Source of the DNA: Oscillibacter sp. | GTDB lineage: Bacteria; Bacillota; Clostridia; Oscillospirales; Oscillospiraceae | DNA: 64,000 nt | Assembly: GCA_022795445.1 (NCBI GenBank) | Contig: JAAWGR010000006.1 | Coordinates: forward strand, 4,425-68,424 | Direction: 5' to 3' | In this document: positions 1 to 64,000 of the stretch, in pieces | Position numbering within the stretch: position 1 is the first letter of the stretch | Layout of the letters: each line of letters starts with the position of its first letter | Program-made: the position numbers and the translations under genes | The notes under the pieces: generated by a model | The model's database searches: none | What the model saw: only the letters and a program-made list of their open reading frames with translations | Told to the model about the DNA's origin: nothing

Positions 1-99
1 GATGTGTGCAGAGCTGATGCTCTCGCCGGAATTTTTACAGATTTTGCTGGAACGGCTGATGCCGTGACTGGGATCAGAAATTGATGGAAGGGAGCAGTC

Positions 100-984
100 A
101 TGGACGAACTTGCACAATATGAAGCTTATTTGACAGAGAAACGGCATGCCTCCCCCAATACGGTTGCATCTTATTTGCGGGATGTGTCGCAGTTTGCGGT
201 TTATTTGAAAGACCGCAGCGGCAGCCTTTGGGACGTTGGGGATGAAACCGTCCAAGCATATATGGATTGGATGCTGAGTCAAGGTAAATCTGCCGCCTCG
301 GTTACACGGTTCCTGGCTTCCATCAAATCGTTTTATAACTACATGATCACCATCGGAGAGATGTATGCTAATCCGGCTGCAGGGATTGTTGCTGCAAAAG
401 CGGAGCGGAAATATCCAGAGATTCTGACATCCAAGGAGGTGGAGCTGCTTTTGGAGCAGCCCCAATGCATAGATGCCAAGGGCTTTCGAGATCACGCCAT
501 GCTGGAGCTGTTGTATGCGACAGGCATCCGCGTCAGCGAGCTGATTTCCTTGGATATGGAGGATTTGAATTTGGCGGCGGGTTTTATCCGCTGCCGAAGC
601 AAGGGGAAGGAGCGGGTAATCCCACTCTATCCAGCGGCGGTGAAAGCGTTGGAGGACTATGTACAGGATATTCGCCTGCAAGTGGTTGCAGACAGTGGGG
701 AGCCGGCGGTTTTCCTCAACCGGAACGGGGAGCGTATGAGCCGCCAAGGGTTTTGGAAGATTTTGAAGCATTACCAGGAGATGGCAGGGATTGAGAAGGA
801 GATCACGCCCCACACCCTACGGCACTCCTTCGCGGCACACCTTCTGGAAAATGGCGCCGACCTGCGGTCCATCCAGGAAATGTTGGGCCATGCGGATATT
901 TCGTCTACGCAGATTTATACGCAAGTGGTCAAGAAACAGCTGAAAGAGGTCTATCAAAAGGCCCATCCCAGAGCGCAGCCATGA
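100..984 (+). CDS. xerD: Tyrosine site-specific recombinase, XerC/XerD family
   Basis: 294-aa ORF. It has an N-terminal core-binding region (ASPNTVASYLRDVSQF) and a C-terminal catalytic region (HTLRHSFAAHLLENGADLRSIQEMLGH...TQIYT) typical of Xer recombinases. A purine-rich RBS (GGAAGGGAG) lies upstream. XerC versus XerD cannot be resolved from sequence alone. Confidence 0.8.
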   Translation: MDELAQYEAYLTEKRHASPNTVASYLRDVSQFAVYLKDRSGSLWDVGDETVQAYMDWMLSQGKSAASVTRFLASIKSFYNYMITIGEMYANPAAGIVAAKAERKYPEILTSKEVELLLEQPQCIDAKGFRDHAMLELLYATGIRVSELISLDMEDLNLAAGFIRCRSKGKERVIPLYPAAVKALEDYVQDIRLQVVADSGEPAVFLNRNGERMSRQGFWKILKHYQEMAGIEKEITPHTLRHSFAAHLLENGADLRSIQEMLGHADISSTQIYTQVVKKQLKEVYQKAHPRAQP

Positions 985-1001
985 TCGAAAATAAAAGGAA
1001 A

Positions 1002-1028
1002 AGCGCCTGCTTATGCAGGCGCTTTTTG
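1002..1028. terminator. Bidirectional rho-independent terminator between convergent xerD and sigA
   Basis: Hairpin AGCGCCTGC-TTAT-GCAGGCGCT, flanked by an A-run upstream and a T-run downstream. Confidence 0.7.
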
Positions 1029-1033
1029 TGCGT

Positions 1034-2395
1034 TCAATTGAGAAAATCTTTCAGTTTTTTACTGCGGGAGGGGTGGCGGAGCTTCCGCAAGGCTTTCGCT
1101 TCGATCTGCCGGATACGCTCGCGGGTAACATTGAATTCCTTACCAACTTCTTCCAGTGTGCGGGTCCGTCCATCCTCAATGCCAAAACGAAGCTTGAGAA
1201 CCTTTTCCTCACGGGGCGTAAGGGTGGAGAGGACATCCATAAGCTGTTCTTTCAGGAGGGTGAAGGACGCGGCCTCAGAAGGCTCAGACGCAGCTTCATC
1301 AGGAATGAAATCGCCGAGATGGGAATCTTCTTCCTCACCGATGGGTGTCTCTAAGGAGACTGGTTCCTGGGCAATCTTCATGATCTCCCGCACTTTATCC
1401 ACAGGCATATTCATTTCTGCGGCGATTTCCGTTGGAGAGGGGTCGTGGCCCAGCTCCTGCAAAAGCTGACGGCTGACCCGGATGACCTTATTGATCGTTT
1501 CCACCATATGCACAGGGATGCGAATGGTCCGCGCTTGGTCAGCGATGGCCCGGGTGATAGCCTGCCGGATCCACCAAGTTGCGTAGGTTGAAAACTTGTA
1601 ACCCTTAGTATAATCGAATTTTTCCACGGCCTTGATCAGGCCCAGGTTGCCCTCTTGGATCAAATCCAGGAACAGCATTCCCCGGCCTACATAGCGCTTA
1701 GCGATAGAAACGACCAGGCGTAGATTGGCTTCAGCCAACTTTTGTTTGGCAATTTCCCCGGCCCGATACTTCTGTTTCCATTGGGCTTCCTCTTTGATAT
1801 CAACAGGCTCGCCGTTATCTCGCATTCGCCGGAACTCCGCCAGTCTTTTCTCCGCCTCGTTTCCGTCAGACATCGCCTGTGCTAAAGATACTTCTTCTTC
1901 AGGGGTCAGAAGGGGTACCTTGCCGATCTCCTTCAAATACATTCGGACGGGGTCATCGATGGAAAAACTGTTAACCAGTGTATTGGGGTCTACCAGTTCT
2001 TCTTCTTCCACGTCGGCGATTTCCTCAGCGGCTGGTCCCTCTTCTGGAAGCTCAGAGAGGAGGCTTTCCTCGGCGCTGATATCAATATTCAGCGCCTCCA
2101 AGGAATCATAAAGCTGGTCCATCTGCTCGCTTTCAAGGTTCAGGTCATCCACGGCGTCCATCAAATCGGAAGATTCCAGCTTCCCCTTTTTCTTGCCCTT
2201 TGCCAGCAGTTCCCGGAGCTTTTCGTTACCCGCCAGCCACGGGGCGGCAGGCAGCGCCGCAACCTGCTTATCATCCAAACGGGGAACCTCGGTTTTTTTA
2301 GCTTCGTCTTCCTTTTCCGCCGCATCAGCGGCAGCTAGGATGGCGTCGGCTTGTGCTTTCAGTTCCTTGGGGGTCAATTCCTGTTTGTTAGACAT
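1034..2395 (-). CDS. sigA: RNA polymerase primary sigma factor (sigma-70/SigA)
   Basis: Region 2.4 ([19 protein letters not shown]) and region 4.2 ([20 protein letters not shown]) are present, with an acidic N-terminal region. I chose ATG 2395 (MSNKQ, preceded by GGAGAAAAACGGA) because the longer ORF start at 2461 lies inside dnaG. The dnaG-sigA gene order is the classic arrangement. Confidence 0.95.
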
Positions 2396-4169
2396 TCCGT
2401 TTTTCTCCCTTTTTGTCTTTGTATTTTTCTGTCGCTGCCAGCAGCGGGTCAGTTGCACCACCAGTGCGCCGTTGATACTCTGTGTGTATGACCCGTATGT
2501 AATCCTCCAAAGCCTGCTTACCCCGCTGTACGGATTCTGGTTTCTGACAGACTGCCGCCATATGGTTCATTTCTTCTGCGGACAGCGCTCCAGAGAGTGC
2601 CGCGAGGGATACGTCCCGCCCTTCGCATTTTGCCTGCCAGAAGGAGGAAAATACTTTCCCCAGCAGGGGGGAGGAGAACTGTTCTTCTGTCAGGGGAAGC
2701 TCTGCCGGAAAGAGCGACGCATCCAAAAGCAGCAACCGGAGCACGCCTTCTTCTGCCATCGCGGAGCGTATATTGTTGTACCGCAGCGACCGCTCCTGGG
2801 GCTGGTTTTTGGCAGCGGGATTGAGTTCCCGGCGGAGCTCAGCACGATTTTCCCGGGCTGTCAGGCGTTTCCGGGCACGCTGGACTTCCACCTTCATAGC
2901 ATCCGGCGTTATATGCGCAAGCTCAGCGGCGCGGTTGCTGTAGACCTCTCGTTCCACTGCGCCGGGAAGGGACGCCAAAAGGCTGCTGATTTCGGCGCAG
3001 TAAGCCACCCGAGCCTCGTCGCTGTTCAAGTCATACTTGGCCGCGACTTGAGCCATCCGGAACTCGATACCGTTCTCGCTGCCGCGCAAAAGGCGTTCAA
3101 AGGCGTTGGGGCCTTGGAACTTGATAAAGTCGTCTGCGTCCTGCTTCACCAGTTCTCCGTTTTCTGTCTGCCGTCGGGGCAGCTGCAAGACTTTTACGGA
3201 AAACTCTGACCCGTTCAAAATCTGCAAGGCCCGTTCGGTTGCGGTTTTTCCCGCGTTGTCATTGTCATAACAAAGAACGAGCTCTTTTGTGAAGCGGGAG
3301 AGCAGCCGGGTTTGTTCCACCGTCAGGGCTGTGCCCATGGAAGCAACCGCATTATCAAAACCTGCTTGATGAAGTGTAACAATATCAAGGTTTCCCTCAC
3401 AAAGGATAATATTAGGCCGCTTGCTTTTTTTTGCCAGATTCAGTCCATAAAGCACGCGCCGTTTGCTGTAAATCGGTGTCTCCGAAGAATTCATATATTT
3501 TGGTTCCGACTGATCCAGAACCCGGCTCCCGAAGGCGACCACATCTCCCCGGGTATCAATAACCGGCAGCATGAGACGGTTTCGAAATTTGTCATACAGC
3601 CCACCTTTTTTGTTTTGTACCACCAATCCTGCGTCAAGGAGTTCTGTTTTCGTGTATCCTTTTTTCATCATGGCAGTCAGAAGAACATCCCAGGCATTCA
3701 GCGAGGCTCCCATACCGAAGTTGACGGCGGTAGCCTTCCGGATTTGACGGCGTTCCAAGTAATCCCTGACAGCGCGGCCTTCTGGTTGCTGAAGCAGCTG
3801 GTAGTAAAAACGTGCAGCCTCCCGGTTCAGCTCCAGGAGCCTTGCCCGGCGGCGTCCGGCATCCCGGTCACCTTGTTCCTCCGGGACTTCCATCCCGGCC
3901 CGTTTGGCGAGGAACCGCACGGCGTCAGGGAAGGAGAGGTTTTCTTCCTCCATGATGAAATTCACCACACCGCCGCCCTTTTTACAACCAAAGCAATAAT
4001 ACATCTGCTTATCTGGAGCGACGGAAAAGGAGCCGGTTTTTTCACTATGGAAGGGGCAAAGGCCGAACAGGTTTGTACCTTTGCGGGTGAGCTGGACGTA
4101 GCTGCCAACAACGTCCACAATGTCGCTGCGGGCGAGGAGCTCGTCCAGAAAACTCTGTGGAAACGCCAT
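2388..4169 (-). CDS. dnaG: DNA primase
   Basis: Zinc finger [13 protein letters not shown]...YYCFGC and TOPRIM motifs EGNLD and DNDNAG. ATG 4169 has GGAGG 8 nt upstream; an alternative ATG lies at 4184. The gene overlaps the sigA start by 8 nt. Confidence 0.95.
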
Positions 4170-4381
4170 AGATACCGCCTCCATTCGGTCAGTTTAGCCA
4201 AAATCCCCGTCTGTCATACCAAAAAAATGAGAATCGCGGGAAAGGCGATATTTAAATATACGCCGCAGATTTTGGATTTCCTCTTTTTTTGCGCCGATTT
4301 TTTTGAAAATTTTCCAGACAAGCTTTACAGTTTGGAAAAGAGTGGGTAAAATAGTAAAAATAACAGAAAGGAGGGCGCGGT

Positions 4382-4981
4382 ATGCCCATTGAATTATGGA
4401 CGGCCCGGCTGGAACGTCCTTTGCGGGAGAATGAGCGGGAGACCATGCTGACGATGCTGCCGCCAGCGCGCCGGGAGCGGCTTTTGCAGTCGCCACTGGA
4501 GAAGCAGCAGGAGCCTTTATGCGCCTATTTTTTGTTGTGCTTGGCGCTGTGGAAGCATCAGCGCTGGCGGGAACTGCCGGAAATTGCAGCATCCCGGTTT
4601 GGCAAGCCCTATTTCCCGGAACATCCGGATGTGCATTTCAACCTCAGTCATACAAAGGGGGCGGTGCTGGTGGGGGTGTCGGATGAACCTTTGGGTGTGG
4701 ATATTGAACGGGTTCGCCCGGTAGGACAGCGGATGATGGAGCGCTTCTTTCATGCTGAGACAGAACAGGCTTTTTTTGAAAGCTGGGTGTGTTGGGAAGC
4801 CCGGAGCAAGTGCAGTGGAAGGGGAATCGGCAGTATGCGGGAAGCACCCTTGCAGGCGGGGGAGCATTATTATGCGTTGGACGCTTTCCCGGGATATGCG
4901 GCAGGTGTCGCGGCACATAGTGCAGAGCCCTTAGGAATGCTTCACCGGTACTCTTTGGATAATATACAAGGTGCGTTATAA
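4382..4981 (+). CDS. 4'-phosphopantetheinyl transferase, Sfp type
   Basis: 199 aa with the motifs GKPYF, FNLSHT and GVDIE characteristic of Sfp-type PPTases. RBS AAAGGAGGG lies upstream. Confidence 0.8.
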   Translation: MPIELWTARLERPLRENERETMLTMLPPARRERLLQSPLEKQQEPLCAYFLLCLALWKHQRWRELPEIAASRFGKPYFPEHPDVHFNLSHTKGAVLVGVSDEPLGVDIERVRPVGQRMMERFFHAETEQAFFESWVCWEARSKCSGRGIGSMREAPLQAGEHYYALDAFPGYAAGVAAHSAEPLGMLHRYSLDNIQGAL

Positions 4982-4990
4982 AGAAAAGCA

Positions 4991-5016
4991 AGGGCGGGGA
5001 TATCAATCCCCGCCCT
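4991..5016. terminator. Bidirectional terminator between the PPTase gene and gdhA
   Basis: Perfect 10-bp stem AGGGCGGGGA-TATCAA-TCCCCGCCCT followed by TTTGT. Confidence 0.7.
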
Positions 5017-5054
5017 TTGTGAAAGCTTTTTTCGCTCTTGAGAAAAGATACCTC

Positions 5055-6404
5055 TTAGAATACGCCTTGCGCCATCATGGCATCGGCGACGCGCTGGAAG
5101 CCTGCGATATTTGCGCCGGCGACAAGGTTGTAGCCCAGGCCGTACTGCTCGGCGGCCTTGACGCTCATGTTGTAAATGGTATCCATGATCTGGTGCAGCT
5201 GCTTATCGACTTCTTCTTCCGTCCAGACAAGACGCTCGCTGTTCTGAGCCATCTCCAAGGCAGAGGTCGCCACGCCGCCTGCGTTCACCGCCTTGCTGGG
5301 GGCTACGATCATATCTTTCTGCTCCATCAGGTACTTGAGGGCGTCGTTAGTGGTGGGCATATTGGCCACCTCAATATAATACTTCACGCCGTTGGCAGTA
5401 ATCTGTTTTGCATGTTCCATGTGGACGTCATTCTGCATGGCGGAGGGCATTGCTACATCGACCTTCACGCCCCAAGGCTTTTCTCCCGCATGGAACTCCA
5501 CACCGAACTTATCGGCGTAATCCTGCACTTTATTGCGGCCGCTGTTGCGCATTTCAACCAAGTATTCGATCTTCTCCGGAGTGCAGATGCCGTCGGGATC
5601 ATAAACATAGCCGTCCGGGCCGGAGAGGGTAACGACTTTCGCACCCAGCTCGGTAGCCTTCTTGCAGATGCCCCAGGTCACATTGCCGAAGCCGGCGCAG
5701 GCAATCGTCTTGCCCTGGATGGATTCACCCTCATGTTTGAGGACATTCTCCAGATAATACACCGCGCCATAGCCGGTAGCCTCAGGACGAATCAGGGAGC
5801 CGCCATAGCTGAAGCCCTTGCCGGTGAGGACGCCGTTTTCAAACGCGCCTTTCAGCCGACGGTACTCGCCATAGAGGTAGCCGATTTCCCGTGCGCCGAC
5901 GCCCATGTCTCCCGCAGGAACGTCCACATCCGGCCCAATATAGCGATACAGAGCCTGCATAAAGCTCTGGCAGAAGCGCATGATCTCGGCGTCAGACTTG
6001 CCTGCCGGGTCGAAGTCGGAACCGCCCTTACCGCCGCCGATGGGCAGGCCAGTTAAGCTGTTCTTGAACACCTGCTCAAAGCCCAGGAATTTAATGATGC
6101 CAGGGTATACGTTCTTCTGGAAGCGCAGGCCGCCCTTATAGGGGCCAATTGCGCCGTTGAATTGGCAGCGCCAGCCAATATTTGTGTGCCACGTGCCGTC
6201 ATCGGCCATCCAGCAAACGCGGAAGGTGATCATCCGTTCCGGCTCTACCATACGTGTCAGCAAGTCAGCCTTCTCGTATTCGGGGTGTTTTTCCACCACC
6301 GGCTCGAGGGAGGAAAGGACTTCCTCCACCGCCTGGACGAACTCCGGTTCATTCGCGTGCCGTGCCTTGACATTTTCAATGACACTTTCAATATATGCGT
6401 TCAT
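5055..6404 (-). CDS. gdhA: NADP-specific glutamate dehydrogenase
   Basis: About 449 aa with the GDH signatures KGGLRF and GGGKGGSDFDP, plus the dinucleotide fold GFGNVTWG. ATG 6404 is preceded by GAGGAGG; the ORF-track start at 6407 is a TTG one codon upstream. Confidence 0.95.
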   Translation of the reverse strand: MNAYIESVIENVKARHANEPEFVQAVEEVLSSLEPVVEKHPEYEKADLLTRMVEPERMITFRVCWMADDGTWHTNIGWRCQFNGAIGPYKGGLRFQKNVYPGIIKFLGFEQVFKNSLTGLPIGGGKGGSDFDPAGKSDAEIMRFCQSFMQALYRYIGPDVDVPAGDMGVGAREIGYLYGEYRRLKGAFENGVLTGKGFSYGGSLIRPEATGYGAVYYLENVLKHEGESIQGKTIACAGFGNVTWGICKKATELGAKVVTLSGPDGYVYDPDGICTPEKIEYLVEMRNSGRNKVQDYADKFGVEFHAGEKPWGVKVDVAMPSAMQNDVHMEHAKQITANGVKYYIEVANMPTTNDALKYLMEQKDMIVAPSKAVNAGGVATSALEMAQNSERLVWTEEEVDKQLHQIMDTIYNMSVKAAEQYGLGYNLVAGANIAGFQRVADAMMAQGVF

Positions 6405-6613
6405 CAAACATCCTCCTCAAATCTTCTAAGACTCCACGGAAGCCACAAAGTTGTGCCCAAGACAATATAACATTGTTTACCGAAATAAACAAGAGGGATT
6501 TAACAATTTGTAGCAATTTACTATGAACGACCGTGAATGGAGGTATGTTTTGGACAAGAAAAGAATAGAGTGGCAATAAACATCTGGAAAAAGCGAAGAG
6601 GGGGGCGTGCAGC

Positions 6614-7327
6614 ATGGTGGAAGCAATCCTGGTCACTGCGGCGGCGGGGGTGCTTGGAACCGGCTTAGGCGGGACTTTGGCTTGCGGGTTTCGGCGGGAT
6701 TCTGGGCGGGAGGCCAGCCTGTTTTTGAGTTTTGCAGCGGGGGTAATGGTATCCGTAGTGTGCTTTGGCCTTCTGACGGAAGCTGCCGCGCCGGGGGCGA
6801 TGCTTCCGGTAGCAATTGGCGTTCTGGTGGGCTGTGCAGTGACGGGGATTCTCAATGGGCTGCTGGCCCTAGGCAGTCCGAAGGGCGGACTGGTTTTGGC
6901 AGGACTGGTTATGGCAGCGGCGATTGCGGTACACAACGTTCCGGAGGGCATGGTGATTGGAGCGTCTTTTGCCGGAGAAGGCATGGCCAAGCATGGGTGG
7001 ACGATGGCGGCAGTGATTGGTATGCATAACATTCCAGAAGGTATGGCAGTTGCCGCGCCGTTGATAGCCGGGGGGACGCGCCGATGGAAGGCGGCGGGTT
7101 TAGCGGCTCTGACAGGCGTGCCGACAGTACTGGGCGCTATGGTAGGCTACTGCCTGGGAACTCTTGGCCCTACGGCATTAACGGCCACATTAAGTTTTGC
7201 CGCTGGGGCGATGCTATATGTTGTTTTCGGCGAACTTTTGCCGGAGGCAGCGGGGTTGTGGCAGAGTAAGATTCCAGCGTTGGCGGCAGTTGCGGGTGTG
7301 TTGGTAGGTATGGCCATTGGCGGATAG
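6614..7327 (+). CDS. ZIP family divalent metal (zinc) transporter
   Basis: 237-aa polytopic membrane protein with the duplicated metal-site motifs HNVPEGM and HNIPEGMAV typical of ZupT/GufA-like ZIP proteins. Confidence 0.85.
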   Translation: MVEAILVTAAAGVLGTGLGGTLACGFRRDSGREASLFLSFAAGVMVSVVCFGLLTEAAAPGAMLPVAIGVLVGCAVTGILNGLLALGSPKGGLVLAGLVMAAAIAVHNVPEGMVIGASFAGEGMAKHGWTMAAVIGMHNIPEGMAVAAPLIAGGTRRWKAAGLAALTGVPTVLGAMVGYCLGTLGPTALTATLSFAAGAMLYVVFGELLPEAAGLWQSKIPALAAVAGVLVGMAIGG

Positions 7328-7376
7328 GATTATATCGAATCAAGTCATTGTGTATGTGGAACAATCAAGTAAGATA

Positions 7377-7410
7377 GGAGCGGCAAGGAACATAAATTCC
7401 TTGCCGCTCC
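7377..7410. terminator. Bidirectional terminator between the ZIP gene and the DUF3810-like gene
   Basis: 14-bp stem GGAGCGGCAAGGAA-CATAAA-TTCCTTGCCGCTCC followed by TGTTT. Confidence 0.75.
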
Positions 7411-7438
7411 TGTTTGCGTTTTAAGTTTTTGTCAACGG

Positions 7439-8533
7439 TCAGCGGTAATATACGACCAACAAATCCACCACTGTGCCATAGGATTGGATCCCCCGCTCGT
7501 CGCCGTAGCTCTTGAGGATGCCGTCATAAATTTTGTTGGAAGCCCGCTGGACGACAGTATCCTGGAACTGTGACCAATAAGCGTTGTTATAGCTTAAATC
7601 TGCCCGAACGCTTTCCGGAAGTGTATCGCGGATGGCCCAGTAGGCATCAGGGTCCTTTGAGTAAAGGGCATTGCCAAGATAAATATAGCCTAAAAGCAGT
7701 CCAGAATATACATAGGTTGGATTGCCAGAAGTGGTGGAGGCCAAGATTGCCAGAAAATTGCACTCCTGCTCAGAGGCAATCCCGCGCTGGTGCGCAAGTT
7801 CGTGGGCGGCCGTGGAGGGGAGAAGACAGGCAGGGCTGTCTACATTGACATTAGACTCTCCAGTGTAAGGACAGTAGAAGCCGGTGAAATCCATCATACT
7901 CATAAGGCGGGAAAAGCGCATAGCTTTTACGCCAGGATCATCAAATTCCAAGAACGGGAATTGTTCCTCGATCTGGTCATAAACCTGGGGGCTATACGCA
8001 AGGATTTCTTCCCGCGAAACAGCAAACAGGCCGTTTTCATCCCGTTCAACCCCATTTGCCGCTTGGGCAAGTTCTGCTGCGAAACGTTCTGTGACGGCCC
8101 GCAGGTCATCCAAGGCAACAGGCTGTGCGCAGATGCCGGACTTGTCCTGAAAGCTGTCAGTCCAGTAGTTTACGCCCCAAAGAAGACAGAACCCAACACA
8201 GATAGTAAGCATAATGCAGACCGCGCCCAGTGCGGCAGCATATGCCTTGACGCCGCGCTGTCCCTTGGCTCGAATAACCGAGAGGATGCTCCAAACCAGA
8301 TAACCGATTGCAAACAGCACCAATAAAATACCCAATACTTCCATAATCGAAACGTTGGTCAGATAACACAGCCGCCCGACGGTTCGGCGGAAGGGGCCGG
8401 TAATGTTGTCTGCCAGGGCATTCATCAGGGCTTTCTGGCTTCTTAGCAGCCAGAAAGCTGCCAGGAAAAGAAGATCGGTAAAAAACCAGATATGCAGTTT
8501 TTTAAAGCGAAAGAAAAAGTGTTTTAAATCCAT
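7439..8533 (-). CDS. Membrane protein with HExxH metalloprotease-like motif (DUF3810-like)
   Basis: 364 aa with N-terminal TM helices and an AAHELAHQRG (HExxH) motif in the C-terminal part. The DUF assignment comes from remembered family architecture and has not been searched. Confidence 0.6.
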   Translation of the reverse strand: MDLKHFFFRFKKLHIWFFTDLLFLAAFWLLRSQKALMNALADNITGPFRRTVGRLCYLTNVSIMEVLGILLVLFAIGYLVWSILSVIRAKGQRGVKAYAAALGAVCIMLTICVGFCLLWGVNYWTDSFQDKSGICAQPVALDDLRAVTERFAAELAQAANGVERDENGLFAVSREEILAYSPQVYDQIEEQFPFLEFDDPGVKAMRFSRLMSMMDFTGFYCPYTGESNVNVDSPACLLPSTAAHELAHQRGIASEQECNFLAILASTTSGNPTYVYSGLLLGYIYLGNALYSKDPDAYWAIRDTLPESVRADLSYNNAYWSQFQDTVVQRASNKIYDGILKSYGDERGIQSYGTVVDLLVVYYR

Positions 8534-8687
8534 ATATGAATCCTTTTTAGGACGATTCTACCGCATTTGCCGCAAATACGCAGAGATTCCTCCAATGTTC
8601 AAGGCTGCGTTCAAAGAACTGTAAAGGTTCTGGAAAGTCGTCTAGGGGTGTGAATGGCAGAAAAATTCATCAACAGAATCTTCCTCA

Positions 8688-9926
8688 TTATAAATTCTCC
8701 AGTTTCTTATCGATGTCACTTTTGCCGTTTGATTGGCCGGTTTCATAAGCCTTGATCTCCGCAGGCAAGCCCTTTTTGCGCAGACGAACGTCCAGAATAA
8801 AATTGGCGGCACAGTAAAAGCAGGCGCACACTGGTACGCCAAAGAACATGCCTGGTACGCCGAAGAAGCTGCCGCCAACCAAAATTGCCACAATCACCCA
8901 CAAGCTGGACAGTCCCGTTTTATCGCCCAAAATTTTGGGGCCGATGACATTACCGTCCAGCTGCTGGAGGGCCAGGACGAAAAAGAGGAAATACAATGCT
9001 TTCATAGGGGAGACCAAGAGGATAAGGAAGGTGCTGGGAATGGCGCCTAAAAAGGGACCGAAGAAGGGGATGATATTGGTCACGCCGACAAACACGGAAA
9101 CCAGCGGCGTGTAAGGAAAGCCGAGAATGGAACAGCCAGCAAAGCACAAAATACCAATGATGATGGAATCCAGCAGCTTGCCCCGGACAAACCCGGAAAA
9201 AATGCTGTCCATTTTCCGTACGCCCCTCAGCACCCAGCGGACATTCTCCTGGGAAAACAGAGCGCAGATCAATTTGCGCCCGTATGCGGAGCAATGTTCC
9301 TTAGTAGCCAGGAGGTAAACGGAGACAATAATACCCACCAGCATGTTTTTTGCAAAATTCAGGAGCGAGATTACGCCGCCAGAAACGGTAGTCATCACTG
9401 TTTGGATTTGAGGCAATACGCCCTTGGTCAGCCAGTTGTTGATATCCGTAAAATATCCAGACATCTGTTGGGATACCCAGCCCGCTACAGTGGGATTGGT
9501 TTCCAGCAAATGCATTACCCAGTCACTGATGGTACGGTAATAATCGTCCGCGCTGGTTACAAGCTGAAGGATGCTCTTATACAGCTCCGGGAGCAGGAAT
9601 GATGCCAGCAGGTAGGCGAAAAAGGCGATAACTGCCCATGTCAGCAGCATACTTGCCGCCCGGATGCCGGCATGGATGCTTCGTCCGTTATCCTTCGCCC
9701 GCTGCATCGCACCGGTGAAAAGGACTTCTTCAAAGCAGTTGACCATCGGAGCCAGCAGGTAGGCAATGAATGCGCCATAAAGGATCGGCTGGACCGACGT
9801 AAGGAATTGGCTGCCGACCTTGAGCACGACTTTGCCGCCAAATAGGGTATCGTAAAAGAGCAGGATTGCAGCTACCGTGCAAAAGACGGTTACGCCTAAC
9901 GCGATATGTCCGTTTTCATGCTTCAT
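8688..9926 (-). CDS. AI-2E family transporter (PerM/YhhT-like permease)
   Basis: Polytopic membrane protein with the typical C-terminal block GAIPSTFLILLVSP...LDGNVIGPKILG. I chose ATG 9926 (MKHENG, RBS AAGGATGG). The 102-codon upstream extension of the ORF runs through the divergent promoter region and looks non-coding. Confidence 0.85.
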   Translation of the reverse strand: MKHENGHIALGVTVFCTVAAILLFYDTLFGGKVVLKVGSQFLTSVQPILYGAFIAYLLAPMVNCFEEVLFTGAMQRAKDNGRSIHAGIRAASMLLTWAVIAFFAYLLASFLLPELYKSILQLVTSADDYYRTISDWVMHLLETNPTVAGWVSQQMSGYFTDINNWLTKGVLPQIQTVMTTVSGGVISLLNFAKNMLVGIIVSVYLLATKEHCSAYGRKLICALFSQENVRWVLRGVRKMDSIFSGFVRGKLLDSIIIGILCFAGCSILGFPYTPLVSVFVGVTNIIPFFGPFLGAIPSTFLILLVSPMKALYFLFFVLALQQLDGNVIGPKILGDKTGLSSLWVIVAILVGGSFFGVPGMFFGVPVCACFYCAANFILDVRLRKKGLPAEIKAYETGQSNGKSDIDKKLENL

Positions 9927-10058
9927 GGTTTCACCATCCTTTTTATAAAAACATTGTACCCCGAGTTTGTAAGAATTGCAATCCTGAATTACGTATGATA
10001 TACTAAATCTTAACAATTTAACTAAATGAAAGGAATCTTGCAAGGAGGCCGATCTGCC

Positions 10059-10949
10059 ATGAAACAACGCAAACTGCTGATGATCGTCAACCCTCGTGCG
10101 GGCCGGAACAAATCCAAAGGGCCGCTGTTTGACGCAGTTTCGATTTTTTCCAACGCGGGATATCTGACTGCTATCCACCAAACCGCCGCTTCCGGCGACG
10201 CGACAGAGACAGTTGTGCGGGAGGGTTCGCAATATGATTTGATTGTGGCGGTAGGAGGTGACGGAACACTCAACGAGGTTGTTTCCGGGCTGATGCAGTT
10301 AAAGAAAAAACGCCCCTTGTTGGGGTATATTGCCCAAGGGAGCACAAATGATTTTGCATCCAGCCTGCGCATTTCCCGGAATCCGGTCTCTGCCGCTACG
10401 GCGATTGCCCGCAATGTTCCCCGCCAGTTGGATGTAGGCCTTTGGAATTTCCGCAGTTTTGTTTATGTGGCTTCTTTTGGGGCTTTCACCCGTAGTTCCT
10501 ATGCTGCGCCCCAGAGCGCCAAAAACGCATTGGGCCATCTGGCCTACATTCTGGAGGGAATGAAGGATCTCAACAGTCTCCGGCCCTATAATATTCGGCT
10601 TACCGCTGATGGAGAGGCCATGGATGGGGAATACCTGTTCGGGGCGGTGTGCAACTCTACCTCCATTGGCGGCTTGATGAAGTTGGACCCGGAGCGGGTT
10701 GTTCTGGATGACGGCTTGTTTGAAATGCTCCTGATTCCCAGTCCCAAGACTGCCGCCGACCTGCAAAATCTGGTTCATGCGATTTTGAACCAGGAATATG
10801 ATAGCCATGGTTTGGTATTCCGGCATGTATCCTCCATCCATCTGGAGACGGATGAGAACCTTCCCTGGTCCTTGGATGGCGAGTATGCCGCCAGTGTGCC
10901 GGTTGTGGATGCGGTGAACTGCCGTTGTGCCTTGACGATGCTGCTATGA
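10059..10949 (+). CDS. Diacylglycerol/lipid kinase, YegS/DagK family
   Basis: Has the GGDGTLNEV motif and an N-terminal KLLMIVNPRAG. GGAGG lies 10 nt upstream of ATG 10059; an alternative ATG is at 10026. Confidence 0.85.
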   Translation: MKQRKLLMIVNPRAGRNKSKGPLFDAVSIFSNAGYLTAIHQTAASGDATETVVREGSQYDLIVAVGGDGTLNEVVSGLMQLKKKRPLLGYIAQGSTNDFASSLRISRNPVSAATAIARNVPRQLDVGLWNFRSFVYVASFGAFTRSSYAAPQSAKNALGHLAYILEGMKDLNSLRPYNIRLTADGEAMDGEYLFGAVCNSTSIGGLMKLDPERVVLDDGLFEMLLIPSPKTAADLQNLVHAILNQEYDSHGLVFRHVSSIHLETDENLPWSLDGEYAASVPVVDAVNCRCALTMLL

Positions 10950-11554
10950 TGGACGGATTGGAAGCATTGACAGGCCGCTTTACAAACCACGAGCCGGGCC
11001 TGTTGGGAGCGAAACAAAGCTATGCTGTCCTTTGTCCGTTGGTGGAACGGGTAGATGGCCTGCACCTGCTGTACGAGGTTCGGGCGTCCAACCTGCGGCA
11101 AGGAGGAGAGGTCTGTTTTCCTGGCGGACGGATGGAGCCAGGCGAGACCCCGGCGGGCTGCGCTCTTCGAGAGACGGAGGAGGAGCTGGCAATCCCCCGC
11201 CAGGAGGTGCGTGTTTTGGGAGCATTGGATTTCATCTGTAACCAACGGGGGTTCTTGCTTCACCCCATCCTGGGAATGGTATCCCCGGCAGGCTTTGCTG
11301 CGATGAAGCCATCTCCGGCGGAGGTGGCGGAGGCGTTCACGGTTCCACTGGTGTTTTTCCAGAAGACGCCGCCGGAAATCTGGGAATACGATCTGACGCC
11401 CCAGGTTCCAGAGAATTTTCCTTATGAAAAGATTGGAGTTTCCCGGAACTATCCATGGTCTGGCGGCCGGGTAGAGGTACCGGTATGGTACTATCAAGGC
11501 CATGCAGTTTGGGGCATGACAGCGCGGATTACAAAATCGCTTTTAACGAATTGA
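10946..11554 (+). CDS. NUDIX hydrolase, CoA pyrophosphatase-like
   Basis: Nudix box GGRMEPGETPAGCALRETEEELAI. The start overlaps the preceding stop codon as ATGA. Confidence 0.8.
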   Translation: MMDGLEALTGRFTNHEPGLLGAKQSYAVLCPLVERVDGLHLLYEVRASNLRQGGEVCFPGGRMEPGETPAGCALRETEEELAIPRQEVRVLGALDFICNQRGFLLHPILGMVSPAGFAAMKPSPAEVAEAFTVPLVFFQKTPPEIWEYDLTPQVPENFPYEKIGVSRNYPWSGGRVEVPVWYYQGHAVWGMTARITKSLLTN

Positions 11555-11695
11555 CAGAAAGGGATAAGCAAATTTGCACAGGTATGTGTAGCCGTCTTAA
11601 AACCTCGTGCCAGGCCGGGAATTTGTATACCAGTGGTCGGGTGGATATAGGGATAGTAACAGCGAAGGGGGAAGAAGGCCGGCAACATCTGTAAA

Positions 11696-11719
11696 GCGCC
11701 GCCGGAAAATCGGCGGCGC
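11696..11719. terminator. Bidirectional terminator between the NUDIX gene and carD
   Basis: Hairpin GCGCCGCCG-GAAAAT-CGGCGGCGC. Confidence 0.65.
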
Positions 11720-11743
11720 TGATTCTGGTAAATTCGATTGTTC

Positions 11744-12274
11744 TCAAGACCCAACTGCGGGGTCAAGGCCATTATCAATCCGGCTGGCGATATAGGGCTG
11801 CACCTCGTCGAAGGGGATCCCTAGGGCGACGGAGAATTCGCCGTACAGCAGCCGCTCGGCCTGCTTCATATAGCGTTCATCCACCATCCCCAGGTGTCGT
11901 TTCTGTGCTTCCACCATCCGTCGTTTGTTATAGATGGATTTCATCATTCCAATCAAATCCCGGCAGTCGCTGCTGCGGACGGCGGACTGATAGTGCTGCG
12001 CTAAGGCCTGGAGGGTCGGTGCGCGGCAGGCGGAGGCGTCGATGGAGGGGATCAGGTCAATAAGTGCTTCTGCTTCTTCGGCGGAAATGACCGGACGCAT
12101 AGGCACCTTGGCATTATCCACCGGGGCATAGATCACACCGTCCTGCTGGAGGGGGCTGAGGCGGTAATACTTTTTGTTTTTGTCAGAGCCTTTTGCTCCT
12201 TCGAGAGCGGAGACGTCTTCCACCCGACAAACACCGGTGGAACCGTAGACAACCATATCTCCTGGCTGAAACAT
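11744..12274 (-). CDS. CarD/CdnL family RNA polymerase-binding transcription regulator
   Basis: 176 aa. The N-terminus (MFQPGDMVVYGSTGVCRVEDV) matches the CarD_CdnL_TRCF domain. Confidence 0.85.
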   Translation of the reverse strand: MFQPGDMVVYGSTGVCRVEDVSALEGAKGSDKNKKYYRLSPLQQDGVIYAPVDNAKVPMRPVISAEEAEALIDLIPSIDASACRAPTLQALAQHYQSAVRSSDCRDLIGMMKSIYNKRRMVEAQKRHLGMVDERYMKQAERLLYGEFSVALGIPFDEVQPYIASRIDNGLDPAVGS

Positions 12275-12487
12275 GAAACGGGACCTCCTTCATCCATCAA
12301 ATTGCGCGGCTCCAATTACGGATTCTGCCAGGATTCCGCGCTATACCCATAGTTTACCACATTTTTAATAAAAAATGTAAGAGAAAATTTGCACAAGAGT
12401 ACATTTTTTCGTTGGAAACGCTAAATTGAGCTGCATTTTGATGGATAAATTTGGTGAAAAAGACGCTCTTTTTGCTTGCGGGTGGAT

Positions 12488-12904
12488 TTATTTTTCTTTT
12501 TTAAAGGTAAGATAGCCGTCCAAAATCAGGGAGGCAGCCACAGCGTCCACGATTTTCTTCCGTTTTTTAGCATTTTTCCCAGTGTTCAATAAAATTTGGT
12601 GTGCGTCGATCGTTGTACGACGCTCGTCCCAAAGGATAACGGGCAATCTGGCCGTATTTCGCAAAAGTTCCGCGAAATCTTCCGCCTTCTTGGCCCGAGG
12701 GCCGAAGGTACCATCCATGTTCAGGGGATGACCCAACACCAATTCTTCTACTCCGTGCTCTTCCGCCAATTCCGCAACACGTTCCGCGACAACCTCTGGA
12801 CGGTAGGCGGTGATGGTGGTTGTAAAGCCTGTAAGGAAGCCGGTGGGGTCGGAGATGGCGATACCGGTGTGGGCATCGCCGTAGTCGATCGCCATGATAC
12901 GCAT
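12488..12904 (-). CDS. ruvX: Putative pre-16S rRNA nuclease / Holliday junction resolvase-like YqgF
   Basis: 138 aa with IMAIDYGDAHTGIAISD at the N-terminus and DERRTT, both typical of YqgF/RuvX. Confidence 0.9.
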   Translation of the reverse strand: MRIMAIDYGDAHTGIAISDPTGFLTGFTTTITAYRPEVVAERVAELAEEHGVEELVLGHPLNMDGTFGPRAKKAEDFAELLRNTARLPVILWDERRTTIDAHQILLNTGKNAKKRKKIVDAVAASLILDGYLTFKKEK

Positions 12905-12924
12905 AAGGGTTGCCTCGCTTTCGT

Positions 12925-13665
12925 TTATCCATTTTCCGCTGGAGGGGAGAAATCTTTTTCGACTGGGTAGGAATCTTCATCGGAAAAATGCCACCATTCT
13001 CCTGCGTAGGGCTGGAAGCCGCAGGCAGACATAACATCCTCCAGAAAACGGGCGTGTTCAGCGGCATTCTGCGGTACGTCGCTGTAGTCCCGGTCTGCCA
13101 GCAGAGAGAAGTCGTCGAAACTGCTGGGCATTTCCACTGTTCCGCCGTCGAAGCTGAGCAATGTCAGGTCAACTGTATTGCCGCGGCTGTGGGAGGAAAA
13201 TCCTTTGTTCGGATTGGCAATGTAGGTTGAATTCGGGCAGACCTCCCAGAGGCGGAACTGGGCCTCTATGGGCCGGAAGGCGTCCCAGATCAAGAGGGTG
13301 TATCCCTCTGGTTCCAGGCGATCCAGGACGGCAGCCAGTTTTTCCACCGTACCATAGCGAAGCCACGCATCGGTAAAATCATAGATGACGCAGCCAGTAA
13401 AATTATCTTCGGATGCATAACGCAAATCTGTTTCAATGTTCGGAAGCCAATCCTGAACGCGTACAAATTCTTCAGGCGACGGCAGCGGTTCTAGCGGGGG
13501 AACTGGTTCCGGTTCTGGTTCGGGAACTGGCACAGGTTCTGGAAGGGACTCCGAAACTTGTGCCGCTTCTGTTGGGACCTCTGGCGCGGAAACAGGAGGT
13601 GCAGTGGGTACAGCGCAGCTGGCCAGCAGAAAAAATACCAGTAAACACAACCAGAGCCGGTGCAT
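12925..13665 (-). CDS. Exported M15 family D-alanyl-D-alanine dipeptidase (VanX/DdpX-like) lipoprotein
   Basis: Signal peptide with lipobox LLASC, then a Pro/Glu-rich linker (PEPVPVPEPEPEPVPP). The M15D catalytic motifs SSHSRGNTVDLTL and EWWHF are present. Confidence 0.8.
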   Translation of the reverse strand: MHRLWLCLLVFFLLASCAVPTAPPVSAPEVPTEAAQVSESLPEPVPVPEPEPEPVPPLEPLPSPEEFVRVQDWLPNIETDLRYASEDNFTGCVIYDFTDAWLRYGTVEKLAAVLDRLEPEGYTLLIWDAFRPIEAQFRLWEVCPNSTYIANPNKGFSSHSRGNTVDLTLLSFDGGTVEMPSSFDDFSLLADRDYSDVPQNAAEHARFLEDVMSACGFQPYAGEWWHFSDEDSYPVEKDFSPPAENG

Positions 13666-13781
13666 GAAAACCCCTTCTTTGCGGATAAGATATTCTTATT
13701 GTAGCACATTGAAAAGGCCTTGGCAACTGAAGCGGCTTATGATACATTGGATACAAAAACGGGAAAAGTTGAAAAAATAGT

Positions 13782-13810
13782 TTGACAACAGCGAATCTAT
13801 CCCTTATAAT
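13782..13810 (+). promoter_or_regulatory. SigA-type promoter for yceD-rpmF
   Basis: TTGACA, a 17-nt spacer, then TATAAT, ending 27 nt upstream of the yceD start. Confidence 0.6.
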
Positions 13811-13837
13811 AGCACGTGTGTCATTGCGAGGTAGTTT

Positions 13838-14317
13838 ATGCTGTTGGATGTAAGACCAATTTTATATGCGCCTGGTAAACGCTTGGCGTTCCAGTTTGAG
13901 ATGGACTTGTCTGACGCGGATATTTCCCAGCCGGTTGCGGTGGAGGGGATGGTGCGGAATACGGCTGGCCTGTTGGAGCTGGAGCTGGAGGCGCGGGCTG
14001 TGTTGAACTTGACCTGCGACCGCTGTGGAAAGGCGTTTTCGCGGGAAAAGGCAATCCTCTATCGCTGTACGCTGGCGGAGGAAGTCCAAAATGAGGACAG
14101 CGACGAGATCGTTTTGCTGGAGGATGGCAAGGTAGATGTAGGAGACTTGGCCCGGACAGCGTTCATCCTCGGTTTGGACACGAAAAACCTGTGTTCAGAA
14201 GATTGCAAAGGACTGTGCCCCCGGTGCGGCGCCGATTGGAATCTCGGCCCCTGCTCCTGTAAAAAGGAACCAGACCCCCGGCTGGCGGCTCTTGGCAAAC
14301 TCTTGGAGAACAAATAA
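13838..14317 (+). CDS. yceD: YceD/DUF177 family ribosome-maturation-associated protein
   Basis: 159 aa with C-terminal cysteine pairs (CDRCG ... CKGLCPRCG). It sits immediately upstream of rpmF, which is the conserved arrangement. Confidence 0.85.
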   Translation: MLLDVRPILYAPGKRLAFQFEMDLSDADISQPVAVEGMVRNTAGLLELELEARAVLNLTCDRCGKAFSREKAILYRCTLAEEVQNEDSDEIVLLEDGKVDVGDLARTAFILGLDTKNLCSEDCKGLCPRCGADWNLGPCSCKKEPDPRLAALGKLLENK

Positions 14318-14375
14318 AGACCAAAGAAGGACGGGATCACACCTGGGCCTTTTGTATGAATAAGGAGGTGTCAAA

Positions 14376-14570
14376 ATGGCAGTACCCAAGGGGAAGGTAT
14401 CCAAAGCAAGACGGGACAAACGGCGCAGTTCTACCTGGAAGCTGGCAGCGCCCAATCTGGTCGTGTGCCCGAAATGCGGTGCTATGCACCTGCCTCATAG
14501 AATGTGCCGCGAGTGCGGTACTTACAACGGTCGGGAAATCAAGGTTGTAAAATCCGTCGTCTCGAAATAA
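14376..14570 (+). CDS. rpmF: 50S ribosomal protein L32
   Basis: MAVPKGKVSKARRDKRR... with CPKCG...CRECG. RBS AAGGAGG lies upstream. Confidence 0.95.
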   Translation: MAVPKGKVSKARRDKRRSSTWKLAAPNLVVCPKCGAMHLPHRMCRECGTYNGREIKVVKSVVSK

Positions 14571-14583
14571 GATTGCTTTGGAA

Positions 14584-14620
14584 AGAGGGGAAGCTTTGCT
14601 TCCCCTCTTTTTCTTTTTGC
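14584..14620 (+). terminator. Rho-independent terminator after rpmF
   Basis: Stem AGAGGGGAAG / CTTCCCCTCT followed by TTTTTCTTTTT. Confidence 0.8.
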
Positions 14621-14638
14621 TGAATTACAAAACTCCTC

Positions 14639-14667
14639 TTGACAAACGGTTTCTATGTGTCTATACT
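14639..14667 (+). promoter_or_regulatory. SigA-type promoter for the GntR-ABC operon
   Basis: TTGACA, a 17-nt spacer, then TATACT. Confidence 0.55.
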
Positions 14668-14723
14668 GTGCTTATCGAACCGGTACGATTATTACAGAAA
14701 GCACAAATGAAAGGAGAGGGTAC

Positions 14724-15101
14724 ATGGAAATTTTAATCAGCAACAGCAGCGGTAAGCCGATCTATGAACAAATCTGCCAACAGATCAAGAGTCAAATCAT
14801 GGACGGTACGCTGTCTGCTGGGGAGGCCCTGCCCTCCATGCGGGCACTAGCGCGGGATTTACATTTAAGCGTAATCACTGTGCAGAGAGCTTACGAAGAT
14901 TTGACCCGAGATGGGTTTATCGAAACCGTTTCTGGAAAGGGCAGCTTTGTTGCTGCGCAAAACCGGGAGTTCATCCAGGAGGAACAGCTGCGGATTGCCG
15001 AAGAACTGCTGCAAAAGGCAGCCAGTATTGGCCGGACCCATGGGATTCCGCTGGAACAGCTGCAAAAAATCCTCAAGTTATTTTATGAAGAAGGAGATTG
15101 A
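14724..15101 (+). CDS. GntR family transcriptional regulator, short YtrA subfamily
   Basis: About 125 aa with a winged-HTH region (PSMRALARDLHLSVITVQRAYEDL) and only a short C-terminal helical region. ATG 14724 is preceded by AAGGAGAGGG. Confidence 0.85.
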   Translation: MEILISNSSGKPIYEQICQQIKSQIMDGTLSAGEALPSMRALARDLHLSVITVQRAYEDLTRDGFIETVSGKGSFVAAQNREFIQEEQLRIAEELLQKAASIGRTHGIPLEQLQKILKLFYEEGD

Positions 15102-15967
15102 ACGTTATGGATGACAACAACATTTTGGTTCAGGGTCTGTGCAAGCGCTTCGACGGCTTTATGCTGAAGGATGTATCCTTCTGTGTGCCAAAGGGCCGGA
15201 TCGTCGGGTTTATCGGCGAGAACGGCGCGGGCAAAAGTACCACTATCAACTTGATTTTGAACGAGCTGAAAAAGGACGCAGGAGAAGTGACGGTTTTTGG
15301 TCGGGACCACACAGACCCGACGATCAAGAACGAGATTGGTGTGGTTTTTGACGCATGCAACTTTCATGAGGTGTTTACCGTCAAGGATGTGGAGCGCGTT
15401 CTTTCCGGGGTTTATCCTACTTGGGACAATGCGCTTTTCCAGGAGTACTTGGAGCGTTTCCAGCTTCCCTATCGAAGGACGATCAAGTCTTTTTCCAAAG
15501 GGATGAAGATGAAATTATCCATTGTCTGCGCCCTGGCGCACCATCCGCGGCTGTTGATCCTTGATGAGGCGACCGCCGGCTTGGACCCAGTTGTCCGGGA
15601 TGAGATTCTGGATTTGCTGCTGGATTTTTTACAGGATGAGGAGCATTCGGTGTTTTTCTCCTCCCATATCACATCAGACATCCAGAAGGTCGCCGACTAT
15701 GTGGTGCTGATTCATCAGGGACAGATTGTGTTCGAGGAAGAAAAGGATACCCTGCTGGACCGTTATGGGATCCTTCGCTGCGGCCGGAGCACTGTCCTGG
15801 AGCCGAAGGACTACATCGTCCGCCGAGAGACGGGCGTAAGCGTAGAGTACCTTGTCTGTGACCGTGCGGCAGCGGGGAAGAAGTACCCAAAAGCGGTGGC
15901 GGACGCCGCTTCGCTGGAAGATATCATGTTGTTCTACATCAAGGGGGATGCATCATGCGAGGAATAA
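15098..15967 (+). CDS. ABC transporter ATP-binding protein
   Basis: Walker A GENGAGKST, a signature-like FSKGMKMK, and Walker B LLILDEATAGLD. The start overlaps the regulator's stop by 4 nt. Confidence 0.9.
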   Translation: MNVMDDNNILVQGLCKRFDGFMLKDVSFCVPKGRIVGFIGENGAGKSTTINLILNELKKDAGEVTVFGRDHTDPTIKNEIGVVFDACNFHEVFTVKDVERVLSGVYPTWDNALFQEYLERFQLPYRRTIKSFSKGMKMKLSIVCALAHHPRLLILDEATAGLDPVVRDEILDLLLDFLQDEEHSVFFSSHITSDIQKVADYVVLIHQGQIVFEEEKDTLLDRYGILRCGRSTVLEPKDYIVRRETGVSVEYLVCDRAAAGKKYPKAVADAASLEDIMLFYIKGDASCEE

Positions 15968-16614
15968 TTTATAAGGACGTATGCTTGTTTTTCAAAGGCC
16001 TGGATAAGCGTATTTTTATACTGGCAGGGGTAGTTGTTGTTTTGTTAGTAGTGTCCAACGGCGCCATTGCGGGGTTGATGATATCCATCATGTTGGCAAT
16101 GGCAGTAGGAATGCAACATGTGTTGACCTTTTCCGTGGAGGATAAGGCGGAATGGGAGAAGTACCTGCATACCATGCCTGTCCAGAGCGGGCAAGTGATT
16201 GCGGGAAAATATGCGGCGGTAATCGTAACGCTGCTAGTGAGCATTATTGGAAGCCTGCTGTGTAACCTTATTGTTTCCGCGGTTTACCAAACGTTCAGCC
16301 TGCCGATGTTAGAACTTTCAATTGTGTGCGCGGTTGCCGTACCGTTATGTTGGACGGCAGTAAGCCTCCCAGCGTGCTATTGGTTTGGCTTCCAGACAGC
16401 GCAGTATGTGGGCATTGTGTTGCTTTTCCCGATTTTTTATACAGTTAAATATTTTGAGGACAGTCCAAACGGTTTTCCACTGAATCTTTCAATTGCGCAG
16501 TATGTGCCGTTTGCAGCGGCTTGTGTTGCTGCATTGTTTGCAGCGTCCTATTTGGTCAGCCTAGCGGGTTATCTATGGCGCGTAGGGAGCTTTTCGCGGA
16601 AGAAACATGCTTAA
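15955..16614 (+). CDS. ABC-2 type transporter permease
   Basis: 219-aa protein with about 6 TM helices, overlapping the ATPase gene by 13 nt. This is the usual third gene of YtrA-type modules. Confidence 0.7.
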   Translation: MRGIIYKDVCLFFKGLDKRIFILAGVVVVLLVVSNGAIAGLMISIMLAMAVGMQHVLTFSVEDKAEWEKYLHTMPVQSGQVIAGKYAAVIVTLLVSIIGSLLCNLIVSAVYQTFSLPMLELSIVCAVAVPLCWTAVSLPACYWFGFQTAQYVGIVLLFPIFYTVKYFEDSPNGFPLNLSIAQYVPFAAACVAALFAASYLVSLAGYLWRVGSFSRKKHA

Positions 16615-16616
16615 AA

Positions 16617-16644
16617 AGATGGAGGCTTTCGCCTCCGTCTTTTG
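16617..16644 (+). terminator. Rho-independent terminator after the ABC operon
   Basis: Stem AGATGGAGGC-TTTC-GCCTCCGTCT followed by TTTT. Confidence 0.6.
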
Positions 16645-16664
16645 CTGCTGCGGAAAGATTTTCC

Positions 16665-16693
16665 TTGCGCCCAAAGCCCATCCCGGTTATAAT
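16665..16693 (+). promoter_or_regulatory. Candidate SigA-type promoter for der-plsY-gpsA
   Basis: TTGCGC, a 17-nt spacer, then TATAAT. Confidence 0.45.
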
Positions 16694-16764
16694 AACAAAT
16701 AGTTTATTGTTTCACGTGTTGTTAAAAGAGACGGTGCACACTGCGCCGACGGGAGGAACGTATC

Positions 16765-18096
16765 ATGCCAAAACCTATCATCGCCATCGTGGGTCGTCCC
16801 AACGTGGGGAAGTCCATGTTGTTCAATAAACTGATTGGAAAACGCCTATCCATCGTCGAGGATACCCCCGGCGTTACACGGGACCGAATCTATGGGGAAA
16901 GCGACTGGAACGGACGCGCCTTTACCTTAGTGGATACCGGCGGCATTGAACCGCGGACGGACAATCAAATCTTAGAGTTCATGCGGGAGCAGGCGCAGAT
17001 CGCGATTGATACCGCGACAGTGATCGTGTTCCTGACGGATATCCGCACCGGCCTGACGGCTTCGGACCATGAAGTCGCAAACCTCTTGCTCCGCAGTGGA
17101 AAGCCGATTGTGCTGGCGGTAAATAAAATGGATTCCATCGGCGCGCCGGACCCGGATTTCTATGAGTTTTACAATCTGGGATTGGGCGACCCTGTCGCCG
17201 TTTCTGCTGTCCACGGCCATGGTACCGGCGACTTGCTGGACGCATGCGTAGAGCACTTTCCGCCCGAGGGGGAGGAGGAATCGGAGGATGACGCCATCAA
17301 GGTTGCGGTCATCGGCAAGCCGAACGCAGGTAAGTCCTCGCTGGTTAATAAAATCTTGGGCGAAAACCGTATGATTGTCTCTGATGTCGCGGGTACCACC
17401 CGGGACGCGATTGATTCACGGTTTGAAAACGGCAAAGGCAAGTTTGTGTTTATTGATACCGCTGGACTGCGCAAAAAATCCCGAGTTGAGGAAAATATTG
17501 AGAAATATAGTGTTTTGCGAGCAGTCATGGCAATCGAACGCGCCGACGTGTGCCTGATCATGATTGATGCAACAGAGGGTGTTACCGAACAGGATACCAA
17601 AGTTGCGGGAATGGCACATGAAGCTGGGAAAGCCAGCATTATTGTTGTGAACAAGTGGGATTTAGTGACGAAAGACGGCAAAACCATGGATCGTATGCGG
17701 GAGGAAGTCCGCCAAGGCCTGGCGTTTATGACATATGCACCGGTTTTGTTTATCTCCGCTAAGACCGGACAGCGAGTGGATCGGCTTTTTGAGCTGATTG
17801 ATTATGTCTCGAACCAGGCCAGCACCCGGATTACGACCGGGATGCTGAATGAAGTTCTGGCGGACGCCCAAGCGCGGGTACAGCCCCCGACGGACAAGGG
17901 GCGGCGGCTGAAAATCTATTACATGACGCAGGTTGGTATCCGGCCGCCGCATTATGTGATTTTCTGCAACGACTCCAGGTTGTTCCACTTTTCCTACCAG
18001 CGCTATCTGGAAAACTGCATCCGTAACACCTTTGGCCTGGAAGGTACGCCCATCCGGATTTCTATTCGCCAAAAGGGCGAAAAGGAGGGATCATGA
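16765..18096 (+). CDS. der: Ribosome biogenesis GTPase Der (EngA)
   Basis: Two tandem G domains (GRPNVGKS and GKPNAGKS, each with DTGG/DTAG and NKxD) plus a KH-like C-terminus. Confidence 0.95.
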   Translation: MPKPIIAIVGRPNVGKSMLFNKLIGKRLSIVEDTPGVTRDRIYGESDWNGRAFTLVDTGGIEPRTDNQILEFMREQAQIAIDTATVIVFLTDIRTGLTASDHEVANLLLRSGKPIVLAVNKMDSIGAPDPDFYEFYNLGLGDPVAVSAVHGHGTGDLLDACVEHFPPEGEEESEDDAIKVAVIGKPNAGKSSLVNKILGENRMIVSDVAGTTRDAIDSRFENGKGKFVFIDTAGLRKKSRVEENIEKYSVLRAVMAIERADVCLIMIDATEGVTEQDTKVAGMAHEAGKASIIVVNKWDLVTKDGKTMDRMREEVRQGLAFMTYAPVLFISAKTGQRVDRLFELIDYVSNQASTRITTGMLNEVLADAQARVQPPTDKGRRLKIYYMTQVGIRPPHYVIFCNDSRLFHFSYQRYLENCIRNTFGLEGTPIRISIRQKGEKEGS

Positions 18097-18782
18097 TGTC
18101 GCTGTTTGTTATGCAGAGGCTGCAATTTATCATCGCCGCTGTGATTGCTTACTTCTGCGGCTGCTTTAACGGGGCTGTAATCGTTTCCAAATATATCCTG
18201 CGGGACGATGTGCGGAACCATGGCAGCGGCAACGCGGGGCTGACGAATTTTCACCGCACGTTCGGCGGGGCGCTGACGCTTGTTGTAATTTTGTGCGATG
18301 TATTGAAAGCGGTTGTGGCGCTGTTGGCAGCGGTATGGCTGTCCCGCTTTTATCAGACAGGGATTGGAATCGAAGCCTTACAGCCATCCCCAGAGTTTAC
18401 AGCGATCATATTCCAATATTGGGCGGCGCTGTTCTGCCTGTTAGGGCATATGTTCCCCTGTATGTTCCATTTCAAAGGCGGTAAGGGAATTCTCTCCGGC
18501 GGCACAATTGCGATCATGATTGACTGGAGAATTGCGCTGGTGGTTTGGGGAGGTTTCCTGGTTTTGGCCATTTTGACCCGTTATGTCTCCCTTGGTTCGT
18601 TGTGGGCAGGGGCCAGCTTCCCATTTGTAAGTTGGTATCAATATCCAGACATCAGGATTATCATTTTAGCATTTCTTTGCGGCGGCTTAGTAGTCTGGCA
18701 GCACCGCGCAAATATCAAACGATTGCTGAACGGCACAGAAAACAAGTTCAGTTTGCACAAGAAGAAGGAGGGGAAGACGTGA
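18093..18782 (+). CDS. plsY: Glycerol-3-phosphate acyltransferase PlsY
   Basis: Membrane protein with the GSGNAGLTN and FKGGKG motifs. The start overlaps the der stop as ATGA. Confidence 0.9.
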   Translation: MMSLFVMQRLQFIIAAVIAYFCGCFNGAVIVSKYILRDDVRNHGSGNAGLTNFHRTFGGALTLVVILCDVLKAVVALLAAVWLSRFYQTGIGIEALQPSPEFTAIIFQYWAALFCLLGHMFPCMFHFKGGKGILSGGTIAIMIDWRIALVVWGGFLVLAILTRYVSLGSLWAGASFPFVSWYQYPDIRIIILAFLCGGLVVWQHRANIKRLLNGTENKFSLHKKKEGKT

Positions 18783-19783
18783 AAGCAGTTGTGTTGGGCA
18801 GCGGCGGCTGGGGGACGGCGCTGGCGCTGGTTCTTTGTGATAACGGGCATGATGTGACGCTATGGTCCCATAACCCCGCAAAGGCAGAAAGTATATGCAA
18901 AACACGGGAAAACCCTTTGCTAAAGGGTGTTAGCCTGCCGGAGAATCTCAAAATTGTAAGCGATTTGGACTGCCTGGAGGGGGCGGAGTTGGTTGTGTGT
19001 GCAAGTCCATCCTTCGCTGTGCGGGAGACAGGGCTGAAGGCTGCGCCGCATCTGAAACCGGAGACCGTTTTGGTAACAGTTTCTAAGGGGATTGAGCGGG
19101 ACACAAACCTCCGCATGAGCCAGATTTTGCAGGAAACCACCAAATATCAATGTAAAGTGGTTGCGCTTTCGGGGCCTTCGCACGCAGAAGAAGTGGGGCT
19201 TCGTCTGCCAACGGGCTGTGTTTCAGCGTGTCCGGACCGAACGGCGGCACGGTTTGTGCAGGACGCCTTTATGAATGACTGCTTTCGGATTTATACGAGC
19301 TATGATATCATCGGCGTAGAGCTGGCGGCGGCGTTGAAAAATGTCATTGCTTTGAGCTGCGGCATATGCAGCGGCTTAGGGTTTCAGGATAACACGAAAG
19401 CGCTTTTGATGACCCGGGCCATGGCGGAGATCACGCGGCTAGGTGAGCAGTTGGGCGGTACGCGCCGGACATTTGGCGGCCTGGCAGGTATGGGCGATTT
19501 GATTGTAACATGTACGTCGATGCACTCCCGAAACAACCGGGCAGGGATTTTGATTGGGCAAGGAAAGAGTGCGAGCGAGGCTATGGAGGAAGTAGGCGCG
19601 GTTGTAGAGGGCTATTATGCGGCGGAAAGCGTTCACCAGCTGGCGGAACGGGAGGGAATTGAGATGCCGATCTCGCAATGTGCGTATGAGATTTTGTATC
19701 AAGGGAAGCAGCCAAAGGATGTGGTTTCCGAGCTGATGACCCGAGCCAAGAAGGATGAATTGCTTGAGACAACATGGCTGTAA
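18779..19783 (+). CDS. gpsA: NAD(P)H-dependent glycerol-3-phosphate dehydrogenase
   Basis: GTG start at 18779 gives VKAVVLGSGGWGTALALVL (Rossmann fold) and overlaps the plsY stop. The 78-codon upstream extension in the ORF track lies inside plsY and was rejected. Confidence 0.9.
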   Translation: MKAVVLGSGGWGTALALVLCDNGHDVTLWSHNPAKAESICKTRENPLLKGVSLPENLKIVSDLDCLEGAELVVCASPSFAVRETGLKAAPHLKPETVLVTVSKGIERDTNLRMSQILQETTKYQCKVVALSGPSHAEEVGLRLPTGCVSACPDRTAARFVQDAFMNDCFRIYTSYDIIGVELAAALKNVIALSCGICSGLGFQDNTKALLMTRAMAEITRLGEQLGGTRRTFGGLAGMGDLIVTCTSMHSRNNRAGILIGQGKSASEAMEEVGAVVEGYYAAESVHQLAEREGIEMPISQCAYEILYQGKQPKDVVSELMTRAKKDELLETTWL

Positions 19784-19813
19784 AGTAAAATGAGCAGCCG
19801 GATTCCCAATAGA

Positions 19814-19839
19814 AATGCCCTGCCAAAAGGCAGGGCATT
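19814..19839 (+). terminator. Rho-independent terminator after gpsA
   Basis: Hairpin AATGCCCTGCC-AAAA-GGCAGGGCATT. Confidence 0.7.
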
Positions 19840-19908
19840 TAAGCAACTAGGGAAACTTGTCAAAAATCCGTGGCAGTAACAGCAGAAGGAGCAAATAACC
19901 AACGACAA

Positions 19909-20059
19909 CCACCGCAGAGCGACAGCGGCGGCAGGAGCAGAGTCAAATCAGTGTGGGCTTCTCGTGTACAGAAGCACCATCTGGCAGCAAGCACGGCATC
20001 CCGCAGCGCTCTTTTCTCTGGCGAGAGAAGAGAAATGGGGGCCTTCAAACCTTCCAGCT
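19909..20059. repeat. Conserved intergenic element, copy A (second copy at 30398-30579)
   Basis: Shares CCACCGCAG..AGCGACAGCG, a 19-nt identical run CAGAGTCAAATCAGTGTGG, CTTCTCGTGTA, and a second block (TTCTCT-GGCG-AGAGAA hairpin + ATGGGGG + CCAGCT) with copy B. The element is non-coding in at least one copy. Confidence 0.7.
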
Positions 20060-20100
20060 ATGGAATGGCTGAAATAAAACGTACCACACTGGATGGGTAA

Positions 20101-20128
20101 AAAAAGAAGCCCCAGGGCAAAGCCCTGG
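20101..20128 (-). terminator. Rho-independent terminator after rpmB
   Basis: Stem CCAGGGC-AAA-GCCCTGG. On the minus strand it is followed by CTTCTTTTT. Confidence 0.6.
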
Positions 20129-20144
20129 AAGCTCTTTTAAGGAA

Positions 20145-20333
20145 TCAAACCGCACGGGTTACTTTGCCGGAACGCATACAACGCGTGCAGACATACACGT
20201 GGCGGGGGGAACCATTGACAATCGCTTTGACGCGTTTCACATTGGGCTTCCAGGGACGGTTGGAACGCCGGTGAGAGTGAGAAACCTGAATGCCAAAGGT
20301 CACGCCTTTGCCGCAATACTCGCACTTAGCCAT
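20145..20333 (-). CDS. rpmB: 50S ribosomal protein L28
   Basis: MAKCEYCGKGVTFGIQVSHSHRRSNRPWKPNVKRV..., 62 aa from ATG 20333. The longer ORF to 20417 is an upstream read-through. Confidence 0.95.
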   Translation of the reverse strand: MAKCEYCGKGVTFGIQVSHSHRRSNRPWKPNVKRVKAIVNGSPRHVYVCTRCMRSGKVTRAV

Positions 20334-20471
20334 CCGCTGCACCTCCCTGCTGCAAGAAATCTGTACTTGCCATACAAGCACGAAACTTATGATAACAGAA
20401 TCTTGCCGAAAATGCAAGAAGATTTTTCAAAAAAACTGAAGTTTTTTCTCGAAGGGAAAAGGCAGAAGGTG

Positions 20472-20500
20472 TTGCGGAATTGCAGAAGTTCATATATAAT
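20472..20500 (+). promoter_or_regulatory. Candidate SigA-type promoter for the hprK operon
   Basis: TTGCGG, a 17-nt spacer, then TATAAT, about 100 nt upstream of the hprK ATG. Confidence 0.45.
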
Positions 20501-20606
20501 GTAGGAGCGCGAAAGCGATTGGGCTTCTTTGGGGAAGGCGACGCTGTGCGTACGCCCGTATGGGCGGGATGGCCCTTATCGAAGGCCGGAAAGGGATGGA
20601 ATATGC

Positions 20607-21536
20607 ATGCAAGAAAATGGATTAAAACTCAAAGAGTTTATCACCCAATTTGATTTGGAGGTACTCAACCAGGGAAGCGACTTTGATTCCGCCCGGCTCA
20701 CTGTAACGGATATCAACCGGCCCGGCCTCCAGTTCCACGAGTTTTATGATTACTTCGATCCCCGCCGCTTGCAGGTGGTTGGCAAAGCGGAGGTAACTTA
20801 TCTGAAAAGCCTGTCTGCCACACAGCGGCGCAAGTGCTTTGATGACCTCTTTATGTACGACATTCCTGCCTTGGTGATTTCCAGAGGTTTGGACTGCTTC
20901 CCTTGCTGTTTGGAAAGCGCTGTCGAACACGAGCGGACATTGCTCCGCACTTCGGAGACAACAGCAGCTTTCACGAGTCGGGTCATTGACTGCCTCAACC
21001 GTGTCCTGGCCCCTTGCATCACTCGCCACGGCGTCCTGTTGGACATCTATGGCGAGGGCGTTATGATTACTGGTGATTCCGGTGTGGGCAAGAGTGAAGT
21101 TGCGATTGAATTGATTATGCGTGGTCACCGTCTTGTGGCGGACGACGCGGTAGAGCTGCGGCGGTTTTCCGGCCAGCTGACTGGTTCGGCTCCGGAGTTG
21201 ATCCGCAACTACATTGAGCTGCGAGGCATTGGTGTGATTGATGTGCGGCAGTTGTTCGGCGTGCGGGCAATCAAAAACGATGCTATTTTAGACATTGTAG
21301 TTCACTTTGAGCCGTGGGACAGCAGTAAATTTTATGATCGTATGGGTATTGAAGAACATTTTATTGATATTTTGGACATTGAGGTACCAACTGTCACCAT
21401 TCCCGTCCGGCCGGGCCGAAACCTGGCCAGCATTGTGGAAGTGGCAGCAATGAATAACCGTTACCGGAAATTTGGTTACAATGCGGGGCAGGAGCTTGCC
21501 AACCGGGTAGATTCCTGGGTGGATGGAAGAAGATAG
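20607..21536 (+). CDS. hprK: HPr kinase/phosphorylase
   Basis: Walker A region GVLLDIYGEGVMITGDSGVGKSEVAIELIMRGHRLVADD and the capping motif IELRGIG. Start at ATG 20607 (MQENGLKLKEF). Confidence 0.95.
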   Translation: MQENGLKLKEFITQFDLEVLNQGSDFDSARLTVTDINRPGLQFHEFYDYFDPRRLQVVGKAEVTYLKSLSATQRRKCFDDLFMYDIPALVISRGLDCFPCCLESAVEHERTLLRTSETTAAFTSRVIDCLNRVLAPCITRHGVLLDIYGEGVMITGDSGVGKSEVAIELIMRGHRLVADDAVELRRFSGQLTGSAPELIRNYIELRGIGVIDVRQLFGVRAIKNDAILDIVVHFEPWDSSKFYDRMGIEEHFIDILDIEVPTVTIPVRPGRNLASIVEVAAMNNRYRKFGYNAGQELANRVDSWVDGRR

Positions 21537-21550
21537 GAGGATATACGATT

Positions 21551-22492
21551 ATGTACATCGGAATTGACGTGGGCGGAACCAACTTAAAGGCCGGTCTTGT
21601 GGACGAGAACGGAAAAATCCTGGCAGCAGAGCGGATGCCCTTGGGCGAGTTCCAAGGCGAAGGCGCACTGGCAAACTCTTTAGTGGATTTGGCGGAAGCC
21701 ATCCTGCAATCCAGCGGAACGGATCTTAAGGATATCCGGCATGTTGGCATTGGAATTCCCGGTGCGGTAGCTGGCGGCGACGTCTTGTATACTTGCAATA
21801 TCCCCATGCGCAATGTGCCGCTTGCGGAGCTGTTCCAACGGCGTCTGGATGTGCCGGTATTATTGGAGAACGATGCAAACTGCGCCGCTGTCGGCGAGTG
21901 GATCTGCGGTGCGGGCCGCGGGGCCAAGGACTTTGTTATCATCACTTTGGGGACTGGCGTTGGCGGCGGCTTGATTCTCAACGGCAAGCTGTATACTGGC
22001 GGCGGGATTGTAGGCGAAGTAGGCCATATGGTTATTGAGAAGAATGGCGAACCCTGCAATTGCGGCCGCCGGGGCTGTTGGGAGGCGTATGCTTCTGCAA
22101 CAGGCTTGATTCGTATGACGAAAGAAACGATGAATGAGCATCCGAACAGCAAGCTATGGGCAGTCACGCTGGAAAACGGCGGTGTGGACGGTCGTGCAGC
22201 GTTCCAGGCGGCAGAGCGGGAGGATGCACCAGCTAAGGCGCTTTGTAAGAAATATGTTGAGTATTTGGGCGCAGGCGTGACAAATTTGGTGAACATTCTC
22301 CAGCCGGAGATTCTGGCGGTAGGAGGCGGTATTGCCGGCGCGCCGGAAGCCCTTTTGATGGAACCGCTGCGGGATCTGGTGGCCCGGGAATGCTATCCGC
22401 GTCACGCGGGTAAATTGCCGAAAATTATTCCGGCAGAGTTGGGCAACGACGCGGGCATTATTGGCGCGGCGCTGCTGCATCGGGCGGTTTGA
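21551..22492 (+). CDS. glcK: ROK family glucokinase
   Basis: IGIDVGGTNLKAGLVDENG, the ROK signature, and the zinc motif CNCGRRGCWEAYAS. Confidence 0.9.
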   Translation: MYIGIDVGGTNLKAGLVDENGKILAAERMPLGEFQGEGALANSLVDLAEAILQSSGTDLKDIRHVGIGIPGAVAGGDVLYTCNIPMRNVPLAELFQRRLDVPVLLENDANCAAVGEWICGAGRGAKDFVIITLGTGVGGGLILNGKLYTGGGIVGEVGHMVIEKNGEPCNCGRRGCWEAYASATGLIRMTKETMNEHPNSKLWAVTLENGGVDGRAAFQAAEREDAPAKALCKKYVEYLGAGVTNLVNILQPEILAVGGGIAGAPEALLMEPLRDLVARECYPRHAGKLPKIIPAELGNDAGIIGAALLHRAV

Positions 22493-22505
22493 GGACGGAT
22501 TTTAA

Positions 22506-23441
22506 GTGACAGGAGGCCCTTTTGTGGATTGGGTAGCGGAGTTTGACCGGAGGGTATTGGAATGCCCCCGGACGATAAAAATTGTCTCGGAGGAGCCGAT
22601 GCACCGGCACACCTCTTTTCACATCGGCGGACCGGCGAAGCGGATGGCTTTTCCCAGTGATACGGGGGAACTGGCGTTCCTGCTCCATTTGGGTCAAGAT
22701 TGCGGAGCGCAGCCTTTGGTGATCGGCAATGGCACAAACCTGCTGGTTTCTGATGAGGGGCTTGACCGGCTTGTGATCGAAACCTCTAACGTTAACCTCT
22801 TGGAGAGCGGAGCTGAGCCGAACGATGTTACAGCGGCGTGCGGCGTTCCGCTAGCGCGGCTGGCGGATTTCGCTTGTAAGCATGGGTTGTCAGGGCTGGA
22901 ATTCGCCCATGGCATTCCAGGGACCGTCGGCGGTGCTGTGTGCATGAACGCTGGGGCCTATGGCGGTGAGATGAAGCAGGTGCTGATTGGTGCGTCCGTA
23001 CTGTTTCCAGGAGAGAAGCCGCAGTTTCTTTGGGTGGAGGACTTGAATCTTGGTTATCGGCATAGCTTGTTGACTGAACATCCGGAGGCTGTAGTTTTAG
23101 CGGCAAATTTCCGTCTAACGCCCGGAAACCCTGAAGAAATCCGGGAAAAAATGCGAGATTTGATGCAGAGGAGAAAAACCAGCCAGCCCTTGGAGTGGCC
23201 CAGTGCGGGCAGTACCTTTAAACGGCCGGAGGGCCATTTTGCAGGTACGCTCATTGACCAGTGCGGCCTGAAGGGTCTGACGGTCGGCGGAGCGCAGGTG
23301 TCGGAGAAGCATGCGGGATTCATCATTAACTGCGGAAACGCTACTTGTGCCGACGTACAGGAATTGATCCGTCAGGTTCAAGAGCGGGTGCTTACAGAAA
23401 CCGGCGTTCGGCTGGAGCCGGAAGTCCGCATTGTACACTAG
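22506..23441 (+). CDS. murB: UDP-N-acetylenolpyruvoylglucosamine reductase
   Basis: HTSFHIGGPA and GNGTNLLVSD (FAD-binding domain), with a C-terminal SAGSTFKRP. The GTG start at 22506 is uncertain by a few codons. Confidence 0.9.
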   Translation: MTGGPFVDWVAEFDRRVLECPRTIKIVSEEPMHRHTSFHIGGPAKRMAFPSDTGELAFLLHLGQDCGAQPLVIGNGTNLLVSDEGLDRLVIETSNVNLLESGAEPNDVTAACGVPLARLADFACKHGLSGLEFAHGIPGTVGGAVCMNAGAYGGEMKQVLIGASVLFPGEKPQFLWVEDLNLGYRHSLLTEHPEAVVLAANFRLTPGNPEEIREKMRDLMQRRKTSQPLEWPSAGSTFKRPEGHFAGTLIDQCGLKGLTVGGAQVSEKHAGFIINCGNATCADVQELIRQVQERVLTETGVRLEPEVRIVH

Positions 23442-23471
23442 GACGTCGTGTGGAATTGATAGGAGGCAGCC

Positions 23472-24332
23472 ATGGAAATACTGATTATCTCCGGCCTGTC
23501 CGGCGGCGGAAAGAGCAAGGCGGCATCGTTTTTAGAGGATATCGGCTTTTATATTGTGGATAATATGCCTGCCGCTATGATTTTGAAATTTGCGGAGTTT
23601 TGCGCCGGAGGCAACGGACGTTATGACCGGGTGGCTCTGGTTTACGACGTACGGACAGCAAACACATTCACAGAGCTGTTTGAGGTGCTGGATACGCTGA
23701 AAGCCAAGGGTGTCTGCCGGATGCTGTTTTTGGAGGCTTCACCGGAGACTGTGATCAAGCGTTATAAGGAAACCCGCCGCCGCCATCCCCTGCGGGATGA
23801 TGTAGATTCCCTGGCGGAGGCGGTCCGGCAGGAACGGGAACTGATGGAACCGATCAAAGCGCGGGCGGATTTTGTTATTGATACCTCGAACCGTTCCACC
23901 GCCCAGCTTCGGAGCGAGTTGTTGTCGCTGTTTGGCTGCGAGGGGGAGAAGGGCGGCATGAGTGTCAATGTGACCTCCTTCGGATTCAAGTATGGTTTGC
24001 CGCTGGAAGCAGATTTAGTGTTTGATGTACGCTTCATGCCAAACCCGTTTTACGTGGAAGAACTGCGCCATCAGACAGGCTTGGACCGGGCGGTGGCGGA
24101 TTATGTGTTGAGCTTCCGACAGAATCAGGATTTTTTGGCGCGCCTGAAAGATCTCATCGGCTTCACCCTTCCTCTGTATGCAGAAGAGGGCAAAACTGGG
24201 CTGGTTATCGCGGTCGGCTGCACTGGCGGTCACCATCGTTCCGTAGCGGTCACCCATGCATTGACGGAATTTATCCAGAGTCAGGGTTACCGTGTCTCAG
24301 AGAATCACCGGGACATGGAGCGGGAAAGCTGA
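23472..24332 (+). CDS. rapZ: RNase adapter protein RapZ (YvcJ)
   Basis: Walker A GLSGGGKS, and C-terminal GCTGGHHRSVA. Confidence 0.9.
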   Translation: MEILIISGLSGGGKSKAASFLEDIGFYIVDNMPAAMILKFAEFCAGGNGRYDRVALVYDVRTANTFTELFEVLDTLKAKGVCRMLFLEASPETVIKRYKETRRRHPLRDDVDSLAEAVRQERELMEPIKARADFVIDTSNRSTAQLRSELLSLFGCEGEKGGMSVNVTSFGFKYGLPLEADLVFDVRFMPNPFYVEELRHQTGLDRAVADYVLSFRQNQDFLARLKDLIGFTLPLYAEEGKTGLVIAVGCTGGHHRSVAVTHALTEFIQSQGYRVSENHRDMERES

Positions 24333-24341
24333 GGTGGGATC

Positions 24342-25394
24342 ATGGAATCATATCGAATTCCCCGGAGGAATGGGCCAAAAATTGCCGTCATCGGCGGCGG
24401 ACACGGCCTGTCCAATATGCTGCGGGGCTTGAAAGAATATACCGAAAACCTGTCTGCTATCGTGACGGTAGCGGATGACGGCGGCGGTTCCGGCGCACTG
24501 CGGCAAGATTTGGGGATGCCCCCTCCAGGGGACATCCGCAACTGCTTGGAGGCTCTTGCCAATACAGAGCCGCTGATGAGCGAGCTGATGAGCTACCGCT
24601 TCCAGGAGGGTACTCTGGCGGGCCAAAGTTTTGGTAACTTGTTCATTGCAGCACTGAACGGCATTTCCCCCAGTTTTGACGCTGCCGTCCGCCGCATGAG
24701 CGAGGTACTGGCAATTACAGGCCGTGTCCTGCCGGTGACGACTGCTGATGTGCAGCTGGAAGCAGAGTTTGAAAATGGCGCGTCGGTTGTGGGCGAATCG
24801 AAAATTTTTTATTGTAAGAAAAAAGAGGACTGCCGCATCACACAAGTGCGTCTTCTGCCGGAGCGTCCCAAAGCGCTGCCGGAGGCTTTGGCGGCAATCC
24901 GGGAGGCTGACATGATTGTCCTGGGACCGGGGAGCCTCTACACCAGCATCATTCCGAATCTTTTGGTAGATGGCATTGTAGAGGCAATCGAGGCCTCCAA
25001 CGCGCTGAAGATTTATGTCTGTAATGTCATGACCCAGGAAGGGGAAACCGAAGGTTATACCGCATCCGACCACATTGCAGCCATATTTAAACATTCTACA
25101 AATGGCCTGTTCCATCTGTGCCTGGCGAATTCCTCGCCAGTGCCGAAATATGTGGCCGCCCGTTATGCCGAGGAAGGTGCGGAGATGCTGAAATATGATG
25201 TCGCTCGCTGCGCTGCCTTAGGAGTGGAGCTGGTGAGCCGCCCCATTGCAACGGTGGTAGACGGGTATGTGCGCCATCATGCGGAAAACCTTGCGCAGGA
25301 GCTGATTTTGCTTCATGCGGAGCGGAGCGTCCGTATTGCTGGGGGCCATTATGACCGTCAGCAGGACGCTTACCAAGTAGAGGAGAAAAAGTAA
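24342..25394 (+). CDS. yvcK: Gluconeogenesis factor YvcK (CofD-like, UPF0052)
   Basis: IAVIGGGHGLSNMLRGLK and GPGSLYTSI motifs, in the conserved rapZ-yvcK-whiA order. Confidence 0.9.
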   Translation: MESYRIPRRNGPKIAVIGGGHGLSNMLRGLKEYTENLSAIVTVADDGGGSGALRQDLGMPPPGDIRNCLEALANTEPLMSELMSYRFQEGTLAGQSFGNLFIAALNGISPSFDAAVRRMSEVLAITGRVLPVTTADVQLEAEFENGASVVGESKIFYCKKKEDCRITQVRLLPERPKALPEALAAIREADMIVLGPGSLYTSIIPNLLVDGIVEAIEASNALKIYVCNVMTQEGETEGYTASDHIAAIFKHSTNGLFHLCLANSSPVPKYVAARYAEEGAEMLKYDVARCAALGVELVSRPIATVVDGYVRHHAENLAQELILLHAERSVRIAGGHYDRQQDAYQVEEKK

Positions 25395-25437
25395 TGCGTC
25401 ATGCCGGACAAAACATACCAAGAAGAAGAGGTGTCCG

Positions 25438-26379
25438 ATGTCGTTTTCTTTTGAGACAAAGAATGAATTGTGCCGTCTGCCAGTGCAGAAGCTGTGTTGT
25501 GCCCGGGCAGAGGCGTATGGCATTTTGCTCTACTGCCATACCTTCCGTTCTGATGAGGTTCGGATTATTACGGAAAACCTCAATTTTGCAGCTCGCCTGC
25601 CAAAATTGTTCCGCCGTGCCTTTGATGTGGAGTTTGACCGCTGTCCGGACATTTCCGGCAGTTTCAGCGGCGGAGTAAAGTTGGTATTCCAGATTACCGA
25701 GCGGGAAAAGCTGGACCATATCATTAACCTTTTGGGATATGACCCCCGGCAGAACCTGGCCCTGCACATCAACTTCGCCATGGTGGAGGAGGAGTGCTGT
25801 CGGGCAGCGTTTCTGCGGGGCTGCTTTTTCGCTGGCGGGAGTATGACGGACCCATCTAAGCGGTATCATTTGGAGCTGACCAGTTCCCATATGCAAGCCA
25901 GCCGGGAGCTGGAAGTTCTGCTGCGAGAGTGTGGATATCCGCCTAAAAGCGTGGCACGGAACAGCAGTTTTGTGACGTACTATAAACAAAGCGGACAGAT
26001 TGCAGAGTTCCTCAAGTGGATCGGAGCGCCGGAGGCAGCGGTAGAGATGCTGTCGACCAAGAAGGAAAAGGGGCTGCGGAACAGCGTCAACCGACGGCTG
26101 AACTGTGACAGCGCCAACTTAGACAAAGCGGTTGAGGCTGCCCAGGGCCAGATGGAAGCCATCCGAAAATTGAAAGCCGCGGGTCTTTGGGAACAGATGC
26201 CGGACAAGCTGCGTGAGACAGCCGGCCTGCGTTTGGAATATCCAGAACTGACCCTTTCGGAGTTGGCGGAGGAGTTTGACCCGCCGGTCACCAAATCCTG
26301 CTTGAACCATCGGCTGCGAAAAATCCTGGCCCTTGCGGAAGAGCTGAAAGAAATATGTAAAAAAGAGGAAGAGAGGTGA
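25438..26379 (+). CDS. whiA: DNA-binding protein WhiA
   Basis: MSFSFETKNELC start, a LAGLIDADG-like middle region, and a C-terminal HTH (LTLSELAEEF...SCLNHRLRKI). Confidence 0.9.
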   Translation: MSFSFETKNELCRLPVQKLCCARAEAYGILLYCHTFRSDEVRIITENLNFAARLPKLFRRAFDVEFDRCPDISGSFSGGVKLVFQITEREKLDHIINLLGYDPRQNLALHINFAMVEEECCRAAFLRGCFFAGGSMTDPSKRYHLELTSSHMQASRELEVLLRECGYPPKSVARNSSFVTYYKQSGQIAEFLKWIGAPEAAVEMLSTKKEKGLRNSVNRRLNCDSANLDKAVEAAQGQMEAIRKLKAAGLWEQMPDKLRETAGLRLEYPELTLSELAEEFDPPVTKSCLNHRLRKILALAEELKEICKKEEER

Positions 26380-26814
26380 GTGAAAATAGATCGTTGTGCA
26401 TTCGCGTACCAGCTGCATCGCCAAAAGAACAATTGTGCCCAGGCAGTGGCCGGAGCATTTGCGGACTTGGCGGGTTTTTCTGTGGAACAGGTTACAGGGC
26501 TTGCTGTTGGGTTTGGCGGTGGAGTCGGTGGAAGCCATGCGGAACTATGTGGAGCGATCAGCGGCGGCATACTAGCTCTGGGCCTGCTGTATCCAGGCGA
26601 CAAACGGCGGTGCTACGCTTTAAGCAAAGAGTTCCGGCGCCGTTTTGCGGAAGTTTTCGGCAGGACCTGCTGCGGCGAGCTGCTGAAGGCCCGCCCTGGC
26701 GTAAGTGAACAGACCCCGGCTGCGAAACGACTGGGTATCACTGCCCATTGCAGCATTATGGTAGTGACGGCGGTAGAGCTGCTGGAAGAACTTTTGCAGG
26801 AACATCCAGAATAA
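26380..26814 (+). CDS. C_GCAxxG_C_C family redox-active protein
   Basis: 144 aa with NCAQAV, CGAISGG and C-terminal CC / HC cysteines. The GTG start directly abuts the whiA stop. Confidence 0.7.
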   Translation: MKIDRCAFAYQLHRQKNNCAQAVAGAFADLAGFSVEQVTGLAVGFGGGVGGSHAELCGAISGGILALGLLYPGDKRRCYALSKEFRRRFAEVFGRTCCGELLKARPGVSEQTPAAKRLGITAHCSIMVVTAVELLEELLQEHPE

Positions 26815-26834
26815 AGAGAGAAGGGGGAGGGCTT

Positions 26835-29800
26835 ATGTCCTTTGTTCATTTGCATGTTCACACGGAGTACAGCCTGCTGGACGGCGCGTGCCGCATCCGA
26901 GATTTACCGAAAATTGTAAAGGAAATGGGGCAGACGGCCTGTGCCATCACAGACCATGGGGTGATGTATGGCGCAGTGGATTTTTACCGTGCTTGTAAGG
27001 CAGAAGGCATTAAGCCGGTAATTGGCTGCGAGGTGTATGTAACACCGCCGGACCGGTCCCATTTTGATAAAGTGCATGAGTTTGACGCGGAGAGCCGCCA
27101 TTTGGTGCTGCTGTGCGAAAATGAGGAGGGGTATCGTAACCTCTCCTATCTGGTTTCCATGGGATGGACGGAAGGCTTTTACATCAAGCCCCGTATCGAT
27201 ATACGGCTTTTGCGGGCGCACAGCGGCGGGCTGATTGCGCTGTCAGCGTGCTTGGCAGGGGAAATTCCCCGCCGACTACGAAACGGTGAATATGAGAATG
27301 CCAAGAGCTATGCCTTGGAGCTGGCGGAAATCTTCGGTCCAGAGCATTTTTATTTGGAACTGCAAAATCATGGGATTCCAGACCAGGCGCTGGTAAACCA
27401 AGGCTTGATGCGCATTCACCAGGACACGGGGCTGCCGATGGTGTGTACCAATGACGCACACTATCTCCGGAAAGAAGACGCCGAAGCCCACGACGTTTTG
27501 CTGTGCATCCAGACCGGCAAAACCTTGGATGACGAGCACCGGATGCGTTATGAGCCGCGGAATTTTTACCTCCGCAGCGAGACGGAAATGGCAGAGCTGT
27601 TCCAAGACTTTGAGGGTGCGTTGGAGAACACTGGGAAAATTGCAGAAATGTGCAATTTGGAGTTTACTTTTGGCAAGTATCACTTGCCGGAATTCCAGCT
27701 TCCACCAGGTTATAACAGCGTTTCTTACCTGAAAAAGCTGTGTGACGAGGGCTATCAGGAACGCTATGGTGACGATGAGGCGAATCGGGAACAGCTGCAT
27801 TACGAACAGGATATGATCGAGAAAATGGGCTTCACAGATTATTTCCTCATTGTTTCTGATTTTGTGCGCTATGCCCGGAGCGTCGGAATTCCTGTAGGAC
27901 CAGGTCGCGGCAGTGCGGCGGGTTCGATGGTCAGCTATTGTCTCCATATTACAGACATTGATCCAATCAAGTATGGTTTGTACTTTGAGCGATTCCTGAA
28001 CCCGGAGCGGGTGAGTATGCCGGATATTGACATGGACTTTGCCGATACCCGCCGGGGCGAGGTGATTGAGTATGTTCGACGAAAGTATGGCGACGACCGT
28101 GTTGCCCAAATCGTGACCTTCGGCACAATGGCTGCCCGAGCGGTCATCCGGGACGTAGGCCGCGTAATGAATCTGCCCTACGCAGAGGTGGATCAAATTG
28201 CAAAGCAAGTTCCCAACCAGCCAGGTCAGCACATTACTTTGAATGACGCGCTCCGGCTGTCTAAATCTCTCAAGGAGATGTACGACAGTAATCCAACAGT
28301 TCAAAGGCTCATCAATACCGCGCAAAGTTTGGAAGGCATGCCGCGCAACGCTTCTACCCATGCGGCCGGCGTAGTGATCACGAAGAAGCCGGTCTACGAG
28401 TATGTGCCGCTGGCAAAGAATGATGATGTGGTGGTCTGCCAATACGTTATGACGACGCTGGAAGAGCTGGGCTTGTTGAAGATGGACTTCCTGGCCTTAC
28501 GGAACCTGACGGTTTTGGACGATGCTGTGAAGCTGCTGCAACAGAGCCGCCCCGACTTCCGTTTGTCGGACATTCCCGACGACGACCCAGAGACCTATGA
28601 AATGTTGTCTGCCGGAAAAACCTCCGGCGTGTTCCAGATGGAGTCTACCGGTATGACCGGCGTTTGTGTGGGCCTGAAACCGCGAAATATTGAGGATATC
28701 ACAGCAATTATTGCATTGTACCGTCCAGGACCAATGGATTCGATTCCTCAGTTTTTGGAATGTGCGCGTAACCCGGAAAAGGTAAAGTACGACCATCCCC
28801 GACTGGAGCCGATTCTATCCAATACCTATGGGTGTATTGTTTACCAGGAACAGGTCATAAAAATTTTCCAGGAGTTAGCGGGCTATTCCTTGGGGCAGGC
28901 GGACATGGTACGGCGCGCCATGAGCAAGAAAAAGGTCAAGGATCTGGAAAAAGAGCGGGAAGCGTTTCTGCACGGCGATGAGAAGCGGGATATTGCAGGC
29001 TGTGCAGCCCGGGGGATTCCGGAAAAAACTGCCCAGTTGATTTATGATAAGATTTATGATTTTGCAGAGTACGCCTTTAACAAAGCTCATGCCGTCAGCT
29101 ACGCAGTAGTCGCGTATCAGACTGCCTATTTCAAATGCCATTTTACGAGGGAATACATGGCGGCGTTGCTGACCAGTGTGTTGGACAATTCAGATAAGGT
29201 TGCAGGATATATCAACGAGTGTAAGGAGTGCGGGATTGCGCTTCTACCGCCAGATATCAACGCTTCTGCTGACCGCTTTACAGTGGAAGAAAGCGGCATT
29301 CGGTTTGGCTTAGTGGCGATCAAGAGCATTGGCCGAGGCTTTATTAAAGCGGTTATGAAGGAGCGGAGAGAAAACGGCCTGTTTGCATCGCTGCATGATT
29401 TTTGCCGCAGGATGACCGGGAGCGAAATGAACAAGCGGGCGGTGGAGAATCTGGTCCGTTCCGGCGCGTTTGATTCGACTGGCGCGAGGCGTTCCCAGCT
29501 TTTGAAGGTTTTTGAGGGCATTTTAGATTCAGCAGCAGCACGTCAGCGGCAGAATTTAGAGGGGCAGATTGATTTTTTCAATATGGGACAGGCATCGCAG
29601 GCGGAGGAGGTTTCTTTACCGGATATTCCGGAGTTTACGCCGCAGGAGCGCATGACCATGGAGAAAGCAACGACTGGTCTCTATCTCTCTGGGCATCCGA
29701 TGGATGCGTATCGGGATATCGTTCGGCGATTAAAGGTTCCAGCGATTGGAAAGATTTTAGCGGATTTTTCGCAGGAGGGCGGCCCGACGCGTTTTCAGGA

Positions 29801-30317
29801 TGGACAGTATGTGAGCATAGCAGGTGTGATTACGTCCAGCAAAACAAAGACAACAAAGAATAATACGTTGATGGCGTATGTGGTAGTAGAGGATGAGACT
29901 GGATCAATAGAGCTTCTATGCTTCAGCAAGGTTTTGGATGTATGCGGGGCATATTTGCGGGAGAATGAAGCGGTGATTGTGAAGGGAAAGCTGTCGGTGC
30001 GGGATGAGAAAGCGCCGCAGATGATGTGCGATTCTGCGTATCCGCTGTCGACGGCGGAGGCAATTCCTCAACCGAAGCCGGCGGTGAAAGAGGATAAGGT
30101 ACTGCAAGGGGAAACGTTGTATTTGAAATTTCCGAGTATAGAAGACAAATCTGTGCGGCACATGAAGTTAGTGTTTTCGATGTTTCCGGGGAATACACAG
30201 GTAAAAATGGTAATGGCGGATACACGCAAGGTGTATGGGACACATGCGATGCTGCACAGGGCGTTGATTGCGGAAGCGAAAGAAGTTTTAGGCGAAGAAA
30301 ACGTAGTAATTAAGTAG
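26835..30317 (+). CDS. dnaE: DNA polymerase III alpha subunit (DnaE type)
   Basis: PHP domain FVHLHVHTEYSLLDG, polymerase core (PDIDMDF, GLLKMDFLALRNL) and a C-terminal OB fold. ATG 26835 is preceded by AAGGGGGAGG. Confidence 0.95.
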   Translation: MSFVHLHVHTEYSLLDGACRIRDLPKIVKEMGQTACAITDHGVMYGAVDFYRACKAEGIKPVIGCEVYVTPPDRSHFDKVHEFDAESRHLVLLCENEEGYRNLSYLVSMGWTEGFYIKPRIDIRLLRAHSGGLIALSACLAGEIPRRLRNGEYENAKSYALELAEIFGPEHFYLELQNHGIPDQALVNQGLMRIHQDTGLPMVCTNDAHYLRKEDAEAHDVLLCIQTGKTLDDEHRMRYEPRNFYLRSETEMAELFQDFEGALENTGKIAEMCNLEFTFGKYHLPEFQLPPGYNSVSYLKKLCDEGYQERYGDDEANREQLHYEQDMIEKMGFTDYFLIVSDFVRYARSVGIPVGPGRGSAAGSMVSYCLHITDIDPIKYGLYFERFLNPERVSMPDIDMDFADTRRGEVIEYVRRKYGDDRVAQIVTFGTMAARAVIRDVGRVMNLPYAEVDQIAKQVPNQPGQHITLNDALRLSKSLKEMYDSNPTVQRLINTAQSLEGMPRNASTHAAGVVITKKPVYEYVPLAKNDDVVVCQYVMTTLEELGLLKMDFLALRNLTVLDDAVKLLQQSRPDFRLSDIPDDDPETYEMLSAGKTSGVFQMESTGMTGVCVGLKPRNIEDITAIIALYRPGPMDSIPQFLECARNPEKVKYDHPRLEPILSNTYGCIVYQEQVIKIFQELAGYSLGQADMVRRAMSKKKVKDLEKEREAFLHGDEKRDIAGCAARGIPEKTAQLIYDKIYDFAEYAFNKAHAVSYAVVAYQTAYFKCHFTREYMAALLTSVLDNSDKVAGYINECKECGIALLPPDINASADRFTVEESGIRFGLVAIKSIGRGFIKAVMKERRENGLFASLHDFCRRMTGSEMNKRAVENLVRSGAFDSTGARRSQLLKVFEGILDSAAARQRQNLEGQIDFFNMGQASQAEEVSLPDIPEFTPQERMTMEKATTGLYLSGHPMDAYRDIVRRLKVPAIGKILADFSQEGGPTRFQDGQYVSIAGVITSSKTKTTKNNTLMAYVVVEDETGSIELLCFSKVLDVCGAYLRENEAVIVKGKLSVRDEKAPQMMCDSAYPLSTAEAIPQPKPAVKEDKVLQGETLYLKFPSIEDKSVRHMKLVFSMFPGNTQVKMVMADTRKVYGTHAMLHRALIAEAKEVLGEENVVIK

Positions 30318-30350
30318 TAAACTCTAGCAAAAGGATTTGTCACAATAAAA

Positions 30351-30383
30351 CAGCGTCTACCGTCAGAAAAACGGTAGACGCTG
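30351..30383 (+). terminator. Rho-independent terminator after dnaE
   Basis: 12-bp stem CAGCGTCTACCG ... CGGTAGACGCTG followed by CTTTCTT. Confidence 0.7.
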
Positions 30384-30397
30384 CTTTCTTCCATCAT

Positions 30398-30579
30398 CCA
30401 CCGCAGCAGCGACAGCGAAAATAGACGCAGAGTCAAATCAGTGTGGTCTTCTCGTGTAAAGGAGCAGGTACCAGAGGATTCCACCGGTCTAAAATAAAAA
30501 CGATCTTTTCTTTTGGACCGTGAACGGCCCGTTTTTTCTCTCGCGAGAGAAAAGAAAATGGGGGGTCAAAAGCCCAGCT
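30398..30579. repeat. Conserved intergenic element, copy B (first copy at 19909-20059)
   Basis: Has the same two conserved blocks as copy A, with about 31 extra nt between them. The hairpin is retained with changed stem length (TTTCTCTC-GC-GAGAGAAA). Confidence 0.7.
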
Positions 30580-30763
30580 GCCATGATGGCAGCAGACCAT
30601 CCTTCTGCGCCGCAAGGCGCGCTGGCTGCTTGGGAAAACGGACAAATTTTCAAACATTTTGAAACAAAAGGATAAAAAGCACCTGCCAAGGTTGACGAAT
30701 GGATGTTGTTGGCGTTATAATAATTTAATTTGGTATCCTATGCTGGAAAATGGAGGAAAGAGA

Positions 30764-31627
30764 ATGTGGATTGCTGATCAGTGGCGGGATTATGAGCTCC
30801 TCGACTGCGGCCGCGGCGAGCGCCTCGAACGCTGGGAGAAACAGTACCTCGTCCGCCCCGACCCCCAGGCCATCTGGGAAACTCCACGCAAAAATCCTGC
30901 CTGGAAACGTGCCGACGCCCGTTACCTCCGCTCTCACAGCGGCGGCGGTCACTGGGAAAAGAATACCCTCCCCCAAAGCTGGAAAGTGCACTACGGCGAT
31001 TTGACCTTCCAAGTCAAGCCCATGAACTTCAAACATACCGGCCTGTTCCCGGAGCAAGCTGTCAACTGGGACTTCATGGCGGAGAAAATCCGGAACGCTG
31101 GACGCCCTGTCCGCGTATTGAACCTCTTTGCTTACACTGGCGGCGCAACAGTCGCTTGTGCGAAAGCTGGATCCAGCGTCTGCCACGTTGATGCTGCCAA
31201 AGGTATGGTCGCTTGGGCGCGGGAAAACGCCAGACTCTCCGGTCTCGAAGACGCACCCATCCGGTGGATTGTCGACGACTGTGCCAAATTCGTAGAACGG
31301 GAAATTCGCCGCAGGCGGACCTATGACGCCATCGTTATGGACCCGCCCAGCTATGGACGCGGACCAGGCGGCGAAGTTTGGAAGCTGGAGGAAAATCTTT
31401 ATCCCTTCATCAAGCTCTGCGCCGGGGTACTGTCAGATAAGCCCCTTTTTGTGCTGATCAACTCCTACACCACTGGCCTTGCCCCCTCTGTTTTGGGTTA
31501 CCTCTTAAACTTGCTGGTTGCCGGAAAATATGGCGGAACGTGTACCTGGGACGAGCTTGGACTTCCCGTCACAGAAACCGGCCTTGCTTTGCCCTGTGGG
31601 GCAACTGGACGCTGGTTTGTCAGCTAA
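30764..31627 (+). CDS. Class I SAM-dependent methyltransferase (RNA methyltransferase-like)
   Basis: SAM-binding motif VLNLFAYTGGATVA and catalytic-type IVMDPPSYG. ATG 30764 is preceded by GGAGGAAAGAGA; the longer ORF start at 30659 runs into the repeat element. Confidence 0.75.
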   Translation: MWIADQWRDYELLDCGRGERLERWEKQYLVRPDPQAIWETPRKNPAWKRADARYLRSHSGGGHWEKNTLPQSWKVHYGDLTFQVKPMNFKHTGLFPEQAVNWDFMAEKIRNAGRPVRVLNLFAYTGGATVACAKAGSSVCHVDAAKGMVAWARENARLSGLEDAPIRWIVDDCAKFVEREIRRRRTYDAIVMDPPSYGRGPGGEVWKLEENLYPFIKLCAGVLSDKPLFVLINSYTTGLAPSVLGYLLNLLVAGKYGGTCTWDELGLPVTETGLALPCGATGRWFVS

Positions 31628-31703
31628 AGTGGGGTATGCTGTTTGCATTGGCGGCCTTTGCGGATTCTAAGAAATTCCATGTATATGGAAAAGAGGAAAG
31701 ACT

Positions 31704-32567
31704 ATGAGCGAGATGATTCAAACAGAAAACCTCCGTTTTTCATATCCGGTAGAGGAGGGTGCAGCGCCCGTCTATGCGCTCCAAGGCGTTGACCTTGCCA
31801 TCAAGAAGGGAAGCTTTGTCGTAGTCCTGGGCCATAACGGTTCCGGCAAATCCACCCTTGCCAAGACCTTTAACGCTGTGCTGCTCCCAACAGAGGGGGT
31901 TGTGTATGTAGAGGGCCTGGACACCCGCGACGAAAACCAACTGCTGTCGATCCGTCAGCGGGTGGGCATGGTGTTCCAGAATCCAGATAACCAGATTGTT
32001 GCAAATGTGGTAGAGGAGGATGTCGCCTTTGCGCCGGAGAACTTAGGCGTTCCTACAGAAGAAATCCGCCAGCGGGTGGACAATGCGCTCAAGGCGGTAG
32101 GAATGGAGGAATTTGTCACCCATGCGCCGCACCTGCTCTCCGGTGGGCAGAAGCAACGCATCGCGATTGCGGGTGTCGTTGCCATGGAGCCGGAGTGTAT
32201 CGTTTTGGACGAAGCGACTGCTATGCTGGACCCCATTGGACGGCGGGAAGTTCTTTCTACCGTTCACCGTCTGAACCAGGAAAAAGGCGTCACGGTGGTG
32301 TTGATCACCCATCATATGAACGAGGCAGAGGACGCTGACCGGGTAATCGTCATGTCTGACGGCCGTGCTGTTATGGATGGGACACCGAAAGAGGTTTTTA
32401 CGCAGGTTGCCTCTTTGCGGTCGATGGGTCTGACCGTACCGGACACCATAGACCTTTTGGACCGCCTGCAAAAGGACGGGGTGGAGGTTCCGTTGGATGC
32501 TCTGAGCGTTGAGGAGTGCGCCGACGCCATTGCAGGCGCTTTCGATAAAATTAGCCAGGAGGGATGA
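31704..32567 (+). CDS. ecfA1: ECF transporter ATPase EcfA1
   Basis: Walker A GHNGSGKST, signature LSGGQKQR, Walker B IVLDEATAMLD. Confidence 0.9.
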   Translation: MSEMIQTENLRFSYPVEEGAAPVYALQGVDLAIKKGSFVVVLGHNGSGKSTLAKTFNAVLLPTEGVVYVEGLDTRDENQLLSIRQRVGMVFQNPDNQIVANVVEEDVAFAPENLGVPTEEIRQRVDNALKAVGMEEFVTHAPHLLSGGQKQRIAIAGVVAMEPECIVLDEATAMLDPIGRREVLSTVHRLNQEKGVTVVLITHHMNEAEDADRVIVMSDGRAVMDGTPKEVFTQVASLRSMGLTVPDTIDLLDRLQKDGVEVPLDALSVEECADAIAGAFDKISQEG

Positions 32568-33433
32568 CCGTGCCGATTCTGCAAGTAAAAAATCTGACCC
32601 ACACATACGGCGTGGGAACGCCCTTCCAGCGCAGCGCAGTGGAGGATGTAAGTTTTGAGGTGCACACAGGAGAATTCCTGGGAATCATTGGCCACACAGG
32701 TTCTGGGAAATCCACTCTTATTCAGCATCTAAATGGTCTGCTGAAACCGACAAGCGGTCAAATCTTGCTGAATGGGCAGGACATATGGGCAGAACCGAAA
32801 AAAATACGAAGGGTGCGGTTTCAGGTGGGATTGGTGTTTCAATACCCTGAATACCAGTTGTTTGAAGAAACCGTATATAAGGATATCTCCTTTGGCCCTG
32901 CGAATATGGGCAAGACTGGCAGTGACCTCGACCGCTGTGTCCGGGAGGCGGCACGATTGGTTGGCATCCAGGACGACCAGCTGGATAAATCGCCGTTTGA
33001 GTTATCCGGTGGGCAGAAACGCCGGGTAGCTTTGGCAGGCGTACTGGCGATGGAGCCCCAGGTGCTGATTTTGGACGAGCCTACGGCTGGCTTGGACCCA
33101 GCGGGCCGGGAAAACCTGATGGCTAATATCCGGGACTACCACCGCAACAAAGGAACAACGATCTTGCTGGTAAGCCACAGCATGGATGAGATTGCCCAGA
33201 ATGTCGACCGCATCATGGTTTTGAAATCTGCCCATGTGCTGATGGACGGTACGCCGCCGGAAATTTTTGCCCGTGCGGAGGAACTGCTCAGCGCCGGGCT
33301 GGACGTTCCCCAAGTAACACGGATTGCTATGGCCCTGCGGGCGCGGGGGCTTGCCATCAATCCTGCTGTTTACACAGCGGAAGCGCTGGAGCGGGAAATC
33401 CTCACCCTGCGAAAGGGGGGCGCTTCATGCTGA
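32564..33433 (+). CDS. ecfA2: ECF transporter ATPase EcfA2
   Basis: Walker A GHTGSGKST, signature LSGGQKRR, Walker B LILDEPTAGLD. It overlaps ecfA1 by 4 nt. Confidence 0.9.
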   Translation: MTVPILQVKNLTHTYGVGTPFQRSAVEDVSFEVHTGEFLGIIGHTGSGKSTLIQHLNGLLKPTSGQILLNGQDIWAEPKKIRRVRFQVGLVFQYPEYQLFEETVYKDISFGPANMGKTGSDLDRCVREAARLVGIQDDQLDKSPFELSGGQKRRVALAGVLAMEPQVLILDEPTAGLDPAGRENLMANIRDYHRNKGTTILLVSHSMDEIAQNVDRIMVLKSAHVLMDGTPPEIFARAEELLSAGLDVPQVTRIAMALRARGLAINPAVYTAEALEREILTLRKGGASC

Positions 33434-34233
33434 AGGATATCACCCTTGGGCAGTATTTCCCAGGAAATACTGCGGCCCATAAGCTGGATCCCCGGACAAA
33501 AATTCTGCTGGTCGTTTTATACATTGCGGCACTGTTTACCGCGAAAAGCATTCTTGCATACGGCCTCTTAGCGGTGACGCTGGCAGTGTGCGTTCGTGTG
33601 TCAAAGGTGGGACTGAAAGCTTTGGTACGGGGCTTAAAACCAGTTCTGTTCATCATCGTTTTCACGGGTGTCCTGAACCTCTTTTTTACCCCTGGTGAGG
33701 AATACCTCTGGGCCTGGGGACCATTCCACATGACGGAGGCAGGCTTGCGGAACGCTGTTTTTATGGTTCTTCGGATTATGTTGCTGATCATGGGCACATT
33801 CCTCATGACCTACACCACCAGCCCCATCAGCCTCACCGATGGTCTGGAACGTTTACTGAATGGGCTGAAACGCTTTCGTGTGCCAATTCATGAGCTGGTA
33901 ATGATTATGTCGATTGCCCTGCGGTTCATCCCAACACTGATCGAGGAAACAGATAAAATTATGTCGGCGCAAAAAGCCCGGGGCGCGGATTTTGAGAGTG
34001 GGAACATCGTCCAGCGGGCCAAAGCCATGATCCCGATCCTGGTGCCGCTGTTCATCAGCGCCTTCCGCCGGGCTGACGAGCTGGCGACAGCTATGGAATG
34101 CCGGTGTTACCATGGCGGCGAGGGCCGGACGAAGCTCCATGTGCTGCATTATGCACGGCGGGATTATATCGCGCTGTTTTTCGGGTGTCTCATTTTGGCT
34201 AGCGTGATGGTTCTGCGGTTCATGGGATTTTAA
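33427..34233 (+). CDS. ecfT: ECF transporter transmembrane component EcfT
   Basis: 268-aa polytopic protein with the conserved coupling helices (SIALRFIPTL...AQKARGADF). Confidence 0.9.
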   Translation: MLKDITLGQYFPGNTAAHKLDPRTKILLVVLYIAALFTAKSILAYGLLAVTLAVCVRVSKVGLKALVRGLKPVLFIIVFTGVLNLFFTPGEEYLWAWGPFHMTEAGLRNAVFMVLRIMLLIMGTFLMTYTTSPISLTDGLERLLNGLKRFRVPIHELVMIMSIALRFIPTLIEETDKIMSAQKARGADFESGNIVQRAKAMIPILVPLFISAFRRADELATAMECRCYHGGEGRTKLHVLHYARRDYIALFFGCLILASVMVLRFMGF

Positions 34234-34255
34234 GCGCGAAAGAGAAGGAGGCAGT

Positions 34256-35068
34256 ATGAAACATAAAATCCATAAAGCCGCTGGTTTTGCGCTGTGTGCT
34301 GGACTTTTGACGGCAGCGTTGGATATCCGGCTGAAAGTTGTGGAGTATACCGTCATCTCTGCGAAAGCCACAGCGCCTGTGCGGCTGGCGGTGTTGTCCG
34401 ATCTGCATAACTGCCGTTATGGCGACGGGCAGCAGACGCTTTTGAAAGCCGTTGCAGCACAGTCGCCGGACGCAGTTTTACTGGCAGGCGACATTGTGGA
34501 CGACAAACTTCCGGAAGAAAATGCTTGGATTGTGGTTGAAGCCCTGGCGGCGGTGTATCCCTGTTTTTACGTTACAGGCAACCATGAGTGGTGGTCTGGT
34601 GGAGCGGAGCGTATTTGCTGCCAGATGAAAGCTTACGGTGTAACGGTTCTACGGGGCGAGAGCGTTGCTCTTACGCTCAATGAGCAGCCAATTACCATCT
34701 GCGGCATTGACGACCCAGATTCTGGGCAAAGTCTCAAGCAGCTGGAGCGGGTTGGAGAAACTGTAAAGGGGGATGCCCTTACAGTTTTGATCGCTCACCG
34801 TCCAGAGCGGATAAGCTTTTACCAGCAGTATTCCTTTGATCTAGTCGTCTGCGGCCACGCCCACGGCGGGCAATGGCGAATCCCAGGTCTGCTGAACGGG
34901 CTGTATGCGCCGGGGCAAGGTTTGTTCCCCGACTATGCCGGAGGGCGGTATGATTACGCCGGTGGGACGATGCTGGTGAGCCGGGGCCTTGCCCGGGAGA
35001 GCACCCGCGTTCCACGTATTTTCAACCGTCCGGAGCTGGTGATTGCTAACATTGTGCCAAAGGTTTGA
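34256..35068 (+). CDS. Membrane-anchored metallophosphoesterase (YkuE/YaeI-like)
   Basis: N-terminal TM helix, then the calcineurin-like motifs SDLHN, GDIVDD, GNHE and GHAHGGQ. Confidence 0.85.
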   Translation: MKHKIHKAAGFALCAGLLTAALDIRLKVVEYTVISAKATAPVRLAVLSDLHNCRYGDGQQTLLKAVAAQSPDAVLLAGDIVDDKLPEENAWIVVEALAAVYPCFYVTGNHEWWSGGAERICCQMKAYGVTVLRGESVALTLNEQPITICGIDDPDSGQSLKQLERVGETVKGDALTVLIAHRPERISFYQQYSFDLVVCGHAHGGQWRIPGLLNGLYAPGQGLFPDYAGGRYDYAGGTMLVSRGLARESTRVPRIFNRPELVIANIVPKV

Positions 35069-35087
35069 ATGAGAGGATTGTTGCGAT

Positions 35088-35714
35088 ATGGATTTTTATG
35101 ATCGCCTGCACAGCGGGGAGATTTATGCTCCTTTGGATAATGAGATACTTACAGAGCAGACACAATATTTGGAGTTATTGTATGACTATAACCAGACCCG
35201 TCCCAGTGAGGGGGAGCGGCGTACCTGTCTTCTGCGGGAGATGTTGGCCGAGGTAGGGGAGAACTGCTATATCGAGCCGCCCTTCCATGCCAATTGGGGC
35301 GGCCACCATGTTCATTTTGGCAAATGGGTCTATGCTAATTTCGGCCTCACTTGTGTGGATGACACCCATATTTATGTGGGAGATTATGTCTTGTTTGGCC
35401 CAAACGTTGTACTGGCGACTGCGAACCATCCTTTCCTGCCAGAGCTGCGGAAAAAAGGACTTCAGTACAATCTGCCCATTCATATCGGCGAGGGTTGTTG
35501 GATCGGCGCAGGGGCTGTCGTTGTCCCTGGAGTGACCATCGGCGATTATGCGGTTATCGGTGCAGGCAGTGTCGTGACGAAGGATATTCCGTCGAATGTG
35601 CTGGCGGCGGGAAACCCCTGTCGGGTACTGCGGGAGCTGGATGAACGGGACCGGGAATATTACCATCGAGATCGCAGGATTGACTGGGATGCCCTACTCT
35701 CACTCTCTAAATAA
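35088..35714 (+). CDS. maa: Maltose/galactoside O-acetyltransferase (hexapeptide-repeat)
   Basis: Mac N-terminal domain (LHSGEIYAPLD) followed by hexapeptide repeats (IGEGCWIGAGAVVVPGVTIGDYAVIGAGSVV). Confidence 0.85.
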   Translation: MDFYDRLHSGEIYAPLDNEILTEQTQYLELLYDYNQTRPSEGERRTCLLREMLAEVGENCYIEPPFHANWGGHHVHFGKWVYANFGLTCVDDTHIYVGDYVLFGPNVVLATANHPFLPELRKKGLQYNLPIHIGEGCWIGAGAVVVPGVTIGDYAVIGAGSVVTKDIPSNVLAAGNPCRVLRELDERDREYYHRDRRIDWDALLSLSK

Positions 35715-35874
35715 AAAACATTTACATTTTAGATCGCCTGTAGTAGAATGTAGCTGCAAACCATTAGAACAACTTCAATAAATTGTAATTTCTGCTATTG
35801 AGAGAATCATTATTTGATAACGGCCCATCATGTTGGGCCGGATAATATGGATATAGCAAATAATGGAAAGAATG

Positions 35875-35918
35875 GGGTATCATGTTTCGAAAGTAAAATT
35901 ATATAGAACATGATACCC
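35875..35918. repeat. Perfect 12-bp inverted repeat within an AT-rich intergenic spacer
   Basis: GGGTATCATGTT (35875-35886) and AACATGATACCC (35907-35918), separated by a 20-nt AT-rich loop. Confidence 0.8.
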
Positions 35919-35964
35919 AGCGGCAAACTGCACTTTTTTGCCGGGACAAATGAGGAATTTATCT

Positions 35965-36720
35965 ATGCGCAACATTGCTTTGAAACTAACCTATAACGGA
36001 ACCGCTTATCACGGCTGGCAAGTGCAAAAAAACGCCTCCAGCGTCTGCGAGACGCTGGTGAAGGCCATCAGCAAGGTTTGCGGCGAACCAGTACACCTCA
36101 CCGGCTGCGGCCGGACAGACGCAGGCGTTCACGCAGAGCATTATGTGGCCAACTTCCATACGGAGTCCCGGATTCCAATCGACCGCTTGCCTTTTGCAAT
36201 CAACACCCATACCCCAGAGGACATTGCCGTCCGGGAAGCGGTAGAAGTAGACGATATGTTTAATGCCATCGGTTCCTGCTTGAAAAAGGAATATACCTAT
36301 CGGATTTACAATTCCCGTTTCAAAAACCCCTTTTACGTCAACCGCGCCTATTTCTATCCCAAGCGTTTGGATGAGGTGTTTTTAAATGAGGCTGCACACA
36401 TGTTTGTTGGTACCCACGACTTCCGGGCGGTACGTTCTGTTGGCACGGAAACGAAAAGTACAGTCCGTACAATCTACTGGTGCGATGTGACCCGGAACGG
36501 CGAGTTATTGGAGCTGAAGGTCTGCGCCAATGGATTCCTATATAATATGGTACGGGCAATTACTGGTACGGTGCTGTACGCGGCGGAGGGGAAATTAGCC
36601 CCGGCGGACATTCCGGATATTTTGGAACGAGGCGACCGGACTGCCGCAGGCCCAACCGTTCCTCCAGGAGGGCTGTATTTAACAAGACTTTGGTACGAGG
36701 ATGGAAGGTTGAATGGGTGA
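35965..36720 (+). CDS. truA: tRNA pseudouridine(38-40) synthase TruA
   Basis: MRNIALKLTYNGTAYHGWQ start and catalytic GCGRTDAGVHA. Confidence 0.9.
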   Translation: MRNIALKLTYNGTAYHGWQVQKNASSVCETLVKAISKVCGEPVHLTGCGRTDAGVHAEHYVANFHTESRIPIDRLPFAINTHTPEDIAVREAVEVDDMFNAIGSCLKKEYTYRIYNSRFKNPFYVNRAYFYPKRLDEVFLNEAAHMFVGTHDFRAVRSVGTETKSTVRTIYWCDVTRNGELLELKVCANGFLYNMVRAITGTVLYAAEGKLAPADIPDILERGDRTAAGPTVPPGGLYLTRLWYEDGRLNG

Positions 36721-37879
36721 GGAACGCAAGGACAAGTTAAAAACGGATGAGGAAGAGGAAGAACGCTATCACAGCGGCTTCTTGACGTTCTTTCTGACAC
36801 TGGCGGCAGTGCTGCTGGTAGTTCTCCTGGCGGCGTACCGGGATGGCACAGGCTTTGACGTGTTGCGAAGGTACCTGAACTATGGTGCCGCAGAGAAAGC
36901 GGAGGACGAAATCATTTACGATTATGATGCATCTGCGAAAAACCGTTACGCGGTGTTGGGAGAGAACCTGTTGGTGCTTTCGGATACCTCCTTCAGCCTG
37001 CTGGATAAACACGGCGGCGAGATTTGGAAGGTAACGGTCAACATGTCTGCCCCAGCGCTGAGCTGCGGCGGCGGACGGGCCGTTGCATACGATGTAGGCG
37101 GTACGACGCTGTACCTTGCGGATGAAAGCGGGATAATCTGGGAGCTTTCTGCCGCAGAAGACGAACCGTTCATTGCTGCATCCCTGAATGAGGACCGTTA
37201 TCTTGCCATCACGTCGGAGAAGAAAGGATTCAAAGGCAGCGTCAGCGTTTACAACAATAAACTTTCTCTGGCATATGTATTTGACTCTTCCCGGCGCTTT
37301 GTTCTGGATGCCTGCGTTGTCAACAACACGCTGGCAGTTGTGACGCTGGGACAGGAGAATGGTGTATTTGTCAGCAATGTGGTACTGTACCACATGCCGG
37401 CGGAAGAGTCTGCAGCGGACTACAACATTTCTGGCGGGCTGGTTTCCGCCATTGGGGAACAGGACCGGAAAATTGTCACAGTTTCCGATACTTGTCTGAC
37501 CTATGCCAGTATGGCTGGTGAAGTCCAGGCGACCTATACATATAAGGGTTCCTATCTCCGGGAATTTGCTTTGGAGGGGGATGGGTTCGCCGCGCTGCTG
37601 CTGAACCGTTACCGTTCCGGCAGTGTTGGACAGTTGGTGACGGTGGATAGCAGCGGCAAAGAACTTGGTTCTTTAGAGGTTCGGGAGGAGGTTTTGGATA
37701 TCTCTGCCTCTGGACGGTATCTGGCAGTGCTTTACAGCAATCATCTTGTGATTTATAATGATGACCTGCAGGCCTATGCGACGCTTCAAGAAACGGACTA
37801 TGCTAGAGAGGTGCTGATGCGTTCTGATGGGTCCGCGTTGCTGTTGTCATCTGAGTCGGCAAGCTTGTATTTGCCATAA
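36713..37879 (+). CDS. Membrane-anchored repeat protein of unknown function (DUF5711-like, probably beta-propeller)
   Basis: 388 aa with a charged N-terminus, one TM helix (FLTFFLTLAAVLLVVLLAAY), then repetitive beta-rich segments. The DUF label is from memory and unverified. Confidence 0.5.
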   Translation: MGEERKDKLKTDEEEEERYHSGFLTFFLTLAAVLLVVLLAAYRDGTGFDVLRRYLNYGAAEKAEDEIIYDYDASAKNRYAVLGENLLVLSDTSFSLLDKHGGEIWKVTVNMSAPALSCGGGRAVAYDVGGTTLYLADESGIIWELSAAEDEPFIAASLNEDRYLAITSEKKGFKGSVSVYNNKLSLAYVFDSSRRFVLDACVVNNTLAVVTLGQENGVFVSNVVLYHMPAEESAADYNISGGLVSAIGEQDRKIVTVSDTCLTYASMAGEVQATYTYKGSYLREFALEGDGFAALLLNRYRSGSVGQLVTVDSSGKELGSLEVREEVLDISASGRYLAVLYSNHLVIYNDDLQAYATLQETDYAREVLMRSDGSALLLSSESASLYLP

Positions 37880-37947
37880 ATTTGCCGTAAATGTGAAAAA
37901 TTTATGCTGTGTTCACAAAACGTTTACACAGAGGGAGGTAGGAAACT

Positions 37948-38667
37948 TTGCAGACACCTGTTATAATAGACCTGATTGCGGTGGCTGTGCTGATCGGCTT
38001 CACCTGGTTCGGCGCGACGAAAGGCCTCATCCGGGCTCTGGCCGGACTGGCCGCCGCGGTAGTCTCTCTTGCAGGCGCAAATATGATCGCGACTGCTCTC
38101 ACGGATCAGGCAATAAAAGTAGCCGCGCCAATGATCGAAAATCAAATCGAAATCCGTTTGGATGAAGCTATCCAACATGGTATACCTGGGCAGATGCCAG
38201 GTAACCCTTTGGATGAGCTGGACCTTCCGGTGGATGAACTGCTGGACCTGCTGGGCTTGGATAAACAGGTGCGGGGTTCCCTGGCAGACCGGGCGACGGA
38301 CGCTGTGCGGGATGCGGGCGTTTCGGCTGCCTCCGCTGTGGTGGAGAGTATGGCATATTCCGTACTGCATGGTATTCTGTATTTTCTGTCCTTCCTGGCG
38401 TTACGGGTCGGCTTCCAGTTCCTGATCCGAACGCTGAAGATGCTCACGAAGCTGCCAGGCCTGCATGGCCTCAACACATGGGGCGGCGGATTACTGGGGT
38501 TTGCGGAAGGCGCTTTACTTCTGTTTGCGGCAGCGTGGATTTTACAGCAGCTGGGCGTATCCTTGACATCGGGAGAGCATGGACGTGTGCTCGCATTTTT
38601 CGCAGCACATTCGCCAATCAGTGCCTTATCTGAATTTATGCGTTACATTCAGCTCAAAAAGTTGTGA
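37948..38667 (+). CDS. cvpA: CvpA family membrane protein
   Basis: TTG start preceded by GAGGGAGG. N-terminal TM pair (VIIDLIAVAVLIGFTWFGATKGLIRAL) and C-terminal TM helices match the CvpA architecture. Confidence 0.7.
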   Translation: MQTPVIIDLIAVAVLIGFTWFGATKGLIRALAGLAAAVVSLAGANMIATALTDQAIKVAAPMIENQIEIRLDEAIQHGIPGQMPGNPLDELDLPVDELLDLLGLDKQVRGSLADRATDAVRDAGVSAASAVVESMAYSVLHGILYFLSFLALRVGFQFLIRTLKMLTKLPGLHGLNTWGGGLLGFAEGALLLFAAAWILQQLGVSLTSGEHGRVLAFFAAHSPISALSEFMRYIQLKKL

Positions 38668-38770
38668 GTTCTTTCATGGCGGAGCTTGATTTCCTCCGTT
38701 CCGACGGAGGAGCCTCCTGACGGAGGCGTCATTTCTATTAGAGCGCCCAAGGGCGCGTGGAGGTCACATT

Positions 38771-41101
38771 ATGCAGCCGACACTATGTTCAAAATGTAAG
38801 AAAAACGTCGCAGTCGTCTTTATTTCCAAGATGGACGGTGAGAAGACCATCAATGAGGGTTTGTGCCTCAAGTGCGCAAAGGAGCTTGGATTGCCCCAAG
38901 TGGACGATATGATGAAGCGGATGGGTATTTCCGATGAGGATTTAGAGACGCTCAACAGCGAAATGATGCAGGCCATGAATGGCGTGGAAAACATCGAAGA
39001 CCTACCCGGCGGCGATGACGACAGCGAGCCGGAAGAGGAGGGCAAAACGGCGACGTTCCCTTTCCTGAATCGCCTGTTTTCCAGTGGGGACAGTTCTTCC
39101 CCCAAGGGCGAAGGCGAGAGCCGGGAGCGTCGGGAAAAAGATCGTAAGGAACCAAAAAATGGAAAGCGCAAATATCTGGAAAACTACTGCCTCTCTTTGA
39201 GCCAGAAGGCCAAGGATGGCAAGCTGGACCCGGTAATCGGCCGGTCGCAGGAAATTGAGCGTGTAGTGCAGATCCTGAACCGGCGGCAGAAGAACAATCC
39301 CTGCCTGATCGGTGAGCCTGGCGTGGGCAAAACCGCTATTGCAGAAGGTTTGGCCCAGAGAATCGCCGATGGTGACGTCCCTTTCAAGCTGCTGGAAAAG
39401 GAAGTGTATCTTCTGGATTTGACCGCCCTGGTGGCAGGGACCCAATTCCGCGGCCAGTTTGAGAGCCGGATGAAAGGCCTGATCGACGAAGTGAAGCGAT
39501 TGGGCAACATCATTTTGATGATTGATGAAGTACACAACATCGCTGGGGCTGGCGATGCTGAGGGCAGCATGAATGCCGCTAATATCCTCAAGCCTGCCCT
39601 ATCTCGGGGTGAAATCCAGGTGATTGGCGCGACAACCTTTAACGAGTACCGCAAGTCCATCGAGAAAGACAGTGCCTTGGAACGCCGCTTCCAGCCCGTC
39701 ACCGTCAACGAGCCTTCTATCGAAGATTCCTTCAAAATCCTGGAAGGCCTTGCACCAAACTATGAGAAGTACCACGGCGTACAGCTCTCCGAGGGGATTT
39801 TGCGGCAGGCAGTGCTTTTGAGCGAACGGTACATCACGGACCGTTTCCTGCCGGATAAGGCCATTGACCTGATTGATGAGGCGTGTTCGGATTTGAATTT
39901 GAAAGACCCAGATATCTCCCGGCGGATGAAAATTCGGCGGGAACTGGATGATTACGCCAAGGAGCGAACCATGTTGGAAGAGAAGACCGAGGAGCCGGAT
40001 TACGAACGGCTTGCGGTTTTGAAAAGCAAAGAGCTACAGCTCAATACCGAGCTTCAAGAGCTGGATAAAAAGGGCGCGCCGCAGCTCTCCATGGAAAATC
40101 TGGCGCATGTCATTGAGCTGTGGACTAAAATCCCCGCATCGCGTATCCGCGAGCAGGAGTTCCAGCGTCTTTCCCAGCTGGAAGAACGCTTGAAAGAACA
40201 TATCATTGGCCAAGACGAGGCGATTGCGTCTGTGTCGGCCGCCGTAAGGCGGAACCGGGTGGGCATCTCTCCGAAACACAAGCCGGTAAGTTTTATCTTT
40301 GTCGGTTCCACCGGTGTGGGCAAAACAGAGCTTGTGAAACAGCTGGCATGCGACCTGTTCAATACGCCGGACGCGTTGATCCGGCTGGACATGTCGGAAT
40401 TCATGGAAAAGCACTCTGTTTCCCGAATTGTCGGTTCACCTCCGGGCTATATCGGTTACGACGAGGCGGGCCAGCTGACGGAGAAAATTCGCCGGAAGCC
40501 CTATGCGGTGGTGCTGTTTGACGAGATCGAAAAAGCCCACCCTGACGTGCTGAACGTTTTGCTGCAAATCCTGGATGACGGTGAAATTACCGACGCGCAT
40601 GGACGGAAAGTGAACTTTGAAAATACCATCATTGTTATGACCTCCAATGCGGGTAGCGCGACGAAAGAGGGAACGGTGGGCTTCGACCGTTCTTTGAGCC
40701 AGCAGGACAGCGAAAAGGCTATGAAAGCCTTGCAGCAGTTCCTGCGGCCGGAATTCATCAATCGCGTAGACGCTGTAATTACCTTCAACCGCCTGAGCGA
40801 AGAAAACTTCCAGGGAATCGCCCGCATCATGCTGGGCGAGCTGACGGATTCTCTGCGGGAGAAGGGGATTGCGTTTACCTACGACAATACGCTGGTGGAT
40901 TTCCTGACAGAAAAGTCCTACTCGCGGACCTATGGCGCCCGGAACCTGCGGCGAACCATCCAGAAGGAATTGGAGGATCCCATGGCGACGAAGATCATCA
41001 ACAGCTACGAAGACCCTATCACGCGGATTCGTGCGTCGGCAGAGAATGGAAAAATTCTTCTTGAAGACGGATTAAGCCTGGCGAAGACAACTTGTGAATA
41101 A
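38771..41101 (+). CDS. Clp/Hsp100 AAA+ unfoldase, ClpC-like, with N-terminal C4 zinc ribbon
   Basis: Two AAA+ modules (GEPGVGKTAI and GSTGVGKTEL), a short coiled-coil M-domain and a VGF ClpP-docking tripeptide. The N-terminus is CSKCKK...CLKCAKE plus an acidic linker instead of the usual Clp_N repeats. Confidence 0.85.
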   Translation: MQPTLCSKCKKNVAVVFISKMDGEKTINEGLCLKCAKELGLPQVDDMMKRMGISDEDLETLNSEMMQAMNGVENIEDLPGGDDDSEPEEEGKTATFPFLNRLFSSGDSSSPKGEGESRERREKDRKEPKNGKRKYLENYCLSLSQKAKDGKLDPVIGRSQEIERVVQILNRRQKNNPCLIGEPGVGKTAIAEGLAQRIADGDVPFKLLEKEVYLLDLTALVAGTQFRGQFESRMKGLIDEVKRLGNIILMIDEVHNIAGAGDAEGSMNAANILKPALSRGEIQVIGATTFNEYRKSIEKDSALERRFQPVTVNEPSIEDSFKILEGLAPNYEKYHGVQLSEGILRQAVLLSERYITDRFLPDKAIDLIDEACSDLNLKDPDISRRMKIRRELDDYAKERTMLEEKTEEPDYERLAVLKSKELQLNTELQELDKKGAPQLSMENLAHVIELWTKIPASRIREQEFQRLSQLEERLKEHIIGQDEAIASVSAAVRRNRVGISPKHKPVSFIFVGSTGVGKTELVKQLACDLFNTPDALIRLDMSEFMEKHSVSRIVGSPPGYIGYDEAGQLTEKIRRKPYAVVLFDEIEKAHPDVLNVLLQILDDGEITDAHGRKVNFENTIIVMTSNAGSATKEGTVGFDRSLSQQDSEKAMKALQQFLRPEFINRVDAVITFNRLSEENFQGIARIMLGELTDSLREKGIAFTYDNTLVDFLTEKSYSRTYGARNLRRTIQKELEDPMATKIINSYEDPITRIRASAENGKILLEDGLSLAKTTCE

Positions 41102-41127
41102 ACATCTGCGGCAGAGGAGGAGAGAGG

Positions 41128-41337
41128 ATGCTTTTCCGGAAAGATATCGACCCCCGGTGCGCGTACTGCAAACGGGGGCAGCAACTCAATGAGCGGGAAG
41201 TTGCCTGTGTGAAACGGGGCGTCGTACCGGTGGAGCATCACTGCCGCTCCTTCCAGTATGACCCTTTGAAGCGGGTCCCGCCGCGCCCAGCAGCGCTGGA
41301 TACACGGCGGCTGAATGAGGCGGATTTCTCCCTGTGA
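41128..41337 (+). CDS. Small Cys/His-containing protein of unknown function
   Basis: 69 aa with a strong RBS (AGAGGAGGAGAGAGG). Contains CAYC...C...HHC, a possible zinc-binding arrangement. Confidence 0.55.
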   Translation: MLFRKDIDPRCAYCKRGQQLNEREVACVKRGVVPVEHHCRSFQYDPLKRVPPRPAALDTRRLNEADFSL

Positions 41338-41359
41338 CCGCTGGAAAGGATGTGGTCAG

Positions 41360-42178
41360 ATGGAACTGAAAACAGTACAGGCGCTGTATTACAGTGCAAC
41401 TGGCGTCACGGACCGGGTTGTACATACGCTAGCAGAAGTGTTGGCACAGGAGTTGGGGCTTTCCTTAATCTGCTATGGATTCACTAAGCCTGCAGAGCGT
41501 GCGGCAAAGTTTGTGTTTGGCCCCGAAGACTTAGTAGTCGTTGGATCACCAACTTACGCAGGGAAACTTCCCAATAAAATTCTGCCGGATTTTCAGCGGC
41601 TGCAAGGCAGCGGAGCATTGGCTGTGCCAGTCGTAACATTCGGTAACCGCGCTTACGACAACTCCCTCGCGGAGCTTTGCACCATGCTGGAGACAGGCGG
41701 TTTCCATACTGTAGCAGCAGGTGCGTTTGTGGGACGCCATGCATTTACCGATGCATTGGGTGAGGGCCGTCCAGATTTCGACGACCGGCGAAAATTGGAG
41801 TTGTTTGCGCGGGACATCGCTGGAAAAATCCGCCGATTAACAGAAATTCCGCCTATGGTGCGGGTTCCAGGAAATGCGGATGCACCGTATTACATTCCCA
41901 AAGGTTTGGATGGGGAACCAGTGCAGTTCCTCAAGGCAAAGCCACAGACGGATTTATCAAAGTGCTGCAACTGCGGCGCTTGCGCACGGTTGTGCCCTAT
42001 GGGAGCAATCAACCCAGAGAACGTCGCAGAGACGCCAGGGACCTGCATCAAGTGCCAGCGGTGCGTGCGAAAATGTACACACCATGCAAAATATTTCGAT
42101 GATCCAGCTTTTTTATCCCATATTGAAATGTTGGAAGCAAATTTTCAAGAGCGGAAAGAAAACGAAGTTTTCTTTTGA
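41360..42178 (+). CDS. Flavodoxin-like domain fused to 2x[4Fe-4S] ferredoxin domain
   Basis: The N-terminus is flavodoxin-like (ALYYSATGVTDRV...VVGSPTYAGKLP). The C-terminus carries CCNCGACARLCP and CIKCQRCVRKC clusters. Confidence 0.75.
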   Translation: MELKTVQALYYSATGVTDRVVHTLAEVLAQELGLSLICYGFTKPAERAAKFVFGPEDLVVVGSPTYAGKLPNKILPDFQRLQGSGALAVPVVTFGNRAYDNSLAELCTMLETGGFHTVAAGAFVGRHAFTDALGEGRPDFDDRRKLELFARDIAGKIRRLTEIPPMVRVPGNADAPYYIPKGLDGEPVQFLKAKPQTDLSKCCNCGACARLCPMGAINPENVAETPGTCIKCQRCVRKCTHHAKYFDDPAFLSHIEMLEANFQERKENEVFF

Positions 42179-42197
42179 TGGCGGAGTCTCTAAAAAA

Positions 42198-42228
42198 GCG
42201 GGAACCCATCAAGGGTTCCCGCTTTTTT
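42198..42228. terminator. Bidirectional terminator
   Basis: 10-bp stem GCGGGAACCC-ATCAA-GGGTTCCCGC, flanked by A6 upstream and T6 downstream. Confidence 0.8.
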
Positions 42229-42259
42229 CCTAGCAACATTGTGCAAAATGATTCAAATG

Positions 42260-43126
42260 TTATAGTCCTCCCAAACCGTCCGGACCTTTCCAGCCGCCAT
42301 AACCGCCGTAGCCGTCATCCTCAGGCGGGGGGACGTTGGTTCCAATGCGGGAAGTACGTTTTGCAGTTTCAAAGTAGGCAAGGTCGACACAGCGGAACTG
42401 CGGGAGGTAAAACATAGCAACCACGAGGGACCAAAGGCCCTGGAAGATTACCCAGACAATACCGGGAATTCCCAAATATAGCGTAACAGTGGAGGGGCCG
42501 AGGAGTCCAGCGTAATTGACAGCTGCGTCCACGGAAGCTTGGAATGCATAATGGCCGGAGATATAGCCGTTCAAGATGATGGTGGGGAGGCTGGAGAGGA
42601 TATTCCAGCCCCAGTAGGTAAGGTCCAGCAGAAAGAGCTGGCTCTTGTAACCGTAGGTCTGCTGTTTGCTCATTCTGATTGCTTCCATGATACCAAGGTC
42701 CGGATTTTCGAGGAGGTTATACTCCGCGAAGCGGTAGCGGTAGGAGGCGATAATGCCGGGGATGACGAAGAGCATAGACCAGAGAAGAATGAAAAAGGAG
42801 GTAACGATATCCAAGGCGATGAGCTTACCAACCATAGAAAAGCCGTCAAAAACGGTAAGGAATTCGGCGTGTTCTCCTCGACGGATGGCCATGAAGTAGA
42901 GGGTGAGACCTGCTTTTAAGACAATGGCGAGGAGCATACAGAGGATGGAGATGAAAACTGCGACGAAGGAGCCAAGTATACTGTTGAAATCGAAAGCATT
43001 GATGATGTCGAGCACCAAGACAAGGAGGAGGTAGAACGCGGTCATTTGCCGCGGCGGCACTTGCGCTTCACGCAGAAGTGCGGCTGCCTCCCATTTTTTC
43101 TGTTGTCTGTTAATCTGTTCAGCCAT
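42260..43126 (-). CDS. DUF975-like integral membrane protein with Gly/Tyr/Pro-rich C-terminal tail
   Basis: About 288 aa from ATG 43126 (RBS AGGAGG), with multiple TM helices and the tail PPPEDDGYGGYGGWKGPDGLGGL. The DUF label is from memory. Confidence 0.6.
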   Translation of the reverse strand: MAEQINRQQKKWEAAALLREAQVPPRQMTAFYLLLVLVLDIINAFDFNSILGSFVAVFISILCMLLAIVLKAGLTLYFMAIRRGEHAEFLTVFDGFSMVGKLIALDIVTSFFILLWSMLFVIPGIIASYRYRFAEYNLLENPDLGIMEAIRMSKQQTYGYKSQLFLLDLTYWGWNILSSLPTIILNGYISGHYAFQASVDAAVNYAGLLGPSTVTLYLGIPGIVWVIFQGLWSLVVAMFYLPQFRCVDLAYFETAKRTSRIGTNVPPPEDDGYGGYGGWKGPDGLGGL

Positions 43127-43210
43127 GTGGCAAAACCTCCTAAATTTTCTAAACAGGAGATATGGAATCGGAGATGCTGGATTAAGATATTTTACCACAT
43201 TTGGGCTGGG

Positions 43211-43530
43211 TTGACAAGAGCGGAAATCGTTTGTGGTGTTGACGCTGGATTGTCTATTATGCTGGGAATTTTGTTCTTAAATGGAAAAGGTTCCTTTTTG
43301 ATTGCTGGATATAATACCGCTTCGAAAGCTGAAAAAGAGACCATTGACGAGAGGAAGCTGTGTAACTATGTGGGGAAACTGATGTTTTAATCGCGGGCTG
43401 TTTCCTGATCCTCATGGCAAGTGATATCTTCCATAAAATGTGGATTCTGTGGTTGGGGCTTGCATTATTTTTCATTGTAGGCATTGGTGGTGTGATTTAT
43501 CTGAATACCGGGAACCGAATCAAAAAATAA
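43211..43530 (+). pseudogene. DUF3784-like small membrane protein, interrupted by a 1-nt frameshift in a T-run
   Basis: Frame 1 gives ..MLGILFLNGKGSFLIAGYNTASKAEKETIDERKLCNYVGKLMF*. The +2 frame (equivalent to -1) continues LIAGCFLILMASDIFHKMWILWLGLALFFIVGIGGVIYLNTGNRIKK*. One extra T in the TTTT run at 43384-43387 would join the two. The start codon is uncertain (TTG 43211 or ATG 43259). Confidence 0.55.
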
Positions 43531-43781
43531 GTTCAAGATCCAAGGCCGCTATCCATCGTGGACAGCGGCCCTTTCCTATCCCCATGGAAAAATCAAGAAG
43601 CGATCAAAGAAATGCAAAAAAAAGCAATTTTTCCTGAAAAACCATCGTTCATAGTCTGGACATTTTTCAAAGAAGGGTGTAAAATAAGGACAACATGTGA
43701 TAGTGTCGCCAGAATCGAAATTTCCGATTTCACCGGAGAATAGCGTTCTGGCTGCTGTCAGGAGTAAAATGAGGTGAAATA

Positions 43782-45167
43782 ATGGCACAAGCGTTCTTCG
43801 GCGGCGTTCATCCCCATGACATGAAAGCCGCAACCAATGAGAAGGCCATCGAGCAGCTGGCGCCGCCGGCTGAGGTGGTCATTCCTATGTCCATGCACTT
43901 CGGCGCACCGTGTACCCCTCTGGTCAAAGCTGGCGACCTGGTGAAGGTTGGCCAGAAGATCGGCGAGTTCCGGGGTCTTGGCGCTCCGATCCACGCCAGC
44001 GTTTCCGGCAAGGTGAAGGCGGTGGAGCCGCGGCCCTATTCTATGGGCGGCAACATCACGTCCATTGTCATTGAAAACGATTTTCAAGATACCGTCAGCG
44101 AGGAAGTTCAGGCGCCTGCAAACCCAGACGCCCTGACCATCGACGAGATGGTAGAGATCGTGAAAAACGCTGGTATCGTCGGCATGGGCGGTGCAACCTT
44201 CCCCACTCATGTCAAGATTTCCGGCGGCATTGGTAAAGTAGATACCGTAATCATCAACGGTGCAGAGTGCGAACCATACATTACTGGTGACCACCGTGCG
44301 ATGTTGGAACGGTCGGAAGAAATCATCGGCGGTGCTACATATCTTGCCAAGATGTTCGGTGTGGAGAAAGTCGTCATCGGTGTTGAGGTCAACAAGCAGA
44401 ACGGCATCGACCAGATGAACAAAACGATTGCTGAAAAACATGCTCCTGTCGTGGTGGAGGGTTTGCGGTGCCGCTACCCTCAGGGCGGTGAAAAACAGCT
44501 CTGCCAGGCGATCACCGGTAAGCAGGTGCCCCCCGGCGGGCTGCCCAGCAATATCGGCTGCGCTGTGTTCAACATTAACACCACCATCGCCATCTACCAT
44601 GCGATCACAACCGGTATGCCTGTGGTGAAAAAAGTTGTTACAGTGTCTGGCTCTGGCATCATCGAACCTAAAAACCTGGAATGCCCCATCGGTACTCCCG
44701 TTTCCTGCCTGTTTGACGCCTGCGGCGGTCTGAAGGACGGCACTTATAAAATCATTGCCGGTGGTCCCATGATGGGTATGGCCCAGTATACTGCTGATAT
44801 TCCCGTTGCCAAGGGCACTGGCGCCATTCTGGCTTTCTGTGAGAAAGAAGAGCAGACCGTTGAGCATCCCCAGTGCATCCGCTGCGGCAAGTGTGTCGCC
44901 GCCTGCCCAATGCACCTGGAGCCCCTGTTCCTGTACCAGTATGCCTCCAAGGGTATGGTCGATGAGCTGAATGACGCCCATATCATGGACTGTATGGAGT
45001 GCGGTGCGTGCGCGTACACCTGCCCCGCCCGGCTCCACTTGACCCATATGTTCAAAACTGGCAAGCAGTTAGTGAAAGACGCCGCTGCCAAGGCCAAAGC
45101 CGCTGAAGAGGCCAAAAAGGCCGCAGATGCGGCAAAGGATGAGAAGAAGGAGGTTGTCAACAAATGA
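43782..45167 (+). CDS. rnfC: Rnf electron transport complex subunit C
   Basis: NADH/FMN-binding region (GMGGATFPTHVK) and two 4Fe-4S motifs (CIRCGKCVAACP, CMECGACAYTCP), with a Lys/Ala-rich tail. Confidence 0.95.
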   Translation: MAQAFFGGVHPHDMKAATNEKAIEQLAPPAEVVIPMSMHFGAPCTPLVKAGDLVKVGQKIGEFRGLGAPIHASVSGKVKAVEPRPYSMGGNITSIVIENDFQDTVSEEVQAPANPDALTIDEMVEIVKNAGIVGMGGATFPTHVKISGGIGKVDTVIINGAECEPYITGDHRAMLERSEEIIGGATYLAKMFGVEKVVIGVEVNKQNGIDQMNKTIAEKHAPVVVEGLRCRYPQGGEKQLCQAITGKQVPPGGLPSNIGCAVFNINTTIAIYHAITTGMPVVKKVVTVSGSGIIEPKNLECPIGTPVSCLFDACGGLKDGTYKIIAGGPMMGMAQYTADIPVAKGTGAILAFCEKEEQTVEHPQCIRCGKCVAACPMHLEPLFLYQYASKGMVDELNDAHIMDCMECGACAYTCPARLHLTHMFKTGKQLVKDAAAKAKAAEEAKKAADAAKDEKKEVVNK

Positions 45168-46204
45168 CGGACTACAAAAATCTGAAGCTGATCGCCACTT
45201 CTTCCCCACATATCCGCGGCTCCGAGCGCACCCAGACCATTATGCTGGACGTGATTATCGCGATGCTGCCCGCGTTGGCGTTCGCTTGCTTCAACTTTGG
45301 TATCCGCGCTCTGACTGTAGTCATTGTATCTGTAGCGGGCTGCATGTTCTTCGAGTGGCTGTACCGCAAGCTTCTGAATAAACCCCAATCCGTGATGGAC
45401 CTCAGCAGCGCTGTAACCGGTATGCTGCTGGCTTTTGTCTGCCCTGTGCAGATTCCTTATTGGATGATCCTGATTGGCGACTTCTTCGCCATTGTTATTG
45501 TCAAGCAGCTTTTTGGCGGCATTGGCAAGAACTTTATCAACCCTGCCCTGGCAGGCCGCGCTATCCTGCTGGCCAGCTATGCCGGCACGATGACCAGTTG
45601 GGTTGACCCCGCCGCCGGCAAGGCCGCAATCCTCGGCTCGAACGTCGATGTAATCACCGCCGCAACTCCGCTCTCCTATATGTCTGGCCCCGACGCCGCG
45701 TCCATTGCTGCCAGCTTTGAGCAGCTCAAGGGCACTTACGATGTTACCCAGATGTTCCTGGGCCAGATTGGCGGTTCCCTGGGCGAGGTTTCCGCTCTGA
45801 TGCTGATCATCGGCGGCGTGTATCTGATCTGGCGCAAAGTCATCAATTGGCAAACTCCCGTTTGCTACATTGCCACTGTCGCTGTGTTAACCTTCCTGTT
45901 CCCCAGAGGCGGCACTGGCCTGGAGTGGATGCTGTACAGCATCTTTGGCGGCGGCCTGATGCTGGGTGCGTTCTTCATGGCGACCGACTATGCAACCTCT
46001 CCCGTCACCAAGAAGGGTCAGATTATCTTTGGTATCGGCTGTGGCCTGTTCACCGTGCTGATCCGGTACTTCGGTTCCTATAACGAGGGCGTCTGCTACT
46101 CGATCATGGTCATGAACCTGTTTGTGGCTCTGATCGACAAGTATACGAAGCCCACCCGCTTCGGCGTTGTGACATCGGATAAGAAGGAGGCGTCCGCAAA
46201 ATGA
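45164..46204 (+). CDS. rnfD: Rnf complex subunit D
   Basis: Polytopic NqrB/RnfD-type protein (SSPHIR... FMATDYATSP). Confidence 0.9.
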   Translation: MTDYKNLKLIATSSPHIRGSERTQTIMLDVIIAMLPALAFACFNFGIRALTVVIVSVAGCMFFEWLYRKLLNKPQSVMDLSSAVTGMLLAFVCPVQIPYWMILIGDFFAIVIVKQLFGGIGKNFINPALAGRAILLASYAGTMTSWVDPAAGKAAILGSNVDVITAATPLSYMSGPDAASIAASFEQLKGTYDVTQMFLGQIGGSLGEVSALMLIIGGVYLIWRKVINWQTPVCYIATVAVLTFLFPRGGTGLEWMLYSIFGGGLMLGAFFMATDYATSPVTKKGQIIFGIGCGLFTVLIRYFGSYNEGVCYSIMVMNLFVALIDKYTKPTRFGVVTSDKKEASAK

Positions 46205-46833
46205 GCAACGAAGTAAAAAGCAAGGAAAAGGTTCAAATGGACCCTCAATACATCATCAAGCTGACGGTAACCCTGCTGATTACCTGTGTTGTGGTTGCCG
46301 CAGCGCTGGGCGGCGTCAATGCTATTACGGCTGAAAAGATCGCCGCAATCAACTGGGAAAATACGGTCACTGCTATGAAGGCTGTTGTGGCTGACCCAGA
46401 CGGCACAACGTTCTCTGACGCGTTGGAGCTGACCGACACCATGACCGCTGCCGCGTCGTCTGCCGGCGGCACCCTGGATTCTGTGTATGAGGCTCAGGCT
46501 AACGGTCAGTCTGCCGGTTACGCCATCAAGGTCGTCACCAGCGGTTCTCAGGGCAAGATTGAAATGATGGTGGGCGTGGACGCCGAGGGCACCGTCACTG
46601 GCGTTTCTATCGTCAAGAATTCCGAGACCTCCGGCATCGGTTCCAAGGTTATGACCAATTTGCCTACCGCTAACGGCGTGGGTGTGCTGAGCCAGTTTGA
46701 GGGCAAGAGCGCCGCCGACGGCACCCTGATCGTGGGCAGCAACGTGGACGCCATCTCCGGCGCTACGGTGTCCACCCGCGGTGTGACCAATGGCGTGAAT
46801 GCGGCCCTAGCCGTGTTTGATGTCATGGGCTGA
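46201..46833 (+). CDS. rnfG: Rnf complex subunit G
   Basis: N-terminal TM helix plus an FMN_bind domain (GSQG...VDAISGATVSTRGV). Confidence 0.9.
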   Translation: MSNEVKSKEKVQMDPQYIIKLTVTLLITCVVVAAALGGVNAITAEKIAAINWENTVTAMKAVVADPDGTTFSDALELTDTMTAAASSAGGTLDSVYEAQANGQSAGYAIKVVTSGSQGKIEMMVGVDAEGTVTGVSIVKNSETSGIGSKVMTNLPTANGVGVLSQFEGKSAADGTLIVGSNVDAISGATVSTRGVTNGVNAALAVFDVMG

Positions 46834-46851
46834 GAAAGGGGGAGCTAAAAC

Positions 46852-47451
46852 ATGAATTTTGGTAAACAACTGAAAGAGGGTCTGCTGACACAGAACCCAG
46901 TTCTTGTGCAGGTCTTAGGTATGTGTTCCACCATGGCGATTACGACGTCCATGGCCAATGGCATCGGTATGGGCATCTCCGTGCTGATCATCCTGACGGC
47001 CTCTAACGTGGTTATTTCCGCCATCCGCAAGGTCGTTCCTGACAAAATCCGTATCGCAATGTTTATCGTAGTTATCGCAGGCTTTGTTACCTGCGTTGAC
47101 CTGCTGCTGCAGGCCTTTGTTCCAGCAATCGCGGCCTCCCTGGGCGTGTTCATCCCGTTGATCGTCGTGAACTGCATTATCTTAGGCCGTGCAGAGTCCT
47201 TCTCTTATAAGAACGGCGTTGTTGCGTCCTTTGTGGACGGCATCTGCCAGGGTCTGGGCTATACCGTTGTGCTGTTGGTGATGTGCTTCATCCGCGAACT
47301 GCTGGGTGCTGGTACTCTGGCGGGCTTCCGCATCATCCCGGAGCAGTTCCCTATCGGCGTGTTGACACTTCCGGTGGGTGGCTTCCTGGTGCTGGGTTTT
47401 CTGATTGCCGCCATGCAGTGGGCGCTTTCCAAGTCGAAGGAGGGCAAGTAA
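46852..47451 (+). CDS. rnfE: Rnf complex subunit E
   Basis: NqrD/RnfE-type six-TM protein (NPVLVQVLGMCSTMA...LIVVNCIILGRAE). Confidence 0.9.
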   Translation: MNFGKQLKEGLLTQNPVLVQVLGMCSTMAITTSMANGIGMGISVLIILTASNVVISAIRKVVPDKIRIAMFIVVIAGFVTCVDLLLQAFVPAIAASLGVFIPLIVVNCIILGRAESFSYKNGVVASFVDGICQGLGYTVVLLVMCFIRELLGAGTLAGFRIIPEQFPIGVLTLPVGGFLVLGFLIAAMQWALSKSKEGK

Positions 47452-48042
47452 ATGGATCAGATTTATCAACTCCTGGCAATTACGCTGGGCGCCATTCTGG
47501 CGAATAACTTTATTTTCTCCCAGTTTCTGGGCATCTGTCCCTTCTTGGGCGTTTCCAAGAAAGTGGACACTGCCGTTGGTATGGGCATTGCCGTGACTTT
47601 TGTCATGGGTTTGGCCTCCGCGATCACTTGGCTTGTCAATAAGTTCGTACTGGTGCAGTTCGGCCTGGAATATATGCAAACCGTAGCTTTCATCCTGGTT
47701 ATTGCATCCCTGGTGCAGTTCATTGAGATGTTCCTGCAAAAGTCTATGCCCTCCCTGTATACGGCCCTGGGCGTGTATCTGCCCTTGATTACCACCAACT
47801 GCGCAGTGCTGGGCGTTGCGCTGTTGAACATCCAAGAGAACTACAATTTTATTGAGTCTGTGGTCTACGGCATCACTGGCGGTATCGGCTTCCTGCTGGC
47901 AATCGTGCTGTTTGCCAGCATTCGGGAGCGTTTGGTGTTTGCCGATTATCCCAAGAGCTTTGAAGGCTTCCCCATCGCCCTGGTCACAGCTGGCCTGATG
48001 GCGCTGGCGTTCATGGGCTTCTCCGGCCTGAGCATTTGGTAA
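47452..48042 (+). CDS. rnfA: Rnf complex subunit A
   Basis: NqrE/RnfA-type protein ([18 protein letters not shown]...[13 protein letters not shown]). Confidence 0.9.
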
Positions 48043-48054
48043 GGGGGAAAGGAA

Positions 48055-48945
48055 ATGAATATTGTTGCTGCTGTTATTACGCTGGGCGTGCTGGGCGCTT
48101 TGTTCGGCTTTGTCCTGGCGATTGCCTCGAAAGTGTTCGAGGTGAAGAAAGACCCCCGTGAGGAAGCCATCCTGAGCCACTTGGCGGGCGCAAACTGCGG
48201 CGGCTGTGGCTTCCCTGGTTGCGGCGGCTGTGCTGCTGCGATCCTGGCAGGTACTGCCCCGGTTACTGCCTGCGCTCCTGCTGGCGCGGAGAACGCTGCT
48301 GCCATCGCTCAGATCATGGGCATGGAGGCTCCTACCGGCGAGCGCGAGGTTGCTTTTGTCCGCTGTACCGGCGGTGTCAATGCGAAGAAGCGTTTTGACT
48401 ATGTTGGCGTAAAGGACTGCATCTCTGCGACAAAAGTTGCCGGCGGCCCACTGGAGTGCGGCTTCGGCTGCCTGGGCTTCGGTTCCTGCGTGAACGCCTG
48501 TCAGTTCGGTGCGATGTCCATCGGTCCCAACGGCACCGCCGTAGTAGACCCCGAGAAGTGTACCGACTGTATGGCTTGCGCCGCTGCCTGTCCGCGGCAT
48601 TTGATCGTGTCAGTCCCGGTTTCTAAAAAGGTCCATGTCGGTTGCGCCAACCAAGATAAGGGCAAGGCCGCGATGAGCGTCTGCTCCAGCTCTTGCATCG
48701 GCTGCGGCCTGTGCCAGAAGGAATGTAAAAAGGATGCCATCCACGTCGTCAATGGCGTAGCGGTCATCGACTATGCAAAGTGCGTGGGCTGCAAGCTCTG
48801 CACGAAGGTTTGCCCGCGTGATGCCATCCTTCCCGTCGCGACTGCGGAGGAGAAGGAGAAATATAAGGAAATTAAGAAGAAGCAAGCTGAAAAGGCTAAG
48901 GCCGCTGCCGCCGCGAAAGCGGAAGCAGAAGCCGCTGCAAAATAA
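48055..48945 (+). CDS. rnfB: Rnf complex subunit B
   Basis: N-terminal TM helix, CGGCGFPGCGGC, then several ferredoxin CxxCxxCxxxCP motifs and a Lys/Ala/Glu-rich tail. Confidence 0.9.
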   Translation: MNIVAAVITLGVLGALFGFVLAIASKVFEVKKDPREEAILSHLAGANCGGCGFPGCGGCAAAILAGTAPVTACAPAGAENAAAIAQIMGMEAPTGEREVAFVRCTGGVNAKKRFDYVGVKDCISATKVAGGPLECGFGCLGFGSCVNACQFGAMSIGPNGTAVVDPEKCTDCMACAAACPRHLIVSVPVSKKVHVGCANQDKGKAAMSVCSSSCIGCGLCQKECKKDAIHVVNGVAVIDYAKCVGCKLCTKVCPRDAILPVATAEEKEKYKEIKKKQAEKAKAAAAAKAEAEAAAK

Positions 48946-48962
48946 AAGTTTCCTTCAAAAGC

Positions 48963-48996
48963 AAACCGCCCCGAATCGTTTGATTCGGGGCGGTTT
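48963..48996. terminator. Bidirectional terminator between rnfB and folT
   Basis: 15-bp stem AAACCGCCCCGAATC-GTTT-GATTCGGGGCGGTTT followed by TTCG. Confidence 0.8.
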
Positions 48997-49023
48997 TTCG
49001 CCGTGGCGGCTACACGGCGTTTT

Positions 49024-49578
49024 TTATTTCGAGAACATATAGCGAAACTGCCGCCGCAAAATCGTGGTCAAGGGTATGGCGAGAGTCGCCATCACGACGG
49101 CGTTGATCATGCCAACAGCAAAGCGGTAAACAGCGTCGCCGAAAATCAGGGCAGGCGTATAGTAGCCATTGAGGATACTGTCAATCAGATTTACCATCGT
49201 GTTGCCGAAAGTGGTCAGCATTGCTGCACAGATACAGACAGGAAAGCAAATCATCTTCCGCTGTTCCAGCGGGCGGCCATGCCGCAAGGAGGAAGCCGCC
49301 GCAAGGCCGACGACCAATCCCCGCAGGGCAGGGGGAATAAGGTAGAGGACGGTAGTGGCTGTGATGCCGTAAGTCAAAAGCTGTTTAAAGAACTCACCAA
49401 CCATAGCAACGGCGACAGCTTCCACTGGCCCCAGCAGCAAGGCGCTGACAACCACTGGAAGGGAACCGAAAGAAATGCGGACGTTGCCCATCTGTACTGC
49501 GACAAAAATGGAAAGGGGGACGTACAGCGCCGCTAAGACGCTGACAAGGCAAAGGGTATGCGTGCGGGATTTTAGCAT
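49024..49578 (-). CDS. folT: ECF transporter S component, folate family (FolT-like)
   Basis: 184-aa six-TM protein with S-component topology. A THF riboswitch lies directly upstream. RBS AAAGGAGG. Confidence 0.75.
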   Translation of the reverse strand: MLKSRTHTLCLVSVLAALYVPLSIFVAVQMGNVRISFGSLPVVVSALLLGPVEAVAVAMVGEFFKQLLTYGITATTVLYLIPPALRGLVVGLAAASSLRHGRPLEQRKMICFPVCICAAMLTTFGNTMVNLIDSILNGYYTPALIFGDAVYRFAVGMINAVVMATLAIPLTTILRRQFRYMFSK

Positions 49579-49649
49579 GAAAAAGACCTCCTTTTAAGTA
49601 TGGCAGTCCAATCGGAGCGCCGCACAAAGGAAGCCGCTTCCTATATGCG

Positions 49650-49753
49650 GCAGCGGGATGCGGAACATACACTGCGGGATTTTGAAAATCCCTTCGTCCG
49701 GAAAGCAACTCCCCGTCTTTCCAGCACTTGGTACACGTATGTCCCTACTCTGC
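49650..49753 (-). promoter_or_regulatory. THF (tetrahydrofolate) riboswitch, folT motif
   Basis: The minus-strand RNA is GCAGAGUAGGGACAUACGUGU...CUGGAAAG-ACGGGGAGUUG-CUUUCCGG-ACGAAG-GGAUUUUCAAAAUCCC-GCAGUGUAUGUUCC-GCAUCCCGCUGC. P1 is GCAG/CUGC, P2 is GGGACAUAC/GUAUGUUCC, and P3 is CUGGAAAG/CUUUCCGG. The conserved AGAGUAG, ACGAAG and GCAUCC(C)GCU elements match the known THF-I aptamer (E. siraeum class) recalled from memory. Confidence 0.8.
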
Positions 49754-49799
49754 CTGTACGCCGTCCAACTGTTTCGCAGCTGGAGCGTATTTCCTATAC

Positions 49800-49828
49800 A
49801 TCATATACGGTTTTATGGGAAAAGGCAA
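49800..49828 (-). promoter_or_regulatory. Candidate SigA-type promoter for the THF riboswitch-folT transcript
   Basis: On the minus strand: TTGCCT, a 17-nt spacer, then TATGAT, about 45 nt upstream of the aptamer P1. Confidence 0.4.
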
Positions 49829-49909
49829 TGGAAAAATGTACAAATTGAAAGGGAGAGGAAAAAATTTTTTCGGTTACTAAGAGGAGAGGGAAACTTCCGA
49901 AAGCCGTTC

Positions 49910-49938
49910 TTGAAAGCAAAGCAGTCGAATGGTACAAT
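49910..49938 (+). promoter_or_regulatory. Candidate SigA-type promoter for the Hsp70/J-protein operon
   Basis: TTGAAA, a 17-nt spacer, then TACAAT, 85 nt upstream of ATG 50024. An A6T6 palindrome (GAAAAAATTTTTTC) lies at 49858-49871. I could find no CIRCE (TTAGCACTC-N9-GAGTGCTAA) element. Confidence 0.45.
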
Positions 49939-50023
49939 AAAAATAAGCTGTACAAGGAAGCAAGACGAGGCATGAAAATTGGCAAAAGAACAATGCATGC
50001 AGATCAAATAAGGAGCAATTAAC

Positions 50024-51781
50024 ATGGCAATCATAGGAATTGATTTGGGAACTACAAACTCTTTAGCCTGTATCTACCAAGATGGCAAGGTGGAGCGGAT
50101 TCCTAACGAGCTGGGGGAGTACAAGACCAGCAGCGCAGTGAGTGTGCTGGAAGATGGTACGGTTCTAGTAGGCGCAGCAGCAAAGGAACGGTTAGTCTCC
50201 CACCCGGAGACCACAGCTGCCTCCTTCAAAATCTGGATGGGGACGGAAAAGTTTCTAACCCTAGGCAAACGGCAATTTAAACCAGAGGAGTTGTCCGCTC
50301 TAGTGCTCCGCCAGCTTTTGGAGGATGCTCACCGCTATCTTGGTGAACCGGTTACAGAAGCTGTTATCAGTGTTCCCGCTTATTTCAACGATGATCAGCG
50401 TTGTGCTACCAAACTGGCGGCACAGTTGGCAGGGCTGACGGTGAAGCGGCTGATCAATGAACCCTCCGCTGCTGCGCTCTATCATCGCTATAGGACCCAA
50501 AGCGGTGACGGACAGCGGATGATTGTGGACTTTGGCGGCGGTACGTTCGATGTGAGTATTGTGGACTGCTTTGAGAACATAATTGAGATTATTTCCATCG
50601 CAGGGGACAACCGTCTGGGCGGCGATGACATTGACCGGGCCATAGTTTCCTATTTCTGTAAAGAGAACCGCCTTGTGGAAAACCAGTTGGAGCCCTCCAT
50701 GCGGGCCTCCCTTTATCGGCAGGCGGAAACGGCGAAGATTGCCTTATCCAGCGCCCCGGCGGCATCCATTTCTCTCCAGCAGGGAGAGACACAGTACAGC
50801 CTTGTCCTTTCCAATGACCTTTTACGGGAGCTCTGCCAGCCGGTATTTCAAAAAGTCCGTACCGTGATTGGCCGGGCCATAAAAGACCGGGAGCGGGTGG
50901 GGCGGATCAGCGATGTGATCCTTGTAGGAGGTTCCTCTCAGCTGACGGTATTTGGAGACTTTCTGGAGGAACTGTTTGGCCGCCGTCCACATTTAGCCGC
51001 AGAACCGGATGAGATTGTCGCCTTAGGCGTAGGCCTATGCGCGGGCATCAAAGAGCGAGCGGAGGATTTGCAGGACTTAGTGATGACAGATGTCTGTCCC
51101 TTTTCTTTAGGTGTTGCCACCTACAACCACACTGGGGATCGAACGCCCCACATGGCTATCCTGATTCCCCGCAGCAGTATGCTGCCTGCCAGTCACCAGG
51201 AGCGGTTTTATACGCTCCATGATAACCAGCATGGCCTGCGGTTTGAAATCTATCAGGGTGAAGGCTACTTTGCTTCAGAGAATTTAAAGCTGGGAGAGGT
51301 AGAGGTTCGGGTTCCTCCGGGACCGGCAGGAGAGCAGTCCGCCGTAGTGACCTTTACCTACGACATTGACGGAATCCTTCATGTCAGCGCCAAAAGCAGC
51401 GGTGGTGACTATCGTGACCAATTGATTCTCAACCCCAACCTTCACCTGACGGAAGAGGGGCGGTCCAAGGCTATGGAGCGTATTCAGCAAATTCAGCTGG
51501 CGGCCCAAGGTTCCCAACGTGACCAGCTTCTTTTGGAACGGGGACTGCGGCTCTATACGCAGCTTTTGGGCAGCAAACGAGACATGGTAGCACGGATAAT
51601 CGGCTTTTGGAAAAATCTGATGGAGCAGGGGGACTTGATTGGCCGGGAGAAATATTATACACAAATTCGAGACCAGTTGGACTGGCTGGAAACCCAGGCG
51701 GAGGCAGATCCATTGGATGAGGATTTCTGGTTGGATGAGGAAGATCAGGACTTTGGCGGGTACGAAGAAATGGAGGATTAA
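50024..51781 (+). CDS. Non-canonical Hsp70 chaperone, HscC-like
   Basis: 585 aa. NBD motifs IGIDLGTTNS, SVPAYFNDDQR, LINEPSAAAL, DFGGGTFDVS and VILVGGSSQ are intact. The linker/SBD entry is LVMTDVCPFSLGV. A short helical C-terminal region ends in the acidic tail DEDFWLDEEDQDFGGYEEMED. It resembles E. coli HscC (GEYxT(S/P)S, AGDNxLGG(D/E)D) more than DnaK. RBS AAGGAG. Confidence 0.9.
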   Translation: MAIIGIDLGTTNSLACIYQDGKVERIPNELGEYKTSSAVSVLEDGTVLVGAAAKERLVSHPETTAASFKIWMGTEKFLTLGKRQFKPEELSALVLRQLLEDAHRYLGEPVTEAVISVPAYFNDDQRCATKLAAQLAGLTVKRLINEPSAAALYHRYRTQSGDGQRMIVDFGGGTFDVSIVDCFENIIEIISIAGDNRLGGDDIDRAIVSYFCKENRLVENQLEPSMRASLYRQAETAKIALSSAPAASISLQQGETQYSLVLSNDLLRELCQPVFQKVRTVIGRAIKDRERVGRISDVILVGGSSQLTVFGDFLEELFGRRPHLAAEPDEIVALGVGLCAGIKERAEDLQDLVMTDVCPFSLGVATYNHTGDRTPHMAILIPRSSMLPASHQERFYTLHDNQHGLRFEIYQGEGYFASENLKLGEVEVRVPPGPAGEQSAVVTFTYDIDGILHVSAKSSGGDYRDQLILNPNLHLTEEGRSKAMERIQQIQLAAQGSQRDQLLLERGLRLYTQLLGSKRDMVARIIGFWKNLMEQGDLIGREKYYTQIRDQLDWLETQAEADPLDEDFWLDEEDQDFGGYEEMED

Positions 51782-51784
51782 CCT

Positions 51785-54700
51785 ATGGATCGCATTTGGG
51801 AACTGTTAGGACTGGAACCAACCCAAGATGTATCTGCCATCAAGCGGGCCTATGCGCAGAAGGCCCGCATATGCCATCCAGAAGAAAATCCGGAGGGCTT
51901 TTTGCAGCTGCGGAAAGCGTATCAGGCTGCACTGGACTATGCGGAGGGCCAGGACATGTCCATGTCAACAACGGCAGAACAGCAGACGGATCACCGTGAT
52001 GAACCGCGATTTAAAGAATCCGAAGAGGATACCGCCTGGGTTTTTCAGGAAGTAATTACGGAGGACACTCCGAACCCTTATGAAAACAGCGAGGCTATCC
52101 AGCAATTTGTAGACCTCTACACTGGGAAGCAACGGAAGAATCCCAAACTGTGGATGGACTATTTTACCTCCGACGCCTTTTTAGACGCAGGCTGGGACAG
52201 CCAGTTTACTGCTCTGCTTTTGGAGAAAATCACAGAGGTGGAAAGCACTTGCGCGCTCAACCGGGAATTTATGCTCTGGTTAAGCATAGCCTATCAGTTT
52301 TCCCTGGAAGAAAAGCTGGAAATCAACCGGGAAGAGTTCCGGGTAGAGAAACGGGAACGGCACTTGAATTTTGCCCCGGGAGCGGAGTTTGATGGTATGC
52401 AGTTCATCTCCCGCATCGCTGCAAAGGGACCAATCCCCAAGAAACCCAAGGGCAACGAGTTTGCGATTCTTCAAAGTTTTCAGGACTATCGCCACCTCAT
52501 ACATTTGGCAGAGGCCGGACGTTGGGATCAGGGGGCGCTGGACGCCTATCGGAACGTTCTGAACCGTTACACCCAATCCTATATCCGGGAGCGGTGCGAG
52601 CAGCGGGTGACGCCGGACTGCGAGCGCCACCCCGCAGGGCTTCGGGTGTTCCTTCACTTTTTCCAACGGGACGACCTGCCAGAGGCTGTGTATCGGGATG
52701 CTTGGCGGCGGCTGGATTTAAAGAGCGCTATCATGGGCCGGGCGAAAGCGCTCTACGGCCCTCTGCGGGAACGTGTGCTGGCTCAGGTTCCTGGCATTTT
52801 GGGCGAGGCCCCAGAAAATTTCCTTCAGCTGAACCGGAACTTGGATGCATATCTGGCCCAAATCAAAGCGAATCCGGCAGAAGAGGAAACAGCCTCTGCC
52901 GCTTTTTTCGCAAGCGCAGAGATGCAAAAGGCGCTGCCAAGTCCCCGCTTTGTAGAGAACCAGCTGCTGTGTTACAGTAAATGGCGTCGGGTAGGCATGG
53001 GGGAAGGTTTGGTGCGCCGAATGTTGGAATTCTACCAAGAACATCCCAACATACGCAGAGCGGCAGAGGCCATTGAAGGACTGGAGGGCGATTTACGGAG
53101 CCTGACCGCCAAACGGCTGAGCAAGGAGGATGCCGAGGCGGAGGGATTTGCCTATTATGAGCATTTGACTCTAAAATACCGTCCATTTTTTCGCCATTGG
53201 CTGAACACCGGCTTTTACACTGCCCGAGACCCTGAGACCGGAACAGCCTTACAGGAGTATTTGGAGAAATGTTTCCCCTATCAAAAAAAGTGGAGCCGCC
53301 GGTTCGGTTCAAACAGGAGGACCGCAGCAGCGGCTATGGGAAGCGTAGAGGTGGATTTCTATCCACTGCACATGGAGTTTCGAGTGAATAGGAAGCCTGT
53401 GTACCGCCCTTGCCTCACTTGGGAAGAAACGACGGCGTGGGGTGGTGATTGGTTTTTCTATATGCTGCCCATTACCGCCGCGCCTTACGGCTATTTCAGA
53501 GATGTAGCACAAGAAATTTTTTCTCGTTTGGAAAAGACTGCCGCGCCAAAGGATGAACGGGCTTTGATTGCACAGTGTTTAGCGGGTTATGTTTGCTGTT
53601 TGCCGCTGGACGAGTATACTAATGAGCCTGTCCCGCCGGAAAAAGTTCTGCCGCTGGAGCTTTGCGCTGAGGGCGGAGGCCGTCTCCATGTCTGCGTCTG
53701 GCGGGACGAGGAAGGGTTGGTGACTCTTTACCAACAGACTGCTTCCGGCAGAAGGGTTCAGCGGGAATATCATCTGGAACAGGGCGAATGTTCGATAGAG
53801 GCAGCCTGGAGGCTGCTGGACGAAGCGGTATCGCCTACCCGTTTCGACCTTTCCCGTCTGCGGGAGCTGCCTTGGAACATCTACTACACACCCAACGGCG
53901 GCGAAGAGGAACATCTAAAGCGGCCCGATCTTCAGGAAACGCCCAAACCCTCTGAGGAGGAGCGGCGTAAAGTATATGAGATATTGGGCAAAGAGATAGG
54001 GGACACAGAAGTATCACCGGAAATGGAGGCGGGGGGCCTGGTGGAAATTCAATCCCTGGGAGAGTCCGCGCTGCCAATCGAGCCAGTGACGGAAGAAGCG
54101 CTGTCCACTTTATTGGTGCGTTTCCACCGGGACGAGCTGGAACGGTTGGAAATGAGCTGGATACAAGGAACGCTGGTGCTTCGCCGGGATGGCAGTAAAT
54201 ATGCCTGCCTTTATTTTGAAAACCGCTTTAGTGACTATGGTGAATATTGGTATTCCCTGCTGTCAGATTCAGAGATGTACCGGACAGTAGACAGCAGCGA
54301 CATTGTATATCTCCCCTTTGGCATGGGAAAGTTGCCAGAGTATTCTATTTTCGAGAGTGCAGCGGAACTCATGGAGAATATCGGCGAGGTGCTGGCCCTA
54401 ATGGGTTGGGGTAAACTGGAAGATCGGGGCGGCAGGATGTGGTCCTGCGATGTAAGTCTTCATGACAGCAAACAAAGGCTTTTGATGGCCCAGCAAAAAA
54501 TGGGCGGCGTTTCGCCCAGGAGAGGTCGCAACCATCTTTTAGTGAAGTTTATCCCCAGCCGCTATCCCGTTCAGATCGAGGGTGAGGATATACAGGGAAA
54601 ACGGACACTGGAAACCTTGAAGGGCGGCAGCTATGGGCAAGCCGCCGCTGGACTGACGCGGTTCATGATGGAGAAGCTATCCCGTCTGCGGCTGAGCTGG

Positions 54701-55018
54701 GTGTTCCAAGCGGCGGATGGCGAAGCGTATTACCGGCATATGGTTCTTTTGCGGGATAATGGCCGCTTTATGTTGCTCTGGCTTCAGGACGACAAACAGC
54801 GGGCGGATGCCTATGCGTCGAACGATCCGGTAACCTTTCTGGGTCATGTAGTCCCAGCCTGCTTGGTTCATCAGGATTTGATGCGTATTCGGAACTGTGT
54901 GGACTTGCTTCTGGATGACATCGACTGTACTGAGCCGGTGGTAGATCGGCCTGGAGAGTTTGTTCCGCTCTCCCTGCCCTACGGAGAGATCCGGACGGCA
55001 TTGGTAAAGGAGGAATAG
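51785..55018 (+). CDS. Giant J-domain protein (N-terminal DnaJ domain with HPE variant, then about 1020 aa of unassigned sequence)
   Basis: 1077 aa. Residues 1-56 are J-domain-like (IWELLGL...SAIKRAYAQKARICHPEENPEGFLQLRKAYQAALDY). The ATG lies 3 nt after the hsp70 stop, with GGAGG inside the hsp70 3' end. No TM segments are visible, and I recognise no other motifs. Confidence 0.85.
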   Translation: MDRIWELLGLEPTQDVSAIKRAYAQKARICHPEENPEGFLQLRKAYQAALDYAEGQDMSMSTTAEQQTDHRDEPRFKESEEDTAWVFQEVITEDTPNPYENSEAIQQFVDLYTGKQRKNPKLWMDYFTSDAFLDAGWDSQFTALLLEKITEVESTCALNREFMLWLSIAYQFSLEEKLEINREEFRVEKRERHLNFAPGAEFDGMQFISRIAAKGPIPKKPKGNEFAILQSFQDYRHLIHLAEAGRWDQGALDAYRNVLNRYTQSYIRERCEQRVTPDCERHPAGLRVFLHFFQRDDLPEAVYRDAWRRLDLKSAIMGRAKALYGPLRERVLAQVPGILGEAPENFLQLNRNLDAYLAQIKANPAEEETASAAFFASAEMQKALPSPRFVENQLLCYSKWRRVGMGEGLVRRMLEFYQEHPNIRRAAEAIEGLEGDLRSLTAKRLSKEDAEAEGFAYYEHLTLKYRPFFRHWLNTGFYTARDPETGTALQEYLEKCFPYQKKWSRRFGSNRRTAAAAMGSVEVDFYPLHMEFRVNRKPVYRPCLTWEETTAWGGDWFFYMLPITAAPYGYFRDVAQEIFSRLEKTAAPKDERALIAQCLAGYVCCLPLDEYTNEPVPPEKVLPLELCAEGGGRLHVCVWRDEEGLVTLYQQTASGRRVQREYHLEQGECSIEAAWRLLDEAVSPTRFDLSRLRELPWNIYYTPNGGEEEHLKRPDLQETPKPSEEERRKVYEILGKEIGDTEVSPEMEAGGLVEIQSLGESALPIEPVTEEALSTLLVRFHRDELERLEMSWIQGTLVLRRDGSKYACLYFENRFSDYGEYWYSLLSDSEMYRTVDSSDIVYLPFGMGKLPEYSIFESAAELMENIGEVLALMGWGKLEDRGGRMWSCDVSLHDSKQRLLMAQQKMGGVSPRRGRNHLLVKFIPSRYPVQIEGEDIQGKRTLETLKGGSYGQAAAGLTRFMMEKLSRLRLSWVFQAADGEAYYRHMVLLRDNGRFMLLWLQDDKQRADAYASNDPVTFLGHVVPACLVHQDLMRIRNCVDLLLDDIDCTEPVVDRPGEFVPLSLPYGEIRTALVKEE

Positions 55019-55021
55019 GCC

Positions 55022-58000
55022 ATGGGCAACATTTGGACAGTTTTAGGGTTGGAAGCAACCCAGGATATTTCGGCCATTAAGCAGGCCTATGCGCAGAAGA
55101 CCAGAACCTGTCACCCAGAAGATAACCCCGAGGGATTCTTGCAATTGCGCAAAGCATATCAGGCAGCGATGGATTATGCGGAGGGAAAAACAGATATTTC
55201 CTCAGAAGGACAGGAGCTATCTGACAGGCTGGATAGAGGAGAAACGGAAGACGAAGGCTGGACACTCTCCGAAAAACCGGTGGTATTGGAGGAAGGCCCC
55301 AATCCGTACACAGACCATGAGGCAATCCAAAAATTCCTGGCTCTTTACACTGGCAAGCAGCGAAAGGATTCCAACCTTTGGCTGGACTATTTCACCTCCG
55401 ATGCCTTTTTAGATGTAGCTTGGGAACGGCAGTTCACTGCGCTGCTTCTGGAGCATATAACCCGGTTAGAGAAAACATATCCAGTAAACCGTGAACTTTT
55501 GAACTGGCTGTGTGTGGCCTACCGGTTCTATGTCATGCAGTCTGTATATCAGAACCCGGATGGCAGCGAGTGGACAGAGTTTCAGTTTCAGATTGACCGG
55601 AACGCACGATTTGATGGCCAGAATTCCATTTTTGAGATTGCTACAAAAGGTCCCGCGCCCAAGCAGCCAAAGGGCAATGGGCTGGCGATGTTCCACAGCT
55701 TTGCAGAGTACCACAGTTTGCTCCGTATGGCGGAGGACAGCGTTTGGAGCGAGCAGGACATCGGAAAATTCAGTGAAATCATTGGGTGTTATGCCGCGAG
55801 CTATATTACCGACAAATGCCAGCAGCGGATGGATATGGACCACGAGCGCCATCCCGCTGGGCTGCGGCTGCTGGCCCACTTCTTCCGGCGGAATGGCTTG
55901 CCGGAGGAAGTATATCGTATTGCATGGCAGAAGTTAGACCTGAAAACAGCGGTCATGGGGCGGGCTAGATTCTCTATGGCTCCATGCGGGAACTGGTTTT
56001 GGAGAGTTTGCCGGAGTTAGCAGGGGAGCAAAAGATAAGCTATACCAAACTGCGGACAGAGTTCCATAACTACGCTGTCAGTACCTATAAGAGCGGCGGC
56101 GAAAACGCTCAAGCGACTGCGGAGGATATCCGGAAAACCGATGCTTTCTTTGCCCGGGAGGATTTTCAGCGGGCCCTTTTGGACCGCCGCATGGTAGAGG
56201 AGGAATTGCTCCATACCTGGGTAGATAAAACGCAATGCGACTACTACCTTAACCAGATCATCCGATTCTATGAAGAGCACGAAACGGCTCCCTGTGCCCA
56301 AAAGGTCATCGACCGGGCCCAGGAGATGTTAAAATGCCAGGAGTTGGCCGACCGCCTGCGGACCGACCGAGAAGCTGAGACCTCAAACAGTGAAATTACC
56401 CTCAAAAGCACGTCCTTCTTTCGCCACTGGCTGAACACGGGGTTCTATCACGCCCAGGACCGAGAATCTGGTCGTGGGCTGATGGTGTATTTGAATAATG
56501 AACTACCGTTTCTGCCGGAATGGAGCCGAGGTTTTCTGGAGGTGGAGGACGGTGAAATTCCTACGCCCGTTTTGGTTGGCTGCGTTCTGGATGGTAATGC
56601 AATTGAGGTACGCTTCCACCTGCGTTATATGTCCTTCCTGATCAACGGGGAACCAGTCTACCGTCCCTGCCTTCCCTGGGAGAGGGTGGCGGCGTTGACA
56701 GACACAGATGCGTTCTTTTTCCTGCTTCCTATTACCACAACTACTTATGACCAATATGAAACTGTGAAAGCGGAAGTTCTTTTCCGCCTGACCGATACCG
56801 CCGCTCCGGAGTCTGGCCGAATATTCATTGCTGGGTGTCTTGCCGACCAGGTATGCGGCCTGCCTATTTCCGGAGCGGCGAGGGAGTCTGGATGGAGGGA
56901 GGACGAAGAATCGCCGGTGGTCCGTTCCCTGCCGCCGGAGAGCGTTTTGCCCTTTGAGATTTGTGCCGAAGATGCAGATCGGCTCTTTGTTTGTGTTTGG
57001 TTCGAACAAGAGCAAATTCTGGCGCTCTACCAGCAGACTCTCTACGGAAAACAAGCAGTAAGGGATGGACAATACCACGATGTGCAAGATGCCCAGTCCG
57101 CCGTAGCCCTGGCCTGCCAGCTGATGCAGGAGCAATTGTTTCCCACAGGATTTCCTATGGAGAAATTGAAGGTTTTGCCAGAGGCTGTTTATGCTCAGTG
57201 GGACTATATGATGATTTCACGTGAGAACCGTGAAAAAGACATAGAATTGCCTGTCGGGTGGAGTGCCCCTGTGAAGCTGCTGGGAGAGGAAGTCACTCTC
57301 GAAAAGCTAGAGGAACTGCTAATCCAGTTTGATGCTGGGCGTATTCAGCGGATGGAGTGGTCTTGGCATACTTCCATTCCTGTAGGGGAAGAGCAGGACT
57401 ATGAACCGCTCCGCTCCCTGGTGCTCCTGAAGGAAAGTGGATATGTTTGCCTCTATTTTGACGACTTCCGAGCAGAGTCTTATGCTCTTTTAGAACAGCC
57501 AGAGTTGTACGGGAACGAAGAATGGAGGTCAAAGCTGGTTCCCTTCCGCAAAAGCAAGCTGTTTGACGATGTGATTCACCGTCGTTTTTCCAGCATCCGC
57601 CGACACCTGTCTGTGATATTCAGCCAGGTCAGCTGGCCCAGCAACGTGAATTTTATGGCACACGGCATCTGGACCTATGCCGAACACGTCTCCCATGGAA
57701 GGGTGAAATATAACCTAGACAAGCAGCTTCTGGGGGATTTCCCCATGGAGCGAGCCCATAACCGGGCAGATGCACTGTTCTACTTTTCCCTCTATCCCAA
57801 CTCCGCTGCCTGTGTGGACGATGCAGGTAGCGTGGAGACCCTAGTGGTCAGTGACCTGAAAAGGCCTCGACTCCAGCAAATGTTAGCGCAGTTTTTACAG
57901 GGCGGTTTCCGAAAGCTGCGGCTGACTTGGGGAAAGGAGACTGGACAGCGGCAGCACATCGTCCTGCTGCAAGACAGTAAGCGGCTCCTGATGGCCTGGG

Positions 58001-58290
58001 TGCTGGAAGAGGAGCAGACAGTAAAGTACCATGTGGCTGACCATAGAACCTATATAGATATAGAGGGGAAAAAGTACCATAAGGATATCTTCCAAGGCCG
58101 GGCTGTCCCCGCTTATCTGATCCATAACAGCGTGACGCCTCTGCGCAATGCATTGGAGTTGTTACTGGCGAGCATAGATAGGCCCAGTATCATCACAGAA
58201 GCATTTGGAGAGTATGCCTGGGAAAAACCGGGAAAACCCAGGCCCTATGAAATGCTCTGGACGGAGCTGATAAGCGATACGCTAAATTAA
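55022..58290 (+). pseudogene. Paralog of the giant J-domain protein, split by a 1-nt frameshift near 55967-55970
   Basis: ORFs 55022-56020 (332 aa, J-domain with CHPEDNPEG) and 55984-58290 (768 aa) are collinear with the 1077-aa neighbour. Compare ..LDLKTAVMGRA|R|ILYGSMRELVLESLPELAGE with ..LDLKSAIMGRAKALYGPLRERVLAQVPGILGE. Restoring one A in GCTAGATTC would give about 1089 aa. This may be a real mutation or a sequencing error. Confidence 0.8.
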
Positions 58291-58364
58291 GCCGACGGTT
58301 CCGATTTTATGCAGTCTTATGATTTCGCAGGACTCAAAACAAAGTGCATAAAACGCTTCCTGTT

Positions 58365-60305
58365 TTACTTGACACAACTCCACTCGTTCACTGGCGGCAG
58401 GCATCTGTGGCCTTGGCAGACATAAAAGGTAGTTTTTCCATTTTTCAGCGGATATTCGTTTCCCGGTTCTTGCAGGATAACCACTGCCTCTGCCGGAAGG
58501 TTTCGAGGAAGTGCCTCTGCTTCCGACTTTTTTGCAAGTGACACAGTTACTCTTGGCGGTGGATCATTGAAATCCAGCAGCGCCAGCAGGAACATCGCAT
58601 AACCGGGGGGATATTGTACTGCGTCTGCCGCTAGAAAGTCCAACTGCCGTCTCGCCAGCCGCTCATAGTCTTTATCGGAAACAAGCTGACTGAGCCTCAC
58701 CAGATTCCAGGCCATCAAAGAGTTTCCGCTTGGAATTGCTCCATCATAGGTTTCTTTCGGACGAAAAATGAGAGATTCGCTTCCTTCTCCATAAAGGTAG
58801 AAACCACCTTTTTCAGCGTCCTGGAATTTGGCGAATGTATCCCGACAGAGTCGTTCGGCCTTGGAAAGATAGTTCATTTCCAAAGTGGCGCCGTACAGCG
58901 CCAGCTGTGAGAAGATAGAAGTGGCATAATCATCCAGGAACCCCATAGCTCCGCGCTTTCCAGCTCGAAAACTGACATAGAGCGTTTTTCCATCCCAAAG
59001 ATGTTTCCAAAGAAAGCTGTCTGCTCGTTTAGCGGCGTCCAGGTACGTCTGCTTTCCGGATGCCTGATACAACCGGCATAGCGCTGCGATCATCAAGGCA
59101 TTCCAAGCTGTTAAGACCTTGTCGTCCAGATGAAGGGCACAGCGCCCTCTGCGGTACTGTTCAACAGGTTTCAAGCAGATGTCAAAGGAACGATCGGTTG
59201 GGTCGCTGTAAAGTAAATTTGGGATATTTTTTCCCTCAAAATTCCCAGCGGCCGTGATATCAAAATGTCGGTTGAAAGCCGCGCCTTGTTCCTGCCCCAA
59301 GACATGGAGAAGTTCTTCCGGCGTGAAGAGATAATATTTTCCTTCTACACCGTCGCTGTCGGCATCCTGGGCACTGTAGAACCCACCTTCTGCATCGGTC
59401 ATTTCCCACAGAATAAAATCTGCAGTCCGTTCTGCTGCCAGCAGGTATAGGTTCTTCTTTCCGATTGCGTAAGCTTCGCAATAGGAGAAAATCAGCAAGG
59501 CGTTATCATACAGCATCTTCTCAAAATGTGGGGTTAGAAACTGTTCATCTGTAGAGTAGCGGCAGAAGCCGCCGCCGATGTGGTCGAATAACCCGCCCCG
59601 GTACATCTGCGTCAGTGTCTGTTCTGCCATTTCCAGGCAGAGTCTGTCACCTCGCCGCCGGTAGTAAGCCAACAGAAACAAGAGGTTATGGGGAGACGGG
59701 AATTTGGGTGCATCGCCGAAACCGCCGTTTTTATGGTCAAAATTCCGTTTGTAAAGCTCCACAGCGGTTTCCAGCAGACCGGATTCCACGTTTCCTTGGA
59801 ATGTCAGCTGGTGGTTCATCATAGAAACAATTTCTTCTGCCTCTCCCAGAAGAGCAGAACGGTCTTGTTCCCATTTTTCGTGAATCAACACCAGCAAGTC
59901 CCGAAACCCCACCATACCGCCCTGGCCATGCTTTGGGAAATAAGTTCCAGCGAAGAAGGGATGACGTGCCGGTGTCAGGAAAATATTAGCCGGCCAGCCG
60001 CCGCTGCCGGTAAGTGCCTGGCAGACGGCCATATAAACGCTGTCTATGTCTGGCCGTTCCTCCCGGTCCACCTTGACGGAGACAAACCAGCGGTTCAGCA
60101 AATCTGCAATCTCAGGGTCCTCGAAGCAATCGTGAGCCATGACGTGACACCAATGACAGGTACTGTAGCCGATGCTGAGGAAAATCGGTTTATCTTCCTT
60201 CTTGGCCTTACGAAAGGCATCCTCGCCCCAAGGATACCAATCTACTGGGTTCTCTGCGTGTTGGAGCAAATAGGGGCTGGTTTCTTCTTTTAAATGATTC
60301 GGCAT
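58365..60305 (-). CDS. Thioredoxin domain-containing protein YyaL (DUF255 + six-hairpin glycosidase-like domain)
   Basis: N-terminus [19 protein letters not shown] and the thioredoxin-like motif [13 protein letters not shown]. Start at ATG 60305 (MPNHLKEE), 5 nt after the upstream gene's stop. The longer ORF start at 60347 overlaps that gene. Confidence 0.85.
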
Positions 60306-60309
60306 ATAG

Positions 60310-61611
60310 TCAAATTCTCCTCTTGTCATCAGTAGCTGGGTTGTCAATTAACGTCCCATCCTTGCTAAACCGGGAGCCATGGCAAGGGCAGTCCCAACTC
60401 TGCTCAGCGGCGTTGTACTTCAATGCACAGCCCATATGAGGGCAGCGGGGTTTGGTTGGCGTCAGCAGGCCTAGGGTAGACTCCAGTCCATTTACAGCTA
60501 GTTGCTGCCGCAGAACGGTTCGAGAAGGATTGAACAAACTGGCGTAAGGATTCTCCCGTCTCAGTATCAAATCTCGCAAGACCATTGCCGCCGCCATGGA
60601 GGAGGTCATACCCCACTTATTGAAACCCGTTACTACATATAGGTTTGGCGTACTTTTCGCATATTGTCCAATATAGGGTGCGCCGTCTAGGGTTATGCAG
60701 TCCTGTGCAGCCCAGCGGGCGATTTCTTGAGCGTCAGGCCAATACCTGCGAACGAAGTCCTCAAGTTCTCGCCATCCATTGCCTGCTTTTCCAGTTCGAC
60801 GGCTTCCGCCCCCCAGGAGAAGCAGATTTTTATAACAGCGAAAGGATAATCCTTTTTTATTTTCGTCCCGATACATCCCGTCTATTTTCGGAGCGTTTTT
60901 CAGTGCCAGGACATAGGAACGTTCCTGATAGAGCTTGAGAAAATACCCGCCATGCTTATTGAGGAGGGGGAAGTGGGTTGCAACGATGATTTTTTCTGCC
61001 ATAACGGTCCCGCCGTTTGTGACGGCCTTACCGGGGCCGAGTTCCAAAACCTTGGTATGCTCAAAAATACGCAGATTTTTTGCGATGGAGGCCAGGAATT
61101 TCAACGGATGGAATTGGGCCTGTCCCTCAAACCGCAGTGCCCCTGCCGTAGGAAACGGCAGGGGCAGGCTTGTAACCAGCTCCGCCGGAAAACCCAGGCG
61201 TGACAAGGCGGTCTGTTCTTGTTCCAACTTTCGGCGGTCGTGAAGTGCGTAAATGTATGCATCACGCTCCTCAAAATCACAGTCGATATTTTGGCACAGA
61301 GTTCGATAGTCCTCTAACGCAGCTCGGTTTGCATCCAAATAAAGACGGGCCATTCCAACGCCGAATTTCTGGATAAGTTTGTCATAAATCAAGCCATGCT
61401 GAACAGTGATTTTTGCGGTAGTGTCCTTTGAAATACCGCCGCCGATGCGGTCCGCCTCCACTAGGGCATAATCTACCCCGGCCCGGGCCAGCCAATAGGC
61501 GCACAGCACTCCGGCCATGCCGCCGCCGATGATCAGCACACCGGTTTTCAAATCCTTATCCAGAGGCGCGAACTGGGGCAGTTGTGCCGTCTGCGTCCAT
61601 ATGGAATCCAT
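60310..61611 (-). CDS. FAD-dependent oxidoreductase fused to a C-terminal Rieske [2Fe-2S] domain
   Basis: N-terminal dinucleotide fold [21 protein letters not shown], and a C-terminal Rieske motif CPHMGC...CPCHGSRF. Confidence 0.85.
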
Positions 61612-61789
61612 TTGATCACCTCAATATTATTAGGGTGACCGCAATCTTGTGGATTATGCCTGCTTTTCCTCTTGCAACAAATCTTCCTTTAAAAAGGAAG
61701 CCATCTCTTGATAAGAGCCATAAATTTTGTTATTATTTTATTCGAAAAGATTTTCCAGTTTGACAGAAATTAGAACGAAGGAGTTGCCT

Positions 61790-62476
61790 ATGCTGAAAAC
61801 TATTTTCTTTGACCTGGACGATACGCTCCTGGATTTTACTCGGGCAGAGGCTGCCGCGTTGAGACAGGCTTTGACAGAGGCAGATGCTCCCGCTGAGGAC
61901 GCCGTACTCCAGCGTTATCACGTTATCAATGCTGCTCAATGGGAGTTGTTGGAGGAGGGGAAGCTGACGAGGGAACAGATACTGGTTCGCCGTTTTGCAA
62001 TACTCTTTGAAGAACTAGGCTTGGAGCGTTCTGCCGAGGTTATCTGCACACAGTATGAGGAACATTTGAAAGAGGGCCGCTGGCTCCTTCCGGGTGTACC
62101 AGAACTGCTGGATGCTCTAACACAACAATATGCCCTGTACATTGTTTCCAACGGCTCCGCCGCTGTTCAGCATTGCCGTTTGGATGCATCTGGCCTTCGG
62201 CATTGGTTTCAAGGTATCTTTATATCAGAGGAAGTCGGCTTCGACAAGCCCAATCCCGCATTTTTCGACATCTGTTTTGAGTCTATTCCCAACTTTTCCA
62301 AAGATACAGCTCTAATTGTAGGAGATAGCCTGACTTCCGACATTCGAGGCGGAAGGAACGCAGGAATCAGAACCTGCTGGTTCAATCCTCAAAGAAAGCC
62401 TCAACAGGTGGATATCCAGCCAGATTATGAGATTACGTCACTGGACGAGCTGCCGAAGCTATTGGCAGTGCTGTAA
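61790..62476 (+). CDS. HAD-IA family hydrolase (YjjG-like nucleotidase type)
   Basis: Motif I FFDLDDTLLDF, motif II SNG, motif IV GDSLTSDIRGG. ATG 61790 is preceded by GAAGGAG. Confidence 0.8.
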   Translation: MLKTIFFDLDDTLLDFTRAEAAALRQALTEADAPAEDAVLQRYHVINAAQWELLEEGKLTREQILVRRFAILFEELGLERSAEVICTQYEEHLKEGRWLLPGVPELLDALTQQYALYIVSNGSAAVQHCRLDASGLRHWFQGIFISEEVGFDKPNPAFFDICFESIPNFSKDTALIVGDSLTSDIRGGRNAGIRTCWFNPQRKPQQVDIQPDYEITSLDELPKLLAVL

Positions 62477-62499
62477 GAATTGGAAGGAGGGATACAACG

Positions 62500-63510
62500 A
62501 TGAAATTAGCAGTTGCAGGTACAGGGTTAATTGTCCAAACGGCATTGCCTCATCTTAGAGGATGGGGGTGGGAACCAGCCGCAATTTGTGCGACGGAGCG
62601 AAGCGTCGGGAAAGCGCGGGAATTTGCAGAAGCATACAACTGTCCGGCAGTGTATACAGATTACACAGTTATGCTATCAGAGGTGGATGCAGATGCGGTC
62701 TACCTTGGTGTTCCAAATTCTCTTCACGCCAGGATGGCTATACAAGCTCTTTCCGCCGGATGGAATGTGATTGTAGAAAAACCAATCACCAGCAATTTGT
62801 GGGAAGCGGAAAGACTGGCAGATTTGGCAAAGGAAAAGCAGCTTTTTCTTTATGAAGCCATAACCACACTTTACCAGCCAGACTACGCCACATTGAAAGC
62901 ACAACTGCACCGGATTGGTACAATCAAGCTGGTCAGCTGCAATTTCAGCCAATACAGCAGCCGCTACGATGCTTTCCGCAAAGGCGAAACGTTCCCAGTT
63001 TTTGACCCAGCCCAATCTGGTGGGGCGCTTATGGATTTGAACCTATATAATTTGCACTGGCTGATGGGGTTGTTCGGTACGCCTGATCAAGTGGAATATC
63101 GCGCCAACATGGATCATGGGATTGATACCAGCGGCATCCTTTTGCTGCGGTATTCCGATTTTCAAGCGGTAAGCATTGCCGCAAAAGATTGTGGTGCTCC
63201 CTGTCAGTACAGCATTCAAGGGACAAAAGGATATTTGATGCAGCATTCTCCGGCAAACGAATGCGGGGAAGTGATTCTGCATTTTAACGATGGAAGGGAA
63301 GAAGTTTTTCATACGCCAACTCAGCATCGTATGGAAATGGAATTCCGTACATTTGCCCAGCAGATGCAAACGGGAAACCTTGATGCTTGCTATGCAATCC
63401 TCGCGCAAAGCTTGGAAGTAAGCAAGATACAAACGCAAGCCCGGCAGTCTGCCGGTATCCGTTTCCCGGCAGATCATGACATACCTAAGGACTACCTTCT
63501 TAAAGAATAG
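62500..63510 (+). CDS. Gfo/Idh/MocA family oxidoreductase
   Basis: N-terminal Rossmann fold (MKLAVAGTGLIVQ) and the EKP motif (VIVEKPIT). Confidence 0.85.
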   Translation: MKLAVAGTGLIVQTALPHLRGWGWEPAAICATERSVGKAREFAEAYNCPAVYTDYTVMLSEVDADAVYLGVPNSLHARMAIQALSAGWNVIVEKPITSNLWEAERLADLAKEKQLFLYEAITTLYQPDYATLKAQLHRIGTIKLVSCNFSQYSSRYDAFRKGETFPVFDPAQSGGALMDLNLYNLHWLMGLFGTPDQVEYRANMDHGIDTSGILLLRYSDFQAVSIAAKDCGAPCQYSIQGTKGYLMQHSPANECGEVILHFNDGREEVFHTPTQHRMEMEFRTFAQQMQTGNLDACYAILAQSLEVSKIQTQARQSAGIRFPADHDIPKDYLLKE

Positions 63511-63569
63511 TGCATAATCCCAATCAATTTTCTCAGGTGGGTGTGGACTCTAAAAGGAGGCAGTATCAA

Positions 63570-63698
63570 ATGTCTCGCCGTACTATGTACCGCACTACTA
63601 AGGGTGCATTTTTCTATTTTTATATCAATTTGTTTCTTACGGCAAGTTTTGGTGCCATGGCAATCTTTCAAGCAAGCCGCGAATTATTTGTGTTCTAA
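63570..63698 (+). CDS. Candidate small hydrophobic peptide (42 aa)
   Basis: AAAAGGAGG lies 9 nt upstream of ATG 63570. The product is MSRRTMYRTTKGAFFYFYINLFLTASFGAMAIFQASRELFVF: a basic N-terminus plus one predicted TM helix. It sits in the AT-rich end of the window. No homology evidence. Confidence 0.35.
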   Translation: MSRRTMYRTTKGAFFYFYINLFLTASFGAMAIFQASRELFVF

Positions 63699-64000
63699 AC
63701 CTTGTGATTTCTTTATGGGCCAAACGGGCGATTATTTACGATTATATAACTGGACAGACGAAAGTATTTCATGGAGGAATTGCCTGCCGAGAGATTGCAG
63801 ATAATTTAAAATGTATTCATAATGTATTCATGTGGAGTATCTTGTCGAAAAAGCGGAGGTATATCCCCGCAAATTTGTACTTTTTTCAGATAAATTTCCA
63901 TCATTCATTAAAATGAAAAAAGGCATTTTATCTGGCCTGGTAACATTTCACTATTTGCTGTGCAGCCTCATCATTGTGAAGATCGAACAAATTGAGTCGC

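Follow-up and report, generated by a model that had tools for sequence, protein, structure and literature searches.

An operon for an HscC-type Hsp70 and two giant, paralogous HPE J-domain proteins in Oscillibacter and related Clostridia

Bacterial Hsp70s fall into three types, of which HscC is one; to our knowledge its function has remained obscure since 2002, E. coli included. A deletion of hscC is described as causing sensitivity to Cd2+ and UV (Kluck 2002, as cited in PMC8215388). An operon of Oscillibacter sp. raises the question of which Hsp70 system is formed when a non-canonical Hsp70 is encoded together with two outsized J-domain proteins. The operon is located in a 64-kb stretch of contig JAAWGR010000006.1 (referred to as the window; positions are counted from its first nucleotide) and comprises co-directional genes for an hscC-like Hsp70 (585 aa, 50024..51781), J1 (1,077 aa, 51785..55018), and J2 (1,089 aa when intact, 55022..58290), all on the + strand, as are the features given below.

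The spacers between the Hsp70 and J1 genes and between the J1 and J2 genes are exactly 3 nt each, and an AGGAG/GGAGG Shine–Dalgarno sequence precedes each of the three start codons. A candidate sigma-70-type promoter (49910..49938, TTGAAA-17-TACAAT with a TG before the −10 hexamer), identified as a consensus match only, had the best score of the region (10/12) and precedes the Hsp70 start codon by approximately 85 nt. Spacers, ribosome-binding sites and promoter as described in a first-pass annotation were thus each recovered in the sequence. Allowing up to three mismatches, a search of the 64-kb window for the CIRCE operator gave no match, and the rest of the window contained neither a second Hsp70 nor a DnaJ homologue. 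The genes annotated near the operon include no grpE (according to the annotation listing), and no isc gene context was observed around it. The operon is flanked by an rnf operon, a THF-riboswitch transporter gene, and redox genes.

The ORF and the profile and pairwise comparisons bear out the earlier description of the first gene product as a complete, non-canonical HscC-like Hsp70 of 585 aa. Its approximate layout consists of a nucleotide-binding domain (NBD, residues 1-345), the linker LVMTD, a substrate-binding SBD-beta, a short lid, and an acidic tail. With 359.4 bits against Pfam PF00012 (gathering cutoff 20.6), it is a member of the Hsp70 superfamily; it aligned over 484 residues (3-486) with Geobacillus DnaK, contains all ATPase motifs, and conserves the J-contact Arg (KRLINEP). 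The NCBIfam DnaK equivalog models gave 362 bits at cutoffs of 648 and 822, and the score for the HscA equivalog model was also below the cutoff. In BLASTP analyses, the highest scores were obtained with HscC from B. mycoides (426 bits), an Hsp70 encoded on an Enterobacteriaceae plasmid (356 bits), and E. coli HscC (326 bits), followed by DnaK (279 bits) and HscA (213 bits, the lowest tested). HscC proteins aligned over the full length with only 7-13 gaps. Hallmarks of HscC are deletions in the NBD, a 4-8-aa L1,2 insertion in SBD-beta, a shortened lid, and a length of approximately 550-580 aa (Mayer 2021, PMC8215388). All are found in the operon Hsp70, whose 585 aa include an extra tail: it shares the NBD deletions, the L1,2 insertion, here of six extra residues (YN..HTGDRTPHMA), and the lid with E. 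coli HscC, and the lid aligned only with HscC. A homologue with 89% identity carries the JGI name HscC. By these pairwise scores, the Hsp70 is assigned to the HscC clade as a divergent member and is not a DnaK. Its C-terminal extension (51707..51778) starts with DPLDEDFW (51707-51730) and continues into an acidic tail ending with YEEMED. The motif DP[LFW]xx(x)[FI]W was present in 27 of 33 Hsp70s from the same clade and is an addition relative to E. coli HscC; it is also absent from B. mycoides HscC and the Enterobacteriaceae plasmid Hsp70.

J1 and J2 had been reported to be recognizable only in their first ~55 residues, and Pfam DnaJ was indeed the sole family match, with 25.9 and 24.3 bits for these N-terminal regions, just below the gathering score of 27.8 bits. 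The J-domain of J1 (residues 1-55, 51785..51949) is composed of three helices with HPE at residues 31-33; that of J2 (residues 1-55, 55022..55186) also contains HPE. P32 and E33 were invariant, and H31 was nearly so, in 40 homologues. The J-domain HMM built for the family gave 65.5 bits with DjlB and 57.7 bits with DjlC versus 24.8 bits with DnaJ and 1.5 bits with HscB, and hhalign comparisons of the subtype yielded probabilities of 97-99%. In a direct alignment, the J1 J-domain (...CHPEENPEGFLQLRKAYQAAL) and its DjlC counterpart appeared as the same three-helix HPE subtype. HPE is described as the only tolerated replacement of HPD and is tied to DjlB/C-HscC (PMC13254874), a link also made in PMC8215388. 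Judged by sequence, both J-domains belong to the DjlB/DjlC subtype, in which HPE replaces HPD. The analogy to the E. coli hscC-djlC-djlB locus drawn in the first-pass annotation is thereby strengthened: the recruiting modules are homologous. Distant relatives carry degenerate forms of the tripeptide (NPE, HME or HLE), so some family members may fail to stimulate any Hsp70.

Beyond the J-domain, ORF, profile and model data describe J1 as a class-C J-domain protein with a series of modules. An acidic disordered linker (residues 56-93, 51950..52063, pLDDT ~30) with a nearly invariant W85 leads to an N module (residues 94-200, 52064..52384; NPY..EAIQ.F..LYTGKQRK..LW.DYFTSDAFLD), which up to approximately residue 150 is also present in a short HscC-linked J-protein from Bacillus (hhalign probability 98.6 across J-domain, linker, and start of the N module). 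It is followed by the all-helical domain H1 (residues 201-508, 52385..53308) with the invariant motifs ERHPAGLR and FFRHWLNTGFY, and by the alpha/beta modules M1 (residues 509-614; PVYRPCL.WE) and M2 (residues 615-720; 53309..53944 for both). Natural variants of approximately 820-850 aa (L034, L035, P0106) lack roughly residues 424-751. The C-terminal part is a tandem repeat, identified by hhalign, of C1 (residues 762-944) and C2 (residues 945-1077; 54068..55015 for both), which matched each other with a probability of 97.4 (E = 1e-11). In J2, segment HMMs located the same repeat at residues ~754-1086 of the intact numbering (57280..58287; 171.8 bits for C1, 166.3 bits for C2). The paralogy of the two proteins, as proposed earlier, is borne out by 35% identity over 1,121 columns (617 bits) between J1 and intact J2; identity was 51% in residues 1-326 and ~28% past there.

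AlphaFold modeling gave a pLDDT of 82 for the full length, and a pLDDT of 86 with a pTM of 0.84 for the C-terminal region. By their many invariant residues and these confident models, the J-proteins are assessed as real and constrained. No transmembrane segments were detected in J1 or J2, with KD19 values never above 1.5 (maxima 1.14 and 1.47, respectively), compared with 2.39 in the tail anchor of DjlB and 1.99 in that of DjlC; hydropathy thus agrees with the first-pass annotation, and both proteins are predicted to be soluble. The bodies had no match in Pfam, NCBIfam, PADLOC or among PDB sequences, and Foldseek searches with two confident AlphaFold models retrieved no known fold from PDB or BFVD. 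For the model of the C-terminal repeat, no PDB neighbor was obtained at E ≤ 1e-3, and residues 760-1077 had no Pfam match across 40 family members. The view that the ~1000-aa regions fit no family therefore withstood profile and structure searches. The J-proteins showed no nuclease, protease, NTPase or pore-forming domain, and J1 contained no DUF1266-like region. SUKH (SMI1/KNR4) and TYPP (DUF1963) were considered as identities of the C-terminal repeat and rejected, given that neither a Pfam nor a fold match was found; the hhalign probability with the TYPP regions of two relatives (P0340, P0319) was 0.1.

Of the two J-proteins of ~1080 aa described earlier, J1 is present as such, whereas J2 is split in the window into two ORFs in different frames (55022..56020, 332 aa; 55984..58290, 768 aa). 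Alignment to contig L070 (9238-12507) located a 1-nt deletion within 55960..55975, with one A missing at ~55967 (GCTAAGATT -> GCTAGATT). Two contigs with 99.8% identity (L070, L071) contain an intact J2 of 1,089 aa, and J2 is continuous in a single frame in relatives such as L001. The sequence is compatible with a strain mutation and with an assembly error. The frameshift may mean that at least one of the two paralogues is dispensable.

A survey of species-representative Clostridia genomes revealed the module at 68 loci, with intact J genes at 65. At 42 of the 68, an Hsp70 gene was directly upstream of the J gene (within 1,265 nt, median gap ~45 nt), and the reverse check from Hsp70 gene to adjoining J gene also held. 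The neighborhood survey proposed in the first-pass annotation thus yielded synteny in both directions; as 15 loci with sufficient upstream sequence have no adjacent Hsp70 gene, the linkage is strong but not obligate. At least one host, Flintibacter muris DSM 110149 (L001), is cultured. Flanking genes vary, and no third conserved gene, including DUF1266 and Sel1 genes (which are also missing from the window), was found among the recurrent neighbors. Distant relatives retain the J-domain, N, H1, and M1, and have the C-terminus swapped, for example for DUF1963/TYPP, a predicted peptide-binding, chaperone-like domain (PMC4275035); some show a weak SUKH-1 match. In one operon, a gene for a DpnII/MboI endonuclease is inserted. 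The HscC-type Hsp70, the HPE J-domains, and the unmatched bodies of ~1,000 residues together identify the operon as a real, conserved, and uncharacterized variant of the HscC-type chaperone system.

The closest known counterpart is the ybeQRSTUV-hscC locus of E. coli, in which one Hsp70 (35% identity, shared indels, short lid) is likewise combined with two paralogous class-C J-proteins, DjlB (YbeS) and DjlC (YbeV), and to which the operon is also likened by the absence of CIRCE (0 matches in the window). The lengths and KD19 values agree with the statement in the first-pass annotation that the E. coli J-proteins are about half as large and membrane-anchored: DjlB and DjlC have 475 and 483 aa and C-terminal membrane anchors, whereas J1 and J2 have 1,077 and 1,089 aa and are soluble. 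Homology to DjlB/DjlC is detectable only in the J-domain and ~35 residues beyond; the body segments reached hhalign probabilities of ≤2.1% each against a four-sequence alignment of the DjlB/DjlC type. In E. coli, each J gene has a DUF1266 and a Sel1 partner gene, both missing here, and hscC is convergent with djlC, whereas all genes are co-directional in Oscillibacter. The order of an hscC gene immediately followed by a J gene recurs on plasmids of Bacillus mycoides (L078) and an Enterobacteriaceae bacterium (L079). The B. mycoides HscC is 40% identical to the operon Hsp70 over 562 aa with 7 gaps, and its gene is followed by those for a J-protein of 432 aa and a DUF1266 partner that the operon here lacks; this module is surrounded by polymorphic-toxin fragments. 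Both plasmid-encoded J-proteins are short, have hydrophobic C-termini, and lack H1, M1, M2, C1, and C2.

DnaK-DnaJ-GrpE shares with the operon the Hsp70 fold, the combination of an Hsp70 with a J-protein, the ATPase motifs, and the J-contact Arg, but differs by HPD instead of HPE and by a class-A DnaJ with G/F region and zinc finger; the operon also lacks CIRCE. In eukaryotes, RME-8/DNAJC13, sacsin, and auxilin/GAK carry a small J-domain on a very large body that fixes the site and target of Hsp70 action; J1 and J2 share with these class-C proteins the working principle alone, with no sequence or fold similarity found. The iron-sulfur pair HscA-HscB is likewise a specialized Hsp70 with a dedicated class-C J-protein but differs in its low scores (213 bits for HscA, 1.5 bits for HscB with the family J-domain HMM) and by the isc context, which is missing here; it works independently of a nucleotide-exchange factor (PMC8215388).

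The reading that we favor, with moderate confidence, is a Clostridia-specific form of the HscC/DjlB-DjlC kind: a dedicated, self-contained and putatively GrpE-independent Hsp70 system in which the giant J-proteins would select the clients. The specialized machine suggested in the first-pass annotation from the dedicated Hsp70 and its outsized, duplicated J-proteins finds support in the HscC scores, the HPE J-domains, and the synteny. In the proposed mechanism, the HPE J-domain would bind its cognate Hsp70 where NBD and linker meet and trigger ATP hydrolysis, which would clamp the Hsp70 onto a polypeptide that the J-protein presents with its large body. A nucleotide-exchange factor may be dispensable, by analogy with proposals for HscC and HscA. 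Since most of the divergence between J1 and J2 is in the C-terminal region, which is also replaced in distant relatives, we infer that it confers specificity, with clients possibly bound by the repeat. J1 and J2 would then direct one Hsp70 to two clients or complex states, presumably in the cytoplasm and not at the membrane as for DjlB/DjlC. According to the EEVD-TPR principle, Hsp70 tails with an acidic or aromatic motif could make a second contact; the DPLxxxFW motif and acidic tail may, in analogy to EEVD, provide a second docking site for the J-protein. Points against the favored reading are the lack of a third conserved gene that would hint at a client, the C-terminal repeat with neither a structural neighbor nor similarity to SUKH or TYPP, the 15 loci where no Hsp70 gene adjoins, the degenerate tripeptides of distant relatives, and the frameshifted J2 of the window.

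Instead of being adaptors for varied clients, the giant proteins could be enzymes or assembly factors whose activity or oligomeric state is switched by an Hsp70 recruited in cis, in the way that J-proteins of the auxilin/GAK or Tim14 type act within one fixed complex; we consider this rather unlikely. The invariant ERHPAGLR, RHWLNT, C271, C604, C808, H985, and R1036 could mark an active or ligand site, the domains of the large, well-folded body follow a conserved order, and the conserved Trp motif in the disordered linker could serve as an Hsp70 pseudo-substrate; on the other hand, the searches gave no similarity to any enzyme family or fold, natural variants do without the middle modules, and the C-terminus is replaceable. 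That the operon encodes the general heat-shock DnaK/DnaJ system, or is a functionless remnant in decay, is highly improbable. The complete ATPase motifs, the 484-residue alignment with Geobacillus DnaK, and the frameshift of J2 in the window are outweighed by the 362 bits against DnaK equivalog cutoffs of 648 and 822, J genes intact at 65 of 68 loci and adjoining an Hsp70 gene at 42, intact J2 on sister contigs, and the many invariant residues. The canonical heat-shock dnaK operon, already dismissed in the first-pass annotation, was rejected on the missing CIRCE operator, the absence of class-A DnaJ features from J1 and J2, and the Hsp70 score below the DnaK model cutoffs. For Clostridia, hrcA-grpE-dnaK-dnaJ is expected elsewhere in the genome.

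A role in conflict or defense, with the giant J-proteins as NLR-like sensors or effectors using their private Hsp70 for the detection or remodeling of invader proteins or for switching on a toxic state, is unlikely. With a conserved N-terminal part for recruitment and exchangeable C-termini, the proteins recall the modularity of conflict systems, and the DUF1963/TYPP and weak SUKH-1 matches of relatives concern domains frequent in immunity and toxin contexts (PMC4275035). Duplicated paralogues, the frameshift, truncated variants, variable neighborhoods, the toxin fragments around the B. mycoides hscC-J-DUF1266 module, and the endonuclease gene within one operon point in the same direction, and there is a precedent in an NLR-related protein of bacteria that senses phage in a DnaJ-dependent manner (PMC12169576). 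However, none of the four ORF products matched a PADLOC-DB 2.0 family, and no defense-island or phage signal was found around the loci: among 150 non-redundant neighboring ORFs, one AbiE pair was the sole clear defense system and the others were housekeeping or regulatory. IMG/VR contained no homologues, and phage and plasmid records no full-length ones; the lack of a detectable nuclease, protease, NTPase or pore-forming domain and the rnf, riboswitch-transporter, and redox surroundings in the window also argue against this role. Less likely still is the broader proposal that the superfamily of J-domain, N, H1, and M1 with swapped C-termini represents Hsp70-powered machines of a new class, for surveillance or conflict, in which the C-terminus would sense a foreign or aberrant protein and the private Hsp70 would neutralize it or trigger a response.

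The HscC-type system of Oscillibacter extends the pairing of HscC with HPE J-proteins to gut Clostridia in a much altered form: soluble, twice the usual size, and with a variable C-terminal module. Its two diverged paralogues and the C-terminal swaps constitute a natural experiment on client choice by J-proteins, and the ~1,000 residues predicted to fold confidently, yet unclassified, are a possible source of new domain families. As the conserved two- or three-gene module is present in the cultured F. muris DSM 110149, clients could be accessible there by pull-down. If the role is ordinary proteostasis, the assignment would still help to annotate hundreds of mouse- and human-gut metagenome proteins labeled "hypothetical" or "J domain-containing"; if the surveillance or conflict reading is true, it would give the first functional rationale for HscC systems in general.

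The hscC-like Hsp70 gene (50024..51781, +, 585 aa) and the gene of the giant J-domain protein J1 (51785..55018, +, 1,077 aa) were recovered by ORF scan behind a promoter-like TTGAAA-17-TACAAT site with a TG upstream (49910-49938, +), the top match in the region. The 3-nt spacers and the separate ribosome-binding sites described in the first-pass annotation were confirmed, the latter reading AGGAG/GGAGG. The third gene, encoding the paralogue J2, had been taken as one ORF of ~1,080 aa; in the window it consists of two ORFs in different frames (55022..56020, +, 332 aa, and 55984..58290, +, 768 aa). The split is due to a single missing A near position 55967 (GCTAAGATT → GCTAGATT). Two independent contigs from metagenomes, L070 and L071, match the window at 99.8% identity and contain an intact J2 ORF of 1,089 aa; the J2 counterpart is uninterrupted in relatives, e.g. 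Flintibacter muris DSM 110149 (L001). The frameshift in the window may represent a genuine strain-level mutation or an assembly error. Alignment of J1 with intact J2 gave 35% identity across 1,121 columns (51% over the first ~326 residues and ~28% beyond), identifying them as clear paralogues.

The window and L070 derive from different strains, as they diverge by 0.2-0.4% elsewhere: divergence is 0.19-0.26% in the flanking DNA and 0.37% in J2 (6 synonymous and 6 non-synonymous changes). The J1 gene (51785-55018, aligned to L070:6001-9234) showed 0 differences in 3,234 nt where ~6.5 were expected, which may reflect recent recombination or a sweep across J1.

The Hsp70 gave a strong match to Pfam HSP70 and scored far under the NCBIfam equivalog cutoffs for DnaK and HscA (362 bits vs 648). 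In pairwise comparisons, the highest score was obtained with the "molecular chaperone HscC" of Bacillus mycoides (426 bits, 40% identity, 7 gaps in 562 aa), followed by a plasmid-encoded Hsp70 of an Enterobacteriaceae bacterium, whose gene also precedes a J-protein gene (356 bits), and the E. coli proteins HscC (326 bits), DnaK (279 bits) and HscA (213 bits). A four-way alignment revealed that the Hsp70 and HscC have in common deletions in the NBD, an insertion in loop L1,2 of the substrate-binding domain, a T-containing linker (LVMTDVCPFSLG vs VILTDICPYSLG) and a short lid, all of which are listed as HscC hallmarks in Mayer's review (PMC8215388). A homologue of 89% identity has already been named "HscC" by JGI. 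Judged from these sequence features, the operon Hsp70 is an HscC-type protein. Neither a CIRCE operator nor a second Hsp70 or DnaJ homologue was found in the 64-kb window. Comparison of the Hsp70 genes of the family loci (L001-L068) further revealed a C-terminal extension (51707-51778 in the window) in which a conserved DP[LFW]xx(x)[FI]W motif precedes an acidic tail. Of 33 clade members, the partners of giant J-proteins, 27 have the motif; it is missing from the HscC proteins of E. coli and B. mycoides and from the Enterobacteriaceae plasmid Hsp70, and together with the acidic tail it may serve as a partner-docking motif, possibly onto the J-protein.

Pfam DnaJ matched J1 and J2 weakly (~25 bits), because their J-domain is a short three-helix form with HPE in place of HPD. 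Among 40 homologues, P32 and E33 of this tripeptide are invariant and H31 nearly so. HPE also occurs in E. coli DjlB and DjlC, whose J-domains align with that of the giant family nearly residue for residue, and the J-domain HMM of the family scored DjlB and DjlC at 65.5 and 57.7 bits vs 24.8 bits for DnaJ and 1.5 bits for HscB. By these comparisons, the J-domain of J1 and J2 is of the DjlB/DjlC type. HPE is the sole substitute for HPD that is tolerated, and DjlB/DjlC, the partners of HscC, carry it (PMC13254874); ~1,700 prokaryotic HPE J-proteins are known, the majority without another annotated domain (PMC10410713).

The gene order hscC→J was also observed on the plasmid of the Enterobacteriaceae bacterium and on a B. 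mycoides plasmid, where hscC is followed by genes for a 432-aa J-protein and a DUF1266 protein. This Bacillus J-protein resembles J1 across the J-domain, the linker and the start of the N module (hhalign probability 98.6). The HscC likeness of the Hsp70 and the alignment of these J-protein segments therefore make the E. coli hscC-djlC-djlB locus, initially proposed as an analogue, a true relative, limited to the Hsp70 and, in the J-protein, the recruiting end. Past approximately residue 150 of J1, no similarity to DjlB/DjlC or DUF1266 was detected. In addition, DjlB, DjlC and the two plasmid-encoded J-proteins comprise 430-480 aa and carry hydrophobic C-terminal anchors, whereas J1 and J2 lack a hydrophobic anchor segment. 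Around the Bacillus module (L078, plasmid p322, 3939-14432) are a TnpB gene and polymorphic-toxin fragments, namely of a TNT-related glycohydrolase toxin and of a protein with a pre-toxin TG domain.

The giants are large, soluble proteins that are folded and evolve under constraint. The AlphaFold2 model of J1, built from an alignment of 40 sequences, is confident (pLDDT 82); in it, the J-domain (residues 1-55) is followed by an acidic, disordered linker with one conserved Trp (56-93), an N module (94-200), an all-helical segment H1 with invariant ERHPAGLR and RHWLNT motifs (201-508), the two alpha/beta modules M1 and M2 (509-720), and a C-terminal pair, C1 and C2 (762-1077). C1 and C2 are related to each other (hhalign probability 97.4, E 1e-11), and the C-terminal repeat modeled separately better than in the full-length protein (pLDDT 86, pTM 0.84). 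In naturally occurring J1-type variants of ~820-850 aa (L034:8450-10966, L035 and the 827-aa protein P0106), a segment from about residue 424 to 751, covering the end of H1 and M1/M2, is missing; the J-N-H1 start is kept, as is the C-terminal tandem repeat.

The bodies of ~1000 aa had been described as unassignable, and profile and structure searches bore this out. In Pfam searches with the window proteins and 40 aligned homologues, DnaJ alone matched on the J-proteins, NCBIfam and PADLOC gave no relevant match to the J1/J2 bodies, and the family HMM matched solely J-domains among PDB sequences. Foldseek with the full-length J1 model retrieved nothing at E≤1e-3 from PDB and BFVD, so the absence of a known fold is relative to solved structures and viral models. 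Foldseek with the separate model of the C-terminal repeat retrieved no neighbor from PDB, and both identities considered for it were rejected at this sensitivity: a SUKH-like fold, suggested by secondary structure, and a divergent TYPP/DUF1963 domain (hhalign probability 0.1), suspected from the DUF1963 that relatives have at this position and from a GGxP/Q-like motif. Also rejected was a hidden DUF1266 domain that would make J1 a fusion with the E. coli neighbor gene (hhalign probability ≤6%).

A word-indexed search yielded 247 homologues, almost all of 1,000-1,100 aa and named solely "J domain-containing protein". The family was found at 68 loci (contigs, one genome per species), exclusively in Clostridia: Oscillospiraceae (Oscillibacter, Flintibacter, Lawsonibacter), Lachnospiraceae (Acetatifactor, Hungatella) and one member of the Peptostreptococcaceae, many of them mouse-gut MAGs. 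At 42 of the 68 loci, the clade Hsp70 gene lies directly upstream of a J gene (median gap ~45 nt); a further 15 have enough upstream sequence and no adjoining Hsp70 gene. Oscillospiraceae mostly carry Hsp70-J1-J2, and many Lachnospiraceae an Hsp70 gene with a single J gene. Synteny held in both directions, as Hsp70 homologues of 79% and 75% identity have giant J genes downstream. The HscC-type Hsp70 and the J-proteins with the HscC-specific HPE J-domain are genetically coupled. Flanking genes are kept between close relatives alone (including ECF sigma with DUF4367, DUF4317, WYL, PhoH and ribosomal genes); beyond these, the flank comparison revealed no recurrent third gene, and the dissimilar upstream regions contain no conserved operator.

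Several loci showed local peculiarities. A ~200-aa protein without Pfam match is encoded directly upstream of the Hsp70 gene in L003 (7487-8191), L005, L007, L009, L025 and L027, and upstream of the J2-type gene in L042; these seven are closely related Oscillibacter loci, and the gene may be a lineage-specific accessory. In L080/L081 (Oscillospiraceae, 12639-14560), a short J1-type gene (841 aa) is separated from the J2-type gene by two inserted genes, one for an unknown 395-aa protein and one for a DpnII/MboI-type restriction endonuclease (PF18742); MobA/MobL relaxase and PrgI genes are located 6-8 kb upstream (1-2000). Antisense ORFs of 600-1,528 aa opposite J genes at 11 loci (L003:13270-16542 (-), L006, L036, L055 and others) were dismissed as a codon-usage artefact, since the L003 J2 gene has 64% GC and zero TTA/CTA/TCA codons, with the antisense frame in register.

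In the window, several unrelated genes flank the operon. Directly upstream lies a complete rnfCDGEAB operon (ion-translocating ferredoxin:NAD+ oxidoreductase, 43782-48945, +) followed by a terminator-like hairpin (48999-49019). A divergent ECF-transporter S-component gene (49024-49578, -, PF07155/PF12822) has its intergenic region in common with the hscC-like promoter; it is preceded by a tetrahydrofolate (THF) riboswitch (RF01831, 85.5 bits, 49649-49754, -) and probably encodes a folT-like folate transporter, and the plus-strand ORF 49003..49536 is probably spurious. Downstream, the minus strand carries genes for a DUF255 thioredoxin-like protein (58365-60347) and a DAO/Rieske oxidoreductase (60310-61611).

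When 1.84 billion representatives were searched exhaustively with HMMER, 121 superfamily proteins passed E≤1e-30, and 2,602 passed E≤1e-10. Mapping of the top matches with segment HMMs revealed that many retain J-N-H1-M1 and differ in their C-termini: DUF1963/TYPP is present in two (E 1e-36 to 1e-39) and a weak SUKH-1 match in one, and in most nothing is recognizable there. The C-terminal part is the region that varies most, both across the superfamily and between J1 and J2. TYPP domains are predicted to bind peptides and to act in a chaperone-like manner; in eukaryotes, members of this family serve as dedicated chaperones for the ribosomal protein uS5 (PMC4275035, PMC7736825). Among distant members of the superfamily, the tripeptide has changed to NPE (P0269, P0273, P0271, P0259), HME (P0319, P0350), HLE (P0349, P0336), HVE (P0357) or, rarely, HPD (P0333); some of them may have lost or altered Hsp70 stimulation.

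We slightly favor a mechanism in which J1 and J2 act as dedicated targeting J-proteins. The J-domain would activate the ATPase of its private Hsp70 while the body of the J-protein would hold the client in place, and J1 and J2 would provide two specificities. By analogy with HscC and HscA, an exchange factor might not be required, and the clade-specific Hsp70 tail could dock on the J-protein. An unlikely alternative is that the giants are themselves enzymes or assembly machines regulated by the Hsp70. A role in conflict or defense, hinted at by the modular C-termini and some genomic contexts, appears rather improbable: it found no support from PADLOC, neighborhood analysis or mobile-element searches. 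Among 150 non-redundant neighbors, PADLOC and Pfam revealed no defense enrichment and a single clear defense system, an AbiE pair; IMG/VR contained no relatives, and plasmid records and the single matching phage record matched the J+N module only. It is highly improbable that the operon is a housekeeping dnaK locus or a decaying remnant.

Databases list the operon proteins under the names "Hsp70 family protein/HscC" and "J domain-containing protein"; a literature search on HscC with phage/defense, DUF1266 and giant HPE J-proteins found no description of the giant family or of its link to HscC. The HscC/HPE J-protein system as such is already known, though poorly understood; new are the soluble, duplicated J-proteins of ~1,080 aa composed of unclassified domains. 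Since class-C J-proteins are very diverse, such giants will be interesting rather than startling to a chaperone specialist. The giant-J operon offers a fresh handle on the function of HscC.
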